A stretch of DNA of 64,000 bases from Nitrospirota bacterium. Lineage in GTDB: Bacteria; Nitrospirota; Thermodesulfovibrionia; Thermodesulfovibrionales; JdFR-88. The stretch is from assembly GCA_021789935.1 (NCBI GenBank), contig JAJYIR010000013.1:1651-65650 (forward strand). The letters are read 5' to 3'. Under the pieces are notes generated by a model that was not told the origin of the DNA, did no database searches, and was given only the letters and a program-made list of their open reading frames with translations. The position numbers and the translations under genes were made by a program. Within the stretch, counting starts at the first letter, position 1. The number at the start of each line of letters is the position of its first letter. Below are positions 1 through 64,000 of this stretch, one piece after another.

Positions 1-70
1 CGGACCATGTCCGCCTCCCCCGGAACGCCGCTGAAACGGTTTTCCGCGGGGTCGGGAACGAGCAGGACAT
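1..70 (-). CDS. possible 5' end of a gene running off the left edge (MSCSFPTPRKTV...)
   Basis: ATG at 70-68 on the minus strand, with a GGAAGGAGG Shine-Dalgarno about 10 nt upstream. The frame stays open to position 1. Only 23 codons are visible, so the product is unknown. Confidence 0.3.
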   Translation of the reverse strand, partial: MSCSFPTPRKTVSAAFRGRRTWS

Positions 71-212
71 TCTTTTCCTACCTCCTTCCGCCATACCATG
101 TAAAACTTCCAAAAAAACTTTGCCTTGTGCAGGATGGCGCAAATGCAGTAAAATGTGTGCTCAATCGCATTTTTTTTAAAACAAAAGCCGCGGCGGGAGG
201 TTTCTTAAACGC

Positions 213-677
213 ATGAGACAATTTGAGGGAGAGCTCAATGCTGAGGGACTTAAGTTCGGGCTCATTGTTGCCCGTTTCAATGATTTCATTACGGGAAAGC
301 TCCTGGAGGGTGCAAAAGACGCCCTTTTGAGGCACGGGGCGGCCGATTCAGATATAGACGTTGTGCGCGTGCCGGGGGCATTCGAGATCCCGCTTGTGGC
401 AAAGAAGGCCGCTAAAAACGGGGGCTATGATGCCGTTATCTGCCTTGGCGCTGTAATCAGAGGGGCAACCCCGCATTTTGACTATGTTGCGGCCGAGGTT
501 TCCAAGGGAGTGGCGCAGGCTTCGCTTGAAACCGGGGTGCCGATTGCCTTCGGCGTCATTACATCGGACAGCATAGAGCAGGCAATAGAACGGGCAGGGA
601 CGAAAAGCGGCAATAAGGGATGGGATGCGGCCCTGACGGCCATAGAGATGGCAAGACTCCTTAAAAAACTCCCCTAG
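213..677 (+). CDS. ribH: 6,7-dimethyl-8-ribityllumazine synthase
   Basis: 154-aa ORF with lumazine synthase hallmarks ([37 protein letters not shown]). It sits directly upstream of nusB, as in the conserved ribH-nusB pair. Confidence 0.96.
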
Positions 678-783
678 GTTTCCCATTTATTTTGATTTTT
701 CGTTGTTTGTTTTTTTGTTTTTGGGCGGTTTCCTGCGGTCGGAAACCGGCGCGCCCATACGGAAGGCCCCCCGATGTCCAAAT

Positions 784-860
784 TGAAAGGCCAGTTTCTT
801 AATGAAAGCCCGGATTCCTGGATGAAAGGCCGGATTTTGATTTTTGGATGAAAGGATTAT
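784..860 (+). repeat. four tandem copies of a TGAAAGGCCGGATT-like unit in the ribH-nusB spacer
   Basis: Read directly: TGAAAGGCCAGTTT (784), TGAAAGCCCGGATT (803), TGAAAGGCCGGATT (822), TGAAAGGATTAT (848). Periods are 19, 19 and 26 nt. The tract holds five GGA triplets. Confidence 0.7.
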
Positions 861-892
861 ATGCTCAATAAAAGATTGCGAAAAATAGGATT

Positions 893-1315
893 ATGAAACG
901 AAGGAAGGCCAGAGAATATGCCCTCCAGATGCTGTTTCAGCTGGATTTCAATTCTGAAAGGCCGGGCGAGAGTTTTTATGCCTCTTTCTGGCATCCACTG
1001 GATGAACCGGACGATGTGAGGGCCTTTGCCGAGCGCATAGTCGAGGGAACGGCAGACCACCAGGAGGAGATAGACTCCATCATCCGGAGGCATGCCGAAA
1101 ACTGGGTGCTTGAGCGCATGGCCCTGGTGGACAGGAACATCATACGGGCCGCGGCCTATGAACTGCTCTTCGAAAAAGGGACCCCGCCCGCCGTCGTTAT
1201 AAACGAAGCCCTTGAAATTGCCAAGAAATTCTCGATGAAAGAATCCTCGGCCTTCATAAACGGCATTTTGGACAAAATAGCCAAATCTGAAAGAAAAACC
1301 GGCAGCGCAAATTAA
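893..1315 (+). CDS. nusB: transcription antitermination factor NusB
   Basis: 140 aa. The RRKAREYALQMLFQLDF N-terminus and the AFINGILDKI C-terminal helix are typical of NusB. It follows ribH. Confidence 0.95.
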   Translation: MKRRKAREYALQMLFQLDFNSERPGESFYASFWHPLDEPDDVRAFAERIVEGTADHQEEIDSIIRRHAENWVLERMALVDRNIIRAAAYELLFEKGTPPAVVINEALEIAKKFSMKESSAFINGILDKIAKSERKTGSAN

Positions 1316-1430
1316 TTCCTGCTAAAATCCCTTCCGTACGGTCTTAAGCCGCAAGCGATACGAGATGTCTTCGTCCCTATGGTTATCGCCCTGTATAGTT
1401 ATCGTACGCCAGGTGGACTAAGATATAGTT

Positions 1431-2177
1431 ATGGATTATGCCGTGATCTCGGATGTCCATGGGAATCTTGAGGCGCTGAACGCGGTCCTCGCCGATATCT
1501 TCTCAAGGGAAGCGCAGGCTGCGGGCGGGAAGCGGACCATGCTGTTTCTGGGGGATGCTGTCGGCTATGGCCCCAACCCCAACGAATGTGTTGACGCAAT
1601 AAAAAAACATGCTTCGCAGGGCGTTGCCGGAAACCATGACTGGGCAGTGCTTGGGCTGACCGGCACAGGTTCTTTTAACCCCTACGCCAAAGAGGCCATT
1701 ACCTGGACCGGCAGCATCCTCTCGCCTGAAACCCGGGCCTCTATTGAAGGCCTTCCGCTTGTAAAACGGGTGGAGGAAGATGGGTTGTTCCTGGTCCACG
1801 GGAGCCCACTCGAGCCTGAAAAGTGGCATTACCTTCTTTCTTTTTCCCAGGCAAAGGTGAATTTCGAGCATTTCAAGGAAAAAATTTGTCTTATCGGCCA
1901 TAGTCATCTGCCTTTCATCATGGAACGCTCACCCTCCGGAGAGATAACGGCTTACAAGGACGGAGCGGAACTGGACAAGGCCGGATGCCGGTACATCATA
2001 AACGCCGGCAGCGTTGGGCAGCCAAGGGATGGCGACCCCAGGGCCTGTTATCTTCTTTTAAGCGGAATGAGGGCGGAATTCGTGCGCGTCCCATACGATA
2101 TAGGCGCCACGCAACAGAAGATGAGGGCGGCAGGGCTGCCCCTGCCGCTCATTGAACGGCTCCAAAAAGGACTGTAA
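1431..2177 (+). CDS. calcineurin-like metallophosphoesterase (YfcE/MJ0936-type)
   Basis: Ordered motif series DVHGN, GDAVGYGP, GNHD, GHSH, GSVGQPRD. Confidence 0.85.
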   Translation: MDYAVISDVHGNLEALNAVLADIFSREAQAAGGKRTMLFLGDAVGYGPNPNECVDAIKKHASQGVAGNHDWAVLGLTGTGSFNPYAKEAITWTGSILSPETRASIEGLPLVKRVEEDGLFLVHGSPLEPEKWHYLLSFSQAKVNFEHFKEKICLIGHSHLPFIMERSPSGEITAYKDGAELDKAGCRYIINAGSVGQPRDGDPRACYLLLSGMRAEFVRVPYDIGATQQKMRAAGLPLPLIERLQKGL

Positions 2178-2209
2178 CGAGTTGGGAACGGCTCCAAAAA
2201 GGACTGTAA
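2154..2209 (+). repeat. exact 24-bp direct repeat duplicating the 3' end of the phosphoesterase gene
   Basis: GAACGGCTCCAAAAAGGACTGTAA occurs at 2154-2177 (the last 7 codons plus stop) and again at 2186-2209. Confidence 0.9.
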
Positions 2210-2286
2210 AAACAAGTGGGGGGAGACCCCAAAAAGCACTGATGAGGGGGCCGGAGAAGGCCCCCAGACGATGAGAAGGGGTGAGG

Positions 2287-2415
2287 TCAGTGCGCCCCGT
2301 GAATAAGCATGGGGAGGCACCTGGTGCAGACCAGTTTTTCCTGCCCCTCATGCACGCAGTGCAGGTACACCCTGTCCGTTTCCTCCGCGCCGCAGACAAA
2401 ACATTTAACCTTCAT
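2287..2415 (-). CDS. unlisted 42-aa zinc-ribbon-like micro-protein (MKVKCFVCGAEETDRVYLHCVHEGQEKLVCTRCLPMLIHGAH)
   Basis: ATG at 2415 lies 6-7 nt after a GGAGG and overlaps the upstream DUF1858 stop by 11 nt, which suggests translational coupling. It has a CxxC...CxxC arrangement and is below the ORF-track length cut-off. Confidence 0.5.
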   Translation of the reverse strand: MKVKCFVCGAEETDRVYLHCVHEGQEKLVCTRCLPMLIHGAH

Positions 2416-2632
2416 TTTTACCCTCCTCATTTAACGCGTTTAGCTCGTTTATGATCTTGCCAGTGTCCATATTGTGCATAGTTGCGCCGAAGGCCAGCGT
2501 TTCCACCTTCATGCCGGGGCACGTGAAGCACCCGTTGCCGAAATATTTTTCTATTATCTTCCTGGCCTCCGGGCTCCGGTTTATTACCTCGCCTATGACG
2601 GAGTCTTTGGTTACCTTGCTTACGGTTGTCAT
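2405..2632 (-). CDS. DUF1858-type small redox protein (hybrid-cluster-protein-associated disulfide protein family)
   Basis: 75 aa. The pattern IGEVI...P...IIEKYFGNGCFTCPG...ETL...A..H matches the DUF1858 family. A GGAGGG Shine-Dalgarno is present. Confidence 0.8.
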   Translation of the reverse strand: MTTVSKVTKDSVIGEVINRSPEARKIIEKYFGNGCFTCPGMKVETLAFGATMHNMDTGKIINELNALNEEGKNEG

Positions 2633-2707
2633 TTAAAGTGCCCTCCTTCTGTTTCCGGGGGATGAAATATCCTGTTTTTATAATAACCTGCATTTTGCAG
2701 CCGGACA

Positions 2708-2721
2708 ATGATCAATATCAT
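2708..2721. promoter_or_regulatory. Crp/Fnr-family box ATGAT-N4-ATCAT
   Basis: Perfect inverted repeat with the FNR core TGAT-N4-ATCA. Its centre (2714.5) lies 41.5 bp from the TSS predicted from a minus-strand TATTAT -10 (2685-2680), upstream of the DUF1858 gene. Confidence 0.55.
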
Positions 2722-2794
2722 ACCGGGAGCAATATCATGCCGGATTACGGGAAGAGATGTTTTTTATTTTTTGCCCATCGGCCTTGCTTCCCTT

Positions 2795-2808
2795 ATGACG
2801 GAGGTCAT
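2795..2808. promoter_or_regulatory. Crp/Fnr-family box ATGAC-N4-GTCAT
   Basis: Perfect inverted repeat. Its centre (2801.5) lies 41.5 bp from the TSS predicted from the plus-strand TAAAAT -10 at 2831-2836, upstream of the 2877 gene. Confidence 0.55.
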
Positions 2809-2876
2809 GACAGGCTTCCGTCACGTCAGGTAAAATCATAAGCAGACAAAAAATCAACGGAAGGGGGGAAATTCTT

Positions 2877-3287
2877 TTGGACAGGTTCGTCAAGAGTTTT
2901 ATCTTCATGAGCATCTTTTACCTCATGACCTCATCGGTCATCGGCGTGGCAATGCTTTCAAATGACAAATACCTTCCGCTTAAGTTCGTTCATTCGCACC
3001 TTATGCTGCTGGGATGGGTCTCGATGATGATCTACGGCGTGGGCTACCATATCCTGCCCCGGTTTGCCGGGCGGGTGCTGAAAAGCAGGACCGTGGCCAT
3101 TTTACAGTTCTGGACCGCAAACGCGGGCCTTCTTGGTATGCTGGGTTTTTATCTTGCCGCATATTATAATCCCCGGGAGCGCGTCTACAGGCAGGCGTCG
3201 GCTGCTTTCGGCGGGCTGGAGGTCTTCTCGATAGCCCTGTTTGTATATAACATGGTTTCAACCCTTTACACGAAGGCCCCGGAATAG
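2877..3287 (+). CDS. small four-helix membrane protein with His-rich helices (heme-copper-oxidase-subunit-I-like fragment family)
   Basis: TTG start 8 nt after AAGGGGGG. There are four hydrophobic helices, and HSHLMLLGWVSMMIYGVGYHILPRF resembles oxidase subunit I helices. Confidence 0.7.
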   Translation: MDRFVKSFIFMSIFYLMTSSVIGVAMLSNDKYLPLKFVHSHLMLLGWVSMMIYGVGYHILPRFAGRVLKSRTVAILQFWTANAGLLGMLGFYLAAYYNPRERVYRQASAAFGGLEVFSIALFVYNMVSTLYTKAPE

Positions 3288-3290
3288 TGA

Positions 3291-4049
3291 ATGCCCGAAC
3301 TTGACACCCAGTGCGGTCTGCCCTTTGAGCTCGATGAGCGGGGGCTCCAGGAGCAGATATGCCTTCTCACGGGCAAACCTGTTTCGCTTTCGATTACCTC
3401 CAACCGCGTCAGCGTTTTATCTGTCAGGTATTTATCCGGCCGGCGGGACGCCGAGGGCCTGAATCTGCGCCTCCACAGGATATTTCTTAAGGCGGGCCCG
3501 GACGTCATCCTGGAAATAGCCCGGTTCATAAAAAACGGGAAAAAAGGCTCGCGGTTTCCTCTTCTTACCCAATACATAAAGGCAAACGAAGCGGAACTGA
3601 AAAAAACAGGTAAGAGGCGGGAGGGCAGGTTAAAGACCCTGGGAAGGTTCCACGATCTTCTCGAAATATACGGTTCCCTCAACACGGAATATTTCGAGGG
3701 CAGGGTTGCCTGCGCCATAACATGGGGGAAAAGACCCCCTCCTTTTCGAATCGTGAGTGGAAAACCCGGGGCGGTAAGGAAGCGCACCCTGGGCAGCTTC
3801 AGCTGCGACGGTATGGGCCCGGGGCGGGGTCTCATACGCATAAATCCGGTCCTGGACAAAAAAAATGTCCCTTCCTATTATGTCCGGTTTGTCGTCTACC
3901 ACGAGATGCTGCACGCGGACATTGGTGCCTGCCAAAAAAACGGAAGACGGTGCATGCACCACGCCCCCTTCAAACAAAGAGAGAGGCTTTTCAGGGATTT
4001 TGACAGGGCCACGGCTTATGAAAAAGACGGGAAAAAGCAAAAAGAATAA
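3291..4049 (+). CDS. HExxH zinc-metallopeptidase-like protein (SprT/DUF45-like)
   Basis: 252 aa. VVYHEMLHADIG followed by HHAPF..RE fits SprT/DUF45-type metallopeptidases. It starts 4 nt after the preceding gene. Confidence 0.65.
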   Translation: MPELDTQCGLPFELDERGLQEQICLLTGKPVSLSITSNRVSVLSVRYLSGRRDAEGLNLRLHRIFLKAGPDVILEIARFIKNGKKGSRFPLLTQYIKANEAELKKTGKRREGRLKTLGRFHDLLEIYGSLNTEYFEGRVACAITWGKRPPPFRIVSGKPGAVRKRTLGSFSCDGMGPGRGLIRINPVLDKKNVPSYYVRFVVYHEMLHADIGACQKNGRRCMHHAPFKQRERLFRDFDRATAYEKDGKKQKE

Positions 4050-4054
4050 GATTT

Positions 4055-4726
4055 TCAGAGAGAAGTTTTTTCTTTCAGGCGTTCCACGTCTTTTATAAGT
4101 ATGGAGCCGCCTTTTTCTTCGAGGATGCCTTCTTTTTTCAGGGCGCTCATCGTCCTTATTGAGGTCTCAACGGTCGTGCCGACCATATCGGCAATCTCCT
4201 GCTTCGTCAGCCTGGTGTCCAATAGCAGGCCTTGCGGAGTGTCTTTTCCCGACTTCCCGAGCTTTAAAAGCAGCGATGCGATCCGGGCCATCACCTTTTC
4301 AAGCGCGATCTCCTTCCTGCTTTCGTGTGAATTCTGAAGCCTTAAGCCAAGGTTCTGGAAAATAGCCATGGTAACGGCCGGGAACCTCTTCAGTATCGCC
4401 ATCAGGTCCTCCCTGGATACCTTCAGCAGGGCGCAATCCTCCATGGCTATGGCGTTGGCCGGATATGGCAGGTCCCTCACAACGGCAACCCCCCCGAATA
4501 TGTCATTTGGCCCTATTACCTCCAGTATGATCTCCTTGCCTTCCTGCGAAAGCTTGGTTATCTTTACCTTGCCTTCAAGCACTACATAGAACCACAACGG
4601 AGGGTCGCCTTCGGAAAATATAGTTTCCCTTTTTTTGCGCCGTTCCCTGATGAAAAACGCCTCAACGGACAGGGCATCCTCGCGCGATAAGGAGCTGAAT
4701 ATGGCCATTTTTTCCAATTTGAGCAT
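4055..4726 (-). CDS. Crp/Fnr family transcriptional regulator
   Basis: N-terminal cNMP-binding beta-roll (GDPPLWFYVVLEGKVKITK...GPNDIFG) and a C-terminal HTH (TKQEIADMVGTTVETSIRTMSALKKEG). Confidence 0.92.
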   Translation of the reverse strand: MLKLEKMAIFSSLSREDALSVEAFFIRERRKKRETIFSEGDPPLWFYVVLEGKVKITKLSQEGKEIILEVIGPNDIFGGVAVVRDLPYPANAIAMEDCALLKVSREDLMAILKRFPAVTMAIFQNLGLRLQNSHESRKEIALEKVMARIASLLLKLGKSGKDTPQGLLLDTRLTKQEIADMVGTTVETSIRTMSALKKEGILEEKGGSILIKDVERLKEKTSL

Positions 4727-4797
4727 GCCTTAATAGGATAATAAAAAACCCAGGCTCCAAACAAGCTTTTATAATTACCGGTTAGTTTCGATTTTCC

Positions 4798-4826
4798 TTG
4801 ACAATTATATTTCTATTTTGTAATAT
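4798..4826 (+). promoter_or_regulatory. consensus sigma70-type promoter TTGACA-N17-TAATAT (P1)
   Basis: TTGACA at 4798-4803, a 17-nt AT-rich spacer, and TAATAT at 4821-4826. Confidence 0.6.
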
Positions 4827-4832
4827 GAATGC

Positions 4833-4901
4833 AAGATTTCAGAGTTTCCCATCCCCTCTGGGCCCTTCTACCTCCCACAGGAAGGGCCCTTCCTCTTTTT
4901 C
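4833..4901 (+). ncRNA. candidate ~70-nt small RNA between P1 and an intrinsic terminator
   Basis: The predicted TSS is about 4833. The transcript would end at the hairpin GGGCCCTTC/GAAGGGCCC plus a T-tract. I see no credible ORF or Shine-Dalgarno inside. Confidence 0.35.
4860..4901 (+). terminator. rho-independent terminator
   Basis: 9-bp GC-rich stem (4860-4868 / 4881-4889), a 12-nt loop, then TTCCTCTTTTTC. Confidence 0.6.
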
Positions 4902-4906
4902 ATCTG

Positions 4907-4935
4907 TTGACAAAATGCGCTGCGGGGCCTAATAT
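4907..4935 (+). promoter_or_regulatory. second consensus promoter TTGACA-N17-TAATAT (P2), placing the TSS at the tlpA-like start codon
   Basis: TTGACA at 4907-4912 and TAATAT at 4930-4935. The ATG at 4941 begins 6 nt after the -10 element and has no Shine-Dalgarno. Confidence 0.55.
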
Positions 4936-4940
4936 TAACC

Positions 4941-5477
4941 ATGTTAATGGTTTATAAACAATTGAACTCCTTTTTTCTCAAATTTTCCCTGGCGGTTTTC
5001 CTGGGGTCTTTTCTGTTTTTTTGGGGCCCTGCGGGTTTTCTGACGGTTTCGTCAGCCGCGCAAAAGGCCGCGGATTTCAGCCTTAAAGGTATTGACGGCA
5101 AGACTTACACGCTTTCTGCTTACAAGGGGAAGGTCGTGCTTCTTAATTTCTGGGCAACGTGGTGCCCCGCCTGTGTTGAGGAACTCCCTTCGCTCAAGAA
5201 ACTGTCGGCAGAATTCAAGGGGCAGGACTTCCAGATCCTGGCTGTTTCACTTGATTCGGGGGAGGGACCCATAAAGGATTTCCTGGCGCATGAGCCTTTG
5301 CCTTTTCCTGTGCTTGAAGACCCTGGAAGAAAGGTTGCTTTTGATCTTTATGCTGTTTTTGGGATCCCGGCGTCTTTCCTGATAGATAAACAGGGTGGGC
5401 TTGAAGGAAGATATTACGGCTCGCGGGATTGGACCTCGCCCGATATGGTCCAAAAAATCAAAGCGCTTTTGAAATGA
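4941..5477 (+). CDS. TlpA/ResA-family thiol:disulfide oxidoreductase (membrane-anchored thioredoxin-like)
   Basis: N-terminal signal anchor and the WATWCPAC active site in a thioredoxin fold. Confidence 0.9.
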   Translation: MLMVYKQLNSFFLKFSLAVFLGSFLFFWGPAGFLTVSSAAQKAADFSLKGIDGKTYTLSAYKGKVVLLNFWATWCPACVEELPSLKKLSAEFKGQDFQILAVSLDSGEGPIKDFLAHEPLPFPVLEDPGRKVAFDLYAVFGIPASFLIDKQGGLEGRYYGSRDWTSPDMVQKIKALLK

Positions 5478-5633
5478 ATGGGACTTCTGGTTTGAATGAA
5501 CGGGGTGTATTCCCCACGGTTTTTTAAAACTGGCGGATATAAAAATAAAAAACAAATAAAAACAAATTTTCTTGTATTATCTTTTTTAATTTAAAACCTG
5601 CTGTCTTTGCAGGGGAAGCTCGGGGGGTCTTGA

Positions 5634-5984
5634 ATGAAGAGACGGTTTTTTTTCCCGGTCATTGTGGTTCTTGCTGCTATTTTTGCCTTTGGATGCAGTA
5701 CCAACCGGTTTCTGATCTATAAACACGGAAAGGCCTATTATTTCGCCAGCAGGCAGGAAGGCCTTCACCACATGCTATGCGACAGCGGGGACTTTAAAAA
5801 GGTGCTTGCCGGCTCAACAGTCCCCCAAGGCACTAAAGACGCCCTGTACCGCTATAATTGCATTCAGCCGGACTGCAACAAGGTGCAGGCCCTGTATGTC
5901 TCTCTTACCCCGGACCAGCGCAGGAGCATAAGAGAGGCGTTCGAGAAGCAGGGGTATGAGATAAATTACTTCCCCTGCGGCTGA
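5634..5984 (+). CDS. lipoprotein of unknown function
   Basis: Signal peptide ending in the lipobox AFGC. Six further Cys residues. No family recognised. Confidence 0.6.
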   Translation: MKRRFFFPVIVVLAAIFAFGCSTNRFLIYKHGKAYYFASRQEGLHHMLCDSGDFKKVLAGSTVPQGTKDALYRYNCIQPDCNKVQALYVSLTPDQRRSIREAFEKQGYEINYFPCG

Positions 5985-6117
5985 GACTAAAAATTCCGCG
6001 CCCGGTCGGGCGCAAAAAAACAAAAAAACAAAAAACTCCTGGCCGAGGCCCCGCTGCAATGCGGGCAAACCCTCAAAAACAAAATCAAAAAGCCCGGTTT
6101 GGGTTAGAATTAATTAA

Positions 6118-14600: not shown

Positions 14601-16053
14601 TCTGCACATAGAGATTGACGAGCACAGCGCCGACGCGGGGGCGGTGACGCGCCTTGAGGCGTATCTTGACAGCGTTGAGGGATGGGAAAAGAAAAGCAAA
14701 AAAACCGCGGGAGAGGGTCTTGTTCTTCCGGAAGACGGCGCCCCGCGCATATCTTCAAACAGCAAAAGGGGCAAAAAAGACAAAAAAGACAAAAAAAGCA
14801 AAAACAGAACCGTTTATATCCCCCGGATGTCTGACCATGCGTTTGCATTAAGCGCAGCCCTTGAGAGTTGCGGGGTGCAGGCGGAGGTGCTTCCGGCGCC
14901 GGATGGAAAGACGTTGGAGCTTGGCTCCAGGTTCGTTTCCGGCAAGGAGTGCTACCCTTACCAGGTCACAACTGGGGACATGCTTAAAAAGGTCTACAGC
15001 GAGGATTTCAGGCCGGATGAGGCGGCCTTCTTCATGCCGTCAGGCACCGGCCCATGCCGGTTCGGGCAGTACAACGTATTTCATAAGCAGGTGCTGGAGA
15101 GCATCGGCCTGGCGGAGGTCCCAATCTTCGCGCCCAACCAGGATGCTGGTTTTTACCGGGACTTGGGTATTATGGGCAGGGATTTTGCCCTTACGGCCTG
15201 GAAAGGCATAGTTGCCATAGAGCTGCTTATCAAGTGCCTGCATGAAAGCCGTCCTTACGAGGCCGGGGAAGGGGCGGCGCAGGAGCTTTATGAGCAGTAT
15301 CTGGTGCGGGTAAGTGATGCCGTAAAAGGCAGACGCGATGGGTCAAAAAACGGTAAAAAGCATCATAACGCAAACGGCAATGGCGGGGAGGGGCTTGAAA
15401 ATGTGCTTATCCGGATGAAAGAGGATTTCGCCGTCATAAGGAACGGGAACGGACGGAGAGAACAAAAACAAAAACAAAAAAAACCTCTCATAGGCGTCGT
15501 TGGGGAGATATTCGTCCGCTCGAACCGGTTTTCAAATGAAGACCTCGTGAAGAAGATAGAGGCCCTGGGGGGCGAGGTCTGGCTGGCCCCCGTTACGGAG
15601 TGGATATATTATGTGAACCTGATGGGGCTGCGCAAGGCGCGGGCGGGAAAAAACCTCTCAGGTCTTTTTGATATATCGCTGCAGCGCTTTTTCCAAAAAA
15701 GGGTGGAAAATAAGTTTTATAGACATTTCAGGGGCTCTCTTGAAACCATAGACGAGCCCGAGACGCGGGAGATCATGGGGAAGGCCGCCCCTTACGTGCA
15801 CGATTCCTTCGAGGGGGAGACTATTTTGAGCATCGGGAAGGCGGTGGACCTTGCCGGCAAGGGGGCCGCGGGTATTGTAAACGCGATGCCCTTCGGGTGC
15901 ATGCCGGGCACCATAGTCACCGCGCTCATGAGGGGAGTAAGCAGAGACCACGGGGTGCCGGCCATAAACATGCCGTACGAGGGTACGGAATCGGCAACCT
16001 CCATAATACAGCTTGAGGCCTTCATGGACCAGGCAAAGGCGAGGGTTGGATAA
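11665..16053 (+). CDS. fused double BadF/BadG/BcrA/BcrD-type activase ATPase plus DUF2229-type (2-hydroxyacyl-CoA-dehydratase-related) domains
   Basis: Two ASKHA ATPase modules (GLDAGSVSVK...CAAGTGSFLD and GIDIGSISTN...CAAGTGSFIE), a Cys cluster (CKGCPNVCE...GGRCEKYD), then about 800 aa of the architecture seen in CoA-substrate-specific enzyme activase-related proteins. Confidence 0.9.
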   Translation: MHYAGLDAGSVSVKLVVLDGNGKKLWDRYEKHKGRPLETVLSFLNEISQKFFTGGASGDFSLKITGGAGRLAAQVLGLAPLNEVVAQATATLKLHPEVRSIIELGGEDSKLILLNDGGIEDFSMNSVCAAGTGSFLDQQAERLHLTIEEFSRLGLKTAKPPRIAGRCSVFAKSDMIHLQQIATPVEDIVAGLCFAVARNFRGSIMRGRMLRGPVSFQGGVAANQAMVRAFKEVLRIEDLLVPEDFCLMGAWGAALKALEEKGKNKNKTGSPAEGEVSVFRRLADFLEKEKKETGGHKPLIGPGDDFSERHQLLKNLSPSAWLPPPPVAGGLGEGCKKTRAWLGIDIGSISTNLAVIDGSGRLLARRYLMTAGRPIEAVREGFLNIAAQLGSDVEIAGVGTTGSGRYMIADFVGADVVKNEITAQATAAAFIEPEVDTIFEIGGQDSKYISLRNGVIVDFEMNKACAAGTGSFIEEQAEKLNVSVKNEYAGCAFNSRNPLRLGERCTVFMENSLMANLGRGAQRDDLLAGLAYSIVQNYINRVVAAKPVGEKILFQGGVAYNKAVVAAFEKYLGRQIIVPPNHDVTGAIGMALIAKKEAERAGFSGTAFKGFELAGRPYDISSFQCKGCPNVCEINRVRIEGESLPLHYGGRCEKYDIRRKKKPSGAEAMEKDLFAIREELLWKSHSGRSHIAGRPAVGLPYIFYFQDHLPFWSTLLWECGLNVEVSPRTDREIINLGLESVLSDGCFPVKVAHGHIKYLLEKKSLDAVFLPSFINLNLPGSEFQNGQACPETQTIPYVASVALPGLRQKIISSPVDFSRGDAYLLKSLRQAIGKRFGISAGTLKRALAEAQEAQKSFETAILKCGEEALLKLKGKAVVIMGRSYNAFDGGMNLEIPGKLATLGITSIPMDFLPLEPVSISGDWPQVYWRSGQRILKAARYIRENPLLFPVFLGNFSCGPDSFVLKYLKSEFERGKQKPYLHIEIDEHSADAGAVTRLEAYLDSVEGWEKKSKKTAGEGLVLPEDGAPRISSNSKRGKKDKKDKKSKNRTVYIPRMSDHAFALSAALESCGVQAEVLPAPDGKTLELGSRFVSGKECYPYQVTTGDMLKKVYSEDFRPDEAAFFMPSGTGPCRFGQYNVFHKQVLESIGLAEVPIFAPNQDAGFYRDLGIMGRDFALTAWKGIVAIELLIKCLHESRPYEAGEGAAQELYEQYLVRVSDAVKGRRDGSKNGKKHHNANGNGGEGLENVLIRMKEDFAVIRNGNGRREQKQKQKKPLIGVVGEIFVRSNRFSNEDLVKKIEALGGEVWLAPVTEWIYYVNLMGLRKARAGKNLSGLFDISLQRFFQKRVENKFYRHFRGSLETIDEPETREIMGKAAPYVHDSFEGETILSIGKAVDLAGKGAAGIVNAMPFGCMPGTIVTALMRGVSRDHGVPAINMPYEGTESATSIIQLEAFMDQAKARVG
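14761..14808 (+). repeat. A-rich (GACAAAAAA/GCAAAAA)n tract, in frame inside the activase CDS
   Basis: AGCAAAAGGGGCAAAAAAGACAAAAAAGACAAAAAAAGCAAAAACAG encodes SKRGKKDKKDKKSKNR. Sister tracts lie at 12442-12470 and 15461-15485. Confidence 0.9.
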
Positions 16054-16154
16054 TGCACCGGGAAGCAAAAGAAGGTGGGGATAGCACGGCTCGTATCATT
16101 CTCGTCGAACGTCCTGTCCGGCTCCCTTGCCTTGACACTGATAAAAAAGTTAAT

Positions 16155-16183
16155 TTGAAACTTTCCGCGCGGAAAGGTATAAT
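16155..16183 (+). promoter_or_regulatory. sigma70-type promoter TTGAAA-N17-TATAAT with a palindromic spacer
   Basis: TTGAAA at 16155-16160 and TATAAT at 16178-16183. The spacer contains the perfect 16-bp palindrome CTTTCCGCGCGGAAAG. Confidence 0.6.
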
Positions 16184-16268
16184 TTAGGCTGTCCACAGGG
16201 CGGGACCCCGCCCGAAATGGGGGAATTTTTAAAAGCCAGACAGGAAATGATCTGAAGGAGGTGATGAG

Positions 16269-16364
16269 GTGGGTAGTGTTGTCAAATGGCGCAAGAAAAA
16301 GATGTCCAAGCATAAACATGGCAAACTCAGGAAAAAGATGAAGTTCTCCAAACGCGGCAAATAA
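16269..16364 (+). CDS. unlisted 31-aa highly basic protein resembling ribosomal protein bS22 (AURKAIP1/COX24-domain family): MGSVVKWRKKKMSKHKHGKLRKKMKFSKRGK
   Basis: GTG start 9 nt after GGAGG. It has its own strong promoter, and the sequence pattern matches the bS22 family as I remember it. It is below the ORF-track cut-off. Confidence 0.6.
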   Translation: MGSVVKWRKKKMSKHKHGKLRKKMKFSKRGK

Positions 16365-16561
16365 TTTTTTTTGTTCTTTGCTTTTTTGATTTTTAGCGCC
16401 GGTCCTCAACAGTTTTTTTCCCAACATGGATTCCCGCCTTCGCTGGGGGCGCTGACGAAGGCCAGGCGGGAAATGCGAATAAAATAAAAAAGTGTTCCTT
16501 GCATTAAGAAAGATCCCAAACGGCCTTTACCGCCGTGGAGCTTAAATAATAAGGGGGCGCC

Positions 16562-16771
16562 ATGAAAGAAGAGATAGTCGTCAAAGAGGCCATAGGGCTT
16601 TTGCAACAAGAGATCGCGACACTGACTGGGAAGCTTTCCGCATTCGAAAAGGTCCTCGGGAATATGGAAGATATTGAAAGCGAGCTTAAGGCCATGAAAC
16701 TCTTTCTGGGGAGGCGCTATCCTGAATTCAAGAAAGAGTACCCGGAGATCATCGAAAAGATCCGCTCCTGA
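16562..16771 (+). CDS. hypothetical 69-aa coiled-coil protein
   Basis: ATG after AAGGGGG, and a heptad-like charged sequence. No family recognised. Confidence 0.45.
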   Translation: MKEEIVVKEAIGLLQQEIATLTGKLSAFEKVLGNMEDIESELKAMKLFLGRRYPEFKKEYPEIIEKIRS

Positions 16772-16869
16772 TAAAAAGTAAAAATCAAAAAATCAAAATA
16801 GCAAAAGAGTAAAATTTAAAATCCGGTGCCCAATGAGGCACGGCGGGCGGGTTTCCCCCCCTTTTCTCC

Positions 16870-17691
16870 CTAATCGAAGCGCGTGACGATGATGCCTATG
16901 AAAGGCATTGATTTGGCGTAATCGCCGAAAAGGACTTGAGTCACCACTCCGCCCGTTTCCTTCGTGCCGTGGGCGTGGATCAGGTATGTTTGTCCGTTCC
17001 GCGCGTCAATTATCCCCATATGGCCTATCACCTCGCCCACGACCCTTCTGGCGGGGTCTTTTACGAAAAATACGATATCGCCGCTTTTTAACAGTTTTTG
17101 TTGTATGGCCCGGCAGATCCCTCCTTTAGGCAGGATTTGCACGGAAGGCACCCCTTTTTCGATGAAACGGGGGGATGTCTGTACCGTTTCCGTATTGCCC
17201 AGAGTGGCCGTAACATTTTTCCCCCACTTGCCGGAGAGGACCATATCCAGCCCGTACTGATAGCGGTCTTCATAATTAAGGACCTTCCCATCGGGGGAAA
17301 GTTTTCCAACCGTTTTAAATCTCATGAGAAGGGCAAGCCGCTTGGCGCCTTCCGGCGTTCCCGCCAGGGCAAGCTCCACGGACCGGAAGACCTGGTACAT
17401 GCAATCCACCCTGTCGTCGGCCACGATGGCCTTTCTGGTCACATATTCGCCCATGGGGTCCCGGTCATAAGGCGTTCCGATGAACTGCCGGGCAAACCAG
17501 GCGATTCTTTCCCCTAACGGCATGTTTTTGGCGTTTACCTGGGCGTAAAGGTCCGAGACGCTGCGTCCGCGAGGAAATCCGGATGCGCGGCATATGGGAA
17601 ACACGGAAAGAACGAGGGCCAGAAAAAGGGCCGCCGCCGGCCTGCGGGAGTTCAAAACAAAAACCTCATAGGCTATTATAACTGTCCCCAT
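16870..17691 (-). CDS. secreted NlpC/P60-like (DUF1460-like) putative cell-wall hydrolase
   Basis: Signal peptide, a candidate catalytic Cys (DRVDCMYQ) and His (GHMGII...IHAH). Confidence 0.6.
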   Translation of the reverse strand: MGTVIIAYEVFVLNSRRPAAALFLALVLSVFPICRASGFPRGRSVSDLYAQVNAKNMPLGERIAWFARQFIGTPYDRDPMGEYVTRKAIVADDRVDCMYQVFRSVELALAGTPEGAKRLALLMRFKTVGKLSPDGKVLNYEDRYQYGLDMVLSGKWGKNVTATLGNTETVQTSPRFIEKGVPSVQILPKGGICRAIQQKLLKSGDIVFFVKDPARRVVGEVIGHMGIIDARNGQTYLIHAHGTKETGGVVTQVLFGDYAKSMPFIGIIVTRFD

Positions 17692-17697
17692 ATGTAT

Positions 17698-17725
17698 TTG
17701 AAAATCGCCGCTCTCAGTGTAGTAT
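17698..17725 (+). promoter_or_regulatory. putative promoter TTGAAA-N16-TAGTAT for the trehalose cluster
   Basis: It lies inside the 5' extension of ORF 17692. This supports the ATG at 17749, which has a GGGAGGTGG Shine-Dalgarno, as the true start. Confidence 0.4.
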
Positions 17726-17748
17726 TCTTATTAAGGGAGGTGGTAAAT

Positions 17749-18447
17749 ATGGGGCCGGGGAATGTGGAAGGCATGGATCCGCCGGGGGGCCGCTTTGTGT
17801 TCAGGGAATGCAGGAAAATCATTATGGCCACAGGCAAGAAGGCAAGAAACCTTGCCGAGCTGGCTGAGCTTGCCGGCCAGGCGAGCGCCAACTCGATATA
17901 TCATCATACATATGAATATTTTTTTTCCGGGCACATAGTAGAATACACGAACGATTTCGCCCAATGGGTAGGGACGACTCTGGAGGCACGGGTGCTTTCG
18001 GAAAATCTCTCGAATATAGATCCCTTCAGGCATTCCGCTTCGCTGGACAGCCTGAGAGAGGAACTGCTGGGGTCAATTTCCCGCTATGTCAAGAAATACG
18101 GGGACCCGGGTAACGTACTGCCGGGGGAGGAGTTCTACTTCCAGGAATCGGTTACCGTAGTTTTTCCGGCCGGCTTCAGGGCCCTTAACCTGGCGGAGTT
18201 CCTTATGGCCATCCGTACCGTGGACCAGCAGTCCATCTATTACCACTTCTATGAAGGCAGAAGCAGGGTGAAGGGCGGGATTGACGATTTTTCAAGATGG
18301 GTGGATGACACTCTGGGGTACAAGGAACTTGCGCTTGATATCAGAAGCATAGACCCTTTCATGCACAGTATAGAAGGCATAAGGGCCCATATTGCAAATT
18401 TCATAGAAAAAGCCCTCAGAGAGGAGATAGAGGTAGGGGGAATATGA
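17749..18447 (+). CDS. internally duplicated protein of unknown function (possibly the DUF5752 family), coupled to treT
   Basis: Two homologous halves (SIYHHTYEYF...NDFAQWVGTTL...NIDPF and SIYYHFYEGR...DDFSRWVDDTL...SIDPF). Its stop overlaps the treT start (ATGA at 18444-18447). Confidence 0.7.
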   Translation: MGPGNVEGMDPPGGRFVFRECRKIIMATGKKARNLAELAELAGQASANSIYHHTYEYFFSGHIVEYTNDFAQWVGTTLEARVLSENLSNIDPFRHSASLDSLREELLGSISRYVKKYGDPGNVLPGEEFYFQESVTVVFPAGFRALNLAEFLMAIRTVDQQSIYYHFYEGRSRVKGGIDDFSRWVDDTLGYKELALDIRSIDPFMHSIEGIRAHIANFIEKALREEIEVGGI

Positions 18448-19658
18448 TAAGCCAATACCGAGGCATTGCCCCCAAGGGGCAGCTTGAACTTTTAAAGATA
18501 CTTGGCGGCAAACTCAAAGGCCGGAGCATCCTTAACATAAATTCCACGAAGGCCGGCGGCGGCGTGGCGGAACTCCTCCACCGCATAATGCCCATAATGG
18601 CCGGAATGGGGATGAAAGGCCGGTGGGAAGTCATCGAGGGCGACAGCCATTTTTTCGATATCACAAAAAAAATACATAATGCACTCCAGGGCAACCCGGA
18701 GAAATTCACGAAAGAAATGTGGGATTACCATTACGAGATCAACAGGCAGAACGCCGGTAACCTGGACCTGGACGCGGAGTTCGTGTTCATTCACGACCCC
18801 CAGCCCGTCTCGCTTATAAGGTTTAAAAAAAACGGGCATTGGATATGGAGGTGCCATATAGATATGTCGGCGCCGCAGCCGGATGTGGCCGCCCGGATAA
18901 TGGATTACGCCAGCCAGTACGAGGCGTCGATATTCTCGGTGGCGAAGTTCGCCATGCTGCTGCCGATACCGGAGTTCATCGTGCTTCCCTCGATAGACCC
19001 GTTAAGCGATAAAAACCGTGAGCTTACCCCGGATGAGATCGGCGAGGTGGCCCGGAAATTCGATATCCCGCCAGACAGGCCGATGGTCCTTCAGGTGTCC
19101 AGGTTCGACCGGTTCAAGGACCCCATCGGGGTGATAAAGGCCTACCGCATGGTGAAAAAATATAACGACTGCATACTGGTGCTTGCAGGAAGCCCGGCGA
19201 AGGACGACCCTGAAGGGGAAGAGGTCCTGGACGAGGTCCAAAATTTCGCAGAGGGCGACCCGGACATAAGAATTCTTCTTTTGCCGCCTTTTAGTGACAC
19301 GGATATCAATGCCCTTCAGCGGCTGGCCACCATAGTGCTCCAAAAATCCCTGAAGGAAGGGTTCGGCCTTACGGTTTCGGAGGCCATGTGGAAGGGTAAG
19401 CCTGTCATCGGAGGGGCGGTAGGAGGCATACCGCACCAGATCGTTCACGGGGTCAATGGGTTTCTGGTCTATTCGGAAGAAGGGGCCGCCTTCAGGATAA
19501 GGCAGTACCTGAACAACTCTGATATGCTCGGCAGGATGGGAGAGGCCGCCCGCGAGCACGTAAGGAACAATTTCCTCATCACAAGGCAGGTGGGCGATTA
19601 CCTCTCCATATGCGTTGGGGTGGAGAATGCAGGCAAGGCGGTAATAGAGGTTGGTTAA
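18444..19658 (+). CDS. treT: trehalose synthase, TreT-type GT4 glycosyltransferase
   Basis: Colinear similarity to archaeal TreT as recalled: NSTKAGGGVAELLH, HNALQG, WRCHID, PSIDPLSDKN, QVSRFDRFKDP, EGFGLTVSEAMWKGKPVIGGAVGGI. Confidence 0.8.
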   Translation: MISQYRGIAPKGQLELLKILGGKLKGRSILNINSTKAGGGVAELLHRIMPIMAGMGMKGRWEVIEGDSHFFDITKKIHNALQGNPEKFTKEMWDYHYEINRQNAGNLDLDAEFVFIHDPQPVSLIRFKKNGHWIWRCHIDMSAPQPDVAARIMDYASQYEASIFSVAKFAMLLPIPEFIVLPSIDPLSDKNRELTPDEIGEVARKFDIPPDRPMVLQVSRFDRFKDPIGVIKAYRMVKKYNDCILVLAGSPAKDDPEGEEVLDEVQNFAEGDPDIRILLLPPFSDTDINALQRLATIVLQKSLKEGFGLTVSEAMWKGKPVIGGAVGGIPHQIVHGVNGFLVYSEEGAAFRIRQYLNNSDMLGRMGEAAREHVRNNFLITRQVGDYLSICVGVENAGKAVIEVG

Positions 19659-19693
19659 TAAAGAGGTTTTTTTATTTTTTGGCCCGGGAGAAA

Positions 19694-21703
19694 ATGGAAA
19701 TCAATATGAGAAAAGAACTGGCGGCTGACGAAACGGCTGCCGGACGGTTATGGCATGAAAAGGGGCATGAGAAGACCGGCCATTGCCGGCAAGGGGCATA
19801 CCCCGTCCGGGGAGGAGGTGTCTTTTTTCGCATTTGGGCGCCCCGGTGCAGGAAAGTCTCCGTCAAGATAATCCAGCCGGGAGAGAATTTTTCCGTCTTC
19901 CCCATGGAACTGGTTCCGCCTGCGGGACCGGTGTCAGATGAGGGGTTTTTCGAATTGTTAGTCCCGGAGGCCGGGGCCGGAACAAAATACTTTTATCTGC
20001 TGGATGGTCTGCTTGAACGGCCGGACCCTGCTTCCAGACACCAGGCGGAAGGCGTCCACGGCCCCTCCCTGGTAACGGACCCCCAGGGCTATAAGTGGGA
20101 AGATGGCGGGTGGAAAAGCCCGCCCATCGGGCAATACATAATATATGAACTCCATACCGGCACGTTTACGCGCGAGGGGACATTCCTTGCGGCTGCGGAA
20201 AGGGTGCCTTATTTAAAAGAGCTTGGAGTCACTGCGGTTGAGATCATGCCGGTTGCCCAGTTCCCGGGAGGGAGGAACTGGGGTTACGACGGGGCCTATC
20301 CCTACGCCCCCCAAAATTCTTATGGCGGCCCGGAGGGTTTGAAGCGCCTTGTGGATGCCCTGCACCGGGCAGGCATTGCCGTCATACTGGATGTTGTGTA
20401 CAATCATTTCGGGCCAGAGGGCAGCTATTTTGCCGATTACGGCCCTTATTTTACTGAAAACTACAGGACCCCATGGGGGTCGGCCATAAATTACGATGGG
20501 CCGTCAAGCGGCCCGGTGCGCGAATTCTTTATCGAAAATGCCCTTTACTGGGGAAGGGAATTCCATATGGACGCCCTGAGGCTGGATGCCGTTCATGGCA
20601 TTTTCGATTCCAGCCCAACGCATATAATCAAGGAAATGAGGCAGAGAATGAACGGGTTGGCGGCCGAGGAAGGAAGGCCGTTTTACATGTTCATTGAATC
20701 AGACAGAAACGATACCCGCTTCATAAGGCCAACCCTCCTGGGAGGCTGTGGGGCGGACGCGCATTGGAACGAGGACTTTCATCATGCGCTTCACGTAGTT
20801 CTAACCGGGGAGAAAGACGGCTATTATATGGATTTCTCCGGTCCCAAAGACCTGTTAAAAGCCTGGGCCGAGGGGTTCGTCTATACCGGACAGCATTCAG
20901 CGTACAGGGGCAGAAATCAGGGCAGTCCTTCCCGTGATCTCCCCACGGACAGCTTCGTGGCCTTTATTCAGAATCATGACCAGGTGGGCAACAGGCCGCT
21001 TGGCGACAGGCTTGGAAGCATCCTGCCGCCGGAAAAACTGATGCTTGGGGCGGCCCTTGTCCTTCTTGGGCCGTATGTGCCGCTTCTGTTCATGGGGGAG
21101 GAATACGGGGAGAAGGCCCCTTTCCAGTATTTCGTAAGCCACGCGGACAGGGAACTTGTCCATGCGGTGAGGGAGGGCCGGCGGTGCGAGTTTTCTGCCT
21201 TCAGGTGGGGGGACAAGGTCCCGCCGGACCCCCAGGCGGAGGAGACCTTCCTGGCCTCGAAGGTAAATCCCGGGCTCGTCCATGAAATGCCCCATGAAAT
21301 GGTCTTTGATTTTTATAAAAAGCTCATTGCCTTGAGAAAAGAATTTCTTCCAGCTTTGAGCTCACCGGAGCGGGAAGGCATGTCGGTTAGTTTGCAAAAC
21401 AGTGTCCTTGTCATTACCAGGCAATTCATTGCCTGGCAGGTCCCCGGGGATGAAAGGGTTACGGAGTGCAAAAGGACCGGTGGGAACGGGCAAGCAGCGG
21501 AGTACGGCGGCCTGTTTGCCGCTTTCAATCTTTCGGGGCGGCAGTCCAGCGCCGTCACGCCAGCCCTGTCCGGCCTTGACGGAGGAGATTCCGGCGCATG
21601 GTTTCCCCTGCTTGGCACGGGGCCGGACGGTAATGGACTTGTGGGCCTCGGCCCTTACGAAACCGTTCTTTTAATGGAAAAAAAGGCCCTTCCCATTGGA
21701 TAA
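19694..21703 (+). CDS. treZ: malto-oligosyltrehalose trehalohydrolase (GH13)
   Basis: The start is trimmed to the ATG at 19694, which follows GGGAG. GH13 regions present: VILDVVYNHFGPEG, ALRLDAVH, FIESD, FIQNHDQVGNR. Confidence 0.9.
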   Translation: MEINMRKELAADETAAGRLWHEKGHEKTGHCRQGAYPVRGGGVFFRIWAPRCRKVSVKIIQPGENFSVFPMELVPPAGPVSDEGFFELLVPEAGAGTKYFYLLDGLLERPDPASRHQAEGVHGPSLVTDPQGYKWEDGGWKSPPIGQYIIYELHTGTFTREGTFLAAAERVPYLKELGVTAVEIMPVAQFPGGRNWGYDGAYPYAPQNSYGGPEGLKRLVDALHRAGIAVILDVVYNHFGPEGSYFADYGPYFTENYRTPWGSAINYDGPSSGPVREFFIENALYWGREFHMDALRLDAVHGIFDSSPTHIIKEMRQRMNGLAAEEGRPFYMFIESDRNDTRFIRPTLLGGCGADAHWNEDFHHALHVVLTGEKDGYYMDFSGPKDLLKAWAEGFVYTGQHSAYRGRNQGSPSRDLPTDSFVAFIQNHDQVGNRPLGDRLGSILPPEKLMLGAALVLLGPYVPLLFMGEEYGEKAPFQYFVSHADRELVHAVREGRRCEFSAFRWGDKVPPDPQAEETFLASKVNPGLVHEMPHEMVFDFYKKLIALRKEFLPALSSPEREGMSVSLQNSVLVITRQFIAWQVPGDERVTECKRTGGNGQAAEYGGLFAAFNLSGRQSSAVTPALSGLDGGDSGAWFPLLGTGPDGNGLVGLGPYETVLLMEKKALPIG

Positions 21704-24188
21704 CAGATATATCGTGATCCATACGCACATGTATCAGCCGCCGAGGGAAAATCCATGGCTGGAGGCCATAGAGATCCAGGACAGCGCCAGCCCCTACCAC
21801 GACTGGAACCGGCGTGTTACGGCCGAATGCTACGCGGCAAACGCATATGCGAGGATATTGGACGGCCAGGGAAAGATAAGCCGCATAGTGAACAACTATA
21901 AAGATATCAGCTTCAACTTCGGCCCCACTTTGCTTAGCTGGCTGGAGGAATTCTCAAGACCCGTCTATGAAGCCATAATCGAAGCGGACAGGCTGAGCAT
22001 AAAAAAACATTCCGGGCATGGAAACGCGATCGCCCAGTGCTACAACCATATGATCATGCCGCTTGCCTCCAGGCGGGACAAGATTACCCAGGTAGTCTGG
22101 GGCATTGAGGATTTCAGGCGGCGTTTTTCAAGGGACCCCGAGGGGATGTGGCTGCCGGAGACCGCCGTGGATACGGGAACACTGGAGATACTTGCCGGGC
22201 AGGGCATCAAATTTACGATACTCGCTCCGGGGCAGGCCCACCTGGTCAGGGCCCCCGGGAAGGATGAATGGGCCCATATTGACGAACAGTCCGTGGATAC
22301 AAAAATGCCCTACTTCATAAAGTTGTCTTCCGGGGCGCAGATCGCGGTATTTTTCTATAACGGTCCGGTCTCAAGGGGGGTGGCTTTCGAGGGGCTTCTG
22401 AAAAGCGGCGTCCTGCTGGCTGAGAGGCTTACGCAGATATTCTCCGGGGAGCAGCGGCCTCAATTGGCCCATATCGCCACGGACGGTGAGTCCTACGGGC
22501 ACCATAGCCAGTTTGGCGACATGGCCCTTGCCTATTGCATTCACCATATAAAGGAAAACAAACTGGCAAAGGTGGTCAATTACGGGGAGTTCCTGGAGAA
22601 ACACCCGCCCCAGTGGGAGGTCCGGATAAAAGAGAACACCTCCTGGAGCTGTTCCCACGGGGTGGAGCGGTGGCGCTCCGATTGCGGCTGTTCTACCGGC
22701 GGGCATACCGGGTGGGACCAGAAGTGGAGAGGGCCGCTGAGGAAGTCCCTGGATTGGCTTGCCGGGCGGCTGGCAGAGGTTTTTGAAAAACAGGCAAAGG
22801 ATTTTTTTAAAGACCCATGGAGGGTGAGGGACGGTTACATAAAAGTGGTCCTGGACCGCTCGGAAGAAAATGTTTCCAGGTTCCTGGACATGCACGCTCC
22901 AGAAAAATTGACAGCCTTGCAGCGGGTGGTCGCCATGAAACTCTTGGAGATGCAAAGGCACGCGATGCTGATGTTTACAAGTTGCGGCTGGTTTTTTGAT
23001 GACATCTCGGGGATCGAGGCCCTTCAGGTGCTTCAATATGTGTGCAGAGCCCTGCAGCTTTGCAGGGAACTCCAGGGAGAGGACCTTGAGGGACATTTCC
23101 TTCAGTTGCTTTCAAAGGCGCACAGCAACATAAAAGAGCTGGGAGACGGGGCGGCCATATACAATGGACAGGTAAAGATCAAAGCTCTGGACCTTGGCAA
23201 AGTCGCCGTGCATTATGCCATAAGCTCTCTGTTTGAAGACTATGCAAGGCAGCAGGACCTTTACTGTTATGAAGTGACCATGCTGGATTATGAATTTTTT
23301 GTTTCTCCGGGGCCTGACGCGGTTTTTTCTTCCGAAAGAGGCCCGGCGGGCAAATTGGCCATTGGAAGGATAAATGTGCGTTCACGGATAACCGGGGAGG
23401 ACGGGGCGGTAAACGGCAGCAACGGTATCTGGCAGTTCGCGGTCCTCCAAAAAAGCGGACATGAGATAATCTGCGGACTTTCCCGCGACGGCTCCGGCCG
23501 GGAGTATGGAGCGTTCGGAAAAACCATGAGAGACTTTTTTTCAAAGGGGGCCGGCCCGGAGGCTTTTCAGCGGGTGGACAAATTCACATCCGGAGTCTAT
23601 TCGATAAGGGACCTCTTCCTGGATGAGCAGAGAAAGGTCCTTGAAGCCGCGGTCCGGGAGACCCTGGAAGAATCCATGCTTCATTATGCGCAGATATACG
23701 AGAGGGACCGTTTCCTGATGGGACTTTTGAAGGATTTCAAGGCGCCCATACCCAGACCGTTTCTGGCCGCGGCCGAATTGTCCCTGGCTTCGGAGATCGC
23801 AAAAGCGATCAGGGAGGAGCCGGTAAACATGGAGAAGGCCGGGGCGCTTCGCGATGAGCTTGCGGGCTGGGGGCTGGAGCCGGGCCGGGAGCTTGAACCC
23901 GTTTTGAAGGAAAGATTCACATCGCTTTTTTCTTCCCTTGGCGTGGAGAAGGGGATTGAATATTTAAAGGGATTGAGGGCGCTTGTTAAATTCACCTCCA
24001 CACTGCCTTTCCGGATAAATCTGTGGGCCGCACAAAACTCATACTGGGAATTGGGGCATACCCTATATAAAAAAATGAGCGCCGGTGAAATGGGGGAACA
24101 CGGGGAAAACTGGGTCGAAGAGTTCAGGGGGCTTGGAGAGGACCTTTACTTCAACGCCGGTGATGCGCTGCAGAGATTTCTGAAATAA
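21696..24188 (+). CDS. glycoside hydrolase family 57 protein with a DUF3536-type C-terminal domain
   Basis: IHTHMYQPPRENPW N-terminus. GH57 nucleophile region MWLPETAVD and acid/base region IATDGESYGHH. A long C-terminal extension. The TTG start overlaps the treZ stop. Confidence 0.85.
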   Translation: MDNRYIVIHTHMYQPPRENPWLEAIEIQDSASPYHDWNRRVTAECYAANAYARILDGQGKISRIVNNYKDISFNFGPTLLSWLEEFSRPVYEAIIEADRLSIKKHSGHGNAIAQCYNHMIMPLASRRDKITQVVWGIEDFRRRFSRDPEGMWLPETAVDTGTLEILAGQGIKFTILAPGQAHLVRAPGKDEWAHIDEQSVDTKMPYFIKLSSGAQIAVFFYNGPVSRGVAFEGLLKSGVLLAERLTQIFSGEQRPQLAHIATDGESYGHHSQFGDMALAYCIHHIKENKLAKVVNYGEFLEKHPPQWEVRIKENTSWSCSHGVERWRSDCGCSTGGHTGWDQKWRGPLRKSLDWLAGRLAEVFEKQAKDFFKDPWRVRDGYIKVVLDRSEENVSRFLDMHAPEKLTALQRVVAMKLLEMQRHAMLMFTSCGWFFDDISGIEALQVLQYVCRALQLCRELQGEDLEGHFLQLLSKAHSNIKELGDGAAIYNGQVKIKALDLGKVAVHYAISSLFEDYARQQDLYCYEVTMLDYEFFVSPGPDAVFSSERGPAGKLAIGRINVRSRITGEDGAVNGSNGIWQFAVLQKSGHEIICGLSRDGSGREYGAFGKTMRDFFSKGAGPEAFQRVDKFTSGVYSIRDLFLDEQRKVLEAAVRETLEESMLHYAQIYERDRFLMGLLKDFKAPIPRPFLAAAELSLASEIAKAIREEPVNMEKAGALRDELAGWGLEPGRELEPVLKERFTSLFSSLGVEKGIEYLKGLRALVKFTSTLPFRINLWAAQNSYWELGHTLYKKMSAGEMGEHGENWVEEFRGLGEDLYFNAGDALQRFLK

Positions 24189-24216
24189 AAAACAAATCGG
24201 TGTAATCAGCAATTAA

Positions 24217-27200
24217 ATGCCCGGAGAAAACGGGGCCGGGCAGGCGGGAAAAATGCCCCGGGGGGCCATGCAGGCAGAAACAACAGAAACAGAAACAACA
24301 AAAACGAAAACACTGAGGATACCGGTAAGCACCTACAGGCTGCAGTTCAATCGGCTGCTGCCCTTCAGCCAGGCGCTCCGGATAATCCCATACCTGCATG
24401 AGCTGGGAATAACCGATATCTATTCTTCTCCCCATTTCAAGTCCGCCCCCGGCAGCCTCCATGGGTATGACATTGTCCGGTATGACCAGCTTAACCCTGA
24501 GGTCGGGACGCTGGAGGAATACGGGTTGTTCACGGATGAGCTTTCCAGGCACGGGATGGGCCAGGTGCAGGATATCGTGCCAAACCACATGTGCATTCTT
24601 GGCGACAACCCTTGGTGGCAGAGCGTCCTTGAGAATGGGCAGAGCTCCCTTTACGCCTCTTTTTTTGACATTGACTGGTCCGCTCCCCTGGAGACGCTCA
24701 GGGACAAGGTCCTTCTCCCCATCCTCGGAGATCAGTACGGGAAGACGCTTGAAATAGGGGAGATACAGCTCAGTTTCAGGCAAGGCGGATTTTTCCTCAC
24801 CTGCTGCGGAAATCTTTTGCCCATAAAGCCCCGCTCCTACGAGATCATACTCAGATACGGGCTGGAGGAGCTTGAAAAGGACATCCGGGGGGGCGAGCAT
24901 TACGAGGAGTTGATGAGCGTGCTCACCGCTGCCGGGCGCATGCCGGAGATACCAGAGAGGGACCTGGAGAAAAAGCGGGAGAGAGACCTGGAAAAAGAAA
25001 TCGTAAAACGCAGGCTTTGGTCACTATATGAATCTTCCCCCGGCGTGAGGGCGTTCATAGACGGCAATGTGAAGACGTTCAACGGCGTCAAGGGCGATCC
25101 CAGGAGCTTCGACCTGCTGGACGGGCTTATCTCCAAACAGGCATACAGGTTGTCTTCCTGGGTTGTGGCGACCGACGAGATAAATTACCGCAGGTTCTTT
25201 GACATAAACCAGCTTGCGGCGATCAGGCCGGAACTCCCGGATGTCTTTGATGAAAGCCACCGGCTCATATTCAAGTTCATAAAACAGGGCAGGATCACGG
25301 GATTGAGGGTGGACCACCTGGATGGCCTTTATAACCCTGCCGAGTACCTTCGCAACCTTCAGGAGGAATCCGTTCGTGCCTCCCTGCCAGAGGAAGAGGC
25401 GCAGGGCGGGAAGGCGGACCTGAAGGCGGGACTCAACCAAAAACCTCCGCTTGTCCCCTTCTACATAGTGGGCGAAAAGATACTTTTGAAGGGTGAGCGG
25501 GTGCCTGAAGACTGGCCCATATGCGGGACCACGGGATACGATTTCATGAATTCCCTGAACGGGGTTTTCATTAGGCCGGAGAGCGCACGGCAGATGGACG
25601 AGATATATTCCCGGTTCATAGGGGGAAAGCTCAATTTCGCGGCCATGGCATATCACTCAAAAAAGCTTGTTGTGGCCTCCTCGATGTCGGGCGAGATAAA
25701 CGTGCTGGGCCACCGGCTGTACATGCTCGCGCAAAAATCCAGGTACACGCGGGACTTCACCCTGCTTAGCCTTACAAGGGCGCTTGAGGAGGTGATGGCC
25801 TGCTTCCCGGTCTACCGGACCTACATAAGCGCCTCGGGCGTGGGCGAAAGGGACCGCAGGTATATAGAGCAGGCCGTTAAGAAGGCCCAGAGGATGAACA
25901 CGTCCATAAGCGCCCAGACATTCGAGTTCATAAAGCGGGTGCTGGTCCTTGAATACGGGTTGGAGCTTTCGGCCGACGACAAGGGGGAGTGGCTGGATTT
26001 CGTTATGAAGTTCCAGCAGCAGACCGGGCCCATCATGGCAAAGGGGCTTGAAGATACGGCTTTCTATACATTTAACCGGCTGCTTTCCCTGAATGAGGTG
26101 GGCGGCTCTCCGGACCGCTTCGGTGCTCCCCTTGAAGCTTTTCACGGACAAAATATCGAGAGGAACAAATACTGGCCCTTCGCCATGACAGCCACATCCA
26201 CCCACGATTCAAAAAGGAGCGAGGACGTGCGTGCCAGGCTTAATGTGCTTACAGAGATGCCTCGGGCGTGGCACAAGGCCCTGCTTAAATGGAAGAGGAT
26301 CAATAAAGGGAAAAAACCGGTCCTGGACAAGCCGGTGCCGGGCCCGAACGAGGAGTACCACCTTTACCAGGTGCTGCTTGGCGTATGGCCCCGGGAAGGG
26401 TTTTTTTTGAATGACCAGGAACGGGAGTCCTTCACGGAGAGGATAAAGCAGTATATGCTTAAGGCTGCAAGGGAGGCCAAGGTCAACACGAGCTGGATAA
26501 ACCCCGAGAAGGATTATGAGGAAGCCCTGTTGTCATTTATAGAGCGGATATTGCGGCCCATGAAAAAAAATAAAACCCCTTTTCTAAGGGAGTTTGCTCC
26601 GTTTGCGAACATGGTCTCCAACTACGGGCTGCTCAATTCACTTTCGCAGGCGCTCCTTAAAATAGCAAGCCCGGGCGTCCCTGATTTCTACCAGGGGACG
26701 GAACTATGGGTGTTTTCCCTCGTGGACCCGGACAACCGGCGGGAAGTGGACTATGAGGCAAGGCTGCGACTGCTGAATGAACTCAAGTCCATGGAGGCCT
26801 CCATGGACAGGCACCTGCTCTGCGCTGAACTGCTTAAAAGATTGGACGACCCGAGGACAAAGCTCTATGTCACATGGAAGGCCCTTCAGTTCAGGAAAAA
26901 GTTCAAAGAGGTGTTTGTGGGGGGGGACTACACTCCCCTGGAACCGGAAGGGCTGAAGAAAGAGCACCTGTGCGTTTTTCTGAGGAAAAGCGGCCTAAAA
27001 ACGGCGCTTGCCTGCGCTCCAAGGTTTTTTGCCGGACTTGTACCCCCGGGCTCCGTCCCTGCCGGAGAAACCATCTGGAACGGCACCCATATAACGCTGC
27101 CCGCCCCCGGGCGGTTCAAGGACGTCTTTACGGACAGGGTCGTGGAGACCTCGGAAGAAGGCGGCAGGTTCTTTATCCCGGTTGGAGAGCTTTTAAGCGG

Positions 27201-27243
27201 GTTTCCACTTTTTTTGGCAGAGGAATTGGTGCCGTATGAATAA
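24217..27243 (+). CDS. treY: malto-oligosyltrehalose synthase
   Basis: STYRLQFN..., DIVPNHM, GLRVDHLDGL, STHDSKRSEDVR. The exact start is uncertain (24217, 24252 or 24268) because of an N-terminal ETTETETTKTKT low-complexity tract. Confidence 0.9.
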   Translation: MPGENGAGQAGKMPRGAMQAETTETETTKTKTLRIPVSTYRLQFNRLLPFSQALRIIPYLHELGITDIYSSPHFKSAPGSLHGYDIVRYDQLNPEVGTLEEYGLFTDELSRHGMGQVQDIVPNHMCILGDNPWWQSVLENGQSSLYASFFDIDWSAPLETLRDKVLLPILGDQYGKTLEIGEIQLSFRQGGFFLTCCGNLLPIKPRSYEIILRYGLEELEKDIRGGEHYEELMSVLTAAGRMPEIPERDLEKKRERDLEKEIVKRRLWSLYESSPGVRAFIDGNVKTFNGVKGDPRSFDLLDGLISKQAYRLSSWVVATDEINYRRFFDINQLAAIRPELPDVFDESHRLIFKFIKQGRITGLRVDHLDGLYNPAEYLRNLQEESVRASLPEEEAQGGKADLKAGLNQKPPLVPFYIVGEKILLKGERVPEDWPICGTTGYDFMNSLNGVFIRPESARQMDEIYSRFIGGKLNFAAMAYHSKKLVVASSMSGEINVLGHRLYMLAQKSRYTRDFTLLSLTRALEEVMACFPVYRTYISASGVGERDRRYIEQAVKKAQRMNTSISAQTFEFIKRVLVLEYGLELSADDKGEWLDFVMKFQQQTGPIMAKGLEDTAFYTFNRLLSLNEVGGSPDRFGAPLEAFHGQNIERNKYWPFAMTATSTHDSKRSEDVRARLNVLTEMPRAWHKALLKWKRINKGKKPVLDKPVPGPNEEYHLYQVLLGVWPREGFFLNDQERESFTERIKQYMLKAAREAKVNTSWINPEKDYEEALLSFIERILRPMKKNKTPFLREFAPFANMVSNYGLLNSLSQALLKIASPGVPDFYQGTELWVFSLVDPDNRREVDYEARLRLLNELKSMEASMDRHLLCAELLKRLDDPRTKLYVTWKALQFRKKFKEVFVGGDYTPLEPEGLKKEHLCVFLRKSGLKTALACAPRFFAGLVPPGSVPAGETIWNGTHITLPAPGRFKDVFTDRVVETSEEGGRFFIPVGELLSGFPLFLAEELVPYE

Positions 27244-27269
27244 AAAAGCAGAAGGAGAGGATTTTTGAT

Positions 27270-29375
27270 TTGGACGAGCAGCTGATAAACGAGCTTGCGA
27301 AGACCATGGGCATAATGCCTGATTTTTATGATATATGGGGAAACCGGCACGACATAACCATTGAGACCAAAACGGGCGTGCTAAGGGCCATGGGCCTTCC
27401 AGTGGAGGACGAAGATGCCCTGAGGGTGTTATTGGAAAAAAGGCTCGAACCGGCGGTGCTGGAGCCTTCGGTCGCCGCGGAAAAGAATTCGGTTTTCAAG
27501 GTGTACGTCTGCCTTCCCTCATGCCTTGGCCGGACCCCTATCCGCATATTTCTTGAAGACGAGAAAAAGGACGTGCGGAATTGGTCCGTCAGGGAAGCCC
27601 CCGAAGAAGTCCTCGAGTTCAGGGGCCGTAAATACGGAAAATATCCCGTGGAGATCGGACCCCTCCCACAGGGTTATTACACTCTTTCCATCCACGCCCC
27701 TGGCAGGATAAGGGCCAGGTCCCGGTTGATAGTAGCGCCGCGGACATGCTACCTGCCGGAGGAATACATGAAATCCTGGGGCATCAACCTTGCCCTTCAT
27801 GAGATACGTTCAGGCGGCAACTGGGGAATCGGGGATTTCAGGGACCTGGGTTTCATAATGGACGTGGTGGCCGGGCTGGGTGGTGATTTTGCCGGTGTGC
27901 TTCCCCTGCATCAAATCCCGCTTCCCGAAAGCGTCAGCCCTTATTGGCCCTTAAGCAGGCTTTACCGCAATTTCATCTTCCTTGACTTGGAGGGCGTGCC
28001 GGAATTCAATGCCGCAGGCAGGGGCGGCCTGCAAAAAGAGATAGATGCCCTCATGGGGGCCCGGCACGTGGATTATGGCGGCGTGCATGCGCTTAAGCTG
28101 CGGATTCTTAAAGAGATGTTTGCCCGTTTTCGCAATGAGCATTATCCGGCCCGCACCGAAAGGGGACAGGCCTTTGAGGCCTTTATGGAAAAAGAGGGGG
28201 GCGCTCTGCTGGGCTACGCCACCTTCATGGCCCTGAGTGAGGTCCACGGGACGAACTGGAAGAATTGGCCTCGGGAGCTGAAAGACCCCCGCGGCGGCCC
28301 GGTGAAGGATTTCAGGCAGCAAAACATTGGAGCGGTGCTTTTTCATGTCTATGTCCAATGGCTCATAGACAGCCAGCTTGAAAACCTGTCCAAACGGGCC
28401 GCCAGAAACGGCATGCGCTCCGGCCTTTACCTGGACCAGGCCATAGGCACGGTCTCAGGTGGGGCCGACGATTGGATATATGGGGAATGCTTCGCCATTG
28501 GGGCCAGCGCCGGCGCGCCGCCGGATGAGTTTAATATGAAGGGGCAGAACTGGGGCTTTCCCCCCATGGCGCCGTACAAGATGCGGGAGTCCGGCTTCGA
28601 GGCCTTCATAGGGACCGCCTGCAAGAACATGGAGCACGCCGGGATGCTGAGGATTGACCACGCGCTTGGGCTGTTCCGCCTTTTCTGGATACCGGAGGGG
28701 ATGGAGCCATGGCAGGGGGCCTATGTAAAATACCCCGCGGAAGAGATGATGGGAATACTGGCCATTGAAAGCAGGCGGCATAAGACGGTTATAGTTGCGG
28801 AAGACCTGGGGACCGTTGGGCCGGAGGTGCGCGAGGCCCTGATGTCCAGGAATATGCTTTCCTACAGGCTGCTTATCTATGAGAGGCTCTATCCTTCCCC
28901 GGACCTTGTGCCTCCCGGCCAGTATCCCCGGATGGCCTTCTGCGCGGTAAGCACCCATGACCTGCCTACCCTTTACGGCTGGTGGGCCGGGCATGACATG
29001 GAAGTGAAACACTCGCTGTCCCTGTACCCTTCCGGGGATTCCTACAGGGAAGACCTTGCTGCAAGGGAAAGAGACAAGGCGATAATCCTGGCCGCCTTGA
29101 AAAAGGAAGGCCTCATGCCGGATAATTATAAAATGCCCGCAAATATGAATGAGGAACTCATGCTTGCCATATACAGACATCTTGGCAGAACGCCATGCCT
29201 TTACGTTTCTGTAAGCCTTGAGGACATATTCAAATCCCTTGAACAGCCAAACCTTCCGGGAAGCCGTGATGACTATCCTAACTGGAAGATGAAGACCCCC
29301 ATGCCCATAGAAGCCATGGCCGGCCCGGCGGCGTCTTTTGCCGGGGTCTTCAGGCAGGAAGGCAGAGGGCGTTGA
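27270..29375 (+). CDS. malQ: 4-alpha-glucanotransferase (GH77, long form)
   Basis: TTG start 9 nt after GGAGAGG. Motifs: LRIDHALGLFRLFWIP, VIVAEDLGTV, STHDLPT. Confidence 0.9.
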   Translation: MDEQLINELAKTMGIMPDFYDIWGNRHDITIETKTGVLRAMGLPVEDEDALRVLLEKRLEPAVLEPSVAAEKNSVFKVYVCLPSCLGRTPIRIFLEDEKKDVRNWSVREAPEEVLEFRGRKYGKYPVEIGPLPQGYYTLSIHAPGRIRARSRLIVAPRTCYLPEEYMKSWGINLALHEIRSGGNWGIGDFRDLGFIMDVVAGLGGDFAGVLPLHQIPLPESVSPYWPLSRLYRNFIFLDLEGVPEFNAAGRGGLQKEIDALMGARHVDYGGVHALKLRILKEMFARFRNEHYPARTERGQAFEAFMEKEGGALLGYATFMALSEVHGTNWKNWPRELKDPRGGPVKDFRQQNIGAVLFHVYVQWLIDSQLENLSKRAARNGMRSGLYLDQAIGTVSGGADDWIYGECFAIGASAGAPPDEFNMKGQNWGFPPMAPYKMRESGFEAFIGTACKNMEHAGMLRIDHALGLFRLFWIPEGMEPWQGAYVKYPAEEMMGILAIESRRHKTVIVAEDLGTVGPEVREALMSRNMLSYRLLIYERLYPSPDLVPPGQYPRMAFCAVSTHDLPTLYGWWAGHDMEVKHSLSLYPSGDSYREDLAARERDKAIILAALKKEGLMPDNYKMPANMNEELMLAIYRHLGRTPCLYVSVSLEDIFKSLEQPNLPGSRDDYPNWKMKTPMPIEAMAGPAASFAGVFRQEGRGR

Positions 29376-30169
29376 TACCATATCCGCGTATCAGTCCCAC
29401 AATAGTAAGGCTGGGCCCGCTTGCAATAAGGTGGTATGGGCTCATGTACATCATGGGTTTCATCACCTCCTGGTTTCTTTTTAATTACCAGGCAGGGAAG
29501 AAGAAGATCAAGGGGCTGACGGAGCAGGTCGTGGAGAGCTTCTATTTCTGGATCATCGTGGCGCTGGTATTGGGAGCAAGGCTCGGGTATGTGCTGTTTT
29601 ATAACCTGGGCTACTACATGCAAAATCCTTTAAGGGTATTTGCGGTGTGGCAGGGGGGGATGTCCTTTCACGGCGGCCTTATCGGGCTTGTAATCGCGGG
29701 CGTTCTTTTTTGCAGGAAACACAAGCTGGATTTCTGGAAGGTGGCCGACATGCTGGTTGCGACCGTGCCTCCCGGCCTGGGCTTCGGAAGGCTCGGCAAT
29801 TTCATAAACGGCGAGCTCTTCGGACGGCCTTCAAACGTGCCATGGGCCATGGTTTTTCCTCAGGGAGGGGACATACCGCGTCATCCCTCAGAGCTCTACG
29901 AGTTTTTTTTCGAGGGGGTAGTGCTTTTCATTATCCTGTGGGTATTGAAAGACAGGATCAAAAAAAGCGGGATGCTCCTTGCGGCCTTCCTTATACTGTA
30001 CGGGCTGATCAGGTTCACCCTGGAGTTTTTCAGGCAGCCCGACCCTCAGCTTGGCTTCGTGGCGGGCCCCTTCACGATGGGGCAGGTCCTCAGTTCCGCA
30101 ATGGTGCTGGCCGGCATTTTGCTCGCCCTCTGGCGCGGCAAGGCCGCAAAAACAGAAAAAACCTCATAA
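29372..30169 (+). CDS. lgt: prolipoprotein diacylglyceryl transferase
   Basis: TTG start overlapping the malQ stop. Motifs: GPLAIRWYGLMY, SFHGGLIG, GRLGNFINGELFGRP. Confidence 0.92.
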   Translation: MIPYPRISPTIVRLGPLAIRWYGLMYIMGFITSWFLFNYQAGKKKIKGLTEQVVESFYFWIIVALVLGARLGYVLFYNLGYYMQNPLRVFAVWQGGMSFHGGLIGLVIAGVLFCRKHKLDFWKVADMLVATVPPGLGFGRLGNFINGELFGRPSNVPWAMVFPQGGDIPRHPSELYEFFFEGVVLFIILWVLKDRIKKSGMLLAAFLILYGLIRFTLEFFRQPDPQLGFVAGPFTMGQVLSSAMVLAGILLALWRGKAAKTEKTS

Positions 30170-30258
30170 TTTTTTCATCTTGTCTTCTAATTTTCTTCAA
30201 ATTTGGGATTTATACTATATTCATAAAACAAGGGAAAAACAAAAACATTCCCCCCCCT

Positions 30259-30309
30259 CCAAAAAGGAAAGGGCCGTTTTTTTAAAAAAAACGGCCCTTT
30301 CCTTTTTGG
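30259..30309. terminator. 51-bp near-perfect palindrome, a likely bidirectional terminator between lgt and leuB
   Basis: CCAAAAAGGAAAGGGCCG-T7A8-CGGCCCTTTCCTTTTTGG, with T-rich sequence downstream on both strands. Confidence 0.65.
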
Positions 30310-30490
30310 ATTTTTTGCCTTTTGCTTTTGCTTTTGTTTTTTATTCCCCCGGGAAGGGAAATCGGGGCGATTTCAAAACGGCCGGGAGGACCTGAAAAAA
30401 ACACAATCCCATCAATTTTTCCAAATAATTTCTTCATAATTCGCTGTTATATTTAAAACATAAAGAAAATCAGTTCCCCCTGGTTTTCGG

Positions 30491-30518
30491 GGCCGGCGCA
30501 AAGTCCGGCCTTTTTTTT
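30491..30518 (+). terminator. orphan plus-strand intrinsic terminator
   Basis: GGCCGG-CGCAAAGT-CCGGCC followed by T8. There is no plus-strand ORF between it and the preceding terminator. Confidence 0.6.
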
Positions 30519-30640
30519 GCCCGGTTGTGCCGCAATTAATCCACACAATCTATTCATGCTCTCTTCAATTTTCCTTCACAGTGTTCCGGTAAATTAGAAG
30601 TATAAGAGAGCGAGCTTGGCTTTTTTCCTCCCAACCTCCG

Positions 30641-30677
30641 GCCGGGCCCTGAAATAGACAGGGTCCCGGCCTTTTTA
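30641..30677 (+). terminator. second orphan plus-strand terminator-like hairpin
   Basis: GCCGGGCCCTG-AAATAGA-CAGGGTCCCGGC (one bulge) followed by CTTTTTA. On the minus strand the downstream sequence is not T-rich. Confidence 0.5.
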
Positions 30678-30707
30678 TCCCGGCTAAAAAGGACGGCAGA
30701 ATCCCGC

Positions 30708-31778
30708 TTAAACGTTGATGCTGGAGGCCAGCTTTGCCGTGAGGTCACCTACCTCTTTCGTGCCCATGCCCATCTTGCCCGCGGCCAGGCTCTTTATATG
30801 TTTTCCAGTGACTTCCATTACGGCGGCCTCTATCGCCCTGGCGGCGTCTGCCTGGCCAAGATGCTCCAGCATCATACCCCCGGCGCTTATGGCGGCCAGC
30901 GGGTTTATGACGTTTTGGCCCTTATATTTGGGGGCCGAACCTCCGATGGGCTCGAACATGGAGACCCCGGCCGGGTTGATATTCCCCCCGGCGGCAATTC
31001 CCATTCCGCCCTGTATCATGGCGCCAAGGTCCGTTATGATGTCCCCAAACATATTGTCCGTGACCACGACATCGAACCACTCCGGGTTTTTAACAAACCA
31101 CATCGTTATGGCGTCCACGTGGGCATAGCCGGTCTTTACATCCGCGTACTCGGGCGCTATCTCATTGAATGTCCTTTCCCACAGGTCGAAGGCAAAGGTG
31201 AGCACATTTGTCTTCCCGCAGAGTGTAAGGTTTTTACGCCTGTTCCTTTTCTGCGTATATTCGAAGGCGTATCTCAAGCATCTCTCGACGCCTTTTCTGG
31301 TGTTTATGGACTCCTGTATGGCCACCTCGTCGGGCGTCCCTTTTTTAAGAGTTCCGCCTGCCCCCGTGTAAAGCCCCTCGGAGTTTTCCCTTATAACCAC
31401 CAGGTCTATATCATTCGGGCCTTTGCCCTTAAGCGGGCAGTCCACGCCGGGATAGAGTTTTATGGGGCGCAGGTTGATGTACTGGTCCAGCTTGAAGCGG
31501 AGCTCAAGGAGGATGCCTTTTTCAAGGATGCCCGGTTTTACGTCCGGGTGCCCTATGGCCCCGAGGTATATGGCATCGAATTTTCTAAGCTCATCCAGGG
31601 CGCTGCCCGGCAGGGTCTCGCCCGTTCTAAGATAGCGGTCCCCTCCAAAATCGAAGTTGGTGTACTCCAGCTTGAAGTCGAAACGGCCGGCAACGGCGTT
31701 TAAAGTCTTTATGCCTTCGGCTATTACCTCCGGGCCTGTGCCGTCTCCGGGTATCAAGGCGATTTTGTAAGATTTCAT
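30708..31778 (-). CDS. leuB: 3-isopropylmalate dehydrogenase family enzyme (LeuB; tartrate/D-malate dehydrogenase-like subtype)
   Basis: IPGDGTGPEV, VIRENSEGLY, NMFGDIITDL, GSAPKY motifs. It follows leuD. The subfamily cannot be resolved by eye. Confidence 0.8.
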   Translation of the reverse strand: MKSYKIALIPGDGTGPEVIAEGIKTLNAVAGRFDFKLEYTNFDFGGDRYLRTGETLPGSALDELRKFDAIYLGAIGHPDVKPGILEKGILLELRFKLDQYINLRPIKLYPGVDCPLKGKGPNDIDLVVIRENSEGLYTGAGGTLKKGTPDEVAIQESINTRKGVERCLRYAFEYTQKRNRRKNLTLCGKTNVLTFAFDLWERTFNEIAPEYADVKTGYAHVDAITMWFVKNPEWFDVVVTDNMFGDIITDLGAMIQGGMGIAAGGNINPAGVSMFEPIGGSAPKYKGQNVINPLAAISAGGMMLEHLGQADAARAIEAAVMEVTGKHIKSLAAGKMGMGTKEVGDLTAKLASSINV

Positions 31779-31845
31779 ATGATATCTCCTTCTGTGATAA
31801 ATAAATTAAAAAACAAAAACAAAAATAGAGTAAAAAGTAAAAGAT

Positions 31846-32340
31846 CTATTTGCGCGACGCCAGTTTTTTCTTTGTCCATTCGACAAGCCCGCCTGCCTCT
31901 ACAAGCTCACGCATGAAAGGCGGTATGGGGCTGGCGTTGTAAGTCTTGCCGGCGGCGCGGATGGTGCCGTTGCCGGTATCTATCTCTATAACGCTGCCCT
32001 CCGGGATGTTTTCAAAGAGTTCGGGGCATTCGAATATGGGCAGCCCTATATTGAACGAGTTTCTGAAGAATATGCGGGCGAAGCTTTTGGCCACCACGGT
32101 GTTTATGCCCGAGGCCTTGATGGCCAGAGGGGCATGTTCCCTTGATGAGCCGCAGCCAAAGTTCTTGCCGGCCACGATGATGTCCCCGGGCCTGACCTTG
32201 CCGGGGAAATCCTTGTCGGCGTCCTCCATGACATGTTTCGCCAGCTCCGCGGGGTCGGATGTGTTCAGATACCTGGCCGGTATTATCGCGTCCGTGTCCA
32301 CATCGTCACCAAATTTCCAGACCCTTCCTTTTATGACCAT
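31846..32340 (-). CDS. leuD: 3-isopropylmalate (or homoaconitate) dehydratase small subunit, archaeal type
   Basis: KGRVWKFGDDVDTDAIIPARYL and GKNFGCGSSREHA motifs. 164 aa. Confidence 0.88.
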   Translation of the reverse strand: MVIKGRVWKFGDDVDTDAIIPARYLNTSDPAELAKHVMEDADKDFPGKVRPGDIIVAGKNFGCGSSREHAPLAIKASGINTVVAKSFARIFFRNSFNIGLPIFECPELFENIPEGSVIEIDTGNGTIRAAGKTYNASPIPPFMRELVEAGGLVEWTKKKLASRK

Positions 32341-32629
32341 TTTCAGATAAACCTCCGCAATAGAAATGAAAGAAAATTGTATAACAGACTTGGGAAATGA
32401 AGCAATAGCAGTTCGCCGCGTTTTGCTTTGATATTATGCTTTTATCAACAAATCAGTCTTAGAAAACAAAAACCGTTAATGGTAAAAAAATGGAGCACCG
32501 AGTTTTTTCTCCCGCACCTTGTCTTCACGGACGACCCTCTCATAGGCGCGCTGTCCTGGATGCAGCTTCTTTTCATCGCCGGGCTTTTCATGTTTTTTCT
32601 TTTTTCCCGCGCCTCCACATCATCTTTTT

Positions 32630-35077
32630 TTACGCGGGATCCACCTTGACGGCGGCGATGGGCGCCTCCCCGTTTTTGGAAGGCAGCGTAAGCAGGTTCA
32701 CCTTTGCGTGGGCAAAATGCGCCGGAGCAAAGACCATTCCCTGCGGCACCTCATCCGTCACCCTGGCCTTCAGGTAGATGGCCTCGCCATTCCGGCCGCT
32801 GACCTTTACAAAACTATCGTTATATATGCGGCGGGCATCCGCGTCCGAGGGGTTTATCTGAAGGTATGCGTCAGGCGCAGCGGAATCCAGGTTGTTGGAT
32901 ATCGTGGTAAGGCTCCCGGAGTGCTGCATAAGGTTGCCCGTGGCAAAAAGAAGCGGATGCCCGCCATCGGCAGACTCCCTTGTTTCCTGCTCCACCGGTA
33001 TAAAGACGGGATGCGCCGTCTCCTGCCTTTGCTCAATGTCCGCAAGAGCGCTTGCCGAGAGCCCGGCAAAACTTTTGGCGTCCAGGTCCGTATGCATGAG
33101 TCTTCCCAGGTTTCTTAATATCTTCCAATCCGGAATGCCTTGCCCGATTTCGGACAGACACTTGACGATCTTTTGCGGTTTGCCGGTCATGCCCACGAAG
33201 GTGCCTTCCTTTTCCCCCCAGCCGGAGGCGGGAAGCACGACGTGGGCGAGCTTTGCAGTGGCGGTCATCATTATGTCCTGGACGACGAGGAGTTCCAGCC
33301 CGCCCAGTGTGTTCATCACCCTGGTGGTATCCGGGAAGGTGACCACCGGGTTTTCACCCATTATAACCAGGGCCTTCATTTGGCCGCCGTAAAGCATCTC
33401 CACGGCGTCAAGGCCCGTCTCGCCTCCTTCAAGCACCATTTGGGTCCCCATGGTGTTTGCGAACTCTGGCGGCAGGCCCAGCGCCTCCGGGCCCCTGCCA
33501 AGCAGTATCGCCAGGTCCATAAGGGCCAGCGCGGTGCCTTCGCCCTTTGTGTTCTCCGAGCTTCCGAAACATGCCATGAACATCGGGTTTTTTGCGGCCG
33601 CAAGCGCACTGGCCGCATGCCTGATGTCCAGCTCGGATACCCCGGCCATGACGGCGGCCGCGGAGGGCTTGTATCTTTCGAGGGTTTTTTTGAGTTCATC
33701 GAATCCTTTTACGGCTTCGGCCTTCTTATCGAAAAGGTCCGCTTCGATAAGCGCGCTCATGATGCCGTTTACAAGGGCCACGCCGGTTGCGGGCCTTATC
33801 CGCAGCCACTGGGAACTCCATCTTGAAAGTTTCGACTCCCTCGGGTCGGCCACTATTAGAGTGGCCTTGAGGTCCCTGTGCGCCGCAAGCGCCTTCAGCC
33901 CGTAAACGGGGTGTGTGGATGTGAGGTCGGACTCCAGCACGAAAATGACGTCGGCCTTAAGGGGAGCGTCAAGGTCGAGGGCCAGCCTCGAAATGCCGAA
34001 TGTTTTTTTAAGCGCCTCCACCTGTTTGGCATAGCCAAGCCTGGTCCTCGAATCTACGTTTTTGGAGCCCAGGGACAGGACCATGAACTTTTTGAGCATG
34101 TAGTTGTCTTCGACTGAGCAACGCTCAGAGCCCAATGCGCCTATGGCCCGGGGGCCATGCGCCTCTTTTATTTCCGCAAGCCTCCTGGCCGTGAATTCAA
34201 GGGCCTCCTGCCAGCTGGCGGGCTCAAGTTTGCCTTCTTTTCGCAGGAGGGGGGTTGAAAGCCTGTGTTCCGATTCTATGAAATCGAACCCGAACCTTCC
34301 CCTTGGGCAGAGGTCTCCCTTGCTTATGCCTACGCCGTCCTTGCCCCTTGCGCGCAGGATTTGGCCGTCCCTTAAGCTCAGGACGGAAGTGCATCCAACG
34401 GAACAGTAGGGGCAGATGTTTTCCTGCTCGTCCATGAACCACACCCTGGAGCGGAACTTATAAGACTTTGTCCCCAGGGCCCCCACGGGGCAGGCATCCA
34501 CGCACTGGCCGCAGAACTCGCAGTCCAGCGTTTCCTCAAACGCGGGGCTGACCTTTGTCTTGAACCCCCGTCCGATCAGGTTAAGGGCGCCCACACCCTG
34601 GTGCTCTTTGCATATTCTTACGCATTTGCCGCAGAGGATGCACCTGTTGGCGTTTCTTTCTATCAATGGCGCGGCCGTGGACTCCGGCTCGTGCTTCCTC
34701 TCATCGGCAAACCTGCTGGCCACCGGCCCGTATTTAAATGCCAGGTCCTGGAGATCGCATTCCCCGGCCTTGTCGCAGACGGGGCAGTCAAGCGGATGGT
34801 GCACCAGCAGCAGCTCCAGGACGGTCCTCCTGGCCTTCTCAAGCTTCGGCGTCTCCGTATGTATGATCATTCCGGCCTTGACGGGCGTGGAACAGGAGGC
34901 CAGGAACTTATGCATCCCTTCCACCTCGACCAGGCACAGACGGCATCCGCCGTAAGGCAGCAGCCTCCTGTCCCAGCAGAGGTGAGGTATATATATGCCG
35001 TTTGCAAGCGCTGCCTGGAGGATGGTGGTTTTGGGCTGCGCCTGTATGTTTTTGCCGTTTATGACGAACTCTATCAT
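32630..35077 (-). CDS. NuoG-like iron-sulfur subunit with a degenerate molybdopterin-oxidoreductase domain
   Basis: The start is trimmed to MIEFVINGK (ATGA overlap with the upstream stop). It has a 2Fe-2S site, a His-ligated 4Fe-4S site (HHPLDCPVCDKAGEC), two ferredoxin-type 4Fe-4S sites and CPYCSVGC. Where formate dehydrogenases carry Cys/Sec-His, this protein reads NVDSRTRLGY. Confidence 0.85.
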   Translation of the reverse strand: MIEFVINGKNIQAQPKTTILQAALANGIYIPHLCWDRRLLPYGGCRLCLVEVEGMHKFLASCSTPVKAGMIIHTETPKLEKARRTVLELLLVHHPLDCPVCDKAGECDLQDLAFKYGPVASRFADERKHEPESTAAPLIERNANRCILCGKCVRICKEHQGVGALNLIGRGFKTKVSPAFEETLDCEFCGQCVDACPVGALGTKSYKFRSRVWFMDEQENICPYCSVGCTSVLSLRDGQILRARGKDGVGISKGDLCPRGRFGFDFIESEHRLSTPLLRKEGKLEPASWQEALEFTARRLAEIKEAHGPRAIGALGSERCSVEDNYMLKKFMVLSLGSKNVDSRTRLGYAKQVEALKKTFGISRLALDLDAPLKADVIFVLESDLTSTHPVYGLKALAAHRDLKATLIVADPRESKLSRWSSQWLRIRPATGVALVNGIMSALIEADLFDKKAEAVKGFDELKKTLERYKPSAAAVMAGVSELDIRHAASALAAAKNPMFMACFGSSENTKGEGTALALMDLAILLGRGPEALGLPPEFANTMGTQMVLEGGETGLDAVEMLYGGQMKALVIMGENPVVTFPDTTRVMNTLGGLELLVVQDIMMTATAKLAHVVLPASGWGEKEGTFVGMTGKPQKIVKCLSEIGQGIPDWKILRNLGRLMHTDLDAKSFAGLSASALADIEQRQETAHPVFIPVEQETRESADGGHPLLFATGNLMQHSGSLTTISNNLDSAAPDAYLQINPSDADARRIYNDSFVKVSGRNGEAIYLKARVTDEVPQGMVFAPAHFAHAKVNLLTLPSKNGEAPIAAVKVDPA

Positions 35078-36939
35078 CTCGTCTGCACTCCTTTGGCCTG
35101 TTCGATTAATTCTTTTGCCAGGCTCCCCGGGCCTGTCTTGAGCGCCCCGAATTTGCACGCCTCATAGCAGGACCGGCACTTTATGCACATGGTCTGGTCT
35201 ATGACGTGGGGTGTTTTCTTTTCGCCCGACACCGCTTTTTGCGGGCACACCCTGGCGCAGGCCCCGCAGCCTTTGCACGTTTCGGGGTCTACATAGAAGG
35301 TCACTAAAGGTCTGCAGACCCCGGCCTTGCACCATCCCTCGTTTATATGGGATTCGAACTCCTCCCTGAAATATTTTATGGTAGTCAGCACCGGGTTGGG
35401 CGCGCTCTGGCCCAGGCCGCACAGGGACGTGTTTGTGATGTCCTGGGACAGGTCCTGCAGAAGCTCTATGTCCCCTTCCTTGCCCCTGCCCTCGGTGATG
35501 TCCACGAGCTTGTCGTGCATGACTTTTGTACCTATCCTGCAGGGAGGGCATTTGCCGCAGGACTCATCCGTGGTGAACTCCAGGAAGAATTTCGCCACGC
35601 TGACCATGCAGTTGAAATCGTCTATTACGACCATCCCCCCGGAGCCGACGATGGCGCCGGTCTTAGCGATGTCCTCGAACGTGACGGGCGTGTCCAGAAG
35701 CGCCTCCGGTATGCAGCCGCCCGAGGGGCCGCCAAGCTGTACGGCCTTGAACTTCCTGCCCTTCTTCATGCCTCCGCCGATGTCGAAGATTATCTTCCTC
35801 AGAGGCATGCCCATGGGCACCTCAACAAGGCCTATGTTGTTTATGGCCCCGGTCAGGGCGAACACCTTTGTGCCCGTGGATTTTTCCGTGCCGAGGCTCT
35901 TGAACCATCTTGCGCCGTTTAAGATTATGAGCGGGATGTTTGCGTATGTCTCCACGTTATTAAGGACGGTGGGTTTTCTCCACAGCCCCTGGGTGGTGGT
36001 ATGGGGGGGTTTTGGAATGGGCATACCCCGCTTTCCCTCTATGGAGCGCATAAGCGCCGTCGCCTCGCCGCATACGAACGCGCCCGCGCCCAGGTATATC
36101 TCTATGTCCAGGTTGAAGCCGGTGCCAAGGATGTTTTCACCCAGCAGGCCGTATGCTTTTGCGTCATCTATGGCCTTCTGCAGCCTCTGTACGGCAAGCG
36201 GGTACTCGGCCCTGACGTATATGTATCCCTTGCTTGCGCCGATGGCCTTTGCCCCTATTAGCATGCCCTCCAGCACCACATGAGGGTCGCCTTCCATGAT
36301 GCTCCTGTCCATGAAGGCGCCGGGGTCTCCCTCGTCCCCGTTGCAGAGGATGTATTTGAGCGGGCCGGGCACCATGTAGCAGAGCTCCCATTTAAGGCCG
36401 GTGGGGAAACCGGCGCCGCCCCTGCCCCTCAGGTCCGAGGCCTTGATCTCAGCTATTATTTCCTCCGGGGTCATGCTGGAAAGGGCCTTGGCGGCGGCCT
36501 GGTAGCCGTCCCTGGCGATGTATTCCTCTATATTGTCGGGGTCTATGAGCCCCTTGTTCCTTAGTGCGCGGAGCACCTGGAGGTTGAAAAAGGGTATCTC
36601 GCTCATGACGGGCAGGACATTTTTTTTCACCGGCTCCTTGTACATGAGCCTTTCCACCGGCCTGCCCTTTAGCAGGTGTTCCTCCACTATCTGGGGCACG
36701 TCCTCCGGGGTCAGCTTCTCATAGAATGTGCCGTCCGGATATACGGTCATGATGGGGCCCTGGGCGCAGAAACCGTTGCACCCCGTTATGACTATGTTTA
36801 TCTCTTCCTCAAGCCCCTTTTTGCGGAGTTCGGCATCGAGGGCCTGCTTCACTTTAAGCCCGCCGCCTGCCATGCAGCCGGTCCCTCCGCATATCATCAG
36901 GTTAGCCCTGAAATTGTCCATCTTTATGTGTTCCTCCAA
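35074..36939 (-). CDS. NuoF/HydB-like NAD(H)-binding flavoprotein with extra N-terminal 2Fe-2S and C-terminal 2x[4Fe-4S] domains
   Basis: GRGGAGFPTGLKW, DESCGKCPPCRIGT, an N-terminal thioredoxin-like CGGTGC...CNGFC, and C-terminal CKGCGACARVCP and CIKCRSCYEACK. Confidence 0.9.
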   Translation of the reverse strand: MEEHIKMDNFRANLMICGGTGCMAGGGLKVKQALDAELRKKGLEEEINIVITGCNGFCAQGPIMTVYPDGTFYEKLTPEDVPQIVEEHLLKGRPVERLMYKEPVKKNVLPVMSEIPFFNLQVLRALRNKGLIDPDNIEEYIARDGYQAAAKALSSMTPEEIIAEIKASDLRGRGGAGFPTGLKWELCYMVPGPLKYILCNGDEGDPGAFMDRSIMEGDPHVVLEGMLIGAKAIGASKGYIYVRAEYPLAVQRLQKAIDDAKAYGLLGENILGTGFNLDIEIYLGAGAFVCGEATALMRSIEGKRGMPIPKPPHTTTQGLWRKPTVLNNVETYANIPLIILNGARWFKSLGTEKSTGTKVFALTGAINNIGLVEVPMGMPLRKIIFDIGGGMKKGRKFKAVQLGGPSGGCIPEALLDTPVTFEDIAKTGAIVGSGGMVVIDDFNCMVSVAKFFLEFTTDESCGKCPPCRIGTKVMHDKLVDITEGRGKEGDIELLQDLSQDITNTSLCGLGQSAPNPVLTTIKYFREEFESHINEGWCKAGVCRPLVTFYVDPETCKGCGACARVCPQKAVSGEKKTPHVIDQTMCIKCRSCYEACKFGALKTGPGSLAKELIEQAKGVQTR

Positions 36940-36992
36940 CGGAAAAATTGGATATCTTGTTTTTTTCTATGATCTTTTTTTCTGCTTCCGGC

Positions 36993-37376
36993 TCAATAAG
37001 AGTTCTCGCTGCCCATTACCAGGGCATATTCCTGAACGGCATCGCCCCCCATGATGTGCTCCGTAAATATCCTCTTTATCTTTACGGCGTCCAACTGGCA
37101 GTATTTGACCGGGGCCTGGCCCGTTATCTCCACCGTGGCCATGGGCTCCTTGCTGCAAAACCCGGCGCAACCCGATGCCGTGACGATAACGTCTTTAACG
37201 TCGTTTTCCGCCAGGGCCTCGACGAGGGCGCTCATAACAGTTCTGGCCCCGGCGGATATTCCGCAGGTGCCCATGTGTATAATTACCCTGGCCCTGTGGT
37301 TTCCGTGCCTCAGGGTGAAGGTGGCCTCATACCTCTCTTTTATCTTTTTCAGGTCATCTATGGTCAGTCTTTGCAC
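36993..37376 (-). CDS. thioredoxin-like [2Fe-2S] ferredoxin (HydD-like small subunit)
   Basis: 127 aa with the pattern HMGTCGISAG...ASGCAGFCSKEP. Confidence 0.8.
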   Translation of the reverse strand: MQRLTIDDLKKIKERYEATFTLRHGNHRARVIIHMGTCGISAGARTVMSALVEALAENDVKDVIVTASGCAGFCSKEPMATVEITGQAPVKYCQLDAVKIKRIFTEHIMGGDAVQEYALVMGSENSY

Positions 37377-37403
37377 GAACGCCTCCTTTTAGGTATGCGG
37401 TCC

Positions 37404-38261
37404 CTATTCATACTGGGCAAGGATGTCCAGTGTCTTTACCGGGTTTACGGAACCGTGTGTGTCCTTGTCCACCACTACAACCGGGGCAAGGCCGCACGCG
37501 CCAAGGCACCTTACGCTTTCAAGCGAGAATTTTTTATCGGCCGTGACTTCCCCGATATCTATATTCAATTGCTCCTTCAGCCTCGCCAATATCTCCTCCG
37601 CCCTTTTCACGTAGCACGCGGTGCCCAGGCAGACCCTTACGTTGTGCCTGCCCTTGGGCTTCATGGTGAAAAAAGAGTAGAAGGAGACCACCCCGTGCAC
37701 CTCGCTTACCGGCAGGTTCAGCCCGCGGGCTATGTGTTTTTGGACAACCGGCGGCAGGTAGCCGATCAGATTCTGGGCCTCCTGGAGCACCGGGATAAGG
37801 CTTCCCGGCTTGTCTTTGTGTTTTTCAATTATCCCGGTCAGCTTTTCAGCCGTCTCCCCGGTGAAATCCTGGGATTCCGCCTTCCCGGATTTTTTCCTGA
37901 CCTCCATTGCCTTCGCTGCGGTCTCGATGAGCAGTGAGGGCGAAAACGGTTTGGGCAGGTAGTCTATGATCCCAAGCGCAAGGGCCTCCTTTATGCTTTC
38001 CTGGGAAGGATGGCCGGTAATAAGCACCAGGCATATTTCAGGGTTTTTGGCCCTCAGCTTCCTCATGAACTCCATCCCGTCCATGCCGGGCATCTTTATA
38101 TCGGTAATGACGAGGTCGTACGGCTTTGCGCCTTCGAGCATCTCGATGGCCTTAAGGGCGGAGAGGGCGGTGCTCACATCGTATCCCGCCGGCGAAAGTA
38201 TCCGCTCACAGCTTTTAAGTATTACTTCCTCATCGTCGACAACCAGAACGCTGCCTTTCAT
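37404..38261 (-). CDS. response-regulator receiver domain fused to a NuoE/HydC-like [2Fe-2S] subunit
   Basis: The N-terminal REC is complete (VVDDEE, ITDIKMPGMDG, LITGHPS, LPKPF). The C-terminal NuoE fold is present (IPVLQEAQ..., CLGTACY, CLGACGLAP). Confidence 0.88.
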   Translation of the reverse strand: MKGSVLVVDDEEVILKSCERILSPAGYDVSTALSALKAIEMLEGAKPYDLVITDIKMPGMDGMEFMRKLRAKNPEICLVLITGHPSQESIKEALALGIIDYLPKPFSPSLLIETAAKAMEVRKKSGKAESQDFTGETAEKLTGIIEKHKDKPGSLIPVLQEAQNLIGYLPPVVQKHIARGLNLPVSEVHGVVSFYSFFTMKPKGRHNVRVCLGTACYVKRAEEILARLKEQLNIDIGEVTADKKFSLESVRCLGACGLAPVVVVDKDTHGSVNPVKTLDILAQYE

Positions 38262-38337
38262 TTAATTGAATCCTCCTAAACAGAAAAATCCGGTGCTCTT
38301 TCTTGTTTCTTCCATGCGTGAATCCATAAAGAAACCT

Positions 38338-38967
38338 CTAAACTCTATTATGACTCTTTATGGCCGTCTTTGTCTGGTCTCTGCCTTCCATGACGGCCGT
38401 GTTAATGGCATCCCTTACCATAAGAAGTATCTCCGGCAGGTTTACCGGGGTTTCCCCAAGCGCCTCCTTCAGCGCGTCCGAATCGAACCCGTAATGGAAA
38501 CTGCTTCCGCTGGCGGGACCGCCGTTGATGTCATAAAACAGGACGTACCGGATCTCGGGGTGGCCGCACATCATCGAAAGCATGGTGGCCCCGATGTTCC
38601 CGAGCGGCTTTCTGTCTATATGGCCGAACCTGAAAGAGGCAAAAAGGGTGGTCCCCTTTCCCGGTTCCGAATCCAGACGGAACTCCCCGCCGCACTCCGT
38701 GGCCGCCTGCTTCAAAAGGGGTATCCCCAGCCCAAAGCGCTTTTTTTGCTTTTTGCTTTTGCTTTTATTTTTGTCCCCGTCGTAAGTAAAAAAAGGGTCC
38801 TCGGCCTTAAGCAGGACGCCGCCGTCCATGCCGTGGCCGTTGTCCTCCACGCTCAGTGAATAATTATCACTGCCGGGGTCTTCCGCTATCCGTATAACTA
38901 TCTTTGTAGCCCCGGCGTTTATCGAGTTTTCAGCAATATCGAGTATATGGAGCGATAGATCTTCCAT
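38338..38967 (-). CDS. stand-alone histidine-kinase-like ATPase (HATPase_c) protein
   Basis: N box HILDIAENSINAG, G1 DNGHGM, G2 GLGIPL, then GKGT. No DHp/His domain. It contains a KNKSKSKKQKK insertion. Confidence 0.8.
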   Translation of the reverse strand: MEDLSLHILDIAENSINAGATKIVIRIAEDPGSDNYSLSVEDNGHGMDGGVLLKAEDPFFTYDGDKNKSKSKKQKKRFGLGIPLLKQAATECGGEFRLDSEPGKGTTLFASFRFGHIDRKPLGNIGATMLSMMCGHPEIRYVLFYDINGGPASGSSFHYGFDSDALKEALGETPVNLPEILLMVRDAINTAVMEGRDQTKTAIKSHNRV

Positions 38968-39722
38968 TAATCAAAAACCGCCTTTCTTCCGTCTGCCGCC
39001 TTAAGTGCCAGGGCAATTTCTTTCAGGCTTGCCTCTTTCAGCAGAAACCCCGTCCTTTTCCCGCCTATGTCCTCCAGCCTGTGCGCATCGGAGCAGCGAA
39101 GCCCCGGCTGCCCCTGGAGGGAAAATGGTTTTTGTCTTTGCCCGCAGACCTCAAGCGCGTCGAACTCCAGGTCCGCCGGAATGAAGCCGAGCTGGGAAGT
39201 GACGCTGAAAGAGCCCCGGTCGGCATGGCTTGCTATCGCCACTCCCCCAAGGCTGTGGATGGCCGCCACCAGGCCGGAAAGCCTTATGCCCGTTGCGCCG
39301 GAAAGGGGCCTTCTGCTGAAGCCCAGCACTTCGTCATCCTCGTTCACTATGACCTGCCCGAACGGAGGGGGCTGTCTGTCCCCCTTTTCCCTTCCCTGCG
39401 GCCCCCGGTAAAAACTGTCCAGTTCCCTGTAGACGCTCTCCTGCATCCTGAGGGCGGCCTCCAGAGTTTCAAAAAGGGCGAGCACGTGGACTTCCTCGGA
39501 GGAGGTTATCTCCATTGCGGGCACCAGGGAGACACCGGCTTTTGAGGCCGCGCGGGCAGCGGCTTCCAGGTTCTCGCAGGAGTTGTGGTCCGCTATGGCC
39601 ACTATGTCCAGCCCCGCTTCCGAGGCCTTGCGCATGATCCGCCATGGTGTCATGTCCAGCTCTGCGCAGGGGGAAAGACAGCTGTGTATGTGCAGGTCCG
39701 CCGAAAAAAACCTCACTGCCAT
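38967..39722 (-). CDS. PHP-domain phosphoesterase
   Basis: DLHIHSCLSPC N-terminal metal motif and AIADHNS. Its stop overlaps the next start (TAATG). Confidence 0.8.
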   Translation of the reverse strand: MAVRFFSADLHIHSCLSPCAELDMTPWRIMRKASEAGLDIVAIADHNSCENLEAAARAASKAGVSLVPAMEITSSEEVHVLALFETLEAALRMQESVYRELDSFYRGPQGREKGDRQPPPFGQVIVNEDDEVLGFSRRPLSGATGIRLSGLVAAIHSLGGVAIASHADRGSFSVTSQLGFIPADLEFDALEVCGQRQKPFSLQGQPGLRCSDAHRLEDIGGKRTGFLLKEASLKEIALALKAADGRKAVFD

Positions 39723-39752
39723 TTTTTTGCCCCGGTCACAGGCTTTTTTATT

Positions 39753-40097
39753 TTACCTGACCTCATTTTTCAAAAGAAGGTTATAGACCATCCCAACCAT
39801 CTCGTATGTCTGCAAAGAGGTGCTCATGACCGGTATGAACTCGGCCTCCGCTTTCTCCAGAGTCTCCGCATCTATCTGCTTGCCCCCGGTCACTATTATT
39901 CCGGCCAGGCCCTTTATTGCCGCCACCGCCGCCACATTGGGATGGGTCTGCCGCGTTATCCATATGTTGCCTTCCTTGCCGTTTGCAAGGACGTCGGAGA
40001 GCATGTCGCTCGCATAACAGCCGTTTATGACGGCCTCCGTATTGCCATTGTTTCTCATGTCCATATCCAGCCTGTCTATAAGTTCCCGTACGGTCAT
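39753..40097 (-). CDS. DRTGG domain protein
   Basis: 114 aa. The segment GNIWITRQTHPNVAAVAAIKGLAGIIVTGG is typical of DRTGG. Confidence 0.75.
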   Translation of the reverse strand: MTVRELIDRLDMDMRNNGNTEAVINGCYASDMLSDVLANGKEGNIWITRQTHPNVAAVAAIKGLAGIIVTGGKQIDAETLEKAEAEFIPVMSTSLQTYEMVGMVYNLLLKNEVR

Positions 40098-40102
40098 TTC
40101 AA

Positions 40103-40594
40103 CTATTCCTGCCTTGCATTTAATTGTGGTGTTTTTAGGTTTATGGTGATCTCAAGTGTTGTGCCTTCGCCTGGCACGGAATCTATTGAGAGGGCGTCGG
40201 CGTTCTTTTTTATGTTGGGCAGGCCCATGCCGCTGCCCCACCCGAATTCCCGGGCCCAGACGGGCGCGGTGGTGTAGCCCTCCTTCATTGCAAGCCCTAC
40301 GTCCTTTATTCCGGGCCCCATGTCGGTGACAGTGATCGTAAGAGTTTCACCCTCTATTGAGTACCTCAGGCTCCCCGCCACAGCATGGATTATGACGTTT
40401 ATCTCCGCCTCGAAGGAGCAGATGGCCGCCCGCCTGATAAGCTGGGCCGGCACCCCAAGCGCGGCAAGCTCGCAGCGCAGGCTCTTTGAGCCTGCCCCCG
40501 CGTCCGAGAAGTCCCCTCCGTTTAGGGGGAAGTAGATGTGCTGCCCGCCGTTTACGGCACCGTCCGTATCTTCTCTTTTTTCCCCTGAACTCAT
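40103..40594 (-). CDS. RsbW-like anti-sigma regulatory factor / serine kinase (HATPase_c_2)
   Basis: The start is trimmed to MSSGEK (ATGA overlap with the upstream stop). Motifs: EAEINVIIHA, DMGPGI, GMGLPNI, GEGTTL. Confidence 0.8.
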   Translation of the reverse strand: MSSGEKREDTDGAVNGGQHIYFPLNGGDFSDAGAGSKSLRCELAALGVPAQLIRRAAICSFEAEINVIIHAVAGSLRYSIEGETLTITVTDMGPGIKDVGLAMKEGYTTAPVWAREFGWGSGMGLPNIKKNADALSIDSVPGEGTTLEITINLKTPQLNARQE

Positions 40595-41358
40595 TCCGTC
40601 AAAACGCCGGAGCTTACGCGGAGCAGCCATACGAGCCAGTTTTCCGAAAGGCATTCCGAAACAAAACCCGGCAGCGTCTCGTTTGCCTTTTCGTTTCTGT
40701 TTATCACGATACCGCTCATCGGCGCCTTCAGCTCCATTATCCTGCCTTCCCCGAGCAGGACCCTGGCAAAGGTCTCCCCGGAAGTGATGGCGGGCTGGTC
40801 GATGAGGTCTATGTAAAGCATATGCCCTCCCAGGTACCATTGCCTGACATCGAAACCTATCTCCCATCCTCCATTTACAGGCCTTGCCCATGCCCCATCC
40901 TTGTAATAGATGGCCTGTTCGTCCATCTCCGACGCTACCGTCACATATTGCTTGAACTGGTCAATAAAGGCCTTGCGGAGTATCCATCCCCGCTTATCAA
41001 AGACCTTTGCGGCGACGTTTTTCATGAACTCGGGCGTGAAGGGTTTTTCGAGGAACTCGAACGCGCCAAGCCTTATTGCCTCCTTGGCGTCTTCGAGCGT
41101 GGGGTATCCGGTTATCATAACCACATCGGTTTTGGGCTGGATGACGCGGGCCTCTCCCAACACCTCTATCCCGTGTATGTCGGGCAGCCTGATGTCGGAT
41201 ATTAGGAGATCAACCTCTTCGGAGTTCAATCTCTTTAAGGCCTCGGCCCCGCTGGTGACCGCATTTACCGTGTAGCCTTCCGCCCCCAGTATCCTTTTGC
41301 AGCTAAGACCCACTACCGGATCATCATCTACAACCAGTATCTTTTTCCCTGCTGCCAT
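40591..41358 (-). CDS. response-regulator receiver domain fused to a glycine-cleavage-H-like (lipoyl-fold) domain lacking the lipoyl Lys
   Basis: The start is trimmed to MAAGKKILVVDDD, which follows GGAGG. The REC is complete (SDIRLPDIHG, ITGYP, EKPF). The C-terminus aligns by eye with GcvH (YYKDGAWAR...IGFD...KAPMSGIVINRNE), but GEGR replaces ESVK. Confidence 0.7.
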   Translation of the reverse strand: MAAGKKILVVDDDPVVGLSCKRILGAEGYTVNAVTSGAEALKRLNSEEVDLLISDIRLPDIHGIEVLGEARVIQPKTDVVMITGYPTLEDAKEAIRLGAFEFLEKPFTPEFMKNVAAKVFDKRGWILRKAFIDQFKQYVTVASEMDEQAIYYKDGAWARPVNGGWEIGFDVRQWYLGGHMLYIDLIDQPAITSGETFARVLLGEGRIMELKAPMSGIVINRNEKANETLPGFVSECLSENWLVWLLRVSSGVLTE

Positions 41359-41400
41359 TACGACCTCAATGCCTCCTTTTATTAAAACATAAACAGTGAA

Positions 41401-41415
41401 GCAATATGTGTGCCA
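41401..41415 (-). promoter_or_regulatory. near-consensus sigma54 promoter TGGCAC-ACATA-TTGC
   Basis: The reverse complement of 41401-41415 reads TGGCACACATATTGC. It lies about 45 nt upstream of the ATG at 41358. Confidence 0.7.
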
Positions 41416-41564
41416 AAATCGCAACACCTTATTTTAAAGGGATTCTTTTTAGGCATGGAAAGTGATATGGGGAGGAAAAGTGAAAGTGTATAAATTTCCT
41501 ATACAGTGGCGGCAAAGCCTGACCTGATAAAAATAATATTAATGTCCCGTTTCATGGGTAAACC

Positions 41565-41999
41565 ATGGAATTTGTATACTGGAGGATGATCATCGAATCA
41601 CCCGGGGCACTTGCCCGCCTCATGAAGGAGTCTTTTGAAAAACTGGGCCCCTACATTGAAAAGCACACGCAAAGGGTTTGCCCCGTCTGCCAAAAAGTCT
41701 GCTGCGCCAACAAGCACGGGACGCCCGAACGTGAAGACTTTCTGTTTTACCGTGCGCTCGGTGTGGAACCTGAGCCCGCCAGAGGGGCCCCCGATGAGAT
41801 ATGCAGTCTGCTTGGCGGCACGGGATGCGAGCTTCCAAGATGGCAGAGGCCCTTCAGGTGCACATGGTATTTCTGCGGGCCGCTTCTGGATTCCATGCGC
41901 CGGGGAAACGGCCGGGAGTACAGGCGGCTCGTGGCTGAATTGGCCCTGCTTGTGGAACTGAGAGGGAGGCTCATAAGCATTGGTCCGCTTCAGGAATAA
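41565..41999 (+). CDS. Cys-cluster protein (YkgJ/CxxCxxCC-like)
   Basis: CPVCQKVCC motif plus further Cys residues (CSLLGGTGC, FRCTWYFC). Its stop abuts the next gene's ATG. Confidence 0.55.
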   Translation: MEFVYWRMIIESPGALARLMKESFEKLGPYIEKHTQRVCPVCQKVCCANKHGTPEREDFLFYRALGVEPEPARGAPDEICSLLGGTGCELPRWQRPFRCTWYFCGPLLDSMRRGNGREYRRLVAELALLVELRGRLISIGPLQE

Positions 42000-43244
42000 A
42001 TGACAGACATCGACAGGATACTTGGCGTTCTCGTTTTCCTGATCGTGCTTGTCAGGAAAAAGGTGCCGGCGGGGGCAGTGCTGCTTCTGGGCTCTCTTTT
42101 GCTTGCGGTCCTTTATCTCATGCCTGCGGGTGTCCTGTTTTCCGCCCTGGAAACGGCCCTGGTAAAAACCCCCGAGGCCGTAAAGGTGGCCCTGGCTCTT
42201 ACCGCCATACGGGGGTTTGAGCTTGTGCTCAGGGAAAAAAAGATCCTGCAGGGGATGATGAATGCCTCAAGGAATTTTTCGAGCGGGAAAAAGGCCCTCA
42301 TTGTTTCCATGCCTCTGCTCATAGGCACCCTTCCGTCAATGGGGGGCGCGTATTTTTCCGCGCCGATGGTGGAGGAGGCCTCAAAAGGGATGGGGCTTGC
42401 CGCGGAGCGGAAAGGGTTTTTGAACTACTGGTTCAGGCACCCCTGGGAATACGTGCTTCCACTTTATCCGGGTATAGTGCTTGCAAGCGCGGTCTCGGGG
42501 ACCAGGCTGGACACGCTGATGCTTTTCAATCTGCCATATGCCCTGGGGGTTGCGGCAACGGGTTATATATTCGGTTTAAGGGGGATCGGGGGCGGGCCCG
42601 CCGCGCGCGAATCCGCGCGGGAAGGCGTCAGGGAGCAAAAAAGACAAAAAAAACAAAAAAGACCTTTTGAAGGTTTTTTGAGTTTTCTGCCAATTTTTTC
42701 CATATTGGCGATGGTCATAATCTTCGGGATGGAGTTCCAGTGGGCCATCCTTGCCGCCCTTGCCGGCCTTTTTGTCTTTTATAAATACCGGCCGTCAGAG
42801 GTATGGAGGGTAATCAGGCTCTCCTTCTCCATGGATGTTTTACTTCTTGTCGCCGGTGTCATGATATTCAAGCAGGTGCTTGTTGACTCCGGGGCGGTTG
42901 CCAACCTGGGCCGGTCTCTTGCCGTGGAAGGGATACCGCTTATGGCGCTGCTTTCCGCCATTCCTTTTGTGGCAGGCCTGCTGACAGGCCATACAATGGC
43001 ATTTGTGGGGGCGGCTTTTCCGCTCCTGATGTCCCTGCCCGGGGGAAGCGGGCCGCACGCCATATCCTTTGCCTTTGCCTGCGGTTTTCTGGGAGTGCTG
43101 CTGAGCCCGGTCCATATCTGCCTGATGCTTTCAAGGGAATACTTCAAGGCGGACCTTTGGGGCATATACAAAAGGACCATACCCGCGGCCGTGGTGATAT
43201 TTATGGTGGCAGTGGGGGAGTACCTCATATTCCGCCCGTTCTGA
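42000..43244 (+). CDS. polytopic membrane protein (possibly a DUF401-type permease)
   Basis: About 10-12 hydrophobic helices in two halves, joined by a charged loop that contains an EQKRQKKQKRP insertion. Confidence 0.65.
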   Translation: MTDIDRILGVLVFLIVLVRKKVPAGAVLLLGSLLLAVLYLMPAGVLFSALETALVKTPEAVKVALALTAIRGFELVLREKKILQGMMNASRNFSSGKKALIVSMPLLIGTLPSMGGAYFSAPMVEEASKGMGLAAERKGFLNYWFRHPWEYVLPLYPGIVLASAVSGTRLDTLMLFNLPYALGVAATGYIFGLRGIGGGPAARESAREGVREQKRQKKQKRPFEGFLSFLPIFSILAMVIIFGMEFQWAILAALAGLFVFYKYRPSEVWRVIRLSFSMDVLLLVAGVMIFKQVLVDSGAVANLGRSLAVEGIPLMALLSAIPFVAGLLTGHTMAFVGAAFPLLMSLPGGSGPHAISFAFACGFLGVLLSPVHICLMLSREYFKADLWGIYKRTIPAAVVIFMVAVGEYLIFRPF

Positions 43245-43360
43245 CCCAGCCCCGCGTTTACATTTGATTTTATTTTGTGCTATGGTGTTACCTTATTTGC
43301 CAGCCTGCTTTCCGGCAGGCATGCAAAGGCGGAACAGATTTTTTTAAACGGGGTGCGCGG

Positions 43361-44554
43361 ATGAAGATAGTGCTCGCATATTCCGGGGGGCTCGATACCT
43401 CGGTGGCCATCAAGTGGCTTAAGGAAACCTACGGGGCCCAGGTCATAGCTTTCTGTGCCGATCTCGGGCAGGAAGAGGAGCTTGGCGGCCTGGATGAGAA
43501 GGCGTTGAAAACCGGGGCGTCAAAGGTATACATAGAGGACCTGAGGGAAGAGTTCGTCAGTGACTATATCTTCCCCATGCTCCGGGCAAATGCCGTCTAT
43601 GAGGGCTCCTATCTTTTGGGCACTTCCATAGCGCGGCCGCTTATTGCCAAAAAGCTGATAGAGATAGCCCGGAAAGAAGGGGCTGAGGCAGTTGCCCATG
43701 GGGCCACCGGCAAGGGAAATGACCAAGTCCGTTTCGAGCTCACCTGCTATGCTCTGAAACCTGACATAAAAATAATAGCCCCCTGGCGGGTCTGGCCGTT
43801 CAAGTCCAGACAAAGCCTTATCGAATACGCCTTCCTAAACGGCATCCCTGTGACGGCAACAAAGGAAAAACCCTACAGCACGGACAGAAATATCTTCCAT
43901 ATAAGCTACGAGGGCGGTGTCCTTGAGGACCCGTGGGCGGCGCCCCCCTCTGATATGTTCACAATGGCGCTGCCTCCGGAGAAGGCCCCGGATGCGCCCA
44001 GGACCGTCGAGGTCGAATACGAAGGCGGGAACCCCGTGGCGGTTGACGGCAGGAAGATGGGGCCGCTTGAGATATTGAGGACGATGAACGGCATCGCGGG
44101 CGAAAACGGGATAGGGCGCGTGGACCTGGTTGAAAACCGTTTTGTGGGCATGAAATCACGGGGGGTTTATGAGACGCCCGGCGGCACTGCGCTCCATGCG
44201 GCGCACAGGGCGGTGGAATCCATTACGATGGACAGGGAGACCCTTCACCAGAGAGATGAACTTGTCCCCAGGTATGCCGAGCTCGTCTACAACGGCTTCT
44301 GGTTTTCCCCGGAAAGGCGGCTCCTTCAGGGGCTTATGGATAATGCCCAGGAGAACGTGACCGGCACGGCGAGATTAAAACTCTATAAAGGCGGCCTTGT
44401 GGTCACGGGCAGGAGATCGCCTAAGAGCCTCTACCATCCGGACCTGGCCACCTTCGAGGAAGAAAATATCTACGACCAGAGCGACGCGGAGGGTTTCATC
44501 AAACTGAACGCCCTCAGGCTGAGGGTGGAAAAGCTCCTGCGCCCCGGCCCTTAA
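43361..44554 (+). CDS. argG: argininosuccinate synthase
   Basis: The start is trimmed to [14 protein letters not shown]. Motifs: [34 protein letters not shown]. Confidence 0.95.
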
Positions 44555-44601
44555 TTTGGACCGGAAACAAAAATATTTCTTCCCTTAAGCGGTCTTTAAA
44601 A

Positions 44602-45750
44602 ATGAACTGCAAAGACGAGAAAGAGGCGGTGCAGGACATGGAATGTCTTGCTGCCCTCACTTTTATCCCGGACATCGGGCCGCTGACCATAAAAAAACTG
44701 CTTTCCGCCTTTGGCAGCGCCAAGGCCGTATTTGAAGCCCCCAAGGAAAGACTTGCAGCCTCCGGCATTGGCGAAAGGAAGGTCAAGGGCATACTCGGGT
44801 TTTCAGGATGGAAGGACGTCCGCCGCATGCTGGACCGGGCCCGGGACTTCGGAATGAAGGTCCTGACAAGCGGGTCCGCAGAGTACCCGGAGCCGCTTAA
44901 AAACATATCCGATTGCCCCCCCATCCTCTATATGAAAGGGGACATCCTGGAGGAAGACAAATACGCGCTTGGTATCGTAGGGACCAGAACGCCCACCCAT
45001 TACGGCAGGATCCATGCCGAAAACATGGCTGACGGGCTGGCAAAAAAGGGATTTACGATAGTAAGCGGGCTGGCCAGGGGCATAGATTCGGCGGCACATA
45101 AAGGCGCCCTTAAGGCCGGCGGAAGGAGCATCGGCATAATGGGCTCCGGCCTTGACGTGCCTTACCCGCCTGAAAATCAGGTTTTAATGCAGAAGCTGGC
45201 CTCCTCGGGCGCGGTATTAAGCGAGTTTCCTCCCGGCACAGGGCCGAACAAGGAGAATTTTCCCAGGAGGAACCGGATAATAAGCGGGCTTTCTCTCGGG
45301 GTGCTGGTGGTGGAGGCCGGCAAGGGGAGCGGTTCCCTGATCACCGCCAATTACGCGCTGGACCAGGGGAAGGAGGTCTTTGCGATCCCGGGCAATATCA
45401 GCTCGGCCGTCTCCAGCGGGACCAACGAGCTTATAAAAAGCGGGGCAAAGGTGGTCACGGGCATAGATGATATCATCGAGGAATTGGCCCCGGTGCTCAA
45501 GGGATTTTTAAATATTAGCCCAACGGCAAATGTTTCCGGGCGGGAGCCGGCAGGGCAGGCGGGGCTGAAGGCCGCTCTTGCCTCCGAGGAAAGGCGGGTG
45601 GTTGACGCGCTTGGCCCGGAGCCCGTGCATATAGATGAATTGGCAAGGCAGCTTGGCATGGGGGCCTCCCATATAATGGGGGTCCTGCTGCAGCTTGAAC
45701 TCAAGGGCATCGTGAAGCAGGTTGCTGGAAAAAAATTCTTTATCTGCTAA
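44602..45750 (+). CDS. dprA: DNA-processing protein DprA (Smf)
   Basis: LGIVGTRTPTHYG, SGLARGIDSAAH, VVVEAGKGSGSLITA, and a C-terminal winged-helix domain. Confidence 0.9.
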   Translation: MNCKDEKEAVQDMECLAALTFIPDIGPLTIKKLLSAFGSAKAVFEAPKERLAASGIGERKVKGILGFSGWKDVRRMLDRARDFGMKVLTSGSAEYPEPLKNISDCPPILYMKGDILEEDKYALGIVGTRTPTHYGRIHAENMADGLAKKGFTIVSGLARGIDSAAHKGALKAGGRSIGIMGSGLDVPYPPENQVLMQKLASSGAVLSEFPPGTGPNKENFPRRNRIISGLSLGVLVVEAGKGSGSLITANYALDQGKEVFAIPGNISSAVSSGTNELIKSGAKVVTGIDDIIEELAPVLKGFLNISPTANVSGREPAGQAGLKAALASEERRVVDALGPEPVHIDELARQLGMGASHIMGVLLQLELKGIVKQVAGKKFFIC

Positions 45751-45859
45751 AATGCGTGAAAGGGTGTTTTTTTGTTATCCGTGTTTCACGGATATTGCTG
45801 GGATGAGAAATGAAAAATAAAAAAATTTATTTAATAAATAAAGGACCGGAGAGTCAGAT

Positions 45860-48166
45860 ATGAGTTTTCTTGTAATAGTAGAGTCGCCGGCAAAGGCTCG
45901 CACGCTAAACAAGATCCTCGGAAAGGATTTTTCCGTTAAGGCGTCGATAGGGCACATAAAGGACCTTCCGGAAAAAGAACTGGGCGTAGACAAGGAAAAG
46001 GACTTCGAGCCCAGGTATGTGATCATCCCGGGGAAAGAAAAAGTGGTCCGGGAGCTTAAGGCCGCCTCGAAAAAGGCCGAGAAGGTCTTCCTGGCCCCCG
46101 ACCCCGACCGGGAGGGAGAGGCCATCGCCTACCATATAGCCTCCGAGCTGGCCGACGGCCGCAAGGGCAACGCAACAAAACTCTGCAGGGTCAGCTTCCA
46201 TGAGATCACTGAAAAGGCTGTGAAGGAAGCGATGGAACACCCGGGGGAGATAGACGCCCATATGGTCGATGCCCAGCAGGCAAGAAGGGTGCTCGACAGG
46301 CTCGTCGGCTATGAACTTTCCCCGCTGCTTTGGAGAAAGGTAAGGAAGGGGCTTAGCGCAGGGAGGGTCCAGTCCGTCGCCGTAAGGCTGGTAGTGGAGC
46401 GGGAAAGGGAGATAGAGGGGTTTAAACAAGAAGAATATTGGTCCGTCGAGGGCATGTTCGGCCCCTCCAGGATGGAAGGCGAAAGCCTGTCAAGCCATAG
46501 TTTCTCCGCCCGGCTGCACACGCTTGGCGGGGAGCTCGTGATGGAGCGGAACGCCAAAACCGGTGAGAAGAAGTTCCTCCTGCAAACGGCGGAGGACGCC
46601 CAAAAGGCTTTGGAGTCCATCAAGGGGCTGGATTATGTGCTTGCCGGGATCGAAAAAAAGCTCCGCAAGCGTTCCCCCGCGCCGCCTTTCATAACAAGCA
46701 CATTGCAACAGGAGGCGTTTGGACGCCTGCAGTTTTCGGCCAAAAAAACGATGGTCCTTGCCCAGCAGCTCTATGAAGGCATAGAGCTGGGGGAGGAGGG
46801 CCCGGTGGGCCTCATCTCTTACATGAGGACCGATTCGGTAAACGTGGCCCAGGAGGCGCAGCAGTGGGCCAGAAAGCTCGTTGCCGGCCGCTTCGGGGAA
46901 AAATATCTGCCCGAAAAGCCGCCCAAATACAAGAGCAAGGCATCGGCGCAGGAGGCCCATGAGGCCATAAGGCCCACCTATATGGAAAGGTCTCCTGAGG
47001 CCGTAAAGTCCTTTTTGTCAAAAGACCAGATGAGGCTCTACAGTCTTATCTGGAACCGGTTTCTCGCAAGCCAGATGGCGCCTGCCCAGTTTGATCAGAC
47101 GACGTTTACCATAGCCTCGAAAGGTGAAGGCAACGGTAATGCCGCCGTCTTCAAGGCAAACGGAACGGTCGTGAGGTTCGATGGCTTTCTGGTCCTTTAC
47201 AAGGACATGGCTGGTGAGGAGGAAGAAGGATTGCTGCCCTCGATGGAAGAAAACGAGGCACTGAAGCTCCTGGAGCTGAAGCCCGGGCAGCATTTCACGC
47301 AGCCTCCGCCAAGGTACACGGAGGCAAGCCTCGTGAAGACCCTTGAGGAAAAAGGGATAGGCAGGCCCAGCACTTATGCCGCCATACTCTCCACCATTCA
47401 GGACAGGAAGTACGTTTCGAAGGATGCGGGGAAGTTCAAGCCTACAGACCTGGGCGTACTTGTGAACGACCTGCTGGTGGAAAAGTTCCCGGAGTTGATG
47501 GATGTCGGTTTTACCGCCCGGATGGAGGACGAACTGGACCAGATAGAGCAGGGCAAGATGCAGTGGCCGAAGGTGATAAAGGATTTTTACCAGCCCTTCA
47601 GCCAGGACCTTGAGACCGCTCTGAAGACGCCTGGAAAGGTCCGGCCCGAGGATGTCATGACCGAAGAGAAATGTGAGAAGTGCGGGTTGCCGATGGTGAA
47701 GAGATGGGGAAGGCACGGCTGGTTCCTGGCCTGCAATGGCTACCCGGAGTGCCGCTTTACGCGTCCGCTGGAAGGCGAAAAACAGGCGGTGGAGCAAACC
47801 AGCGAGGCATGTGAGAAATGCGGCGCGCCGATGGTGCTGCGTACCGGAAGGTTCGGCAAGTTCCTTGCCTGCTCCAAGTACCCGGAGTGCAAGACCACCA
47901 AGCCTGTGTCGCTTGGGGTAAAGTGCCCCCTGGACGGAGGCGACGTCGTAGAGCGCCGCTCCAAGAAAGGAAGGCTTTTTTACAGTTGCGGCAATTATCC
48001 CAACTGCAAGTTCATATCATGGTACCGGCCTGTCAACCGGGCCTGCCCGAGCTGCGGCAGCCCTTATCTGCTTGAAAAAAAGACCAAGGAGGGCGTTGTG
48101 GTCTTCTGCCCCGAGAAAAGCTGCGGCTACAAGGAAGAAAGCAGGGAAAAAGCCCTGGGAGAGTAA
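45860..48166 (+). CDS. topA: DNA topoisomerase I
   Basis: The Toprim N-terminus LVIVESPAKA, the active-site region ISYMRTDS, and four C-terminal Zn-ribbon CxxC repeats. Confidence 0.96.
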   Translation: MSFLVIVESPAKARTLNKILGKDFSVKASIGHIKDLPEKELGVDKEKDFEPRYVIIPGKEKVVRELKAASKKAEKVFLAPDPDREGEAIAYHIASELADGRKGNATKLCRVSFHEITEKAVKEAMEHPGEIDAHMVDAQQARRVLDRLVGYELSPLLWRKVRKGLSAGRVQSVAVRLVVEREREIEGFKQEEYWSVEGMFGPSRMEGESLSSHSFSARLHTLGGELVMERNAKTGEKKFLLQTAEDAQKALESIKGLDYVLAGIEKKLRKRSPAPPFITSTLQQEAFGRLQFSAKKTMVLAQQLYEGIELGEEGPVGLISYMRTDSVNVAQEAQQWARKLVAGRFGEKYLPEKPPKYKSKASAQEAHEAIRPTYMERSPEAVKSFLSKDQMRLYSLIWNRFLASQMAPAQFDQTTFTIASKGEGNGNAAVFKANGTVVRFDGFLVLYKDMAGEEEEGLLPSMEENEALKLLELKPGQHFTQPPPRYTEASLVKTLEEKGIGRPSTYAAILSTIQDRKYVSKDAGKFKPTDLGVLVNDLLVEKFPELMDVGFTARMEDELDQIEQGKMQWPKVIKDFYQPFSQDLETALKTPGKVRPEDVMTEEKCEKCGLPMVKRWGRHGWFLACNGYPECRFTRPLEGEKQAVEQTSEACEKCGAPMVLRTGRFGKFLACSKYPECKTTKPVSLGVKCPLDGGDVVERRSKKGRLFYSCGNYPNCKFISWYRPVNRACPSCGSPYLLEKKTKEGVVVFCPEKSCGYKEESREKALGE

Positions 48167-48296
48167 CAGGCGGCCGAAAAGTTTTTTATGAATGCGCAAA
48201 CGCTAAAACCGTTGTCACCGCATCTCCTTGGCGGCCCGTCCATGTGAAGAATGCCGTTTTCCATGAAACCCTTAATAAATTGGGGGCAGGCATAAT

Positions 48297-48980
48297 ATGC
48301 CGCCTCTTGTAATTGGCATATGCGGGGCAGGCAGCGGCTCCGGGAAGACTACCATGGCAGAGGAACTCCTTAGGAGGGCCACGGGGCGCGGCATGCAGGC
48401 TGATGAGGCCCCCCCGAAGCCAGGAGCCCGTTTGGGAAATGACCGCGAAGCCTGCCCGGCAAGCGTTAGCGCCGGCCATATGGTAGATGCAAGCGGCAGC
48501 CCGCCCCACCCGGTAAACGCCCCCTGGGGGTTCATAAAATTCACAAAAACCGGACTATATACCTCTGTTGTAACCGGTACGGATGCCCTGCTGGAGGAAG
48601 GAAAAGACACCTCCAGGGTGCTAAAAGCCGGAGCCCATCGGGCAATCTGGGTATGCAGCCCCGGCGGGGCCGGCCTTGAGGAGGCGCTGTCCATGGCGAT
48701 CGGCGAACTGCACGGGTGCAGTGTGGTTGTGGTGGAGGGCAACAGTGCCGTTGAGCTTTTAAAGCCCGATATTGTAATATTCATGAGCGGCCTTTTTTTT
48801 AAAAGCGGGGCGGAGTCAGCCCTGCGCATGGCCGATATAGTGTTCAGGCCCGATGGGGCCGTGGTCCCGGCGGCACCCGATGCCATTAAAAAAGGTGCGG
48901 TTTTCTGCGGCGGCCTTGAGTTGAGCGCCGGTGAAGTTTTGAAACGCGTGGTCGAGAGAGAGGGGAAACGGACTGTTTAA
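48297..48980 (+). CDS. MobB-like P-loop protein with a ~50-aa low-complexity insertion
   Basis: GICGAGSGSGKTT Walker A, IKFTKT and GKDTSRVLKAGA resemble MobB. The insertion after the P-loop helix is atypical. Confidence 0.55.
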   Translation: MPPLVIGICGAGSGSGKTTMAEELLRRATGRGMQADEAPPKPGARLGNDREACPASVSAGHMVDASGSPPHPVNAPWGFIKFTKTGLYTSVVTGTDALLEEGKDTSRVLKAGAHRAIWVCSPGGAGLEEALSMAIGELHGCSVVVVEGNSAVELLKPDIVIFMSGLFFKSGAESALRMADIVFRPDGAVVPAAPDAIKKGAVFCGGLELSAGEVLKRVVEREGKRTV

Positions 48981-49018
48981 ACAAAGTCAGAGGCCGCATG
49001 TGCACGGCAGGAGGAACG

Positions 49019-49046
49019 CCCGGCGGATGGTCCGCGGGTTTTTTAC
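49019..49046 (+). terminator. intrinsic terminator after the MobB-like gene
   Basis: CCCGGCGG-ATGGT-CCGCGGG (one bulge) followed by TTTTTTACTTTTTT. Confidence 0.5.
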
Positions 49047-49085
49047 TTTTTTATTTCTTGATCAGGCGGGCGGTTTAAAGGACTG

Positions 49086-49901
49086 ATGGGCGCCATTACG
49101 TTCGGCATAAGTCTCGTTTTTTACTTCTGTGCGATGCTTTTCTCCCTCCTGGACCTCTTAAGGAGCTCGAAGACCGTTCCAAAGCTGATGCTGACATCGG
49201 CCATAATCGGCTTTGGTTTCCAGACGGTCTATATTTTTTACAAGGGATTTTCCCTGGGGCATGTCCCCTTTGTAAACCCGCGCGAGGCGACTTCTTTTTT
49301 TGCCTGGTGCATATTCCTGTTGTTTTTCATTCTTGCGTACCGGTACAAAGTGGGTCTTCTGGGCTCCTTCATAACGCCCATGGCCTTTCTGCTTATGTTC
49401 ATTTCGTTCCTGCTGCCTTCAGAGATAAAGCCTCTTTCCCCGATGCTCAGGAGCGAGTGGCTGGGGGTGCATACGGTCTTTGCATTCCTGGCAAACGCGG
49501 CCTTCGCCATGGCGGCCGGGGTGGGGTTCATGTATCTGGTGCAGGAGCATTATGTAAAGAGCAAGCATCTTGGCGGGCTGTTTTCGAGGCTTCCTTCCCT
49601 TCACGTGCTTGACGAGATAAATTACCGGCTTGTCACGGCGGGGTTCCCCCTGTTTACGGTTGCGATAATAACCGGCTCCATATGGGCCGACAACGCTTGG
49701 GGCAGCTATATAAGCTGGGAGCCCAGGCAGATATGGGCCTTGGTCACCTGGCTGATTTTCGGTATCGTCCTGCACGCCAGGCTCCAGAGAGGCTGGCGCG
49801 GGAGAAGGGCAGCCGCACTTTCCATCCTGGGCTTTCTGACCATCATTGGGGCCTTTGCCGGGCTGGCGCTTCTGCAGAAAGGGCAGCATGTTTTTCTATG
49901 A
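49086..49901 (+). CDS. CcsA-family cytochrome c assembly / heme-handling membrane protein (HemX-type, upstream of hemA)
   Basis: Eight TM helices, a W-rich motif (AWGSYISWEPRQIWALVTW), and the conserved position before hemA. Confidence 0.8.
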   Translation: MGAITFGISLVFYFCAMLFSLLDLLRSSKTVPKLMLTSAIIGFGFQTVYIFYKGFSLGHVPFVNPREATSFFAWCIFLLFFILAYRYKVGLLGSFITPMAFLLMFISFLLPSEIKPLSPMLRSEWLGVHTVFAFLANAAFAMAAGVGFMYLVQEHYVKSKHLGGLFSRLPSLHVLDEINYRLVTAGFPLFTVAIITGSIWADNAWGSYISWEPRQIWALVTWLIFGIVLHARLQRGWRGRRAAALSILGFLTIIGAFAGLALLQKGQHVFL

Positions 49902-49913
49902 GGGCACCCTTTC

Positions 49914-51173
49914 ATGAGAGTTCTTGTAGCGGGGTTAAACCACAAGAGCGCTGACGTAGAGGTAAGGGAGAAGCTTGCCTTTGCCGGAGAGAAGCTGGAA
50001 CAGGGCCTGAGCGCTCTGCTGGCTTTGCCCCAGGTGAAGGAGGCCATGATAATCTCCACCTGCAACAGGGTAGAGATATACATGGGCGTGGATGAACCCG
50101 CCGATGCCACACGCCAGGTAAAACATTTCATAAGCTCTTTCCATTCAATACCCGAAGTGCTTCTGGACAAGGCCCTTTATTTCCATACGGATTCCACGGC
50201 AGTCAGGCATATTTTCCGCGTGGCCTCCAGCCTGGACTCCATGGTGGTGGGAGAGCCCCAGATACTTGGGCAGGTCAAGGACTCTTTTCTGTTGGCCCTG
50301 AACAAAAAGACCACGGGCGTGCTGATGAACAAGCTCATGAAAAAGGCCATCTCCGTGGCCAAACGGGTACGCACGGAGACCAGGGTGGCCGAAAACGCCG
50401 TTTCAATAAGTTTTGCCGCCGTGGAGCTTGCCAGGAAGATATTCAACGACCTCGGGGGCAAGTCTGTACTCCTGCTTGGCGCGGGGGAGATGGCTGAGCT
50501 GGCCGCGCGGCACCTCATGAACAACGGGGTCAATGAGATAGTGGTAGCCAACAGGACCTTTGAGCGGGGATGCGAATTGGCGCAGGACTTCAAGGGTAGG
50601 GCCGTTCCTTTTTCGGGTTTTAAAGATGAGATGGTCCATTCGGACATAGTTATCTGCTCCACCGGCGCTCCCAACTATGTGGTCTTCAAGCAGGACCTCC
50701 ATCACATAATGAAGGAGCGCAAACAGCGGCCTGTCTTCCTGATAGACATATCGGTGCCAAGGAACGTCGACCCCAAGATAAACGGGCTGGAAAACGTTTA
50801 CCTTTACGATGTCGACGACCTCCAGGGGGTCGTGGACTCAAACAGGAACGAGCGCAACAAGGAGGCCCAGAAGGCGGAGGACATCATAGGGGTAGAGGTC
50901 GAGGTCTTTGAGCGCTGGGTCGCGTCCCTTCAAAGCATTCCCACTGTGGTGGCGCTGAGGCAGAAGGCCCGGTGCATAAGCGAGGCGGAGCTTGAGAGGC
51001 TGTTTAACAGGACAAATCTCGATGAGAAGCAGCAGGGGGCCGTGCGTCAAATGGCCTCGGCCATCGTGAACAAGCTTATCCATTCTCCTACGGCCGCCCT
51101 CAAGGAAGACGTTGAAGACCGGGACCAACTTATAGCCATGATTAGAAAACTCTACGATCTTAACGGAGACTGA
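49914..51173 (+). CDS. hemA: glutamyl-tRNA reductase
   Basis: GLNHKSA, STCNRVEIY (catalytic Cys), and the GAGEMAELAARHL NADPH site. Confidence 0.95.
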   Translation: MRVLVAGLNHKSADVEVREKLAFAGEKLEQGLSALLALPQVKEAMIISTCNRVEIYMGVDEPADATRQVKHFISSFHSIPEVLLDKALYFHTDSTAVRHIFRVASSLDSMVVGEPQILGQVKDSFLLALNKKTTGVLMNKLMKKAISVAKRVRTETRVAENAVSISFAAVELARKIFNDLGGKSVLLLGAGEMAELAARHLMNNGVNEIVVANRTFERGCELAQDFKGRAVPFSGFKDEMVHSDIVICSTGAPNYVVFKQDLHHIMKERKQRPVFLIDISVPRNVDPKINGLENVYLYDVDDLQGVVDSNRNERNKEAQKAEDIIGVEVEVFERWVASLQSIPTVVALRQKARCISEAELERLFNRTNLDEKQQGAVRQMASAIVNKLIHSPTAALKEDVEDRDQLIAMIRKLYDLNGD

Positions 51174-52142
51174 ATGAAAAAACTGGTCATAGGAACACGC
51201 GGAAGCAAACTCGCCCTCTGGCAGGCCCGGTGGGTGGAGTCGGAGCTCAGGAAACTGGAGCCGTCCATTGAGATCGAACTTAATATCATAAAAACGACAG
51301 GGGACAAGATACTTGACGTGGCGCTTGCGCAGGTGGGCGGGAAGGGGCTTTTCGTAAAAGAGATAGAGGAGGCGCTCCTTGAGCGGCGGGCGGACATCGC
51401 CGTGCACAGCATGAAGGATGTGCCGACAGAGCTCCCTTGTGAGCTGCACCTGGGGGCCATATGCAAGAGAGAAAACCCGGCAGACGCCTTTGTCTCCGGG
51501 AAGTCGGCCATTAAAAAACTCGCTGAGCTTCCCTATGGCTCGCATATAGGCACAAGCAGCCTCCGGCGCACCTGCCAGCTGCTGAAATCAAGGCCGGACC
51601 TGAAGATAAGCAGCCTGAGGGGGAACCTGGACACAAGGCTTAGAAAACTCGACGATGGGGAATACGACGCCATTATTCTTGCCGTTGCCGGGATGAAGAG
51701 GCTTGGATTTGGGGACAGGATAACGGAGGCGATACCGCCGGATATCATGCTGCCCGCCATAGGGCAGGGGGCCGTCGGCATAGAATGCAGGCGGGAAGAC
51801 CCGGAGATAAACGCCCTGGTGTCCCGCCTGGACCATAACGAGACCTCTGTTGCCGTAAGGGCGGAGCGGGCCTTCCTTTTGAGGCTGGAGGGAGGCTGCC
51901 AGGTGCCGATAGCCGCATACGCCAGATTTTCCCCTGACGCCAGAAGGCTCATAATGGACGGTCTTGTCGGAGACCCCTCCGGATCGAAGACGATAAGGGA
52001 GGGCATCGAAGGCGATCCTGCCGGTGCGGAAACCATGGGCGTAAGACTTGCCGAATCCCTGATTAAACAGGGGGCGGGAGAGATTCTTGCCCGCGTTTAC
52101 GGGAAAGAGATACCCCCCGTGGAAAACGATATCTCCACATAG
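51174..52142 (+). CDS. hemC: hydroxymethylbilane synthase
   Basis: IGTRGSKLALWQA, HSMKDVP, RGNLDTRL, and GGCQVPIAAYA (the cofactor Cys). Confidence 0.95.
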   Translation: MKKLVIGTRGSKLALWQARWVESELRKLEPSIEIELNIIKTTGDKILDVALAQVGGKGLFVKEIEEALLERRADIAVHSMKDVPTELPCELHLGAICKRENPADAFVSGKSAIKKLAELPYGSHIGTSSLRRTCQLLKSRPDLKISSLRGNLDTRLRKLDDGEYDAIILAVAGMKRLGFGDRITEAIPPDIMLPAIGQGAVGIECRREDPEINALVSRLDHNETSVAVRAERAFLLRLEGGCQVPIAAYARFSPDARRLIMDGLVGDPSGSKTIREGIEGDPAGAETMGVRLAESLIKQGAGEILARVYGKEIPPVENDIST

Positions 52143-52146
52143 TGAA

Positions 52147-52848
52147 GTGAAAAAACCGGACAGACCTTCCGGCATCGGGATAATGGGAGGCACATTCAAT
52201 CCCGTGCACACCGGCCACCTGAGAGTGGCCGAAGAGGTAAGAGAGACCCTAAGGCTTGAAAAAGTAATCTTTGTTCCCGCGGGCAATCCGCCCCTGAAGG
52301 CCGGCTCCGGGCTGGCACCCGCGCGCAAGCGGCTCGATATGGTGAGGCTGGCCGTGGCGGATAACCCGTTTTTTGAGGTGTCGGACCTTGAGTGCAGTAA
52401 ATCCGGCCCCTCCTACACGGTGGGCACCCTGGAGAGGCTTTCGGATGCGTATCCGGGCAAGAAGCTTTTTTTCATCACCGGGATAGATGTTTTCCTGGAC
52501 CTTCATCTGTGGTGGAGGCCGGAGAGGCTTATCGAGCTCGCGGATTTCGTCGTGGTGTCCCGTCCCGGGTATCTCTTCGCCGGAATATTGGCTTCGCCCT
52601 TCGTTTTTAAGGGCAAGAATTTAGCAAAGAAGAAAAAGGAGCTGGCCGCTTTTGACGAAGCGGGAAAGGCCGGCAAAACGGTAAGCCTGAAGCTTGCGAG
52701 CGGAAGGGGCTTGCACCTTTTAAGAGTAACCGGGCTTGAGATATCGGCAAGGCACATCAGGGCGCTCCTCAAGGAAGGCAGAAGCGCCAGATACCTGTTG
52801 CCAGAACATGTCCTATCTTTTATAATTCAGAACAAAATAAAATTTTGA
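52147..52848 (+). CDS. nadD: nicotinate-nucleotide adenylyltransferase
   Basis: GIMGGTFNPVHTGHL and ISARHIR motifs. The GTG start at 52147 was chosen so that the first beta-strand is retained, but the start is uncertain. Confidence 0.85.
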   Translation: MKKPDRPSGIGIMGGTFNPVHTGHLRVAEEVRETLRLEKVIFVPAGNPPLKAGSGLAPARKRLDMVRLAVADNPFFEVSDLECSKSGPSYTVGTLERLSDAYPGKKLFFITGIDVFLDLHLWWRPERLIELADFVVVSRPGYLFAGILASPFVFKGKNLAKKKKELAAFDEAGKAGKTVSLKLASGRGLHLLRVTGLEISARHIRALLKEGRSARYLLPEHVLSFIIQNKIKF

Positions 52849-52917
52849 TTTTTTTAAAAAACAGAAAAACAAAAATTTCGAAGAGGATATTTTATTCAGG
52901 GCGGGGGGTTTAATTTT

Positions 52918-53328
52918 TTGCCACAGGACATAAACAAAAAAGAGGATATTGACAGCAGGGGGAAGGCGCTTCTCATAGCGGAGCTTGCCGCCGGCAAGAA
53001 GGCCTCCGGCGTGGCTGTGCTTCAAATGGAGGGCCTTACCTCATTCACCGATTATTTCGTAATCTGCTCCGGCTCCAGCACCACCCAGGTAAAGGCCATC
53101 GCCGATTACATTGTGGAGAGCCTCAAGGCAAAGGGCATAAGGCCAATGGGAGTGGAGGGGGTTTCAAACGCCATGTGGGTGCTTATCGACTTTGCAGACG
53201 TGGTGGTCCATGTCTTCGAGGAAGAGACCAGGGCCTTTTACGAGCTTGAAAAGCTCTGGCTGGATGCGCCCCGTCTGGAGGTGCCCCATTCGGACGTGCC
53301 CAGAGGGATTCAGCCCGATATCGGATGA
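52918..53328 (+). CDS. rsfS: ribosome silencing factor RsfS
   Basis: TDYFVICSGSSTTQVKAIAD and WVLIDFADVVVHVF...YELEKLW. It follows nadD, as is usual. Confidence 0.9.
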   Translation: MPQDINKKEDIDSRGKALLIAELAAGKKASGVAVLQMEGLTSFTDYFVICSGSSTTQVKAIADYIVESLKAKGIRPMGVEGVSNAMWVLIDFADVVVHVFEEETRAFYELEKLWLDAPRLEVPHSDVPRGIQPDIG

Positions 53329-53792
53329 AAATAAGCGTCTTCTGGGTGGGCAGGACCAAAGAAAAGTTTATAAAAGAGGCGATAAAGAAGTATAGTAAGG
53401 ACATCGAAACTATGGCAAATATAGAGGTTTTTGAGATAAAAGAGGAAAAGGGCGCTTTTGTTTTACCGGATAAGCGGAATGCTGCGGCCGCCTTGCGCAA
53501 AGAAGGCGAAAGGATACTGAGGCAGGCCGGAGAAAGAGAGTTCATTCTGCTGGATGAGGCAGGAAAAAAGATGGCCTCCACGGAGTTTGCGGATCTGCTG
53601 CGGGACAAAAATTCCTGCCGGTTTGTGGTGGGCGGCCCCTATGGGGTTTCCAGCCCGGTGAAGGAGGCGGCATCCATGAGGGTGTCCCTTTCTCCCATGA
53701 CGTTCCCGCACGAGCTGGCGCGGGTGATACTGCTTGAGCAGATTTACCGCGGGCTCAGCATTATAAAAGGCAAAGGGTATCATCACGCATAG
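53325..53792 (+). CDS. rlmH: 23S rRNA (pseudouridine1915-N3)-methyltransferase RlmH
   Basis: 155 aa of SPOUT type. Motifs FVVGGPYG, LSLSPMTFPHELARVILLEQIYR. Confidence 0.9.
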   Translation: MKISVFWVGRTKEKFIKEAIKKYSKDIETMANIEVFEIKEEKGAFVLPDKRNAAAALRKEGERILRQAGEREFILLDEAGKKMASTEFADLLRDKNSCRFVVGGPYGVSSPVKEAASMRVSLSPMTFPHELARVILLEQIYRGLSIIKGKGYHHA

Positions 53793-53795
53793 GGC

Positions 53796-55103
53796 ATGAC
53801 CAAGATCGCCGTTTTCATACTGACAGTCTTTTTTGCCGCCGTGGCCCTTTTCTCGATCTACAACTACGATACGACCATGATCCATGTGCCGTTTTCCGGC
53901 ATATATTCGGTGCCCAAGATCGGGCTGATCCTTTTCTCCGTTATTTCCGGGGTGTTCCTGATGCTCACCCTGGTGGCCTTGAGGGACACCAAGCGGTTCA
54001 TGGACAACTACAGGCACGTAAAAAGGCAGAAAAAAGAGGAATGGATCGAAGGGCTTTATTCGAAGGCCATAAACCAGATACTTGCGAATAACAGGGAAGA
54101 GGCAAAAGAAATACTCGAAACCATACTGGGGGAGGCCCCGGAGCATCTGGATGCCCTTTTGAGGATGGGGGACACATACTCTTTTTCAGGGCAGCATGCA
54201 AAGGCGGCGGAATACTACAAGCGGGCACTTGGCGCGTCAGGAGGCAAGAACATGGAGGCGCTCCTCCTTCTCGAGCAGGAGATGGAGGCCCAGTCCATGT
54301 GGGACAGTGCCCTGAATTACGCCGAGGACATATTGGAGCAGGACCCGGACAACCTGTCCGCATTGGAGAGCAAACGTTCCATACTTGAGAAGATCGAGCG
54401 CTGGCCGGACCTGGTGGAGGTTCAGAAATCGATATTGAAGCTTGAGCACCTGCCGGACCGCCGGGCGGAGGAGGCCAGGCTTAGCGGTTACAGGTATGAG
54501 TACGCAAGACAGATGCTTGAGGCAAACGACCTGGAACGGTCGGGGAAGGTATTCCGGCAGGTCCTCAGGTACGAAAAGGACTTTATCCCTTCCTATCTGG
54601 GGGCGGCCGAGGTGCTGCTGGGCCAGGGGGAAGATGAGCAGGCTGTGGAATTCCTGGAGCGGGGCTATGCCCATACGGGCTCTGTCATCCTGCTGGCCAG
54701 GCTTGAGGACCTGCTCATAAACAAAGGTGAACCGGAACGGATAATCAAGCTGTATCAAAACGCGCTGAACGGCAACCCGAGCGACCCCGTGCTCAAGTTC
54801 CTCATGGGCAAGCTCTATTACCGGCTGGAGATGATAGATGACGCCCTCGACAGCCTTAAAGGATTTGAGTCCGCGGAGAACTTCCCTTCCGTCTGCAGCC
54901 TCCTGGGGGAGCTCTACATGAGACGGGAACGGTACGAAAAGGCCGCACGCGCCTTCAAGAAGGCCGTAGACATGCAGCCAAGCAAGCTCTTTTACTGCTG
55001 CAGTTCCTGCGGGCATCTGGCCGCCGAATGGGGCGGCAGGTGCTCAGGATGCGGCAAATGGAACTCCTACAGGTTTGATATCTATGGAAGAAGCAAGCTT
55101 TAA
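53796..55103 (+). CDS. lapB: LapA-LapB-like fusion: N-terminal two-TM LapA-like segment, a TPR array and a C-terminal rubredoxin-type Zn ribbon
   Basis: Two TM helices, about 8 TPRs, and a terminal CCSSCGH...RCSGCGKWNSY as in LapB/YciM. Confidence 0.75.
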   Translation: MTKIAVFILTVFFAAVALFSIYNYDTTMIHVPFSGIYSVPKIGLILFSVISGVFLMLTLVALRDTKRFMDNYRHVKRQKKEEWIEGLYSKAINQILANNREEAKEILETILGEAPEHLDALLRMGDTYSFSGQHAKAAEYYKRALGASGGKNMEALLLLEQEMEAQSMWDSALNYAEDILEQDPDNLSALESKRSILEKIERWPDLVEVQKSILKLEHLPDRRAEEARLSGYRYEYARQMLEANDLERSGKVFRQVLRYEKDFIPSYLGAAEVLLGQGEDEQAVEFLERGYAHTGSVILLARLEDLLINKGEPERIIKLYQNALNGNPSDPVLKFLMGKLYYRLEMIDDALDSLKGFESAENFPSVCSLLGELYMRRERYEKAARAFKKAVDMQPSKLFYCCSSCGHLAAEWGGRCSGCGKWNSYRFDIYGRSKL

Positions 55104-55722
55104 AAAGGGCGCCGTCGTCCTGGACACAAGCCTCTTTGTGAACCCGGACGTAAGGCGCAGCTTCGGCCCAAATCCCACGGCGGCCCTTGAGAACTTCCTT
55201 CGGCTTGCCGCCCAGGCGACGGAATTTGAATTTTATATGCCGCCGTCCATCTTCAATGAGCTTAAGAATTTCATCGAGCCGGAGAATATCCCGGGGGAAC
55301 TGTTCGTGTACCTGCACCAGAAATCTCCGAAAAAACTGGAGCTCACCACCCCTGCCTATCTCCTTTATGAGCTGGTGGAGGACATCAGGGAGCGTGTGAA
55401 CCGGGGGCTAAGGCTGGCGGAGCGCGCGGCCAGGAACCCCGAGGGCAGGGAGGTAGATGAAATAGTGCAGGACTTGAGGCGCAAATACCGCGAGGCCCTG
55501 AGGGAAGGCATCATAGACAGCAAGGAGGACGTGGACCTGGTCCTTCTGGCCATGGAGCTTAACGGGCTGCTGGTGTCAGCAGACCAGGGCATAATCAAAT
55601 GGGCTGACAAGCTGGGAATAAAATGGCTGGTACCAGAGAAATTCAAGCAGTACATGGAGGCCCTCATAAAGAAAACAAAACACCTCTCTTCCGTGGAAGA
55701 GGAGGGGGAAAAAGGCGGTTAA
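55084..55722 (+). CDS. PIN_5-family protein: HARP (homolog of Aquifex RNA-free RNase P), formerly annotated 'RNA ligase partner, MJ_0950 family'
   Basis: VVLDTSLFVNP, EFYMPPS, RVNRGLRLAE, KYREALREGIIDSKEDVDLVLLA and LVSADQGIIKWADKLGIK match Aq_880-type proteins as I recall them. The ATG at 55084 is preferred over the TTG at 55075. It overlaps the lapB end by 20 nt. Confidence 0.75.
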   Translation: MEEASFKKGAVVLDTSLFVNPDVRRSFGPNPTAALENFLRLAAQATEFEFYMPPSIFNELKNFIEPENIPGELFVYLHQKSPKKLELTTPAYLLYELVEDIRERVNRGLRLAERAARNPEGREVDEIVQDLRRKYREALREGIIDSKEDVDLVLLAMELNGLLVSADQGIIKWADKLGIKWLVPEKFKQYMEALIKKTKHLSSVEEEGEKGG

Positions 55723-55742
55723 GGCCACCTCAGGATATGGCC

Positions 55743-55777
55743 AAAAAAAGAGGGCGTAAAAAACGCCCTCTTTTTTA
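55743..55777. terminator. bidirectional intrinsic terminator between convergent genes
   Basis: A7-GAGGGCG-TAAAAAA-CGCCCTC-T6. Confidence 0.75.
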
Positions 55778-55796
55778 TTTCCTGACAGCTTCGCGG

Positions 55797-56234
55797 TTAT
55801 GCTTCCCTTGCCTTCCTCCACCCTGCCTGGGCCAGGCGCGCCATGCGGCCGATGGCCCATTTCCGGAACTCAAGCACATACTTCTGGCGGTCCTCACTGC
55901 ATAGCTTCAGAAGCTCCGCCTTTTCCGTTGCCGAGTCCTCCACGTCTCCGGGATAGACGCCCTTCCAGGTGCAGTACCCTTCGTCAAAAAGAAACTCGGG
56001 GGTCATGCCATGCCGAGGGAGCCTGGAGGAGGCTATAAACCTGGCTATCTCCATGTCGTAGTCTATGACCCACCCGTTGTCCGCTATCATGCTTGACGCA
56101 TCCAAAGCCAGGCCGGAGGAACATTCCGGGCAATAAAGGCCCCTTATTATCTCCACCGGCATCGCTTCGTCCCTGAGGTTGAAGCTGGCTGCGGCCTTTC
56201 CGCAGCAGCAGGCGATCTTATGGTCCAGGCACAT
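55797..56234 (-). CDS. hypothetical Cys-rich protein
   Basis: 145 aa. AAGGAGG Shine-Dalgarno. CCC and CPEC motifs. No family recognised. Confidence 0.55.
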   Translation of the reverse strand: MCLDHKIACCCGKAAASFNLRDEAMPVEIIRGLYCPECSSGLALDASSMIADNGWVIDYDMEIARFIASSRLPRHGMTPEFLFDEGYCTWKGVYPGDVEDSATEKAELLKLCSEDRQKYVLEFRKWAIGRMARLAQAGWRKAREA

Positions 56235-56422
56235 ATCCGTTTTCCTCCTTAATGCTTGTTACATTCGAAATCCAGTTCTTCATTTGTCCTGCCCGGCCTG
56301 CCGGCAAAGTCACTTCCGGAGAAGCCTGATCGGGCGGCCGTTTAAAATCAAACAAAATAAAAAACCTGTATCGAGGCCATTGATGGTTAGTGTTTTATTG
56401 CTCCCCATTTATCCGGGACCCC

Positions 56423-56839
56423 TCAGGTGCGGGTACTTCTGCATTCAGGGCAGTACCCGTAGAACTCGATGTGGTTTCCCGTGATATCGTAGCCCAGCGA
56501 ATCGGGCAGCTCAAGATCAAACATGCGATCTATATCGCTTACGCGTTTGCACTCCAGGCAGATAAGATGATGATGCGGCTTGGTGTCCGGGTCATACCGC
56601 TTTTTCGCCGGGTCTATCGTGAGCTCAAGGAGCTTTCCCTTGTCCCTCAATGAGGCCAGTGTATTATAGACAGTGGCCCGGGACATCCCCGGGAACCGCT
56701 TCGATACGGCCGAATAGATGTCCTCTGCCGAGGGGTGGGCGATGTTACCGTCCAGGTAGCCCAGTATCGCCATCCTCTGCGGCGTGAGCTTCAATCCAAG
56801 TTCCTTGCAGATTTCCTGTGCTCTTGTCTTTCCTTTCAT
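56423..56839 (-). CDS. Fur-family metalloregulator (Fur/PerR-like)
   Basis: TPQRMAILGYL, HPSAEDIY, HHHLICLECKRV, and a C-terminal CPEC. Confidence 0.9.
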   Translation of the reverse strand: MKGKTRAQEICKELGLKLTPQRMAILGYLDGNIAHPSAEDIYSAVSKRFPGMSRATVYNTLASLRDKGKLLELTIDPAKKRYDPDTKPHHHLICLECKRVSDIDRMFDLELPDSLGYDITGNHIEFYGYCPECRSTRT

Positions 56840-56847
56840 TTAGATTC

Positions 56848-56876
56848 ATTCTAAATTGATAATGATTAATTGTCAA
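56848..56876 (-). promoter_or_regulatory. promoter TTGACA-N17-TAGAAT overlapped by a Fur-box-like palindrome TTGATAATGATTAATTGTCAA
   Basis: On the minus strand, the -35 is at 56876-56871 and the -10 at 56853-56848. The ATG begins 9 nt after the -10 and has no Shine-Dalgarno. The 21-bp imperfect palindrome at 56856-56876 contains GATAATGAT. Confidence 0.6.
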
Positions 56877-56892
56877 CCTTCTTTTATTTTTT

Positions 56893-57555
56893 TCAGACAG
56901 GCAGCCCGCTTCCGCCAGCCAATCTCGCTCCCATTTGAAAGGCCCGGCCGCAGTCGGCGGTGAAAAATACCTCCTGCCGCCTCTTTGCTTTAATACCAGG
57001 ATCGAAACGGTCAGCAACCACCTTTGAATAATCATCAAATTGACAGGTATCCGTGCTGCAGATATATTCCGAAGCCCCGAAGATCATCTTGAGATATGTC
57101 TCATTCAGGCCGAATAGCTGAATATAGCCGCGTTCCTTCATCTGCTCTTCAGTCGAGTTCATGGTATATATGAACCCTGTCCTGATCTTTCCGGGGAAAA
57201 GCGACCTGTAAGGTTCGGTATATGTCAAATATGGGAACATCAACCGTTCCATGAAAGACCTCAGCTCCCCGGTAACGTCGCCAAAATATACGGGGGAGCC
57301 AAGGATGATCGCGCCGGCAGTTTCAACCCGGCTTAATACTGCCGCCAAGTCATCGCGAACGGCGCACTTTCCGTAGCTTTTACCGCCCCTGGTCTTGCAG
57401 GCAAAACAGCTTATGCATCCCTTGAAGTCCAGGTCGTAAAGATGGACCAGTTCCGTTTCCGCCCCGCATGAGGCAGCCCCTTCAAGAGACTTTTCCAGCA
57501 GGGTTGCCGTATTCCATTTTTTCCTGGGACTTCCATTAATTGCCATGACCTTCAT
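56893..57555 (-). CDS. flavodoxin-like fold NAD(P)H-dependent FMN reductase / iron-sulfur flavoprotein family
   Basis: MAINGSPRKKWNT, CISCFACK, and GSPVYFGDVTG. Confidence 0.85.
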   Translation of the reverse strand: MKVMAINGSPRKKWNTATLLEKSLEGAASCGAETELVHLYDLDFKGCISCFACKTRGGKSYGKCAVRDDLAAVLSRVETAGAIILGSPVYFGDVTGELRSFMERLMFPYLTYTEPYRSLFPGKIRTGFIYTMNSTEEQMKERGYIQLFGLNETYLKMIFGASEYICSTDTCQFDDYSKVVADRFDPGIKAKRRQEVFFTADCGRAFQMGARLAGGSGLPV

Positions 57556-57874
57556 GTTTCATGTCTCCTGTTTATGATGTCCGGGTTTGTTTGCCCGCGG
57601 GTGATAAAAAAAACTTGTTTATATTACCATTTCGCCTGACGCCATGGTTTTGTGCTGCGTACCCTTTCCCGGTCCCGCCGGAATCCAGCTCCATGCCGTT
57701 TCTTCATCTACATCTATACTGCCGCCTTTTCCGCCACGCGGTTGATTCCGGAGAGAACACTGTCTGCGCGGTATCTTGAGTATCGGCCTCTATAACACAA
57801 TGTCCCGCCCGGAATACGCCGGAAGAACTCCGTGCCGATTATCCTGTAAAGCCTGTATTTTTTGTTTTTTGCCG

Positions 57875-58591
57875 CTATTTGCTGAAAACTTTTTTGAGAA
57901 GGTCCGTCACTCTCGCGGCGGGGTCTGTCCTGATCTTTTTTTCCTCCTGCCCCACCATGTAGAAGAGGCCATCCAGGGCCTTGTTGGTCACATAGTGGTC
58001 GAGATCGAGAGACTGTTTGCTCACGAAAGGAACAGAGTCATATTTGCTCATCATCTCTTTATAAGAGCGTGTACAGCCAACCTGGTTCATGCTGGAGGCG
58101 ATAACGGGCTTGAATTCGTCATAGAGTTTGCCGCGGGTCTTTTGTTCGAAGTATCCCGTAGCGGCGGTGTCTCCCCCACCAAGGATCTTCCTCGCGTCTT
58201 CAATGGACATCCCTTTGATCGCGTCAATAAAAACGGGCAATGCCTTCGGCGCCGCTTTCTCAGCCGCCCTGTTCATGCTGAGCACGAACTCGTCCACCTG
58301 CTTCTGGTATCCGATCTTCCCGAGGACGTTGGCCACCTTCTGGATCTTTTCAGGCATCAGTATTTTGATTGCCTGATTGCCGAAATAGCCGTCCGTTCGG
58401 GAGACGCTTTTGACCGCGTTTTCAGTGCCGATGGAGAGCGCCTCCTTCAGCCCGGATGCGGTGGTGCTCTCGTCAGGCCCCCCTTTTGGGGGACCGCCGA
58501 TACCCTTCATCAAATTATCCAGCATTCCGGCCCTAAGCAGCGTTGCCGAAGACAGAAGAACAAGGAGCACCAGAAACAATGCCTTTCTCAT
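57875..58591 (-). CDS. DUF4197-family secreted protein
   Basis: Signal peptide. The segment SGLKEALSIGTENAVKSVSRTDGYFGNQAIKILMPEK is typical of DUF4197 as I recall it. Confidence 0.75.
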   Translation of the reverse strand: MRKALFLVLLVLLSSATLLRAGMLDNLMKGIGGPPKGGPDESTTASGLKEALSIGTENAVKSVSRTDGYFGNQAIKILMPEKIQKVANVLGKIGYQKQVDEFVLSMNRAAEKAAPKALPVFIDAIKGMSIEDARKILGGGDTAATGYFEQKTRGKLYDEFKPVIASSMNQVGCTRSYKEMMSKYDSVPFVSKQSLDLDHYVTNKALDGLFYMVGQEEKKIRTDPAARVTDLLKKVFSK

Positions 58592-59216
58592 ATGACCCCC
58601 TAATACAGATGAATTTTTTCAGAGAGATCTCCATAAGAAAATTGTAACACCCTCCTATGTGCAAACAAGGCGGGGGGATATCCTGTAAAAACAGTCAATT
58701 CGATTTCTTGTTTTTTCCCCTGCCCGCGGCATGATAACGTCAAAATACTCATACTGGAACTATATCAAGAATACAATTGTAATAAAACGTCCCTTATGGA
58801 CTCGAACAAGGAGTTAAAAAGGAACAACATACCTCTATCCGGTCGTCTACAATCTGCGCCGGGAAAATAAATGAATAACTGACGGTCCATCAATCATTCC
58901 AAAATATATGTTACGAATGATATAAAACAGTTCTCGAAAATCAAAACTACATCATGGACGAAGTCTTGCCTGGGGGCCTCTACATCCATGATTTTTCAAA
59001 TTTGCACTTTCGGCAAATAATTGCTTCCACATATGTGATTATCTGGGTAAAAATTCCTCAAAATGGTCAATTTCCCCGGCAAAATAATAGGATCGTGAAA
59101 AGTGCTGAAAAACAGATGCTTGGCCTGTACGGCATTATTGCAATAACAGTTTTTATGGACGTGCTGCACCGGAAGCGGTATACTGGAAAAAACGCGGGGG
59201 GAAGGGGTGAAGCCGG

Positions 59217-62200
59217 ATGGGAATGGCCACGGGGAAATGGCGGCGCATGAGGCCGTCGCCCGCCGTAAAAAAAACCGTTGCGGCACTCCTGGCATTGCTT
59301 TTTGTTTTTTCGGTGACCGGTTTTTTTATCCTGCCCCCGGTCCTTAAATCCTACCTTACAAAAAAACTCTCGACACAGCTGCATCGCGAGGTCTCTATAC
59401 GGCAGATAAAGGTGAACCCCTTCATGCTATCGGTGACTGTCAAAGGGTTCAACGTCAGGGAGAGAAACGGGAAAGAAACATTTTTCTCCTTTGATAAACT
59501 GTACGTGAACCTCCAGAGCAGCTCCATCTTGAAGCGCGCCCTGGTCATACGCGAACTCCGGCTGGTGGGGCCATACCTGAATATCAGGCGCAACCCGGAC
59601 CTGCGCTATAACTTCTCGGACCTCCTTAAAAAGGGGCACAAAAAACCGGCTTCCGCCCCAATGCGATTTTCGGTGAACAACATACAAATATTGAACGGCA
59701 GTGCCGATTTCCTTGACAACCTGAAACATGTGCTCCACACAGTGAGAGGTCTTAACCTGACCATCCCCTTTATCTCCGACATGCCCTATTATACTGATAC
59801 CTTTGTGCAGCCTTCCTTTGAGGCCATGGTTAACAACGAATGGGTCTCTTTCAAAGGGAAGACCAAACCTTTTGCAAAATCCCTGGAAACCTCAGTGGAT
59901 TTGCGTGTAAAGGACCTTGACCTTACCCACTACCTGGCCTATTTCCCTTTCAAGATGGATTTTGGGGTCCCTTCAGGCCATCTGGATGTCAACACCCATG
60001 TCACCTATGTCCAATATAAAGACCGGGCCCCGTCGCTTGGCCTGTCCGGCGATATCGCGCTTAAAAAACTGAAGGTGGTAGACAGAAGCGGCAGGCCCGT
60101 GGCAGATTTCCCCATGATAGGTGTATCTGTAACCTCTTCTGACCTGTTTTCGGAAAAGGCGCACCTCTCGAAGCTGGTTCTCCTGTCGCCCAAGGTAGAT
60201 GTTGTCCGCGGCCGCGGCGGCAGGATGAATATAATGGCCTTGCTGCCCCAAAAAAAGAAGGGAGGAACTCCGGGCACGAAAGAGAAAAAAGCCCCCCTGA
60301 TACAAGCCGACGAGATGACCATCAGGGACGGGAAGCTGGTCTTTACGGACCGGGTGGCCGGGAAGGAGTTTCGAACGAGGATCGATCCTTTGCAGGTGAA
60401 GGTCAGCCATTTTACTACGGCCCCCGGGGAAAAATCGGCGGTGGAGCTGTCGCTTGAAACGGAGGCGCATGAATCGCTCCGGGCGAGCGGTGATTTCTCC
60501 GTCATGCCGTTTTCCGCGGACGGCGAAATTAAGCTGAAACAGGTGCTCCTTAAAAAGTACGCACCCTATTACAGGAAGATGGTGCGGTTCGATATCACAG
60601 ACGGCAAACTGGGGGTGGCAACCCGCTTTTCCTATGCAGGCTCCAAAGAGTCCCCGGCGGCGCGCCTTTCTGACATGTCGATAAGCCTGGACAGGCTGAG
60701 ACTGAAAAAACGGGGTGAAAAGAAAGATTTTCTAAACATGCCGGTTGTTGCCGTCAAGGGTGCGGATGTCGATCTGCTGAAAAGGACGCTGGCCGCCGGC
60801 GAGATCAAAACTGAAAAAGGGACGGTTGTAGTGGAGCGTCGAAAAGACGGCACGCTGAACCTGGAGGGCCTTCTGGCCGGGCTGCCGAAAGGCCACGCCA
60901 AGACGGAAAGCCGGAACAAGGGCGGCACCCCGGTTTCAGTTAAATCTCCCGCGTGGCTTATTACCCTCAAAAAAGTCTCTGTCGATGGTTTAGGGGTAAA
61001 GATGAAGGATTCGGCAGCTCCTTCGCCTGTGAGCTATTCGGTGGATCGCATCAGGCTCAAAGGGAGGAATATATCAACGGCCAAGGGCAGCAGGGGCAGC
61101 GTCTGGCTGAGCTGCAGACTAGGCGGAAGAGGAAGCCTGACGGCACGGGGAATAGTGGGTATCGTCCCGGTTGCCCTCCGGGCAAGGCTCGATCTCAGGG
61201 GGGTTGATATCATCCCCTTTCAGCCCTATTTCACCAACAGGGTCAAGATACTCGTTACCGGCGGCGCTGTTTCAACCGATGGAACTCTTGGCCTTCGGTA
61301 TTTCCGAGGCGCAGTGGCCGCGTCCTACAAAGGAGCAGCTTCTCTTTTGCACTTCTCATCTCTGGATAAGGCCAAGGGCGACGAATTCCTGAAATGGGAT
61401 TCCCTTCATCTTGGCGCCATGTCTGTAAGTTACAGTCCGCTTAGCGTTCATATAGGCCAGGTTGCTCTTTCAGACTTCTATTCGCGCCTCATCATAGAGC
61501 AGGACGGCTCCATCAACCTGCGGGGAATTTTTTTGAAGCGGGGCTCCGCCGGGTCTTCCGATTCTCAGCAGCAGGGCCGGGGAGTTGTCGGAAAATATGG
61601 TAATACTCCGGGGTTGAAGATGGCACGTAATACTCCGGGGCAGAAGATGGTCAGGATCGATGCGGTTACGCTCCAGGGCGGCACGATCAACTTCTCTGAC
61701 AGGCATATACAGCCGAACTATTCGGCGAACCTCCTGGAGATAGGCGGCCGCATATCGGGGCTCTCTTCGGCGGAGAACACAGCGGCCGATGTGGATCTCA
61801 GGGGAAAGCTTGACAACTACGCGCCGCTTGAGATCACCGGGAAAATAAACCCGCTGAGGAAGGACCTCTACGTGGATTTGAGGGCGGACTTCAGGGATAT
61901 GGATATGAGCTCCCTCACCCCGTATTCAGGAAGGCATATCGGCTATACGATCCGGAAGGGTAAACTCTTTCTTTCCCTTGAGTACCTCATTGTGAAAAAG
62001 AAGCTTGAGGCCCAGAACCGTATCTTTCTCGACCAGCTCACCCTCGGCAAAAAGGTGGAAAGTCCCAAGGCAACCAAGCTGCCGGTGAGGCTCGCCATCG
62101 CACTGCTTAAGGACCGGAATGGAGAAATAAATCTGGATGTCCCGGTAACGGGATATATCAATGACCCGAAGTTCAGTCTGGGCAGGATCATTTTGAAGAT

Positions 62201-62837
62201 ACTTGTGAATATCCTGGTCAAGGCTGCCACGTCGCCATTTACCCTGCTCAGCAATTTATTCGGGGGAGGAGCGGACCTCAGCCATGTGGAGTTCGGCGCG
62301 GGCACGGCCGCCATCAGCGGCGATCAGGCAAAAAAATTGGACGCCGTTGAAAAAGCGCTCTATAGCAGGCCGTCGCTGAAGCTGGAAATCGAAGGATATG
62401 CAGACCCTGAAAAGGATAGGGAAGGGTTGAGGCAATATATCTTTGACAGGAAGGTGGAATTCCAGAAATGGAAAGATATGGCGGCCAAGGGCGGACAGAC
62501 GATTCCGGTGGGCGAGGTGAAGGTGGGCAAGGACGAGTATCCCAAATATCTGAAAAAGGCCTACAAGGCGGAGAAATTTCCGAAGCCCAGAAATATCTTC
62601 GGCTTTGCCAAGAGCCTGCCCGTGCCCGAAATGGAAAAGCTGATGCTTACCAATATCCGGGTTAAGGATTCCGATCTGAGGGCGCTGGCCTCCCGCCGGG
62701 CACTGGCAGTGAAGGACTATATCCTGAAATCCGGGAAAGTTGATCCGAAGCGGATTTTCCTGGTGGAGGCAAAGTCTTTGAGCCCTGAAAAGAAACAGAA
62801 GCTCAGTGACAGCAGGGTGGACCTCAAGCTCAAGTAG
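59217..62837 (+). CDS. DUF748 / AsmA-like giant envelope protein with a split OmpA-like C-terminal segment
   Basis: N-terminal signal anchor, about 1000 aa of repetitive beta-rich sequence, and a C-terminus EIEGYADP...LASRRALAVKDYILKSG. The start could be 59217, 59223 or 59247. Confidence 0.8.
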   Translation: MGMATGKWRRMRPSPAVKKTVAALLALLFVFSVTGFFILPPVLKSYLTKKLSTQLHREVSIRQIKVNPFMLSVTVKGFNVRERNGKETFFSFDKLYVNLQSSSILKRALVIRELRLVGPYLNIRRNPDLRYNFSDLLKKGHKKPASAPMRFSVNNIQILNGSADFLDNLKHVLHTVRGLNLTIPFISDMPYYTDTFVQPSFEAMVNNEWVSFKGKTKPFAKSLETSVDLRVKDLDLTHYLAYFPFKMDFGVPSGHLDVNTHVTYVQYKDRAPSLGLSGDIALKKLKVVDRSGRPVADFPMIGVSVTSSDLFSEKAHLSKLVLLSPKVDVVRGRGGRMNIMALLPQKKKGGTPGTKEKKAPLIQADEMTIRDGKLVFTDRVAGKEFRTRIDPLQVKVSHFTTAPGEKSAVELSLETEAHESLRASGDFSVMPFSADGEIKLKQVLLKKYAPYYRKMVRFDITDGKLGVATRFSYAGSKESPAARLSDMSISLDRLRLKKRGEKKDFLNMPVVAVKGADVDLLKRTLAAGEIKTEKGTVVVERRKDGTLNLEGLLAGLPKGHAKTESRNKGGTPVSVKSPAWLITLKKVSVDGLGVKMKDSAAPSPVSYSVDRIRLKGRNISTAKGSRGSVWLSCRLGGRGSLTARGIVGIVPVALRARLDLRGVDIIPFQPYFTNRVKILVTGGAVSTDGTLGLRYFRGAVAASYKGAASLLHFSSLDKAKGDEFLKWDSLHLGAMSVSYSPLSVHIGQVALSDFYSRLIIEQDGSINLRGIFLKRGSAGSSDSQQQGRGVVGKYGNTPGLKMARNTPGQKMVRIDAVTLQGGTINFSDRHIQPNYSANLLEIGGRISGLSSAENTAADVDLRGKLDNYAPLEITGKINPLRKDLYVDLRADFRDMDMSSLTPYSGRHIGYTIRKGKLFLSLEYLIVKKKLEAQNRIFLDQLTLGKKVESPKATKLPVRLAIALLKDRNGEINLDVPVTGYINDPKFSLGRIILKILVNILVKAATSPFTLLSNLFGGGADLSHVEFGAGTAAISGDQAKKLDAVEKALYSRPSLKLEIEGYADPEKDREGLRQYIFDRKVEFQKWKDMAAKGGQTIPVGEVKVGKDEYPKYLKKAYKAEKFPKPRNIFGFAKSLPVPEMEKLMLTNIRVKDSDLRALASRRALAVKDYILKSGKVDPKRIFLVEAKSLSPEKKQKLSDSRVDLKLK

Positions 62838-63261
62838 ACACTTAAAGAGTTGAGTTGATGATTAGATAAGGTTTAATGCTGAAGCAACGGCATATCACCT
62901 GAGACACACAAAAAAGGCCCTGACGCAACATGCCATGGTCTACTTCCCTTTAGCGGGAAGTTCATGAAAAACCGGGAGTTTGCTGCACGCAGTTTCTAAA
63001 AGGTATAGTGTGCACTTGATATATCGGAATAATTTCAGGACAAAACTTTTAATCCGGACCGCTCCGATATTCTCAGGATAGCGGATTTGAGGAAGATCCG
63101 GATTTTCATAATTATTGATAAATTTTATTCCCGCCGGGAGTGACGAATTTGAGGCTTTTTCATTTCGGCATTTGAAAAAATAAATCAAAGGGTCCTTTTT
63201 ACCTTAATCATTGAACAGTAAAATTCGAAAAATTTGTTTTTTAAATATCCGTAGAAATCAA

Positions 63262-64000
63262 TTATTTCCTGGCTGACATCAGGCGCTTATAGAGCACTTC
63301 AGTCTCGGGAGCAGGTTTGATACCTAATTCATCGGCCAGTATTTTTTTACAGTGACGGTAAACGGAAATCGCTTCAGAATTACGGCCAAGCCGCATATAG
63401 CAGGTCATAAGATGCTGATAAAATTCCTCAGCCATGCCGTCCACTTCAATTGCCCGCTGATAATACTGGACGGCTTTTTCATAGTTGCCCGATCGTTCCC
63501 TATGCCAGCCCAATGCCCTGATAAGACTAAGATATTTATTTTGCAAGCGCTCCCGCATTGGCGCTATCCAGGCATGTCCGGTATCCAGAGAAAGAAATTG
63601 GCCTTTATAAAGCGCGAAGGCCTTCTCCATATTCTCCACTTGCGTCTCCTCCGCTTTCAAAAAGGCCCGTTCAAATGCCAAGGCATCAACCCAACAGCGC
63701 CGCGCCTTCAGTGAAACCCTTCCTTCCCGGAATTCCACCGCGTCATTGCCGATCAACCGGCGAAGACGCGACAAGGCCATCTTGAAAGCATTGTGCGCGG
63801 TGTCTCCTTCCGCCTCCGGCCAGAGGAGATCAAAAAGTTGTTCCTGCCTTATCTCTTTTCCGCCGAGGGCGATAATGGCCTTGAGCATGCTTAAGGGCCT
63901 TTGCTGCACTTTGCTGGAAAACACAAGAGGTTTGGCGTCTTTTTCCACTATGAAAGTCCCAAGTGTGTAAATTTTCAGCGGCCACGGCCAATTTTCGATA
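63262..64000 (-). CDS. SARP/BTAD-type transcriptional activator, truncated by the window edge
   Basis: Winged-helix part (IYTLGTFIVEKDAKPLVF...LLWPE...A.NAFKMALSRLRRLIG) and BTAD/TPR part. The frame stays open upstream of the track's GTG as far as position 64000. Confidence 0.8.
   Translation of the reverse strand, partial: IENWPWPLKIYTLGTFIVEKDAKPLVFSSKVQQRPLSMLKAIIALGGKEIRQEQLFDLLWPEAEGDTAHNAFKMALSRLRRLIGNDAVEFREGRVSLKARRCWVDALAFERAFLKAEETQVENMEKAFALYKGQFLSLDTGHAWIAPMRERLQNKYLSLIRALGWHRERSGNYEKAVQYYQRAIEVDGMAEEFYQHLMTCYMRLGRNSEAISVYRHCKKILADELGIKPAPETEVLYKRLMSARK

Follow-up and report, generated by a model that had tools for sequence, protein, structure and literature searches.

The window (the whole 64,000-nucleotide stretch of Nitrospirota DNA that was analysed) contains nine minus-strand genes, g1 to g9, which together with a promoter element span positions 32630-41415 (Table 1). 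The original prediction described them as co-directional and tightly coupled, and this is borne out: all nine open reading frames are present, letters read directly at the junctions give ATGA overlaps between g1 and g2 (40591-40594) and between g8 and g9 (35074-35077) and a TAATG between g4 and g5 (38965-38969), and the remaining intergenic gaps are 5, 30, 76, 27 and 53 nt. The start of g8, first placed at the TTG at 36939, is more probably the ATG at 36921. Profile domain annotation recovered REC, HATPase_c_2, DRTGG, PHP, HATPase_c, and NuoE-, NuoF- and NuoG-type domains; five of the nine genes are of signalling type. As had been claimed, the operon has no gene for an H-cluster protein, a sensory hydrogenase or an AAA+ activator, and no output domain (DNA-binding or cyclase) is found among its Pfam-type domain matches; the whole 64 kb holds no hydrogenase, FDH, nuo or nfn gene, histidine kinase or AAA+ activator. 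We tentatively propose, with confidence a little short of even, that the operon encodes a regulated complex of the Bfu type, Bfu being the family of the electron-bifurcating HydABC hydrogenases.

Table 1. Features of the nine-gene block, listed from the promoter side; positions are those of the window, and identities are to the A. woodii counterpart.
Feature	Positions	Strand	Description	Basis	Identity
Palindrome	41487..41505	-	TGTATAGGAAATTTATACA, TGTATA-N7-TATACA	Read in sequence; conserved in closest relatives	
Sigma54 -24/-12 element	41401..41415	-	TGGCAC-ACATA-TTGC (TGGCAC-N5-TTGC)	Perfect motif match	
g1	40591..41358	-	Receiver + GcvH-like domain, 255 aa	PF00072 at 2.7e-27	
g2	40103..40594	-	RsbW/SpoIIAB-like serine-kinase-type ATPase, 163 aa	HATPase_c_2 at 1.8e-8	42%
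g3	39753..40097	-	DRTGG-domain protein, 114 aa	PF07085 at 1.1e-8	38%
g4	38967..39722	-	PHP-family metal-dependent phosphoesterase, 251 aa	PF02811 + PHP_C	38%
g5	38338..38967	-	Stand-alone GHKL ATPase domain, 209 aa	HATPase_c at 1.3e-14	35%
g6 (BfuC)	37404..38261	-	Receiver + NuoE/HydC-type [2Fe-2S] subunit, 285 aa	Response_reg 4.7e-28, 2Fe-2S_thioredx 1.5e-49	41% (NuoE part)
g7	36993..37376	-	HydD-like small thioredoxin-fold ferredoxin-type protein, 127 aa	Homology to the A. woodii hydD position	36%
g8 (BfuB)	35074..36939	-	BfuB/HydB-type FMN/NADH subunit	HydB scores and Bfu signatures	58%
g9 (BfuA)	32630..35077	-	NuoG-type BfuA, 815 aa	Pfam architecture: NuoG + molybdopterin domain	40% (first 213 aa)

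The promoter-proximal genes are the signalling ones. GCV_H (PF01597) is detected in 46 of 52 g1 orthologues, the AF2 model of the g1 C-terminal domain has a pLDDT of 86.9, and the top 22 PDB matches in a fold search with that domain are H-proteins without exception, all of which bears out the REC-GcvH-like protein originally described. The receiver residues D11, D12, D55, T83 and K105 are invariant in 58 sequences, and the lipoyl-lysine column is glycine in 56 of the 58 orthologues; g1 is thus a response-regulator receiver fused to a GcvH fold that lacks the lipoyl lysine. The g2 product matches TIGR01925 (spIIAB) at 3e-13, under the family cutoff. A PDB sequence search with g3 gave no match, the closest solved relatives of g4 are nucleotide phosphoesterases, and g5 has no HisKA domain.

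The promoter-distal genes encode redox subunits. Predicted simply as NuoE-like, g6 does have the NuoE-type [2Fe-2S] domain, but a receiver fused to it had been overlooked; all 81 sequences keep receiver residues D9, D10, D54, T82 and K104, and likewise the four cluster cysteines. The cysteines of g7 lie at 38, 70, 74 and 93, with three of the four usual ones in motif positions, and its PDB match is the N-terminal domain of StnB/NfnB/HydB. The claim that g8 is a HydB-type NuoF-like protein agrees with its scores of 820 bits to A. woodii HydB (7q4v_B) and 813 to NiFe-HydB (7t2r_B) against 375 to E. coli NuoF, and with its N-terminal [2Fe-2S] domain, B2 cluster ligands and two C-terminal [4Fe-4S] motifs. 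Judged against the published Bfu signature tables, g8 carries every discriminating signature (DEGDPGAFMDR at 202, GAGAFVCGE at 284, C444, H531, C537 and C542), whereas the canonical NuoF proteins in neighbouring nuo operons of relatives have the non-bifurcating versions. By these sequence criteria g6 and g8 are the conserved FMN/iron-sulfur core, which in characterised relatives couples NAD(H) and ferredoxin.

The last gene, g9, encodes five Fe-S cluster motifs and among protein families matches NuoG TIGR01973 best, at 446.6 bits with a cutoff of 470. It has Gly-Tyr at the FDH Cys-His positions and lacks the Arg-containing motif, in keeping with the earlier statement that no functional FDH site is present; the FDH Cys/Sec, His and Arg are absent from g9 in all 80 orthologues, and the g9 reading frames of loci L013 and L021 are split by frameshifts, not by in-frame TGA codons. 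Its predicted product is of NuoG type and Type 3 architecture, with five Fe-S clusters in a chain and no catalytic function of its own. We are highly confident that g6, g8 and g9 represent a Bfu core with a non-catalytic BfuA. The reaction had been called not evident; the enzyme class, however, is known, and the proteins fit Type 3 of the Bfu family, a type whose third substrate is left to other subunits (Schut et al. 2022, PMC9304861). Judged from its genes, the operon specifies the flavin/Fe-S core of a HydABC-type enzyme without a catalytic head, tied to phospho-signalling receivers, and it is conserved in anaerobic Nitrospirota.

The predicted sigma54 promoter is present and exact, 42 nt upstream of the g1 ATG (41358), and is the only exact TGGCAC-N5-TTGC match in the 64 kb, against about 0.1 expected by chance. 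By itself the motif is weak evidence, because matches with one mismatch are no commoner than chance (4 found, 4.8 expected); however, 30 of 58 related loci have an element that agrees at 9 or more of 10 positions, placed 38-99 nt before the g1 orthologue, and this conservation makes it credible. The palindrome TGTATAGGAAATTTATACA, whose centre is about 82 nt further upstream than the -24 element, keeps TGTAT-N9-(A/G)TAC in the window and in L001, L002 and L003 (alignment A3) and may be the upstream site at which an NtrC-type enhancer-binding protein acts.

At least 80 species-level genomes of Thermodesulfovibrionia carry the block, and in none of 80 orthologous loci does it adjoin a hydrogenase or FDH catalytic gene; therefore the objection that such a gene was merely lost here does not apply. 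The original prediction that the operon has neither a catalytic partner nor a sigma54 activator holds in cis, but not across relatives, which link the block genetically to complex I and nfnAB and encode an activator and a kinase beside it. A histidine kinase with heme-c motifs (CXXCH, CX4-5CH) occurs at 25 loci and an NtrC-type activator gene at four (L015, L029, L042, L072). nuoABCD(EFG) adjoins the block in 21 of the 80 loci, in 20 of them divergently from the kinase gene and in L058 co-directionally, 72 nt after g9; no sigma54 site was found in the nuoA-kinase spacer, and wherever a neighbouring nuo operon can be followed to nuoE-G, it includes a canonical nuoEFG of its own. Canonical nfnAB lies between g8 and g9 in L024 (whose g8 is 75% identical), directly upstream of the REC-NuoE gene in L088 and L090, and 6 kb upstream in L061; these nfnA and nfnB products score 351 and 623 bits to solved NfnI-S and NfnB. 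fdhD follows g9 directly or one gene later in 14 of 80 loci and in one Dissulfurispiraceae locus. Other Bfu gene clusters also contain REC-BfuC fusions, along with NtrC-type activators, and in L086 an Fe-hydrogenase-like domain fused to HisKA-HATPase sits beside rpoN, an NtrC-type gene and REC-BfuC.

The interpretation that we favour, though tentatively and at not quite even confidence, is a Type-3 Bfu module under phospho-regulation, with complex I, encoded at another locus, as its most likely third partner. The BfuBC core would exchange electrons with NADH and ferredoxin, and BfuA would connect it with a third redox module, which would be the quinone/membrane part of respiratory complex I and have its genes at another site, giving a reversible, pmf-coupled reaction between NADH plus reduced ferredoxin and menaquinone; such a system would be a "Nuo-Bfu" with its input module encoded apart from the nuo operon. 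Nuo-Bfu enzymes have already been predicted in Nitrospirae, where BfuB clade 39 was assigned to them, and 17 BfuB clades have no assigned function (Schut et al. 2022, PMC9304861). Control by sigma54 and two-component signalling is probably real. Expression would depend on sigma54, activated by way of an NtrC-type protein and a periplasmic histidine kinase with heme-c motifs; in relatives the genes for these two lie beside the block, and in this genome they would lie elsewhere. That kinase or a related one would phosphorylate the two receivers, on BfuC and on the GcvH-like g1, and phosphorylation might change how active the complex is, how it oligomerises or how it docks. A second control layer, shared with Firmicute hydrogenases, may be formed by g2-g5. 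A literature search found no description of the receiver fusions or of this gene combination, in agreement with the earlier view that the combination is undescribed. If this reading is true, bifurcating-type enzymes, perhaps as an alternative complex I input, would be switched directly by two-component signalling.

The identity of complex I as the partner is the more doubtful part of this proposal and is, on balance, less likely than not. Neighbouring nuo operons keep their own nuoEFG, and therefore the Bfu module is not simply a missing N-module; as a complex I input it would need either to compete with NuoEFG or to take its place. Apart from L058, nuo adjacency is divergent by way of the kinase gene and may reflect shared regulation rather than assembly. 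Also against complex I are the lack of nuo genes in the window, the nfnAB genes in or near the operon of L024, L088 and L090, the fdhD genes after g9 at about 15 loci, and the nearly equal distance of g9 from an in-operon Nuo-Bfu NuoG (36% full-length identity) and canonical NuoG (35%).

The nfnAB genes raise the alternative of a cytoplasmic Bfu complex that never touches complex I and balances soluble redox pools, its partner most plausibly NADP(H) through NfnAB/GltD-type subunits. This could be a split Nfn-Bfu transhydrogenase or a co-regulation with NfnAB that sets NADH/NADPH/ferredoxin ratios, and either form is unlikely. In its favour, solved NfnA/StnC, which fuse a GltD-like domain to a BfuA with a similar degenerate molybdopterin domain, align to g9 residues 96-660 at 246 bits, and one of the nfnAB pairs lies inside an operon. 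However, no more than 4 of about 85 loci have the nfn arrangement, NfnAB by itself is already a complete enzyme so that co-location may mean co-regulation only, the window has no nfn gene, and g9 has no GltD domain.

Might the module be a sensor and not an enzyme? The flavin/Fe-S subunits would then read NADH/NAD+ and ferredoxin state, much as sensory hydrogenases read H2, and signal through the kinase-like, PHP and DRTGG proteins and the receivers to other targets. The predominance of signalling-type genes, the missing catalytic site, the L086 fusion and the fact that the same cassette in A. woodii surrounds a sensory-hydrogenase-like gene are all in its favour, but we consider it improbable: receiver domains take in signals and do not send them, the ligands for an electron-transfer chain of about 11 clusters are all conserved, which is more than a sensor requires, the A. 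woodii homologue of the complex is an enzyme of bulk metabolism, and the operon has no DNA-binding or cyclase output domain.

A formate-linked function is slightly less probable again. Here g9 would bind Mo/W-bisPGD, or dock a separate FdhA-type subunit (Type-3 Fdh-Bfu, as in Gottschalkia acidurici), with formate/CO2 as the third substrate, and this would fit the fdhD genes near g9 (fdhD encodes a sulfurtransferase/chaperone for FDH cofactor maturation), the retention of both Molybdopterin and Molydop_binding domains in g9, and FdsA as its best PDB sequence match (394 bits). The substitution of Gly for Cys/Sec and Tyr for His and the loss of the Arg motif nevertheless extend to the fdhD-linked orthologues, the split g9 frames are frameshifts, no FdhA gene occurs in the 80 loci, and cultured Thermodesulfovibrio is reported to have periplasmic FdhAB only. 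Many anaerobes encode NuoE, NuoF and NuoG apart from an 11-gene nuo operon, and g6, g8 and g9 could be such an ordinary N-module performing NADH oxidation only, as the best NCBIfam equivalog matches (NuoF, 480 bits; NuoG, 447 bits) and reports of nuo operons without nuoEFG in cultured Thermodesulfovibrio would suggest, but this is very improbable given that both matches fall under curated cutoffs, that neighbouring nuo operons already hold nuoEFG, and that the signature test contradicts it, the extra cluster domains, B2 ligands and Bfu-type NADH/FMN motifs of g8 being found in none of the neighbouring NuoF paralogues.

Returning to the proposed phospho-regulated Bfu module, its locus is, on homology and gene order, the counterpart of the A. 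woodii HydABC(D) hyd locus (CP002987.1; 7Q4V, 8A5E), RsbW-like/DRTGG/PHP/HATPase cassette included. The A. woodii order is RsbW-like, DRTGG-like, PHP, HydC, HATPase, HydD, HydB, HydA, and the sole change in g2-g9 is a swap of the HATPase and NuoE-type genes. The original prediction that g2-g5 are the accessory set flanking Firmicute hydABC is thus confirmed, g2-g5, the NuoE part of g6, g7 and g8 being colinear at 35-58% identity; the counterparts of g2, g3 and g5 are a 138-aa gene at the equivalent position, a 110-aa gene upstream of the PHP gene, and a 189-aa HATPase gene between hydC and hydD (L081:9033-9602). In contrast, the H-cluster domain is replaced in the window by a NuoG-like domain, the C-terminal 600 aa of g9 being NuoG/FDH-like; the sensory-hydrogenase-like gene between the A. 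woodii RsbW-like and DRTGG genes is absent, and the receiver on the HydC homologue, the REC-GcvH-like gene and the sigma54 promoter are extras on the window side.

Nuo-Bfu of the Geobacter type, itself a prediction, is a 14-subunit complex I in which BfuABC takes the position of NuoEFG (Schut et al. 2022, PMC9304861). It shares with the window a Bfu-type NuoF and an approximately 820-aa NuoG-type BfuA of identical Pfam architecture, and g9 aligns end-to-end with the NuoG of a BfuB-NuoG-NuoHIJKLM contig (36%, 523 bits); however, the three Bfu genes of the window are not inside a nuo operon, the nuo operon beside the block in relatives keeps canonical nuoEFG, and the described form has neither receiver fusions nor the signalling cassette. 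NiFe-HydABCSL of Acetomicrobium mobile (7T2R), the prototype Type-3 Bfu, has a BfuB nearly as close to g8 as A. woodii HydB is, and a non-catalytic BfuA with a degenerate molybdopterin-like domain that aligns with g9 residues 4-638, with catalysis on separate subunits; its catalytic HydSL genes are in the same cluster, whereas none occurs in the window or in 80 relatives, and g9 keeps an additional C-terminal Molydop_binding domain. Canonical NuoEFG and FdsABG (6TG9) share the NuoE/NuoF/NuoG domain plan, but g8 differs from them in its Bfu-specific motifs and extra cluster domains, and g9 has Gly-Tyr where FdsA has Cys-His and lacks its Arg motif. NfnABC/StnABC (9BOV, 9N5U, 8OH5) have the same BfuBC core (g8 scores 714-725 bits against the B subunits), a BfuA with a degenerate molybdopterin domain and, in StnB/NfnB, an N-terminal domain that g7 resembles; the GltD-like NADPH/FAD domain fused in NfnA and StnC has no equivalent in g9, and in place of that fusion L024, L088 and L090 have a separate canonical nfnAB with the block.

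The nine genes of the operon (g1 to g9) all run in the same direction, and reading the ORFs and their junctions in the sequence bore out the tightly coupled arrangement claimed in the original prediction: there are ATGA overlaps at g1/g2 and g8/g9, a shared TAATG at g4/g5, and other intergenic gaps of 5, 30, 76, 27 and 53 nt. The predicted TGGCAC-N5-TTGC promoter is also there as an exact match, 42 nt before the g1 start codon, with no other exact match anywhere in the window. The sigma54 motif at up to one mismatch occurs 4 times against 4.8 expected by chance, so that by itself it is weak proof; the element is credible because it is conserved: of 58 related loci, 30 have a -24/-12 element that matches at 9 or more of 10 positions and lies 38-99 nt before the g1 orthologue. 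It has the -24 GG, the -12 GC, the spacing and the placement of a sigma54 promoter. The palindrome kept in the three closest relatives lies about 82 nt further upstream, the usual place for an enhancer-binding-protein site. No AAA+ enhancer-binding protein gene is encoded within the 64-kb window; a REC-AAA+-HTH (NtrC-type) activator gene directly precedes g1 in four of the numbered loci of relatives that carry related genes (L015, L029, L042 and L072), which would explain a sigma54 promoter with a "missing" activator. We found no convincing intrinsic terminator between g9 and leuD, and neither an Rfam nor a tRNA scan of the 64 kb gave a match.

Features of the operon and of the rest of the window
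Feature	Coordinates	Strand	Description	Basis
Operon g1-g9	32630-41415	-	nine ORFs	sequence reading
sigma54 element	41401-41415	-	TGGCACacataTTGC, TGGCAC-N5-TTGC	motif match
Palindrome	41487-41505		TGTATA-N7-TATACA	sequence reading
g1	ATG at 41358	-	REC; C-terminal half without assignment	Pfam/NCBIfam
g1/g2 junction	40591-40594	-	ATGA	sequence reading
g2		-	HATPase_c_2, SpoIIAB-like	Pfam/NCBIfam
g3		-	DRTGG	Pfam/NCBIfam
g4		-	PHP	Pfam/NCBIfam
g4/g5 junction	38965-38969	-	TAATG	sequence reading
g5		-	HATPase_c, HisKA absent	Pfam/NCBIfam
g6		-	REC fused to NuoE-type [2Fe-2S] domain	Pfam/NCBIfam
g7		-	small ferredoxin-like protein, thioredoxin fold	Pfam/NCBIfam
g8		-	NuoF, extra N-terminal [2Fe-2S] domain, two C-terminal [4Fe-4S] motifs	Pfam/NCBIfam
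g8/g9 junction	35074-35077	-	ATGA	sequence reading
g9		-	NuoG N-terminus, Molybdop_Fe4S4, Molybdopterin, Molydop_binding	Pfam/NCBIfam
leuD, leuB-type genes	30708-32340	-	LeuD/HacB-type small subunit and isopropylmalate dehydrogenase, 289-nt gap after g9; no leuC nearby; same arrangement in L001	
Two divergent genes	41565-43244	+	144-aa Cys-rich protein, CxxCxxCC-type motif, no family match (adjoins block in L001-L003, near it in L006, L056); DUF401/TIGR00529 membrane protein (only L001, L002)	
Second sigma54-like element	11472-11486	-	TGGCACAAATCCTGC, one mismatch, ~135 nt upstream of pilin-like gene	
Type IV pilin-like gene	10849-11337	-	N_methyl motif	
Second pilin-like gene	10194-10649			
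BadF/BcrAD-type protein	11665-16053	+	1462 aa, two BadF/BcrAD-type ATPase modules (acyl-CoA dehydratase activase) and DUF2229; dehydratase partner not visible beside it	
Glucan/trehalose cluster	17692-29375	+	DUF5752, TreT-like glycosyltransferase, two alpha-amylase-family proteins, GH57 with DUF3536, GH77 4-alpha-glucanotransferase	

The distal genes carry the features of the Bfu family of HydABC-type electron-bifurcating enzymes. The g6 product had been described as NuoE only; its NuoE-type domain stands, and the REC domain fused to it had been overlooked. The g8 protein scores 820 bits against HydB of A. woodii, 813 against NiFe-HydB of A. mobile and 714-772 against other Bfu B subunits, as compared with 375 against E. 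coli NuoF. Schut et al. (2022, PMC9304861, supplementary tables) tabulated the residues that separate bifurcating BfuB from its non-bifurcating homologues (DEGDPGAFMDR and GAGAFVCGE in the former, DE(G/S)EPG(S/T)FKDR and GAGAY(I/V)CGE in the latter), and gave the ligands of the B2 [2Fe-2S] cluster as Cys438, His525, Cys531 and Cys536 (A. mobile residue numbers). All of the published Bfu-discriminating residues are found in g8: its NADH/FMN-site signatures are DEGDPGAFMDR at 202 and GAGAFVCGE at 284, and its B2 ligands are C444 (in NCMV), H531, C537 and C542 (HINEGWCKAGVC), at positions that match in the HydB alignment. Canonical 419-aa NuoF genes, which in relatives adjoin the block formed by g6-g9 and its associated genes, served as an internal control; the NuoF paralogues of L042, L058 and L075 read DEGEPGTFKDR and GAGAYICGE, and the His-Cys-Cys tail is not present in the canonical paralogues. 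The cluster domains of a Bfu enzyme are present too, namely the N-terminal thioredoxin-like [2Fe-2S] domain of g8 (C17, C22, C53 and C57), its two C-terminal [4Fe-4S] motifs (CKGCGACARVCP and CIKCRSCYEAC) and the [2Fe-2S] cysteines of g6 (C211, C216, C252 and C256, the same in all of 81 sequences). A canonical NuoEFG N-module does not fit, since g8 has 621 aa and extra domains versus about 420-445 aa for NuoF; against TIGR01959 it scores 480.6 (cutoff 558.65), and g9 scores 446.6 against TIGR01973 (cutoff 470). Judged by its sequence, then, the g6-g9 enzyme core is of Bfu type and not of complex I type, and all of its cofactor ligands are present. The NuoG-type g9 protein contains motifs for five clusters: a [2Fe-2S] cluster, a His-ligated one, a pair within the ferredoxin-like domain and a last one within the Mo domain. 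They correspond to clusters A1-A5 of BfuA and agree with the "Type 3" class, whose third substrate is handled by additional subunits. The g9 protein does not fit an [FeFe]-hydrogenase of the HydABC kind, having no match to PF02906 (Fe_hyd_lg_C), or an Nfn-Bfu transhydrogenase, having no Pyr_redox or Fer4_20 match and thus no GltD-like NADPH/FAD domain.

When one genome per GTDB species was scanned for g6, at least 494 loci were confirmed, and the best 80 of these are all from Nitrospirota/Thermodesulfovibrionia MAGs at 53-91% identity, the closest (91%) being on contig JAKBYX010000002.1 of MAG WY3.bin168. In a synteny analysis the conserved core across loci is g1-g6-g7-g8-g9; the regulatory cassette, often DRTGG-RsbW-DRTGG-PHP-HATPase, is linked to it upstream, downstream or between g1 and g6, the last being the arrangement of the window and of L001, L002 and L004. 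Orthologous loci might have kept a catalytic hydrogenase or FDH gene that was lost here, but the best 80 loci contain neither. A complex I (nuo) operon adjoins the block in 21 of these 80, with nuoA divergent from a kinase gene in 20; L058, which reads g6-g8-g9-nuoABCDEFG on one strand, is the only contiguous and co-directional case. The original prediction had asked whether the nuo operon of this genome lacks nuoEFG; no nuo genes lie within the 64-kb window, and the answer from relatives is negative, because their adjoining nuo operons retain canonical nuoEFG wherever visible. Co-regulation of nuo by sigma54 was rejected, as none of the 20 nuoA-kinase spacers has a -24/-12 element. Of the nuo matches in L053 and L079 one is a g8 fragment, and the other is a distant NuoCD/NuoB-like cluster (L079:2032-8065, a Ca. 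Sulfobium MAG) in which fused NuoC/NuoD-like and NuoB-like genes with 25-35% identity to Nuo precede the block; this cluster looks more like a group-4 membrane hydrogenase or an Mbx-type complex than like complex I. With these neighbourhoods in view, we tentatively suggest that the Q and P modules of complex I may be the trans-encoded partner of g6-g9.

The complex I reading is limited by two other linkages. The nfnA and nfnB genes, which encode the NADH-dependent ferredoxin:NADP oxidoreductase, lie in canonical form between g8 and g9 in L024 (3491-5753; 351 and 623 bits to the solved Nfn subunits), whose g8 is 75% identical to that of the window. In L088 (7670-9965; g8 65% and g9 49% identical) and L090 (6253-8531) they stand directly before one or two REC-NuoE genes, after which come g7-, g8- and g9-like genes. 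A soluble redox balancer that acts with NfnAB, or is co-regulated with it, would account for this placement, but g9 has no GltD-like domain and separate nfnAB genes were seen only in these three loci and L061 (1375-3718), and we consider such a balancer unlikely. A role of the module as a redox sensor appears less likely again, and we give it little weight.

The second linkage concerns formate. The original prediction had held that the operon has no functional formate dehydrogenase site, and the alignments agree: Cys386-His387 of FdsA ("ARVCHS") aligns with a Gly-Tyr of g9 ("TRLGYA"), the alignment breaks at the expected site of the catalytic Arg motif, which is absent from g9, and the FDH catalytic residues are likewise absent from all 80 g9 orthologues and from the canonical NuoG paralogues. 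With neither Sec/Cys-His nor Arg, g9 is predicted to be non-catalytic, and an FdsA/FdhF-type FDH or Type-1 Fdh-Bfu was rejected on these grounds. A selenocysteine FDH, suggested by split g9 ORFs in L013 and L021, was also discarded, because these ORFs are broken by frameshifts that lie outside the active-site column; no in-frame TGA was found in the 80 g9 orthologues, every one of which has Gly-Tyr. The fdhD gene, whose product is an FDH cofactor sulfurtransferase/chaperone, nevertheless follows g9 directly or one PAS-GAF gene later in 14 of the best 80 loci (L008, L009, L010, L012, L016, L017, L019, L021, L022, L023, L026, L027, L028 and L054), and it follows a g9-like gene in a Dissulfurispiraceae genome as well (L089:15783-16568). 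Perhaps g9 has kept the ability to bind a pterin, or perhaps there is an FDH partner encoded at another locus. The fdhD linkage is what favors a formate-linked enzyme, yet the lack of the FDH Cys/Sec, His and Arg throughout the orthologues makes one improbable. Least credible of all is plain NuoEFG, for the Bfu signatures of g8 and the canonical nuoEFG genes owned by the neighbouring nuo operons argue strongly against it and rule out g6-g9 as the "missing NuoEFG".

The proximal genes g1-g5 and the receiver of g6 encode signalling proteins. Since a full-length model of g1 returned mostly receiver domains in a fold search, its C-terminal domain was modelled alone; the AF2 model (pLDDT 86.9) has H-proteins or GcvH-L as all of its top 22 Foldseek PDB matches (TM about 0.64), and the GcvH domain PF01597 is found in the C-terminal half of 46 of 52 g1 orthologues. 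In place of the lipoyl Lys of E. coli GcvH, g1 has Gly205, and 56 of 58 orthologues have Gly in this column, so we regard the GcvH-like domain as a protein module and reject g1 as a lipoyl carrier in spite of its H-protein fold. Both receivers, which are mutually 40% identical, appear intact, with the acidic pair, the phospho-acceptor Asp, the Thr and the Lys complete; 81 sequences show no variation in these residues of g6 (D9, D10, D54, T82 and K104), and 58 show none in those of g1 (D11, D12, D55, T83 and K105) apart from one gap at T83. An RsbW/SpoIIAB partner-switching module does not fit: the operon encodes the kinase-like g2 but neither a STAS nor a PP2C domain, and DRTGG and PHP proteins take the places of the STAS/PP2C proteins. 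PDB sequence searches gave no match for g3 and only generic matches for g4 and g5, which did not clarify the cassette. A HAMP-HisKA-HATPase kinase gene is present in 25 of the best 80 loci (e.g. L075:7149-8771 and L029:1003-2649). Its N-terminal sensor region has both CXXCH and CX4-5CH in 21 of 24 sequences and CXXCH alone in one more; because these motifs are conserved, the kinase that accompanies the block probably binds c-type heme and is probably a periplasmic redox sensor.

Receiver-BfuC fusions extend beyond this block. In an exhaustive g6 search among 50%-identity representatives about 10 clusters show full-length alignment to g6, the lowest identity being 32%. In L084 (8999-20882) and L087 (4983-20664) REC-BfuC lies in Bfu clusters with HdrA/MvhD/HdrBC-like genes. 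Of these two clusters one belongs to a lineage with Por_Secre_tail neighbours, and the other adjoins a Cache-HAMP kinase, an NtrC-type activator and a DRTGG/RsbW-like/HydS-like set. An array in L086 (5448-13905), next to HoxYH-like NiFe hydrogenase genes, contains rpoN, an NtrC-type activator, REC-NuoE, BfuB, a REC-fused short BfuA and a candidate H2-sensing kinase, in which an [FeFe]-hydrogenase-like domain (Fe_hyd_lg_C + FeS) is joined to HisKA-HATPase. L088 (10001-11737) encodes a 578-aa tandem REC-NuoE-REC-NuoE protein, for which L090 has two adjacent genes instead. Fusion of a receiver to the small Bfu subunit, often accompanied by sigma54 activators, thus looks like a recurrent form of Bfu control, and we found no description of it in the literature.

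Returning to a complex I partner, the reading that we favour, we propose that the BfuBC core would couple NADH and ferredoxin and that BfuA would join it to the partner encoded in trans, the reaction being a reversible, pmf-coupled exchange between NADH plus reduced ferredoxin and menaquinone. The thermodynamic argument for Nuo-Bfu is that of Schut et al. (2022, PMC9304861); the reverse, ferredoxin-generating direction is our own suggestion and not theirs. Transcription would depend on sigma54 and an NtrC-type regulator answering the periplasmic redox-sensing kinase, and the phosphorylated g1 and g6 receivers might alter the activity or assembly of the complex. A more specific and rather doubtful version is that the receivers of BfuC and of the GcvH-like protein, phosphorylated via the periplasmic heme-sensing kinase, would pair and thereby gate or dock the bifurcating complex, swapping the input of complex I between NuoEFG (plain NADH) and Bfu (NADH plus ferredoxin). 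Bfu clusters of unrelated lineages, Hdr-linked ones among them, have REC-BfuC fusions too. If this version is right, flavin-based electron bifurcation would be under a general type of post-translational control that is so far undescribed.

In anaerobes the balance between NADH and ferredoxin is set by Bfu (HydABC-type) enzymes; we know of essentially no described control of their activity, and of no mechanism assigned to the regulatory cassette associated with hydABC in Firmicutes. Receivers with conserved phospho-acceptors fused onto the enzyme itself make direct phospho-control testable, and the frequent linkage to complete complex I operons offers a concrete system for the unproven "Nuo-Bfu" idea of ferredoxin plus NADH input, or of pmf-driven ferredoxin reduction by reverse electron flow, which would bear on the energetics of sulfate-reducing and autotrophic Nitrospirota. 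The Bfu family, the Type-3 architecture and predicted Nuo-Bfu in Nitrospirae are already published (Schut et al., 2022, PMC9304861). The literature on DRTGG/PHP-hydrogenase, REC-NuoE/REC-HydC, Nuo-Bfu and Thermodesulfovibrionia NuoF held no description of this system, and what appears to be new is a class-wide, stand-alone NuoG-type Bfu module, receivers on BfuC and on a GcvH-like protein, predicted control by sigma54 and a heme kinase, and a recurrent but variable linkage with complex I and nfnAB.

The closest characterised relative is the hyd locus of Acetobacterium woodii, which we reached from the HydB sequence of a PDB alignment through a protein match to the genomic region. Its order is a 128-aa gene, RsbW-like, sensory-hydrogenase-like (451 aa), a 110-aa gene and PHP, then HydC, HATPase, HydD, HydB and HydA. 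The position-equivalent genes have tblastn identities of 42% (g2), 38% (g3), 38% (g4), 35% (g5), 41% (NuoE part of g6), 36% (g7) and 58% (g8), and the alignment of g9 with HydA is confined to g9 residues 2-213. This positional homology of g2-g8 makes the window operon the syntenic counterpart of a characterised bifurcating-hydrogenase locus. The claim that the accessory set flanks hydABC in Firmicutes is thereby upheld for A. woodii; a cassette of this type also flanks hydABC in other Firmicutes. Unlike the A. woodii locus, the operon has neither the H-cluster domain nor the H2-sensor gene, and its two receiver domains and sigma54 promoter are gains. A distant phylum has kept the same cassette and core after loss of the hydrogenase head. 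In Nuo-Bfu the BfuABC genes are embedded in the nuoA-N cluster, as on the L083 contig (BfuB-NuoG-NuoHIJKLM), whereas the window block is not embedded; g9 nonetheless shares with Nuo-Bfu the NuoG-type BfuA with five cluster motifs and a full molybdopterin-like C-terminus, and it aligns end to end with the L083 NuoG, of identical Pfam architecture, at 36% identity (35% to canonical Nitrospirota NuoG).

Follow-up and report, generated by a model that had tools for sequence, protein, structure and literature searches.

In uncultured Nitrospirota, one gene encodes a signalling receiver (REC) domain and a NuoE/HydC-type [2Fe-2S] electron-transfer subunit as a single polypeptide, REC-NuoE. Our main reading is that phosphorylation of Asp54 changes the partner of the receiver and thereby alters the assembly or the electron flow of a Bfu-type complex; we put its probability at about 0.55. 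A post-translational switch exerted by the receiver on the NuoE subunit is plausible and is supported by the genomic context, and the architecture suggests that the target of a kinase signal is the enzyme itself and not transcription. A literature search, with most subscription-journal papers outside its reach, yielded no description of a REC-NuoE fusion, which apparently has not been described before. The gene lies in the 64-kb stretch of DNA that was analysed (the window):

37404..38261, minus strand: REC-NuoE (REC-BfuC/HydC) gene, a continuous ORF of 285 aa plus stop
38272..38277, minus strand: Shine-Dalgarno AGGAGG, read from the sequence; the ATG (38259-38261) is 10 nt downstream

A preliminary description of this DNA had reported a receiver fused directly to a NuoE/HydC-type subunit. 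The uninterrupted ORF and the two Pfam domains, both far above their cutoffs, bear this out. It had also named what would undo the finding, namely that a separate response-regulator gene and a nuoE gene had been joined artificially by assembly or by a sequencing frameshift. Nothing was found in favor of such an artefact. The same 285-aa protein, 100% identical, was called on 10 contigs from different samples (the three placements displayed came from three different ENA samples), and a 71%-identical relative was found on 23 contigs. Both domains were kept in more than 120 90%-identity clusters from Thermodesulfovibrionales MAGs (65-100% identity to the window protein), with an unchanged architecture and an unbroken linker that tolerates indels. 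The REC/NuoE junction was unbroken in all relatives examined, and five full-length matches at 54-55% identity were among the matches listed in the species-genome scan. With independent contigs and this many clusters in agreement, we rejected the artefact, whose probability is practically negligible. REC-NuoE is a real, conserved gene in uncultured Nitrospirota.

The N-terminal part of the protein is encoded by the following segments:

37887..38252, minus strand: REC domain, residues 4-125, (beta-alpha)5 fold with a long alpha5 (Pfam, AF2, Foldseek)
38100..38102, minus strand: Asp54 codon, predicted phospho-acceptor (read as GAT; invariant in 120 relatives)

Pfam Response_reg (PF00072) matched residues 5-114 (E 4.7e-28, 98 bits vs a cutoff of 30.2). 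The AF2 model of the receiver showed five strands alternating with five helices, the last of which (alpha5) reached residue 125. Foldseek matched it to 3jte with a TM of 0.87, and the closest PDB receivers by sequence were DctD, FixJ, PleD, and NtrC. All the motifs that had been read in it at first were present: the acidic DD pocket (D9-D10), the acceptor D54 within VITDIKMPGMDG, T82 in LITG, and K104 in LPKPF, with Tyr101 as a further switch residue. These six residues and the four Cys ligands of the NuoE part were invariant in 120 full-length relatives (65-88% identity). Judged by sequence, the receiver appears to be a fully competent phospho-acceptor. Helix alpha1 is the kinase-docking helix of receivers, and alpha4/beta5 is their usual output or dimer face. 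Column entropy was low in alpha1, alpha4, and beta5 (0.34-0.66 bits), whereas alpha2, alpha3, and alpha5 were variable (1.1-1.6 bits). Helix alpha1 also contains Cys18, a possible redox site, which is invariant in the 65-100% clade and replaced by Ala in the L002 orthologue.

Conservation of the acceptor Asp in orthologs, a point on which the first reading had been made to depend, held throughout the 120 relatives and failed in some distant REC-NuoE proteins. In P0124, Asp54 is replaced by Tyr, and pocket residues have been lost from P0171 and P0191. The switch is therefore not universal to the architecture, and a REC domain can persist in it without phosphorylation. These degenerate receivers would fit a purely structural role, in which the receiver serves as a phosphorylation-independent dimerisation or docking domain (a pseudo-receiver). 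The lack of a kinase in the window agrees with this, as does the report that neither acetyl phosphate nor any of the tested kinases phosphorylated the Nuo-binding receiver Rv3143 (PMC9274095). In the window clade itself, however, none of the phosphorylation residues varies among 120 sequences whose identity falls as low as 65%, the kinase-docking helix is conserved, and kinases are adjacent in relatives. A merely structural receiver seems decidedly unlikely to us on this evidence.

The remainder of the protein consists of a short linker and the iron-sulfur part:

37860..37886, minus strand: inter-domain linker, residues 126-134 (AF2, no regular secondary structure)
37407..37859, minus strand: NuoE/HydC/BfuC domain, residues 135-285, four-helix bundle and thioredoxin-like [2Fe-2S] part (Pfam PF01257)
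37494..37631, minus strand: span of the four Cys ligand codons (Cys211, 216, 252, and 256; TGC codons, invariant in 120 relatives)

No part of the protein varied more than the linker (mean column entropy 1.85 bits), which also showed indels among relatives, and residues 126-132 had AF2 pLDDT values below 50. The four-helix bundle of the NuoE part begins directly after it in the model. The linker of about 45 aa given in the preliminary description was too long, as the disordered stretch comprises about 9 residues and the Pfam envelopes of the two parts lie 28 residues apart. The AF2 monomer had a pTM of 0.48, with two domains and no preferred mutual orientation. Together with the disordered linker, this value leaves the inter-domain orientation unreadable and the contact surface undefined.

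The full NuoE fold with four Cys ligands was recovered as first claimed. Pfam 2Fe-2S_thioredx (PF01257) matched residues 143-284 (E 1.5e-49, 168 bits vs a cutoff of 24.8) and covered profile positions 3-144 of 145. AF2 placed helices at model residues 134-193, followed by a beta-alpha-beta domain; Cys211 and Cys216 sit in CLGTAC, and Cys252 and Cys256 in CLGAC. The best solved relatives of this part, HydC chains of bifurcating hydrogenases, were 7T2R_C (E 7e-44), 8A6T_C, and 7Q4V_C, and Foldseek gave TM values of 0.7-0.8 against FdsG, HydC, and NuoE. Residues 135-285 align end to end with the HydC/BfuC subunits of about 150-190 aa (E 7e-44 to 1.5e-31), and the four Cys are present as in A. woodii (7Q4V), T. 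kivui (8A6T), T. maritima (7P5H), and the A. mobile NiFe-HydABCSL enzyme (7T2R). On these matches, we assign the C-terminal half as a NuoE/HydC/BfuC-type [2Fe-2S] subunit. In contrast to REC-NuoE, none of the solved HydC/BfuC chains carries an N-terminal receiver. The words receiver, response regulator, and kinase are absent from the paper on the Bfu family by Schut et al. 2022 (PMC9304861). The NuoE of complex I (Nqo2, NDUFV2) and FdsG share the fold and the cluster-binding motif with REC-NuoE.

Three further genes follow downstream of REC-NuoE:

36993..37376, minus strand: HndB/HydD-like small thioredoxin-like ferredoxin, 127 aa (weak NCBIfam match)
35074..36921, minus strand: NuoF/HydB/BfuB flavoprotein, 615 aa (Pfam; alignment to HydB)
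32630..35077, minus strand: NuoG-like BfuA subunit, 815 aa (Pfam, NCBIfam)

The HydD-like protein gave a weak NCBIfam match to a 2Fe-2S ferredoxin (E 2e-7), and the position of its gene between those of NuoE and NuoF is conserved across related loci. The order is that of hydC-hydD-hydB, with the NuoF gene two genes downstream of REC-NuoE. According to Pfam, NuoF consists of an N-terminal [2Fe-2S] domain, an FMN/NADH site, a [4Fe-4S] domain, and a C-terminal 2x[4Fe-4S] domain. Its alignment with the electron-bifurcating HydB of A. woodii (7Q4V_B, E 1e-245) spans the full length; between residues 5 and 595, the Cys motifs are aligned and every cofactor motif is kept. The Bfu core is described as BfuB with an FMN/NADH site and five clusters, and BfuC with one cluster (PMC9304861). 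This cofactor set was found in the window NuoF and REC-NuoE. We rejected an assignment to the N-module of complex I, because no other nuo genes flank the operon and NuoF has the HydB-type extra Fe-S domains. Unlike the NuoE of complex I, REC-NuoE is encoded outside a nuo operon, and a separate canonical nuoABCDEFG operon is present in relatives.

REC-NuoE is the only NuoE-type gene in the operon and in the window. Since this operon encodes a HydB/NuoF and a NuoG-like subunit, a received signal must act on or through that module. One could instead suppose that REC-NuoE is a free-standing regulator and not a complex subunit, with the NuoE-like domain as an input that senses redox state or binds a partner. 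The two independent domains of the AF2 model would suit such a protein, as would locus L090, where two REC-NuoE genes stand in tandem and one has a truncated NuoE part. Against this, the operon and the window offer no other NuoE-type gene, HydB-type NuoF has been solved only with a HydC/NuoE partner (7Q4V, 7T2R, 8A6T), and the gene occupies the hydC position directly before hydD and hydB. A regulator outside the complex is thus very improbable.

The NuoG-like subunit contains a [2Fe-2S] domain, several [4Fe-4S] domains, and a molybdopterin-oxidoreductase-fold domain. Unlike the large subunits of HydABC/Bfu enzymes, it has neither an H-cluster domain, which was absent by Pfam, nor a Sec/Cys-His pterin site. 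The 'ARVCHS' motif of R. capsulatus FdsA aligns with 'TRLGYA'. This Gly-Tyr pair is conserved in the NuoG-like family, and true formate dehydrogenases in other loci show 'CARL*HS' or 'CARLCHS'. We rejected a formate dehydrogenase identity for the 815-aa subunit, because Gly-Tyr replaces the Sec/Cys-His pair; in this respect, it differs from the enzyme of FdsG, whose catalytic residues it lacks. A subunit for a third substrate or a further redox subunit was not found in the operon. In two relatives, L085 and L087, FdhD genes adjoin that of the NuoG-like subunit, a hint that the enzyme bears a cofactor. The operon is followed by leuD and leuB. A promoter and terminator scan of positions 32300-41700 gave counts at the shuffle background and no usable operon boundaries. 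The host module is best explained as a soluble HydABC/Bfu-type complex, probably a flavin/iron-sulfur complex linked to NAD(P)H and ferredoxin.

Upstream of REC-NuoE, the window encodes five proteins with mostly signalling-type domains:

38338..38967, minus strand: HATPase_c-only protein, HydE-like, 209 aa (Pfam)
38967..39722, minus strand: PHP-family phosphoesterase, 251 aa (Pfam; syntenic in related loci)
39753..40097, minus strand: DRTGG-domain protein, 114 aa (Pfam; syntenic in related loci)
40103..40594, minus strand: HATPase_c_2 protein, SpoIIAB-like Ser kinase/anti-sigma type, 163 aa (Pfam, NCBIfam)
40591..41358, minus strand: second response regulator, RECx, REC and GcvH-like C-terminal domain, 255 aa (Pfam REC)

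Unexplained kinase-like, PHP, and DRTGG genes are common in HydABC/Bfu gene clusters, and the window operon resembles hydABC-like clusters in bearing the set of HydE-type HATPase, PHP, DRTGG, and HATPase_c_2. For the HydE of A. woodii, a HATPase_c-only protein, the published description is 'assembly or signalling' (PMC3315566). Loci L001-L005, L086, and L087 show synteny with the operon, and the HATPase_c_2 gene is likewise called at 163 aa in the identical contigs. The HydE-like ATPase, PHP, DRTGG, and HATPase_c_2 genes also accompany NuoE operons without a receiver (L006, L007, L020), so the regulation of these enzymes does not need the receiver. A fusion of HATPase_c with NuoE occurs elsewhere (P0172).

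RECx is the only other receiver in the 64-kb window, and its pocket residues are invariant. Its C-terminal domain gave a weak GCV_H match (E 0.002; PF01597 is precomputed on most relatives) and is without the lipoyl-Lys position. RECx and REC-NuoE occur together in the window as well as in L001-L005, L086, and L087, where RECx is divided between two gene calls. About 25 of the listed REC-NuoE/RECx cluster pairs have longest contigs of equal size.

No histidine kinase (HisKA) was found in the 64-kb window by Pfam of the large ORFs or by tblastn with two kinases of relatives; the HATPase-only gene was the sole match of the kinase search. In L002, L084, L089, and L091, canonical histidine kinases are encoded directly upstream of the REC-NuoE orthologue or its analogue. 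In L002, a HAMP-HisKA-HATPase kinase is followed by REC, RECx, and REC-NuoE. L084 has a Cache-HAMP-HisKA-HATPase kinase and an NtrC-type regulator upstream, while L089 and L091 have a sensory [FeFe]-hydrogenase fused to HisKA-HATPase, also with an NtrC-type regulator. A 588-aa protein in L084 was considered as an [FeFe]-hydrogenase and rejected, as Pfam shows Fe-S domains only. Hydrogenases with a sensory role that contain PAS or His-kinase domains have been described (PMC11406978). The group C sensory [FeFe]-hydrogenases, like HydE, PHP, DRTGG, and HATPase_c_2, are separate polypeptides, whereas REC-NuoE places a defined signalling domain on the enzyme itself.

This crowding of signalling proteins, and the one kinase common to several receivers in relatives, would also be expected if the signal ran in reverse. 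The NuoEF(G)-like module would then be a cytoplasmic NADH/ferredoxin redox sensor that feeds a phosphorelay. The redox state of FMN or of the [2Fe-2S] cluster would tune the gain or loss of phosphate by the fused receiver, and REC-NuoE, as a phosphate sink or relay node gated by redox state, would tune RECx and the NtrC-type regulators. A NuoG-like subunit without Sec/Cys-His and an operon without a third-substrate subunit favor this reading too. However, orthologous operons without the receiver contain true Sec formate dehydrogenase subunits (L010, L011, L014) with the same NuoE/HydD/NuoF core, which marks this core as an enzyme module. NuoF retains every cofactor motif of catalytic HydB, and the FdhD genes beside the NuoG-like gene in two relatives also speak for an enzyme. 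We consider reverse signalling unlikely.

The REC-NuoE operons of L089 and L091 encode a second Fe-S subunit with the same receiver. The two receiver copies are 99.8% and 94% identical in DNA within the genomes, as compared to 90% between the genomes, and concerted evolution evidently keeps them similar. Receivers that have to recognise a common kinase, pair with each other, or both would fit this pattern. The fusion also recurs with different third modules (NuoG-like, polyferredoxin, and Hdr-like), and many NuoEs without a receiver resemble the NuoE domain of the window more closely than those of distant fusions do. This recurrence argues for repeated selection of the combination. A broader proposal is that two-component phosphorylation directly gates HydABC/Bfu-type enzymes through receivers on small Fe-S subunits, a design repeatedly evolved or retained with varied catalytic partners. 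We advance it tentatively, at somewhat less than even odds.

Response regulators with outputs other than DNA binding are known, among them CheB, PleD, RssB, and CheY. REC-NuoE resembles this class in that a canonical receiver precedes the effector part, and its lack of a DNA-binding domain agrees with the initial view that the output is not DNA binding. It differs in its effector, which is neither an enzyme domain nor an adaptor; it belongs to a multi-subunit oxidoreductase as an electron-transferring iron-sulfur subunit. The orphan receiver Rv3143/MSMEG_2064 binds complex I, for which modulation of the enzyme through protein contact was proposed, and Rv3143 crosslinks mainly to NuoD of the membrane-bound complex (PMC9274095). 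Rv3143 with Nuo/NuoD serves as a precedent for a receiver that acts on an NADH dehydrogenase by contact. Like REC-NuoE, it has no DNA-binding domain and is genetically linked to NADH-dehydrogenase genes. Whereas Rv3143 is a separate protein, the REC-NuoE receiver retains every phosphorylation residue and is covalently attached to a NuoE that belongs to a soluble HydABC-like module.

We infer the phosphorylation of Asp54 and every later step of the switch as follows. The receiver is tethered to the N-terminus of the NuoE/HydC subunit through a short flexible linker, and a histidine kinase whose gene lies outside the window would phosphorylate Asp54. Once phosphorylated, the receiver would use its conserved alpha4-beta5 face to change partner. 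In the oligomeric enzyme, two copies of it could pair, or it could pair with the co-encoded RECx; alternatively, it could dock on or be released from the NuoF/NuoE module. The change of partner would alter complex assembly or electron flow after translation. Among the points that count against the switch, the NuoG-like subunit has no recognisable catalytic site, which leaves the controlled reaction undefined, and HisKA is absent from the 64-kb window.

HydABC/Bfu-type enzymes balance NADH and ferredoxin with H2, formate, or other carriers in anaerobes. The fusion bears on the control of their activity and on the targets of sensory [FeFe]-hydrogenases, and a canonical receiver placed covalently on NuoE/HydC is an experimentally tractable handle. 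If phosphorylation switches electron flow or assembly, an electron-transfer subunit joins the outputs of response regulators. Under the broader proposal, the HydABC/Bfu family would gain its first defined post-translational control, and sensory hydrogenases their first defined output. In L089 and L091, H2 sensing would be wired to sigma-54 transcription and to two receiver-tagged electron-transfer subunits of the same operon. Even without a switch, the fusion would mark an uncharacterised family of NuoG-like Bfu complexes in Thermodesulfovibrionales.

The REC-NuoE gene (37404..38261, minus strand; the coordinates agree with the preliminary description) was read as 285 uninterrupted codons, with a ribosome-binding site (AGGAGG) 10 nt 5' of the ATG. 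Pfam recognized Response_reg at residues 5-114 (E 4.7e-28). Residues 143-284 matched PF01257, the thioredoxin-like [2Fe-2S] domain of NuoE, with E 1.5e-49 and 142 of the 145 profile positions covered. The top NCBIfam matches of the C-terminal half were HoxE, formate dehydrogenase gamma subunit, and NuoE. The receiver contains the acidic pocket D9-D10, D54 in VITDIKMPGMDG, T82 in LITG, the switch residue Tyr101, and K104 in LPKPF; the NuoE half contains the pairs CLGTAC and CLGAC (Cys211, 216, 252, and 256). These results confirmed the earlier claims of a complete receiver and of a NuoE fold with four Cys. The AlphaFold2 model, built on 120 relatives (mean pLDDT 81; query started at codon 2, hence numbering lower by one), yielded a (beta-alpha)5 receiver with alpha5 extending to residue 125, about nine residues without regular structure (126-134; pLDDT <50 at 126-132), a NuoE four-helix bundle, and a thioredoxin-like domain. 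The linker of about 45 residues proposed previously was therefore an overestimate. Foldseek matched the halves separately, the first to receivers (TM 0.87) and the second to FdsG, HydC, and NuoE (TM 0.7-0.8); among solved structures, sequence and Foldseek comparison gave no single chain spanning both. Taken singly, both halves are typical of their respective families.

The identical protein recurs among the gene calls of 10 contigs, and the locations listed are from different ENA samples; a relative at 71% identity was present on 23 contigs. More than 120 clusters (90% clustering level) were obtained in the protein search; they showed 65-100% identity, and all had both Pfam domains. Where the clusters listed carried a source name, this was Nitrospiraceae, Thermodesulfovibrionales, Dissulfurispiraceae, or Nitrospirae MAGs, with one exception (Alphaproteobacteria). 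A frameshift or assembly join of two genes, raised in the preliminary description, was ruled out by the 10 contigs and the two-domain clusters, and an artefactual fusion is virtually excluded. The other doubt concerned conservation of the phospho-acceptor: D9, D10, D54, T82, Y101, K104, and the four Cys proved invariant in 120 aligned sequences. Elements alpha1, alpha4, and beta5 were conserved (mean column entropy 0.34-0.66 bits), alpha2, alpha3, and alpha5 were variable, and the linker was the most variable segment (1.85 bits). This pattern is as expected if alpha1 (kinase docking) and alpha4-beta5 (the usual output face) are selected. That the receiver is a structural module acting independently of phosphorylation appears improbable.

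REC-NuoE is the sole NuoE-type gene of its minus-strand operon, after which leuD and leuB come.

Genes of the REC-NuoE operon
40591-41358, minus: RECx, receiver with GcvH-like C-terminal domain
40103-40594, minus: HATPase_c_2 protein, SpoIIAB-like
39753-40097, minus: DRTGG protein
38967-39722, minus: PHP phosphoesterase
38338-38967, minus: HATPase_c-only protein
37404-38261, minus: REC-NuoE
36993-37376, minus: HndB/HydD-like small ferredoxin
35074-36921, minus: NuoF
32630-35077, minus: NuoG-like protein, 815 aa

According to Pfam, the NuoF has the HydB-type N-terminal [2Fe-2S] and C-terminal 2x[4Fe-4S] domains. Alignment of its residues 5-595 to HydB of A. woodii (E 1e-245) matches up the Cys motifs of the two proteins. 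The nearest solved relatives of the NuoE half are HydC subunits of bifurcating NiFe- and FeFe-hydrogenases (7T2R_C, 8A6T_C, 7Q4V_C). Because of these similarities, the operon core is assigned by sequence to the HydABC/Bfu family of electron-bifurcating enzymes, as defined in PMC9304861. A complex I N-module was rejected, as relatives carry separate canonical nuoABCDEFG genes next door. A free regulator outside the complex is a very unlikely role for REC-NuoE. Divergent from the operon, at 41565-43244 (plus), lie a Cys-rich 144-aa ORF, which gave no family match when searched, and a DUF401 membrane protein; the position of the pair is kept in loci L081-L083 and L086. Two unrelated features of the plus strand are a 1462-aa BadF/BcrA-type activase fusion (BcrAD_BadFG + DUF2229; 11665-16053) and a glycogen/trehalose-type cluster encoding DUF5752, a TreT-like glycosyltransferase, alpha-amylase-family proteins, GH57, and MalQ (17692-29375).

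The NuoG-like subunit is the unusual component. Pfam detected its molybdopterin-oxidoreductase fold, which is complete, along with Fe-S domains of the NuoG type; an H-cluster domain was absent. Its 'TRLGYA' aligns to 'ARVCHS' of R. capsulatus FdsA.

Residues at the catalytic position
Window and family (L001-L005, L085): Gly-Tyr
Loci with NuoE lacking a receiver (L020, L023): Gly-Tyr
Canonical NuoG of relatives (L002, L005): Gly-Phe
Bona fide formate dehydrogenases at other loci: 'CARL*HS' (Sec) or 'CARLCHS'

Since Gly-Tyr replaces Sec/Cys-His, we rejected a formate dehydrogenase identity. The operon encodes no additional redox subunit. An FdhD (FdhD-NarQ) gene comes after the NuoG-like orthologue in two relatives (L085 15783-16568; L087 17515-18282), and none was found in the window; the window gene 48297-48980 showed a short sub-threshold MobB match in its N-terminal P-loop region (26.2 bits vs cutoff 26.6). 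The catalytically blank large subunit favors a complex that serves as a redox sensor modulating receiver phosphorylation, but the core is of an enzyme type common to true formate dehydrogenase operons, and we consider such a sensor unlikely.

The gene set of the window recurs in the Nitrospirota loci L001-L005 (54-55% identity), L086, and L087. L006 and L007 have the same cluster, but with a NuoE lacking the receiver, so the receiver is an addition to a system that is complete without it. All the Thermodesulfovibrionales-type loci examined (L001-L005, L086, L087) have RECx together with REC-NuoE; in L087, the REC and GCV_H parts of RECx are called as two genes. About 25 listed RECx clusters match a listed REC-NuoE cluster in the size of the longest contig, suggesting that the two lie on the same contig. 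RECx (255 aa, at least 120 clusters) combines a canonical receiver with the GcvH-like domain; the Pfam GCV_H match was weak in the window (E 0.002), and PF01597 is precomputed on most relatives. Lipoylation is unlikely, because the lipoyl-Lys position is an invariant Gly. A Ser-Cys pair lies in receiver alpha1, at residue 18 of REC-NuoE (about 38208-38210) and residue 20 of RECx. Neither receiver family varies at this pair within the 65-100% clade; REC-NuoE of L002 has Ser-Ala. The pair probably reflects a kinase specificity common to the two receivers rather than a redox site.

No HisKA kinase was found in the 64-kb window. In L002, a single receiver, RECx, and REC-NuoE come in this order immediately downstream of a HAMP-HisKA-HATPase kinase, and the three-receiver arrangement is repeated at the same positions in L003-L005. 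The extracytoplasmic N-terminal part of the L002 kinase (6178-7755) contains CLRCH and CYNASCH motifs, which suggest a c-type haem sensor domain. L084 (41% identity) encodes, in order, a Cache-HAMP-HisKA-HATPase kinase, an NtrC-type regulator, a REC-REC protein, REC-NuoE, NuoF, and a polyferredoxin-like BfuA. Kinase adjacency and multi-receiver clusters are thereby established in relatives.

The most telling kinase-bearing relatives are L089 and L091, which come from two independent samples (operons at 5538-12905 and 4563-11929, respectively). Both begin with sigma-54, a 648-aa fusion of a sensory [FeFe]-hydrogenase domain with HisKA-HATPase, and an NtrC-type regulator; then come REC-NuoE and NuoF, and the last gene encodes another Fe-S subunit bearing a receiver, REC-Fer2_4-Fer4_Nqo3 (347 aa). 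The two receivers of L089 showed 98% protein identity over 148 residues. Over the first 420 bp of DNA, the receivers were 99.8% identical within L089 and 94% within L091, and the same segments only about 90% identical between the loci. This greater likeness within than between loci points to concerted evolution, which fits two receivers read by one kinase and/or pairing with each other.

A search covered 1.84 billion representatives of clusters at 50% identity; of the 150 best matches, 15 combined receiver and NuoE. The NuoE domains of distant fusions were 38-51% identical to that of the window, less than many NuoEs without a receiver (51-61%). This implies either more than one origin of the fusion or repeated loss of the receiver. 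The large-subunit or partner module varies: NuoG-like subunits in the window, L085, and L090, a polyferredoxin-like BfuA in L084, an Hdr-like set in L088, and a short HoxU-like subunit in L089, whose contig also has Hox-type NiFe hydrogenase genes. Among distant members, the receiver is degenerate in P0124, where Tyr replaces the acceptor Asp, and in P0171 and P0191, where pocket residues have been lost. A tandem REC-NuoE'-REC-NuoE architecture is seen in P0121 and P0128, the NuoE' lacking Cys in some such polypeptides; L090 has two adjoining REC-NuoE genes (8201-9933), the first with a truncated NuoE part. Other NuoE fusions carry a molybdopterin fold (P0145, P0152, P0159, P0166). The receiver is also not the only partner at the NuoE N-terminus: in P0172 (358 aa), a HydE-like HATPase_c is fused there. 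By Rosetta-stone logic, this putatively links the NuoE/HydC subunit with the HydE-type ATPase, an unexplained protein of hydABC clusters.

The fusion, the sequence-competent receiver, and the place of REC-NuoE in the operon as sole BfuC-type subunit are established. We propose that a histidine kinase encoded outside the window would phosphorylate Asp54. The phosphorylated receiver, of the DctD/FixJ/NtrC/PleD sequence type with a conserved alpha4-beta5 face, would then change partner. It may pair with a further receiver, be it its own second copy in an oligomeric enzyme, RECx in the window, or the REC-tagged second subunit in L089. Alternatively, it may bind to or detach from the NuoE/NuoF module. 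In both cases, assembly or electron flow would be altered. We put the probability of this whole mechanism at about 55%. The post-translational redox-enzyme switch suggested earlier is accordingly plausible, backed by context, and partly supported. The nearest functional precedent comes from mycobacteria, in which the orphan receiver Rv3143 binds complex I and alters respiratory behaviour (PMC9274095).

The literature searched (full text, few subscription journals covered) contained no description of a receiver-NuoE fusion, and the words receiver, response regulator, and kinase do not occur in the Bfu family survey (PMC9304861). Hundreds of these sequences are already in public databases with automatically assigned names, e.g., 'NADH:ubiquinone oxidoreductase subunit E/CheY-like chemotaxis protein', so the architecture has been visible but uninterpreted. 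What appears new is a response regulator with the Fe-S subunit of a HydABC/Bfu-type enzyme as output, which we infer from domain architecture in uncultured organisms. L089 and L091 would give the sensory hydrogenase a defined set of candidate targets. Through the fusion, two questions become open to concrete tests: how HydABC/Bfu-type enzymes are regulated, and what sensory hydrogenases signal to.

Follow-up and report, generated by a model that had tools for sequence, protein, structure and literature searches.

A Nitrospirota response regulator with a glycine cleavage H-protein domain lacking the lipoyl lysine, encoded beside a NuoEFG-like redox module

A gene at 40591..41358 on the (-) strand of the window (the whole 64 kb stretch of Nitrospirota DNA that was analysed) encodes a protein of 255 amino acids (P0001; open reading frame with translation and domain matches), hereafter REC-H, which joins a receiver domain (REC) to a C-terminal domain homologous to the H protein of the glycine cleavage system (GcvH). 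The identities of the domains, the loss of the lipoyl lysine, the intact phospho-acceptor site, the linkage of the gene to others encoding a NuoE-NuoF-NuoG-like complex, its sigma54 promoter and the paralogy of the receivers involved are directly supported here. On balance we lean towards REC-H being a response regulator that acts outside transcription, by docking on the flavoenzyme encoded by the linked genes, a docking that we infer from gene linkage only.

The C-terminal domain of REC-H

The C-terminal domain (residues ~150–249; 40612..40911, (-) strand) had been likened to GcvH by eye, and the motifs YYKDGAWAR, IGFD, KAPMSGIVINRNE, NWLVWLL and LLGEGRIM are all present in the 255-residue translation. 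Taken from this protein alone, the likeness was beyond chance though weak: Pfam GCV_H matched REC-H at E 0.01 and 16.2 bits, under the gathering cut-off of 22.2 bits; roughly every second close homologue and the majority of the distant REC-GcvH relatives do score above it. The GCV_H search proposed with the original prediction fell short for the single sequence. For the family, alignment by HHalign of its profile with 20 canonical GcvH sequences gave a probability of 99.25% and an E of 5.5e-20 over 108 columns. REC-H also aligned by BLASTP with the GcvH of its own genome (24% identity over 100 aa, E 8e-6). Full-length REC-H returned only receiver domains in sequence-profile searches of the PDB and in Foldseek, and both were rerun with the C-terminal domain alone. 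A profile of 30 C-terminal domains then matched GcvH in 14 of 15 hits among PDB sequences (best E 2.5e-7). The AF2 model of the H domain (pLDDT 83), whose secondary structure finishes in a strand, retrieved GcvH in all of its top 22 Foldseek matches in the PDB (probability 1.00, TM 0.51–0.62), and generic lipoyl and biotinyl domains appeared only after GcvH, at E > 0.07. The structural comparison that had been called for therefore agreed with the family profile in ruling out a generic beta-sandwich, and the predicted GcvH-like domain is a specific homologue of GcvH in sequence and fold.

The H domain of REC-H has the hybrid barrel-sandwich fold of GcvH (PF01597; E. coli 3a7l and 3ab9, T. thermophilus 1onl, M. 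tuberculosis 3ift) and shares with it the Trp of the H-E-W motif, the G-I-T strand, the P-x-S-G motif, an Asn and a G-W pair before the last strand. Unlike GcvH, it is fused to a receiver domain, it lacks the C-terminal helix and is preceded instead by a conserved N-terminal linker helix, and it is not encoded with gcvT, gcvP or lpd. A separate canonical gcvH, reading ESTKAT and adjoining lpd, is found elsewhere in the genome (contig C21).

A further difference from GcvH lies at the site of lipoylation. At the turn where GcvH reads E-S-V/T-K-A, with K62 invariant across 20 aligned canonical sequences, REC-H carries a hairpin that is one residue longer, G203-E204-G205-R206 (40741..40752, (-) strand). 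Because of the extra residue the register is ambiguous, and the equivalent of the lipoyl lysine fell at 204, 205 or 206 depending on which of three alignments was used; its earlier assignment to R206 is one of these three possible registers. By any of them the lysine is missing, as had been predicted: hairpin 203–206 contains none, and the only lysines of the H domain are K153, K211 and K224. In an alignment of 121 homologues, of the kind proposed earlier, Lys was not conserved across these positions, which read Gly at 203 (107 sequences), Asp, Gly or Glu at 204 (44, 31 and 28), Gly at 205 (118) and Gln, Lys or Arg at 206 (45, 33 and 16); G205 was invariant in alignments of 52 and of 30 sequences. 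Judged from sequence, the output domain of REC-H is best explained as a degenerate H protein that would not be open to lipoylation. Some members of the family may nevertheless be modified, because about 27% (33 of 121) carry Lys at 206. An annotation of REC-H genes as, for instance, 'glycine cleavage system H lipoate-binding protein' is misleading, since the lipoate-binding lysine is absent.

The H domain is under selection. The alignment of linker plus H domain showed a mean column identity of 65%, against 66% for the whole protein, and contained 29 invariant columns, including W157, R159, P160, W165, E166, D170, R172, Y182, N222, N226, W241 and W244. An output by DNA binding was rejected, as the H domain is acidic (pI 4.7) and Pfam showed no HTH domain in REC-H.

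Receiver domain, linker helix and promoter

The receiver (residues 7–113; 41020..41340, (-) strand) matched Pfam Response_reg (PF00072) at E 2.7e-27 and displays an acidic pocket (D11–D13), the phospho-acceptor D55, T83 and K105. D11, D12, D13, D55 and K105 were invariant across 52 homologues and T83 was kept in at least 90%, confirming that the receiver is intact. Response regulators have been studied overwhelmingly as transcription factors, or with CheY-type and enzymatic outputs. Like CheY-type and other regulators with outputs that do not bind DNA, REC-H combines an intact phospho-acceptor receiver with an output that presumably acts by protein-protein contact. It differs from them in that this output is the fold of a carrier protein, the H protein, minus the lysine and hence the cofactor, and in that the presumed target enzyme bears a receiver of its own, fused to NuoE.

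Receiver and H domain are joined by a conserved linker helix, DKRGWILRKAFIDQFKQY (residues 121–138; 40945..40998, (-) strand), of which D121, G124, W125, I126, I132 and F135 were invariant in the homologue alignments. Residues 121–138 were helical in the AF2 models of both the full-length protein and the domain, with pLDDT < 50 for residues 121–132 in the former; that full-length model had a pTM of 0.49 and a linker pLDDT < 50, and its inter-domain geometry is not confident.

The credible start of the REC-H open reading frame is the ATG at 41358. It was preferred because a longer frame starting with GTG (to 41427) would begin upstream of a sigma54-type -24/-12 promoter element, TGGCACACATATTGC (41401..41415, (-) strand), located 43–57 nt upstream of the ATG. 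The element was the sole exact match within the window, where 0.07 were expected, and an identical one preceded the REC-H orthologue in 40 of 78 loci. REC-H, sitting behind this promoter, is indeed the first gene of its operon.

Genomic context

Downstream of REC-H, on the same strand, lies a cassette of four genes. The one immediately following (40103..40594, (-), 163 aa) encodes an RsbW/SpoIIAB-like HATPase_c_2 protein (PF13581, 1.8e-8; TIGR01925, anti-sigma F factor, 3.1e-13), and its ATG overlaps the REC-H stop codon (ATGA, from the ORF coordinates). It is followed by genes for a DRTGG-domain protein (39753..40097, (-), 114 aa; PF07085, 1.1e-8), a PHP-domain putative phosphoesterase (38967..39722, (-), 251 aa; PF02811, 3.1e-7) and a second HATPase_c protein (38338..38967, (-), 209 aa; PF02518, 1.3e-14). 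Equating the kinase/DRTGG/PHP cassette with the hfs operon of Thermoanaerobacterium was rejected, the published description of hfsA-D being different.

The redox module begins with REC-NuoE (37404..38261, (-), 285 aa; PF00072, 4.7e-28, and PF01257, 1.5e-49), whose receiver shows 40% identity to that of REC-H and is joined to a thioredoxin-like [2Fe-2S] subunit of the NuoE/HydC type. There follow a 2Fe-2S ferredoxin-like protein (36993..37376, (-), 127 aa; NF041612, 2e-7) that is kept across loci, a flavoprotein of the NuoF/HydB(BfuB) type (35074..36939, (-); Complex1_51K, 1.6e-45, with NADH_4Fe-4S, two Fer4 and 2Fe-2S_thioredx) and a NuoG/FdsA-like subunit (32630..35077, (-); Pfam and NCBIfam matches). 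The best match of the latter among PDB sequences was FdsA (6tg9, E 1.2e-116). Its molybdopterin domain reads NVDSRTRLGY where formate dehydrogenases such as FdsA carry the catalytic Cys/Sec-His, and the operon in the window was on this ground rejected as a formate dehydrogenase. At another locus (L004) an FdhD gene was seen after the operon.

The neighbouring NuoE, NuoF and NuoG-like proteins reproduce the BfuC/B/A architecture of the electron-bifurcating enzymes HydABC/BfuABC (Schut et al. 2022, PMC9304861), a likeness extending to the N-terminal 2Fe-2S domain and the C-terminal 2x[4Fe-4S] extensions of NuoF recognised by Pfam. Receiver domains, GcvH and kinases did not come up in a term search of the same paper (PMC9304861). 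The module differs from HydABC/BfuABC in that the operon encodes no catalytic partner and that its A subunit includes a molybdopterin domain, one lacking the catalytic Cys/Sec-His.

Linkage was surveyed in 80 species-level loci of Nitrospirota, the best 80, all of them from MAGs, of a family present in 182 species genomes and, within a sample of 301 genomes from the phylum, in 40. The order REC-H, REC-NuoE, ferredoxin, NuoF, NuoG-like was found in 76 of the 80, and the receiver was fused in frame to NuoE in all 76. Of the remaining four loci, two were rearranged, with REC-H directly after the NuoG-like gene, and two lay on contigs that were too short; co-localisation of REC-H with the genes of the HydABC/Bfu-type complex is thus conserved (76 of 80 plus two loci). 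No association with GcvT, GcvP, Lpd or lipoate-dependent enzymes was observed, the neighbours of REC-H being signalling proteins and NuoE/F/G-like genes. In only about 11 of the 80 loci did the four-gene cassette separate REC-H from REC-NuoE; elsewhere it lay about 6 kb downstream, after the NuoG-like gene, or was absent from the following 10 kb, and REC-H still adjoined REC-NuoE.

Neither a sensor kinase nor a sigma54 activator was found within the window. Of 54 loci, 21 had an orthologous HAMP-HisKA kinase upstream and 14 a sigma54 activator (for example L003); in the genome studied, the best orthologues of both, which we propose as the cognate proteins, are encoded on contig C59, apart from the operon. 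The receivers of the HK-REC-bEBP set of C59 were, genome-wide, the closest paralogues of both operon receivers (37–43% identity), and the kinase operon includes a single-domain REC.

Proposed role, alternatives and relatives

Combining gene neighbourhood with domain logic, we propose that REC-H probably controls the NADH-linked iron-sulfur flavoenzyme by direct contact and not through transcription. Docking towards the downstream redox module, a suggestion of the original prediction, is plausible and has gained strength from the near-universal linkage to the REC-NuoE, NuoF and NuoG-like genes. The companion suggestion of a swinging-arm decoy found no support, as no lipoyl-dependent partner (GcvT/P, E2/E3 or HdrB) is encoded within the operon.

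In the proposed mechanism, the HAMP-HisKA sensor kinase, whose gene adjoins the operon in many relatives and lies on C59 here, would phosphorylate a set of closely related receivers. One of these would be the receiver of the sigma54 activator that turns the operon on, and two others would be the receiver of REC-H and the one fused to the NuoE/HydC-type subunit. Phosphorylation would alter the association of REC-H with the HydABC/Bfu-type flavin/iron-sulfur complex of NuoE, NuoF and NuoG-like subunits, the most economical route being a pairing of the receivers of REC-H and REC-NuoE. The acidic H-fold domain and the conserved linker helix might then touch the enzyme and adjust its electron flow post-translationally.

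Another interpretation makes REC-H a partner or a substrate of the adjacent RsbW/SpoIIAB-like serine kinase, with the H fold in place of the STAS antagonist in a partner-switching module and with the PHP protein as the phosphatase. The ATGA overlap, the match to TIGR01925, the absence of a STAS domain from the Pfam matches of the nine operon proteins and the presence of the same cassette beside REC-GcvH proteins in WOR-3 all fit this scheme. We nevertheless regard it as rather unlikely: the cassette is missing or displaced in most clades whereas REC-NuoE stays next to REC-H, no conserved Ser/Thr target was identified in the H domain, and the RsbW-like protein, one of the two partners originally envisaged, is not the conserved one. 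That REC-H is mainly a phosphate sink or competitor, shaping how the shared kinase passes phosphoryl groups to the sigma54 activator and to REC-NuoE, with the H domain as a mere structural appendage or scaffold, is an unlikely account. Four closely related receivers do appear to form one circuit, but the single-domain REC of the kinase operon, which can be counted in favour of this account, could itself be the sink. An appendage, moreover, would be expected to drift, whereas linker plus H domain matches the whole protein in conservation and holds many invariant aromatic and charged residues.

Two further alternatives assign chemistry to the H domain. In canonical GcvH the aminomethyl-lipoyl arm is accommodated in a cavity, and a corresponding cavity in REC-H could bind a small molecule (e.g. 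free lipoate, dihydrolipoamide, a thiol or an acyl group), making the protein a combined sensor of phosphorylation and ligand; the retained fold and a number of family-specific invariant residues (Trp, Arg, Asp and Asn) would suit such a role, which we consider very unlikely, output domains of response regulators being usually effectors and not sensors. It is hardly credible that the domain still serves the redox module as a genuine swinging-arm carrier, bearing a lipoyl, octanoyl or biotinyl group attached post-translationally to a displaced lysine. The Lys that 33 of 121 homologues carry at 206, beside the invariant Gly, the two BPL_LplA_LipB-family proteins encoded in the genome and the HdrC-fused relatives that adjoin an HdrB-like protein of the disulfide-reductase type speak for it. 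Against this, REC-H has no lysine in its hairpin, Gln or Arg often occupies position 206, the E-S-V/T-K-A context is lost and the turn is longer by one residue; lipoyl domains are known to escape lipoylation when their lysine is displaced by a single residue.

Two other departures of GcvH-like proteins from glycine metabolism can be compared with REC-H. LbpA proteins, which bind lipoate and belong as GcvH-like proteins to the sulfur-oxidising Hdr-like (sHdr) system, are reported to keep the lipoyl lysine and to be lipoylated by their own ligases (Cao et al. 2018, PMC6067878). LbpA and REC-H are alike in being GcvH-fold proteins dedicated to, and encoded next to, a redox complex unrelated to glycine, and they differ in that the REC-H family lacks the lysine, bears a receiver and is partnered with a NuoEFG/Bfu-type module. 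The eukaryotic Simiate/Abitram (FAM206A) derives from GcvH, with which it shares about 20% identity (Derlig et al. 2013, PMC3859600). It resembles REC-H, by analogy only, as an H-protein derivative in a non-metabolic role, and differs in being eukaryotic and in having neither receiver domain nor redox context. Simiate/Abitram is not known to be lipoylated.

If the docking model were correct, a flavin/iron-sulfur redox enzyme of the HydABC/Bfu type would be under direct post-translational control by a two-component system. Literature searches brought up no paper describing a REC-GcvH fusion or a receiver joined to NuoE; the REC-GcvH architecture is already annotated in databases. More speculatively, lysine-less H domains might form a general, undescribed class of response-regulator outputs that wires two-component signalling into electron-transfer enzymes. 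In Nitrospirota, hetero-pairing of REC-H and REC-NuoE on phosphorylation would then bring the pseudo-H domain onto the Bfu-type complex and within seconds gate its electron flow, linked to NADH or ferredoxin and possibly bifurcating, alongside the sigma54 control that the same kinase would exert on this operon; we put this forward tentatively, as a possibility that we do not favour.

More than 864 REC-H homologues were collected, the Nitrospirota family comprising more than 860 clusters at 90% identity, and lysine-less REC-GcvH relatives occur near other redox modules in WOR-3 and Desulfobacterota, with cousins in further phyla. Given this spread, one experiment could annotate thousands of genes. 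The contexts of distant relatives were read from P0312 and P0260, P0143 and P0128 being left out as uninformative (contigs < 2 kb). At a WOR-3 locus (L087), a REC-GcvH and a REC-GcvH-HdrC protein adjoin HdrB-like, NuoE and NuoF-GltD proteins, so that the parallel with LbpA extends to fusion with HdrC near an HdrB-like gene; the kinase/DRTGG/PHP/ATPase cassette is present there as well. At a locus from a MAG labelled Deltaproteobacteria (L088), a kinase and a REC-GcvH protein are encoded near multihaem cytochrome and cytochrome b genes.

The C-terminal domain of REC-H

The gene at 40591–41358 (minus strand) encodes a 255-amino acid protein (P0001, here REC-H), in whose translation every motif quoted in the original prediction was found. 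The homology of its C-terminal domain to GcvH is genuine; the signal from the single sequence is weak and that from the family decisive. Alone, REC-H matched Pfam GCV_H with 16.2 bits (E 0.01), under the 22.2-bit cut-off. By contrast, a profile made from 30 C-terminal domains of the REC-H family matched 15 of all PDB sequences, of which 14 were GcvH (best E 2.5e-7). Profile-profile comparison of this alignment with one of 20 canonical GcvH sequences, including that of the same genome, gave a probability of 99.25% over 108 columns (HHalign, E 5.5e-20), and BLASTP aligned REC-H to its own genome's GcvH with 24% identity across 100 residues (E 8e-6). The domain was modelled by AF2 with a pLDDT of 83 and a pTM of 0.77; the best 22 matches of this model in a Foldseek search of the PDB were all H-proteins (probability 1.00, TM 0.51–0.62), and ordinary lipoyl/biotinyl domains came only at E > 0.07. 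The predicted GcvH likeness thus holds and goes beyond that of a generic beta-sandwich. Unlike GcvH, REC-H lacks the C-terminal helix, because its chain ends directly after the last strand, and it has a highly conserved helix N-terminal to the H domain (residues 121–138, with D121, G124, W125, I126, I132 and F135 invariant). The full-length model had a pTM of 0.49 and poor inter-domain confidence.

The hairpin that carries the lipoyl lysine in GcvH (E-S-V/T-K-A) is one residue longer in REC-H, and methods therefore differ in where they place the lysine: at position 204 by HHalign, at 205 by HMMER and BLASTP, and at 206 in the original alignment. Whichever register is taken, the lysine is missing, as predicted. 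REC-H reads G-E-G-R at 203–206, and no lysine is conserved there across 121 homologues, which have mostly Gly at 203 (107) and 205 (118), Asp, Gly or Glu at 204 (44, 31 and 28) and Gln, Lys or Arg at 206 (45, 33 and 16). In contrast, K62 is invariant across the 20 canonical GcvH sequences. The only lysines in the H domain of REC-H are K153, K211 and K224. The genome (2.47 Mb, estimated 100% complete) contains one canonical gcvH (...IESTKATSP...), on contig C21 with a dihydrolipoamide dehydrogenase gene directly downstream, and two BPL/LplA/LipB-family genes, so that the organism is able to lipoylate proteins. Judged from its hairpin, the H domain of REC-H does not appear to be built for lipoate acceptance.

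The domain is nonetheless under strong constraint. Mean column identity was 65% in the linker-plus-H alignment versus 66% for the whole protein, and 29 columns of the former were invariant, many of which hold aromatic or charged residues peculiar to the family (e.g. R159, P160, W165, E166, D170, R172, Y182, N226 and W244). A DNA-binding output was considered and rejected, since the H domain is acidic (pI 4.7) and domain searches found no HTH domain in REC-H.

Receiver, promoter and candidate kinase

Residues 7–113 of REC-H matched Pfam Response_reg (E 2.7e-27). In an alignment of 52 homologues, D11, D12 and D13 of the acidic pocket were invariant, as were K105 and the phospho-acceptor D55, and T83 was kept in at least 90%. 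In agreement with the original prediction of an intact domain, the receiver is probably phosphorylatable and not a pseudo-receiver.

A sigma54-type -24/-12 element, TGGCACACATATTGC, lies at 41401–41415 on the minus strand, the single exact match in a scan of the 64-kb window versus 0.07 expected by chance; it was also found upstream of the REC-H orthologue in 40 of 78 loci. A longer GTG-initiated frame, extending to 41427, begins upstream of this element, and GGAGG precedes the ATG at 41358, which is therefore the credible start; the gene coordinates first proposed are correct. Divergently from the operon, a gene pair at 41565–43244 (plus strand) encodes a 144-amino acid Cys-rich protein (CPVCQKVCC...) and a 414-amino acid polytopic membrane protein, and shares with it a control region of about 200 bp.

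Upstream sequence was sufficient in 54 loci. On the same strand, 21 of these had an orthologous HAMP-HisKA kinase gene upstream, and 14 had a REC-sigma54 activator gene directly upstream of REC-H (L003 is an example). The best orthologues in the genome of the window are clustered on another contig, C59 (38340–41611, plus strand), encoding a histidine kinase (431 amino acids), a single receiver (136) and a sigma54 activator (543); in other species, an orthologous cluster adjoins the operon. The receivers of the C59 cluster, which have a K-S-C-E-R-I-L motif in common, are the closest genome-wide paralogues of both operon receivers (37–43% identity), and the latter, in REC-H and in the NuoE-type subunit described below, are 40% identical to each other. 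These relationships fit one kinase feeding four related receivers, a pairing that we infer.

Operon, conserved neighbourhood and proposed mode of action

REC-H is the first of nine co-directional genes. Its stop overlaps the start of the second, which encodes an RsbW/SpoIIAB-like HATPase_c_2 protein, as ATGA (40591–40594), suggesting translational coupling in this clade. DRTGG, PHP and second HATPase_c genes complete a cassette, followed by REC-NuoE (37404–38261, minus strand), a receiver fused to a NuoE/HydC-type [2Fe-2S] subunit, a 127-amino acid 2Fe-2S ferredoxin-like protein, a NuoF with HydB/BfuB-type extensions (N-terminal 2Fe-2S, C-terminal 2x[4Fe-4S]) and a NuoG/FdsA-like subunit (32630–35077, minus strand). 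The last best matched the NAD-dependent formate dehydrogenase FdsA (6tg9, E 1.2e-116), and reads NVDSRTRLGY at the place of the catalytic Cys/Sec-His of formate dehydrogenases (...CARVCH in FdsA). These catalytic residues seem to be absent, which would make the operon a Bfu-like NuoEFG module with no obvious catalytic partner. At one locus, from the Nitrospira sp. Ru_enrich_NS MAG (L004, 18364–19122), the NuoG-like gene is followed by genes for a GAF/PAS protein and an FdhD-NarQ family member; the latter would be odd if the molybdopterin domain were non-catalytic.

Window proteins were placed by tblastn in 80 species-level loci, out of 182 species with a relative, all from Nitrospirota MAGs of Thermodesulfovibrionia type. 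REC-H was followed by REC-NuoE, ferredoxin and NuoF genes in 76, and on contigs that extend far enough by the NuoG-like gene as well; it came directly after a NuoG-like gene in two (L041, L074), and the contigs of the remaining two were too short to judge. An in-frame receiver fusion was present on the H domain at 79 of the 80 loci, and on NuoE at 76 of 76, the latter always together with a REC-H gene. The cassette separated REC-H from REC-NuoE only in the clade of the window; elsewhere it followed the NuoG-like gene or was absent from the next 10 kb. Because the former linkage is kept and cassette placement varies, the conserved partner of REC-H is the REC-NuoE/NuoF/NuoG-like module and not the RsbW-like kinase, one of the two partners originally envisaged. 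Across the phylum, REC-H was present in 40 of 301 sampled genomes and 30 of 121 genera, always single-copy and always in the class of the window.

On balance, we lean towards REC-H being a non-transcriptional response regulator. Phosphorylation of D55 would alter how REC-H associates with the NuoE/F/G-like (HydABC/Bfu-type) complex, most economically by pairing of its receiver with that on NuoE, whereupon the pseudo-H domain and the linker helix could touch the enzyme and modulate electron flow. One of the four receivers would control transcription, and two would sit on the enzyme or beside it. The strong gene linkage makes docking on the redox module, as originally predicted, plausible; the accompanying idea of a decoy swinging arm found no support.

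A role as STAS-like partner of the RsbW-like kinase is conceivable but unlikely, given that most clades either lack the cassette or carry it in another place. We regard as quite unlikely that REC-H is a phosphate sink, a function at odds with the strong conservation of its H domain. A ligand-binding sensor is improbable, both ligand and pocket being putative, and a carrier that is still acylated is highly improbable with a hairpin devoid of lysine.

Related proteins in other phyla

When 1.84 billion representatives were searched exhaustively with a profile, the REC-H subfamily comprised only about 20 clusters (50% identity) at E <= 1e-10, beyond which other GcvH-like groups appeared. Among these were many REC + GCV_H proteins of about 250 amino acids, above the Pfam threshold; none had a lysine at the aligned hairpin tip, and only P0142 and P0143 had a flanking one. 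With one of them as the seed, a search retrieved 2,310 proteins from sources that include Deltaproteobacteria/Desulfobacterota, WOR-3 and Planctomycetota; some are 440-amino acid REC-GcvH-HdrC fusions. A locus of candidate division WOR-3 (GCA_023129615.1; L087, 8165–19329) encodes, in order, a kinase, a sigma54 activator, REC-GcvH, REC-GcvH-HdrC, an HdrB-like CCG protein, NuoE, a 127-amino acid ferredoxin, a 1013-amino acid NuoF-GltD fusion and a CBS-HATPase/DRTGG/PHP/HATPase cassette: the same signalling set as in the window, with a different flavin/iron-sulfur enzyme and in another phylum. In a MAG labelled Deltaproteobacteria (L088), kinase and REC-GcvH genes adjoin multihaem cytochrome and cytochrome b genes. 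The lysine-less H-fold thus appears to be a recurrent response-regulator output encoded beside electron-transfer modules, and across phyla a free REC-H recurs together with a redox subunit that carries a second receiver (NuoE in Nitrospirota, HdrC in WOR-3).

Some of these proteins already bear JGI pipeline names, so the REC-GcvH architecture is visible in databases; a literature search found no paper on it. We classify REC-H as a response regulator whose output domain comes from a known fold but is itself undescribed. P0161, P0171, P0183 and some 30 further proteins of about 560 amino acids form a separate family, in which GCV_H lies at about 380–490, behind an N-terminal part that contains signal/TM sequence; the hairpin of this family, Q-[DNE]-G-K-Q, has a conserved lysine one position off the canonical site.
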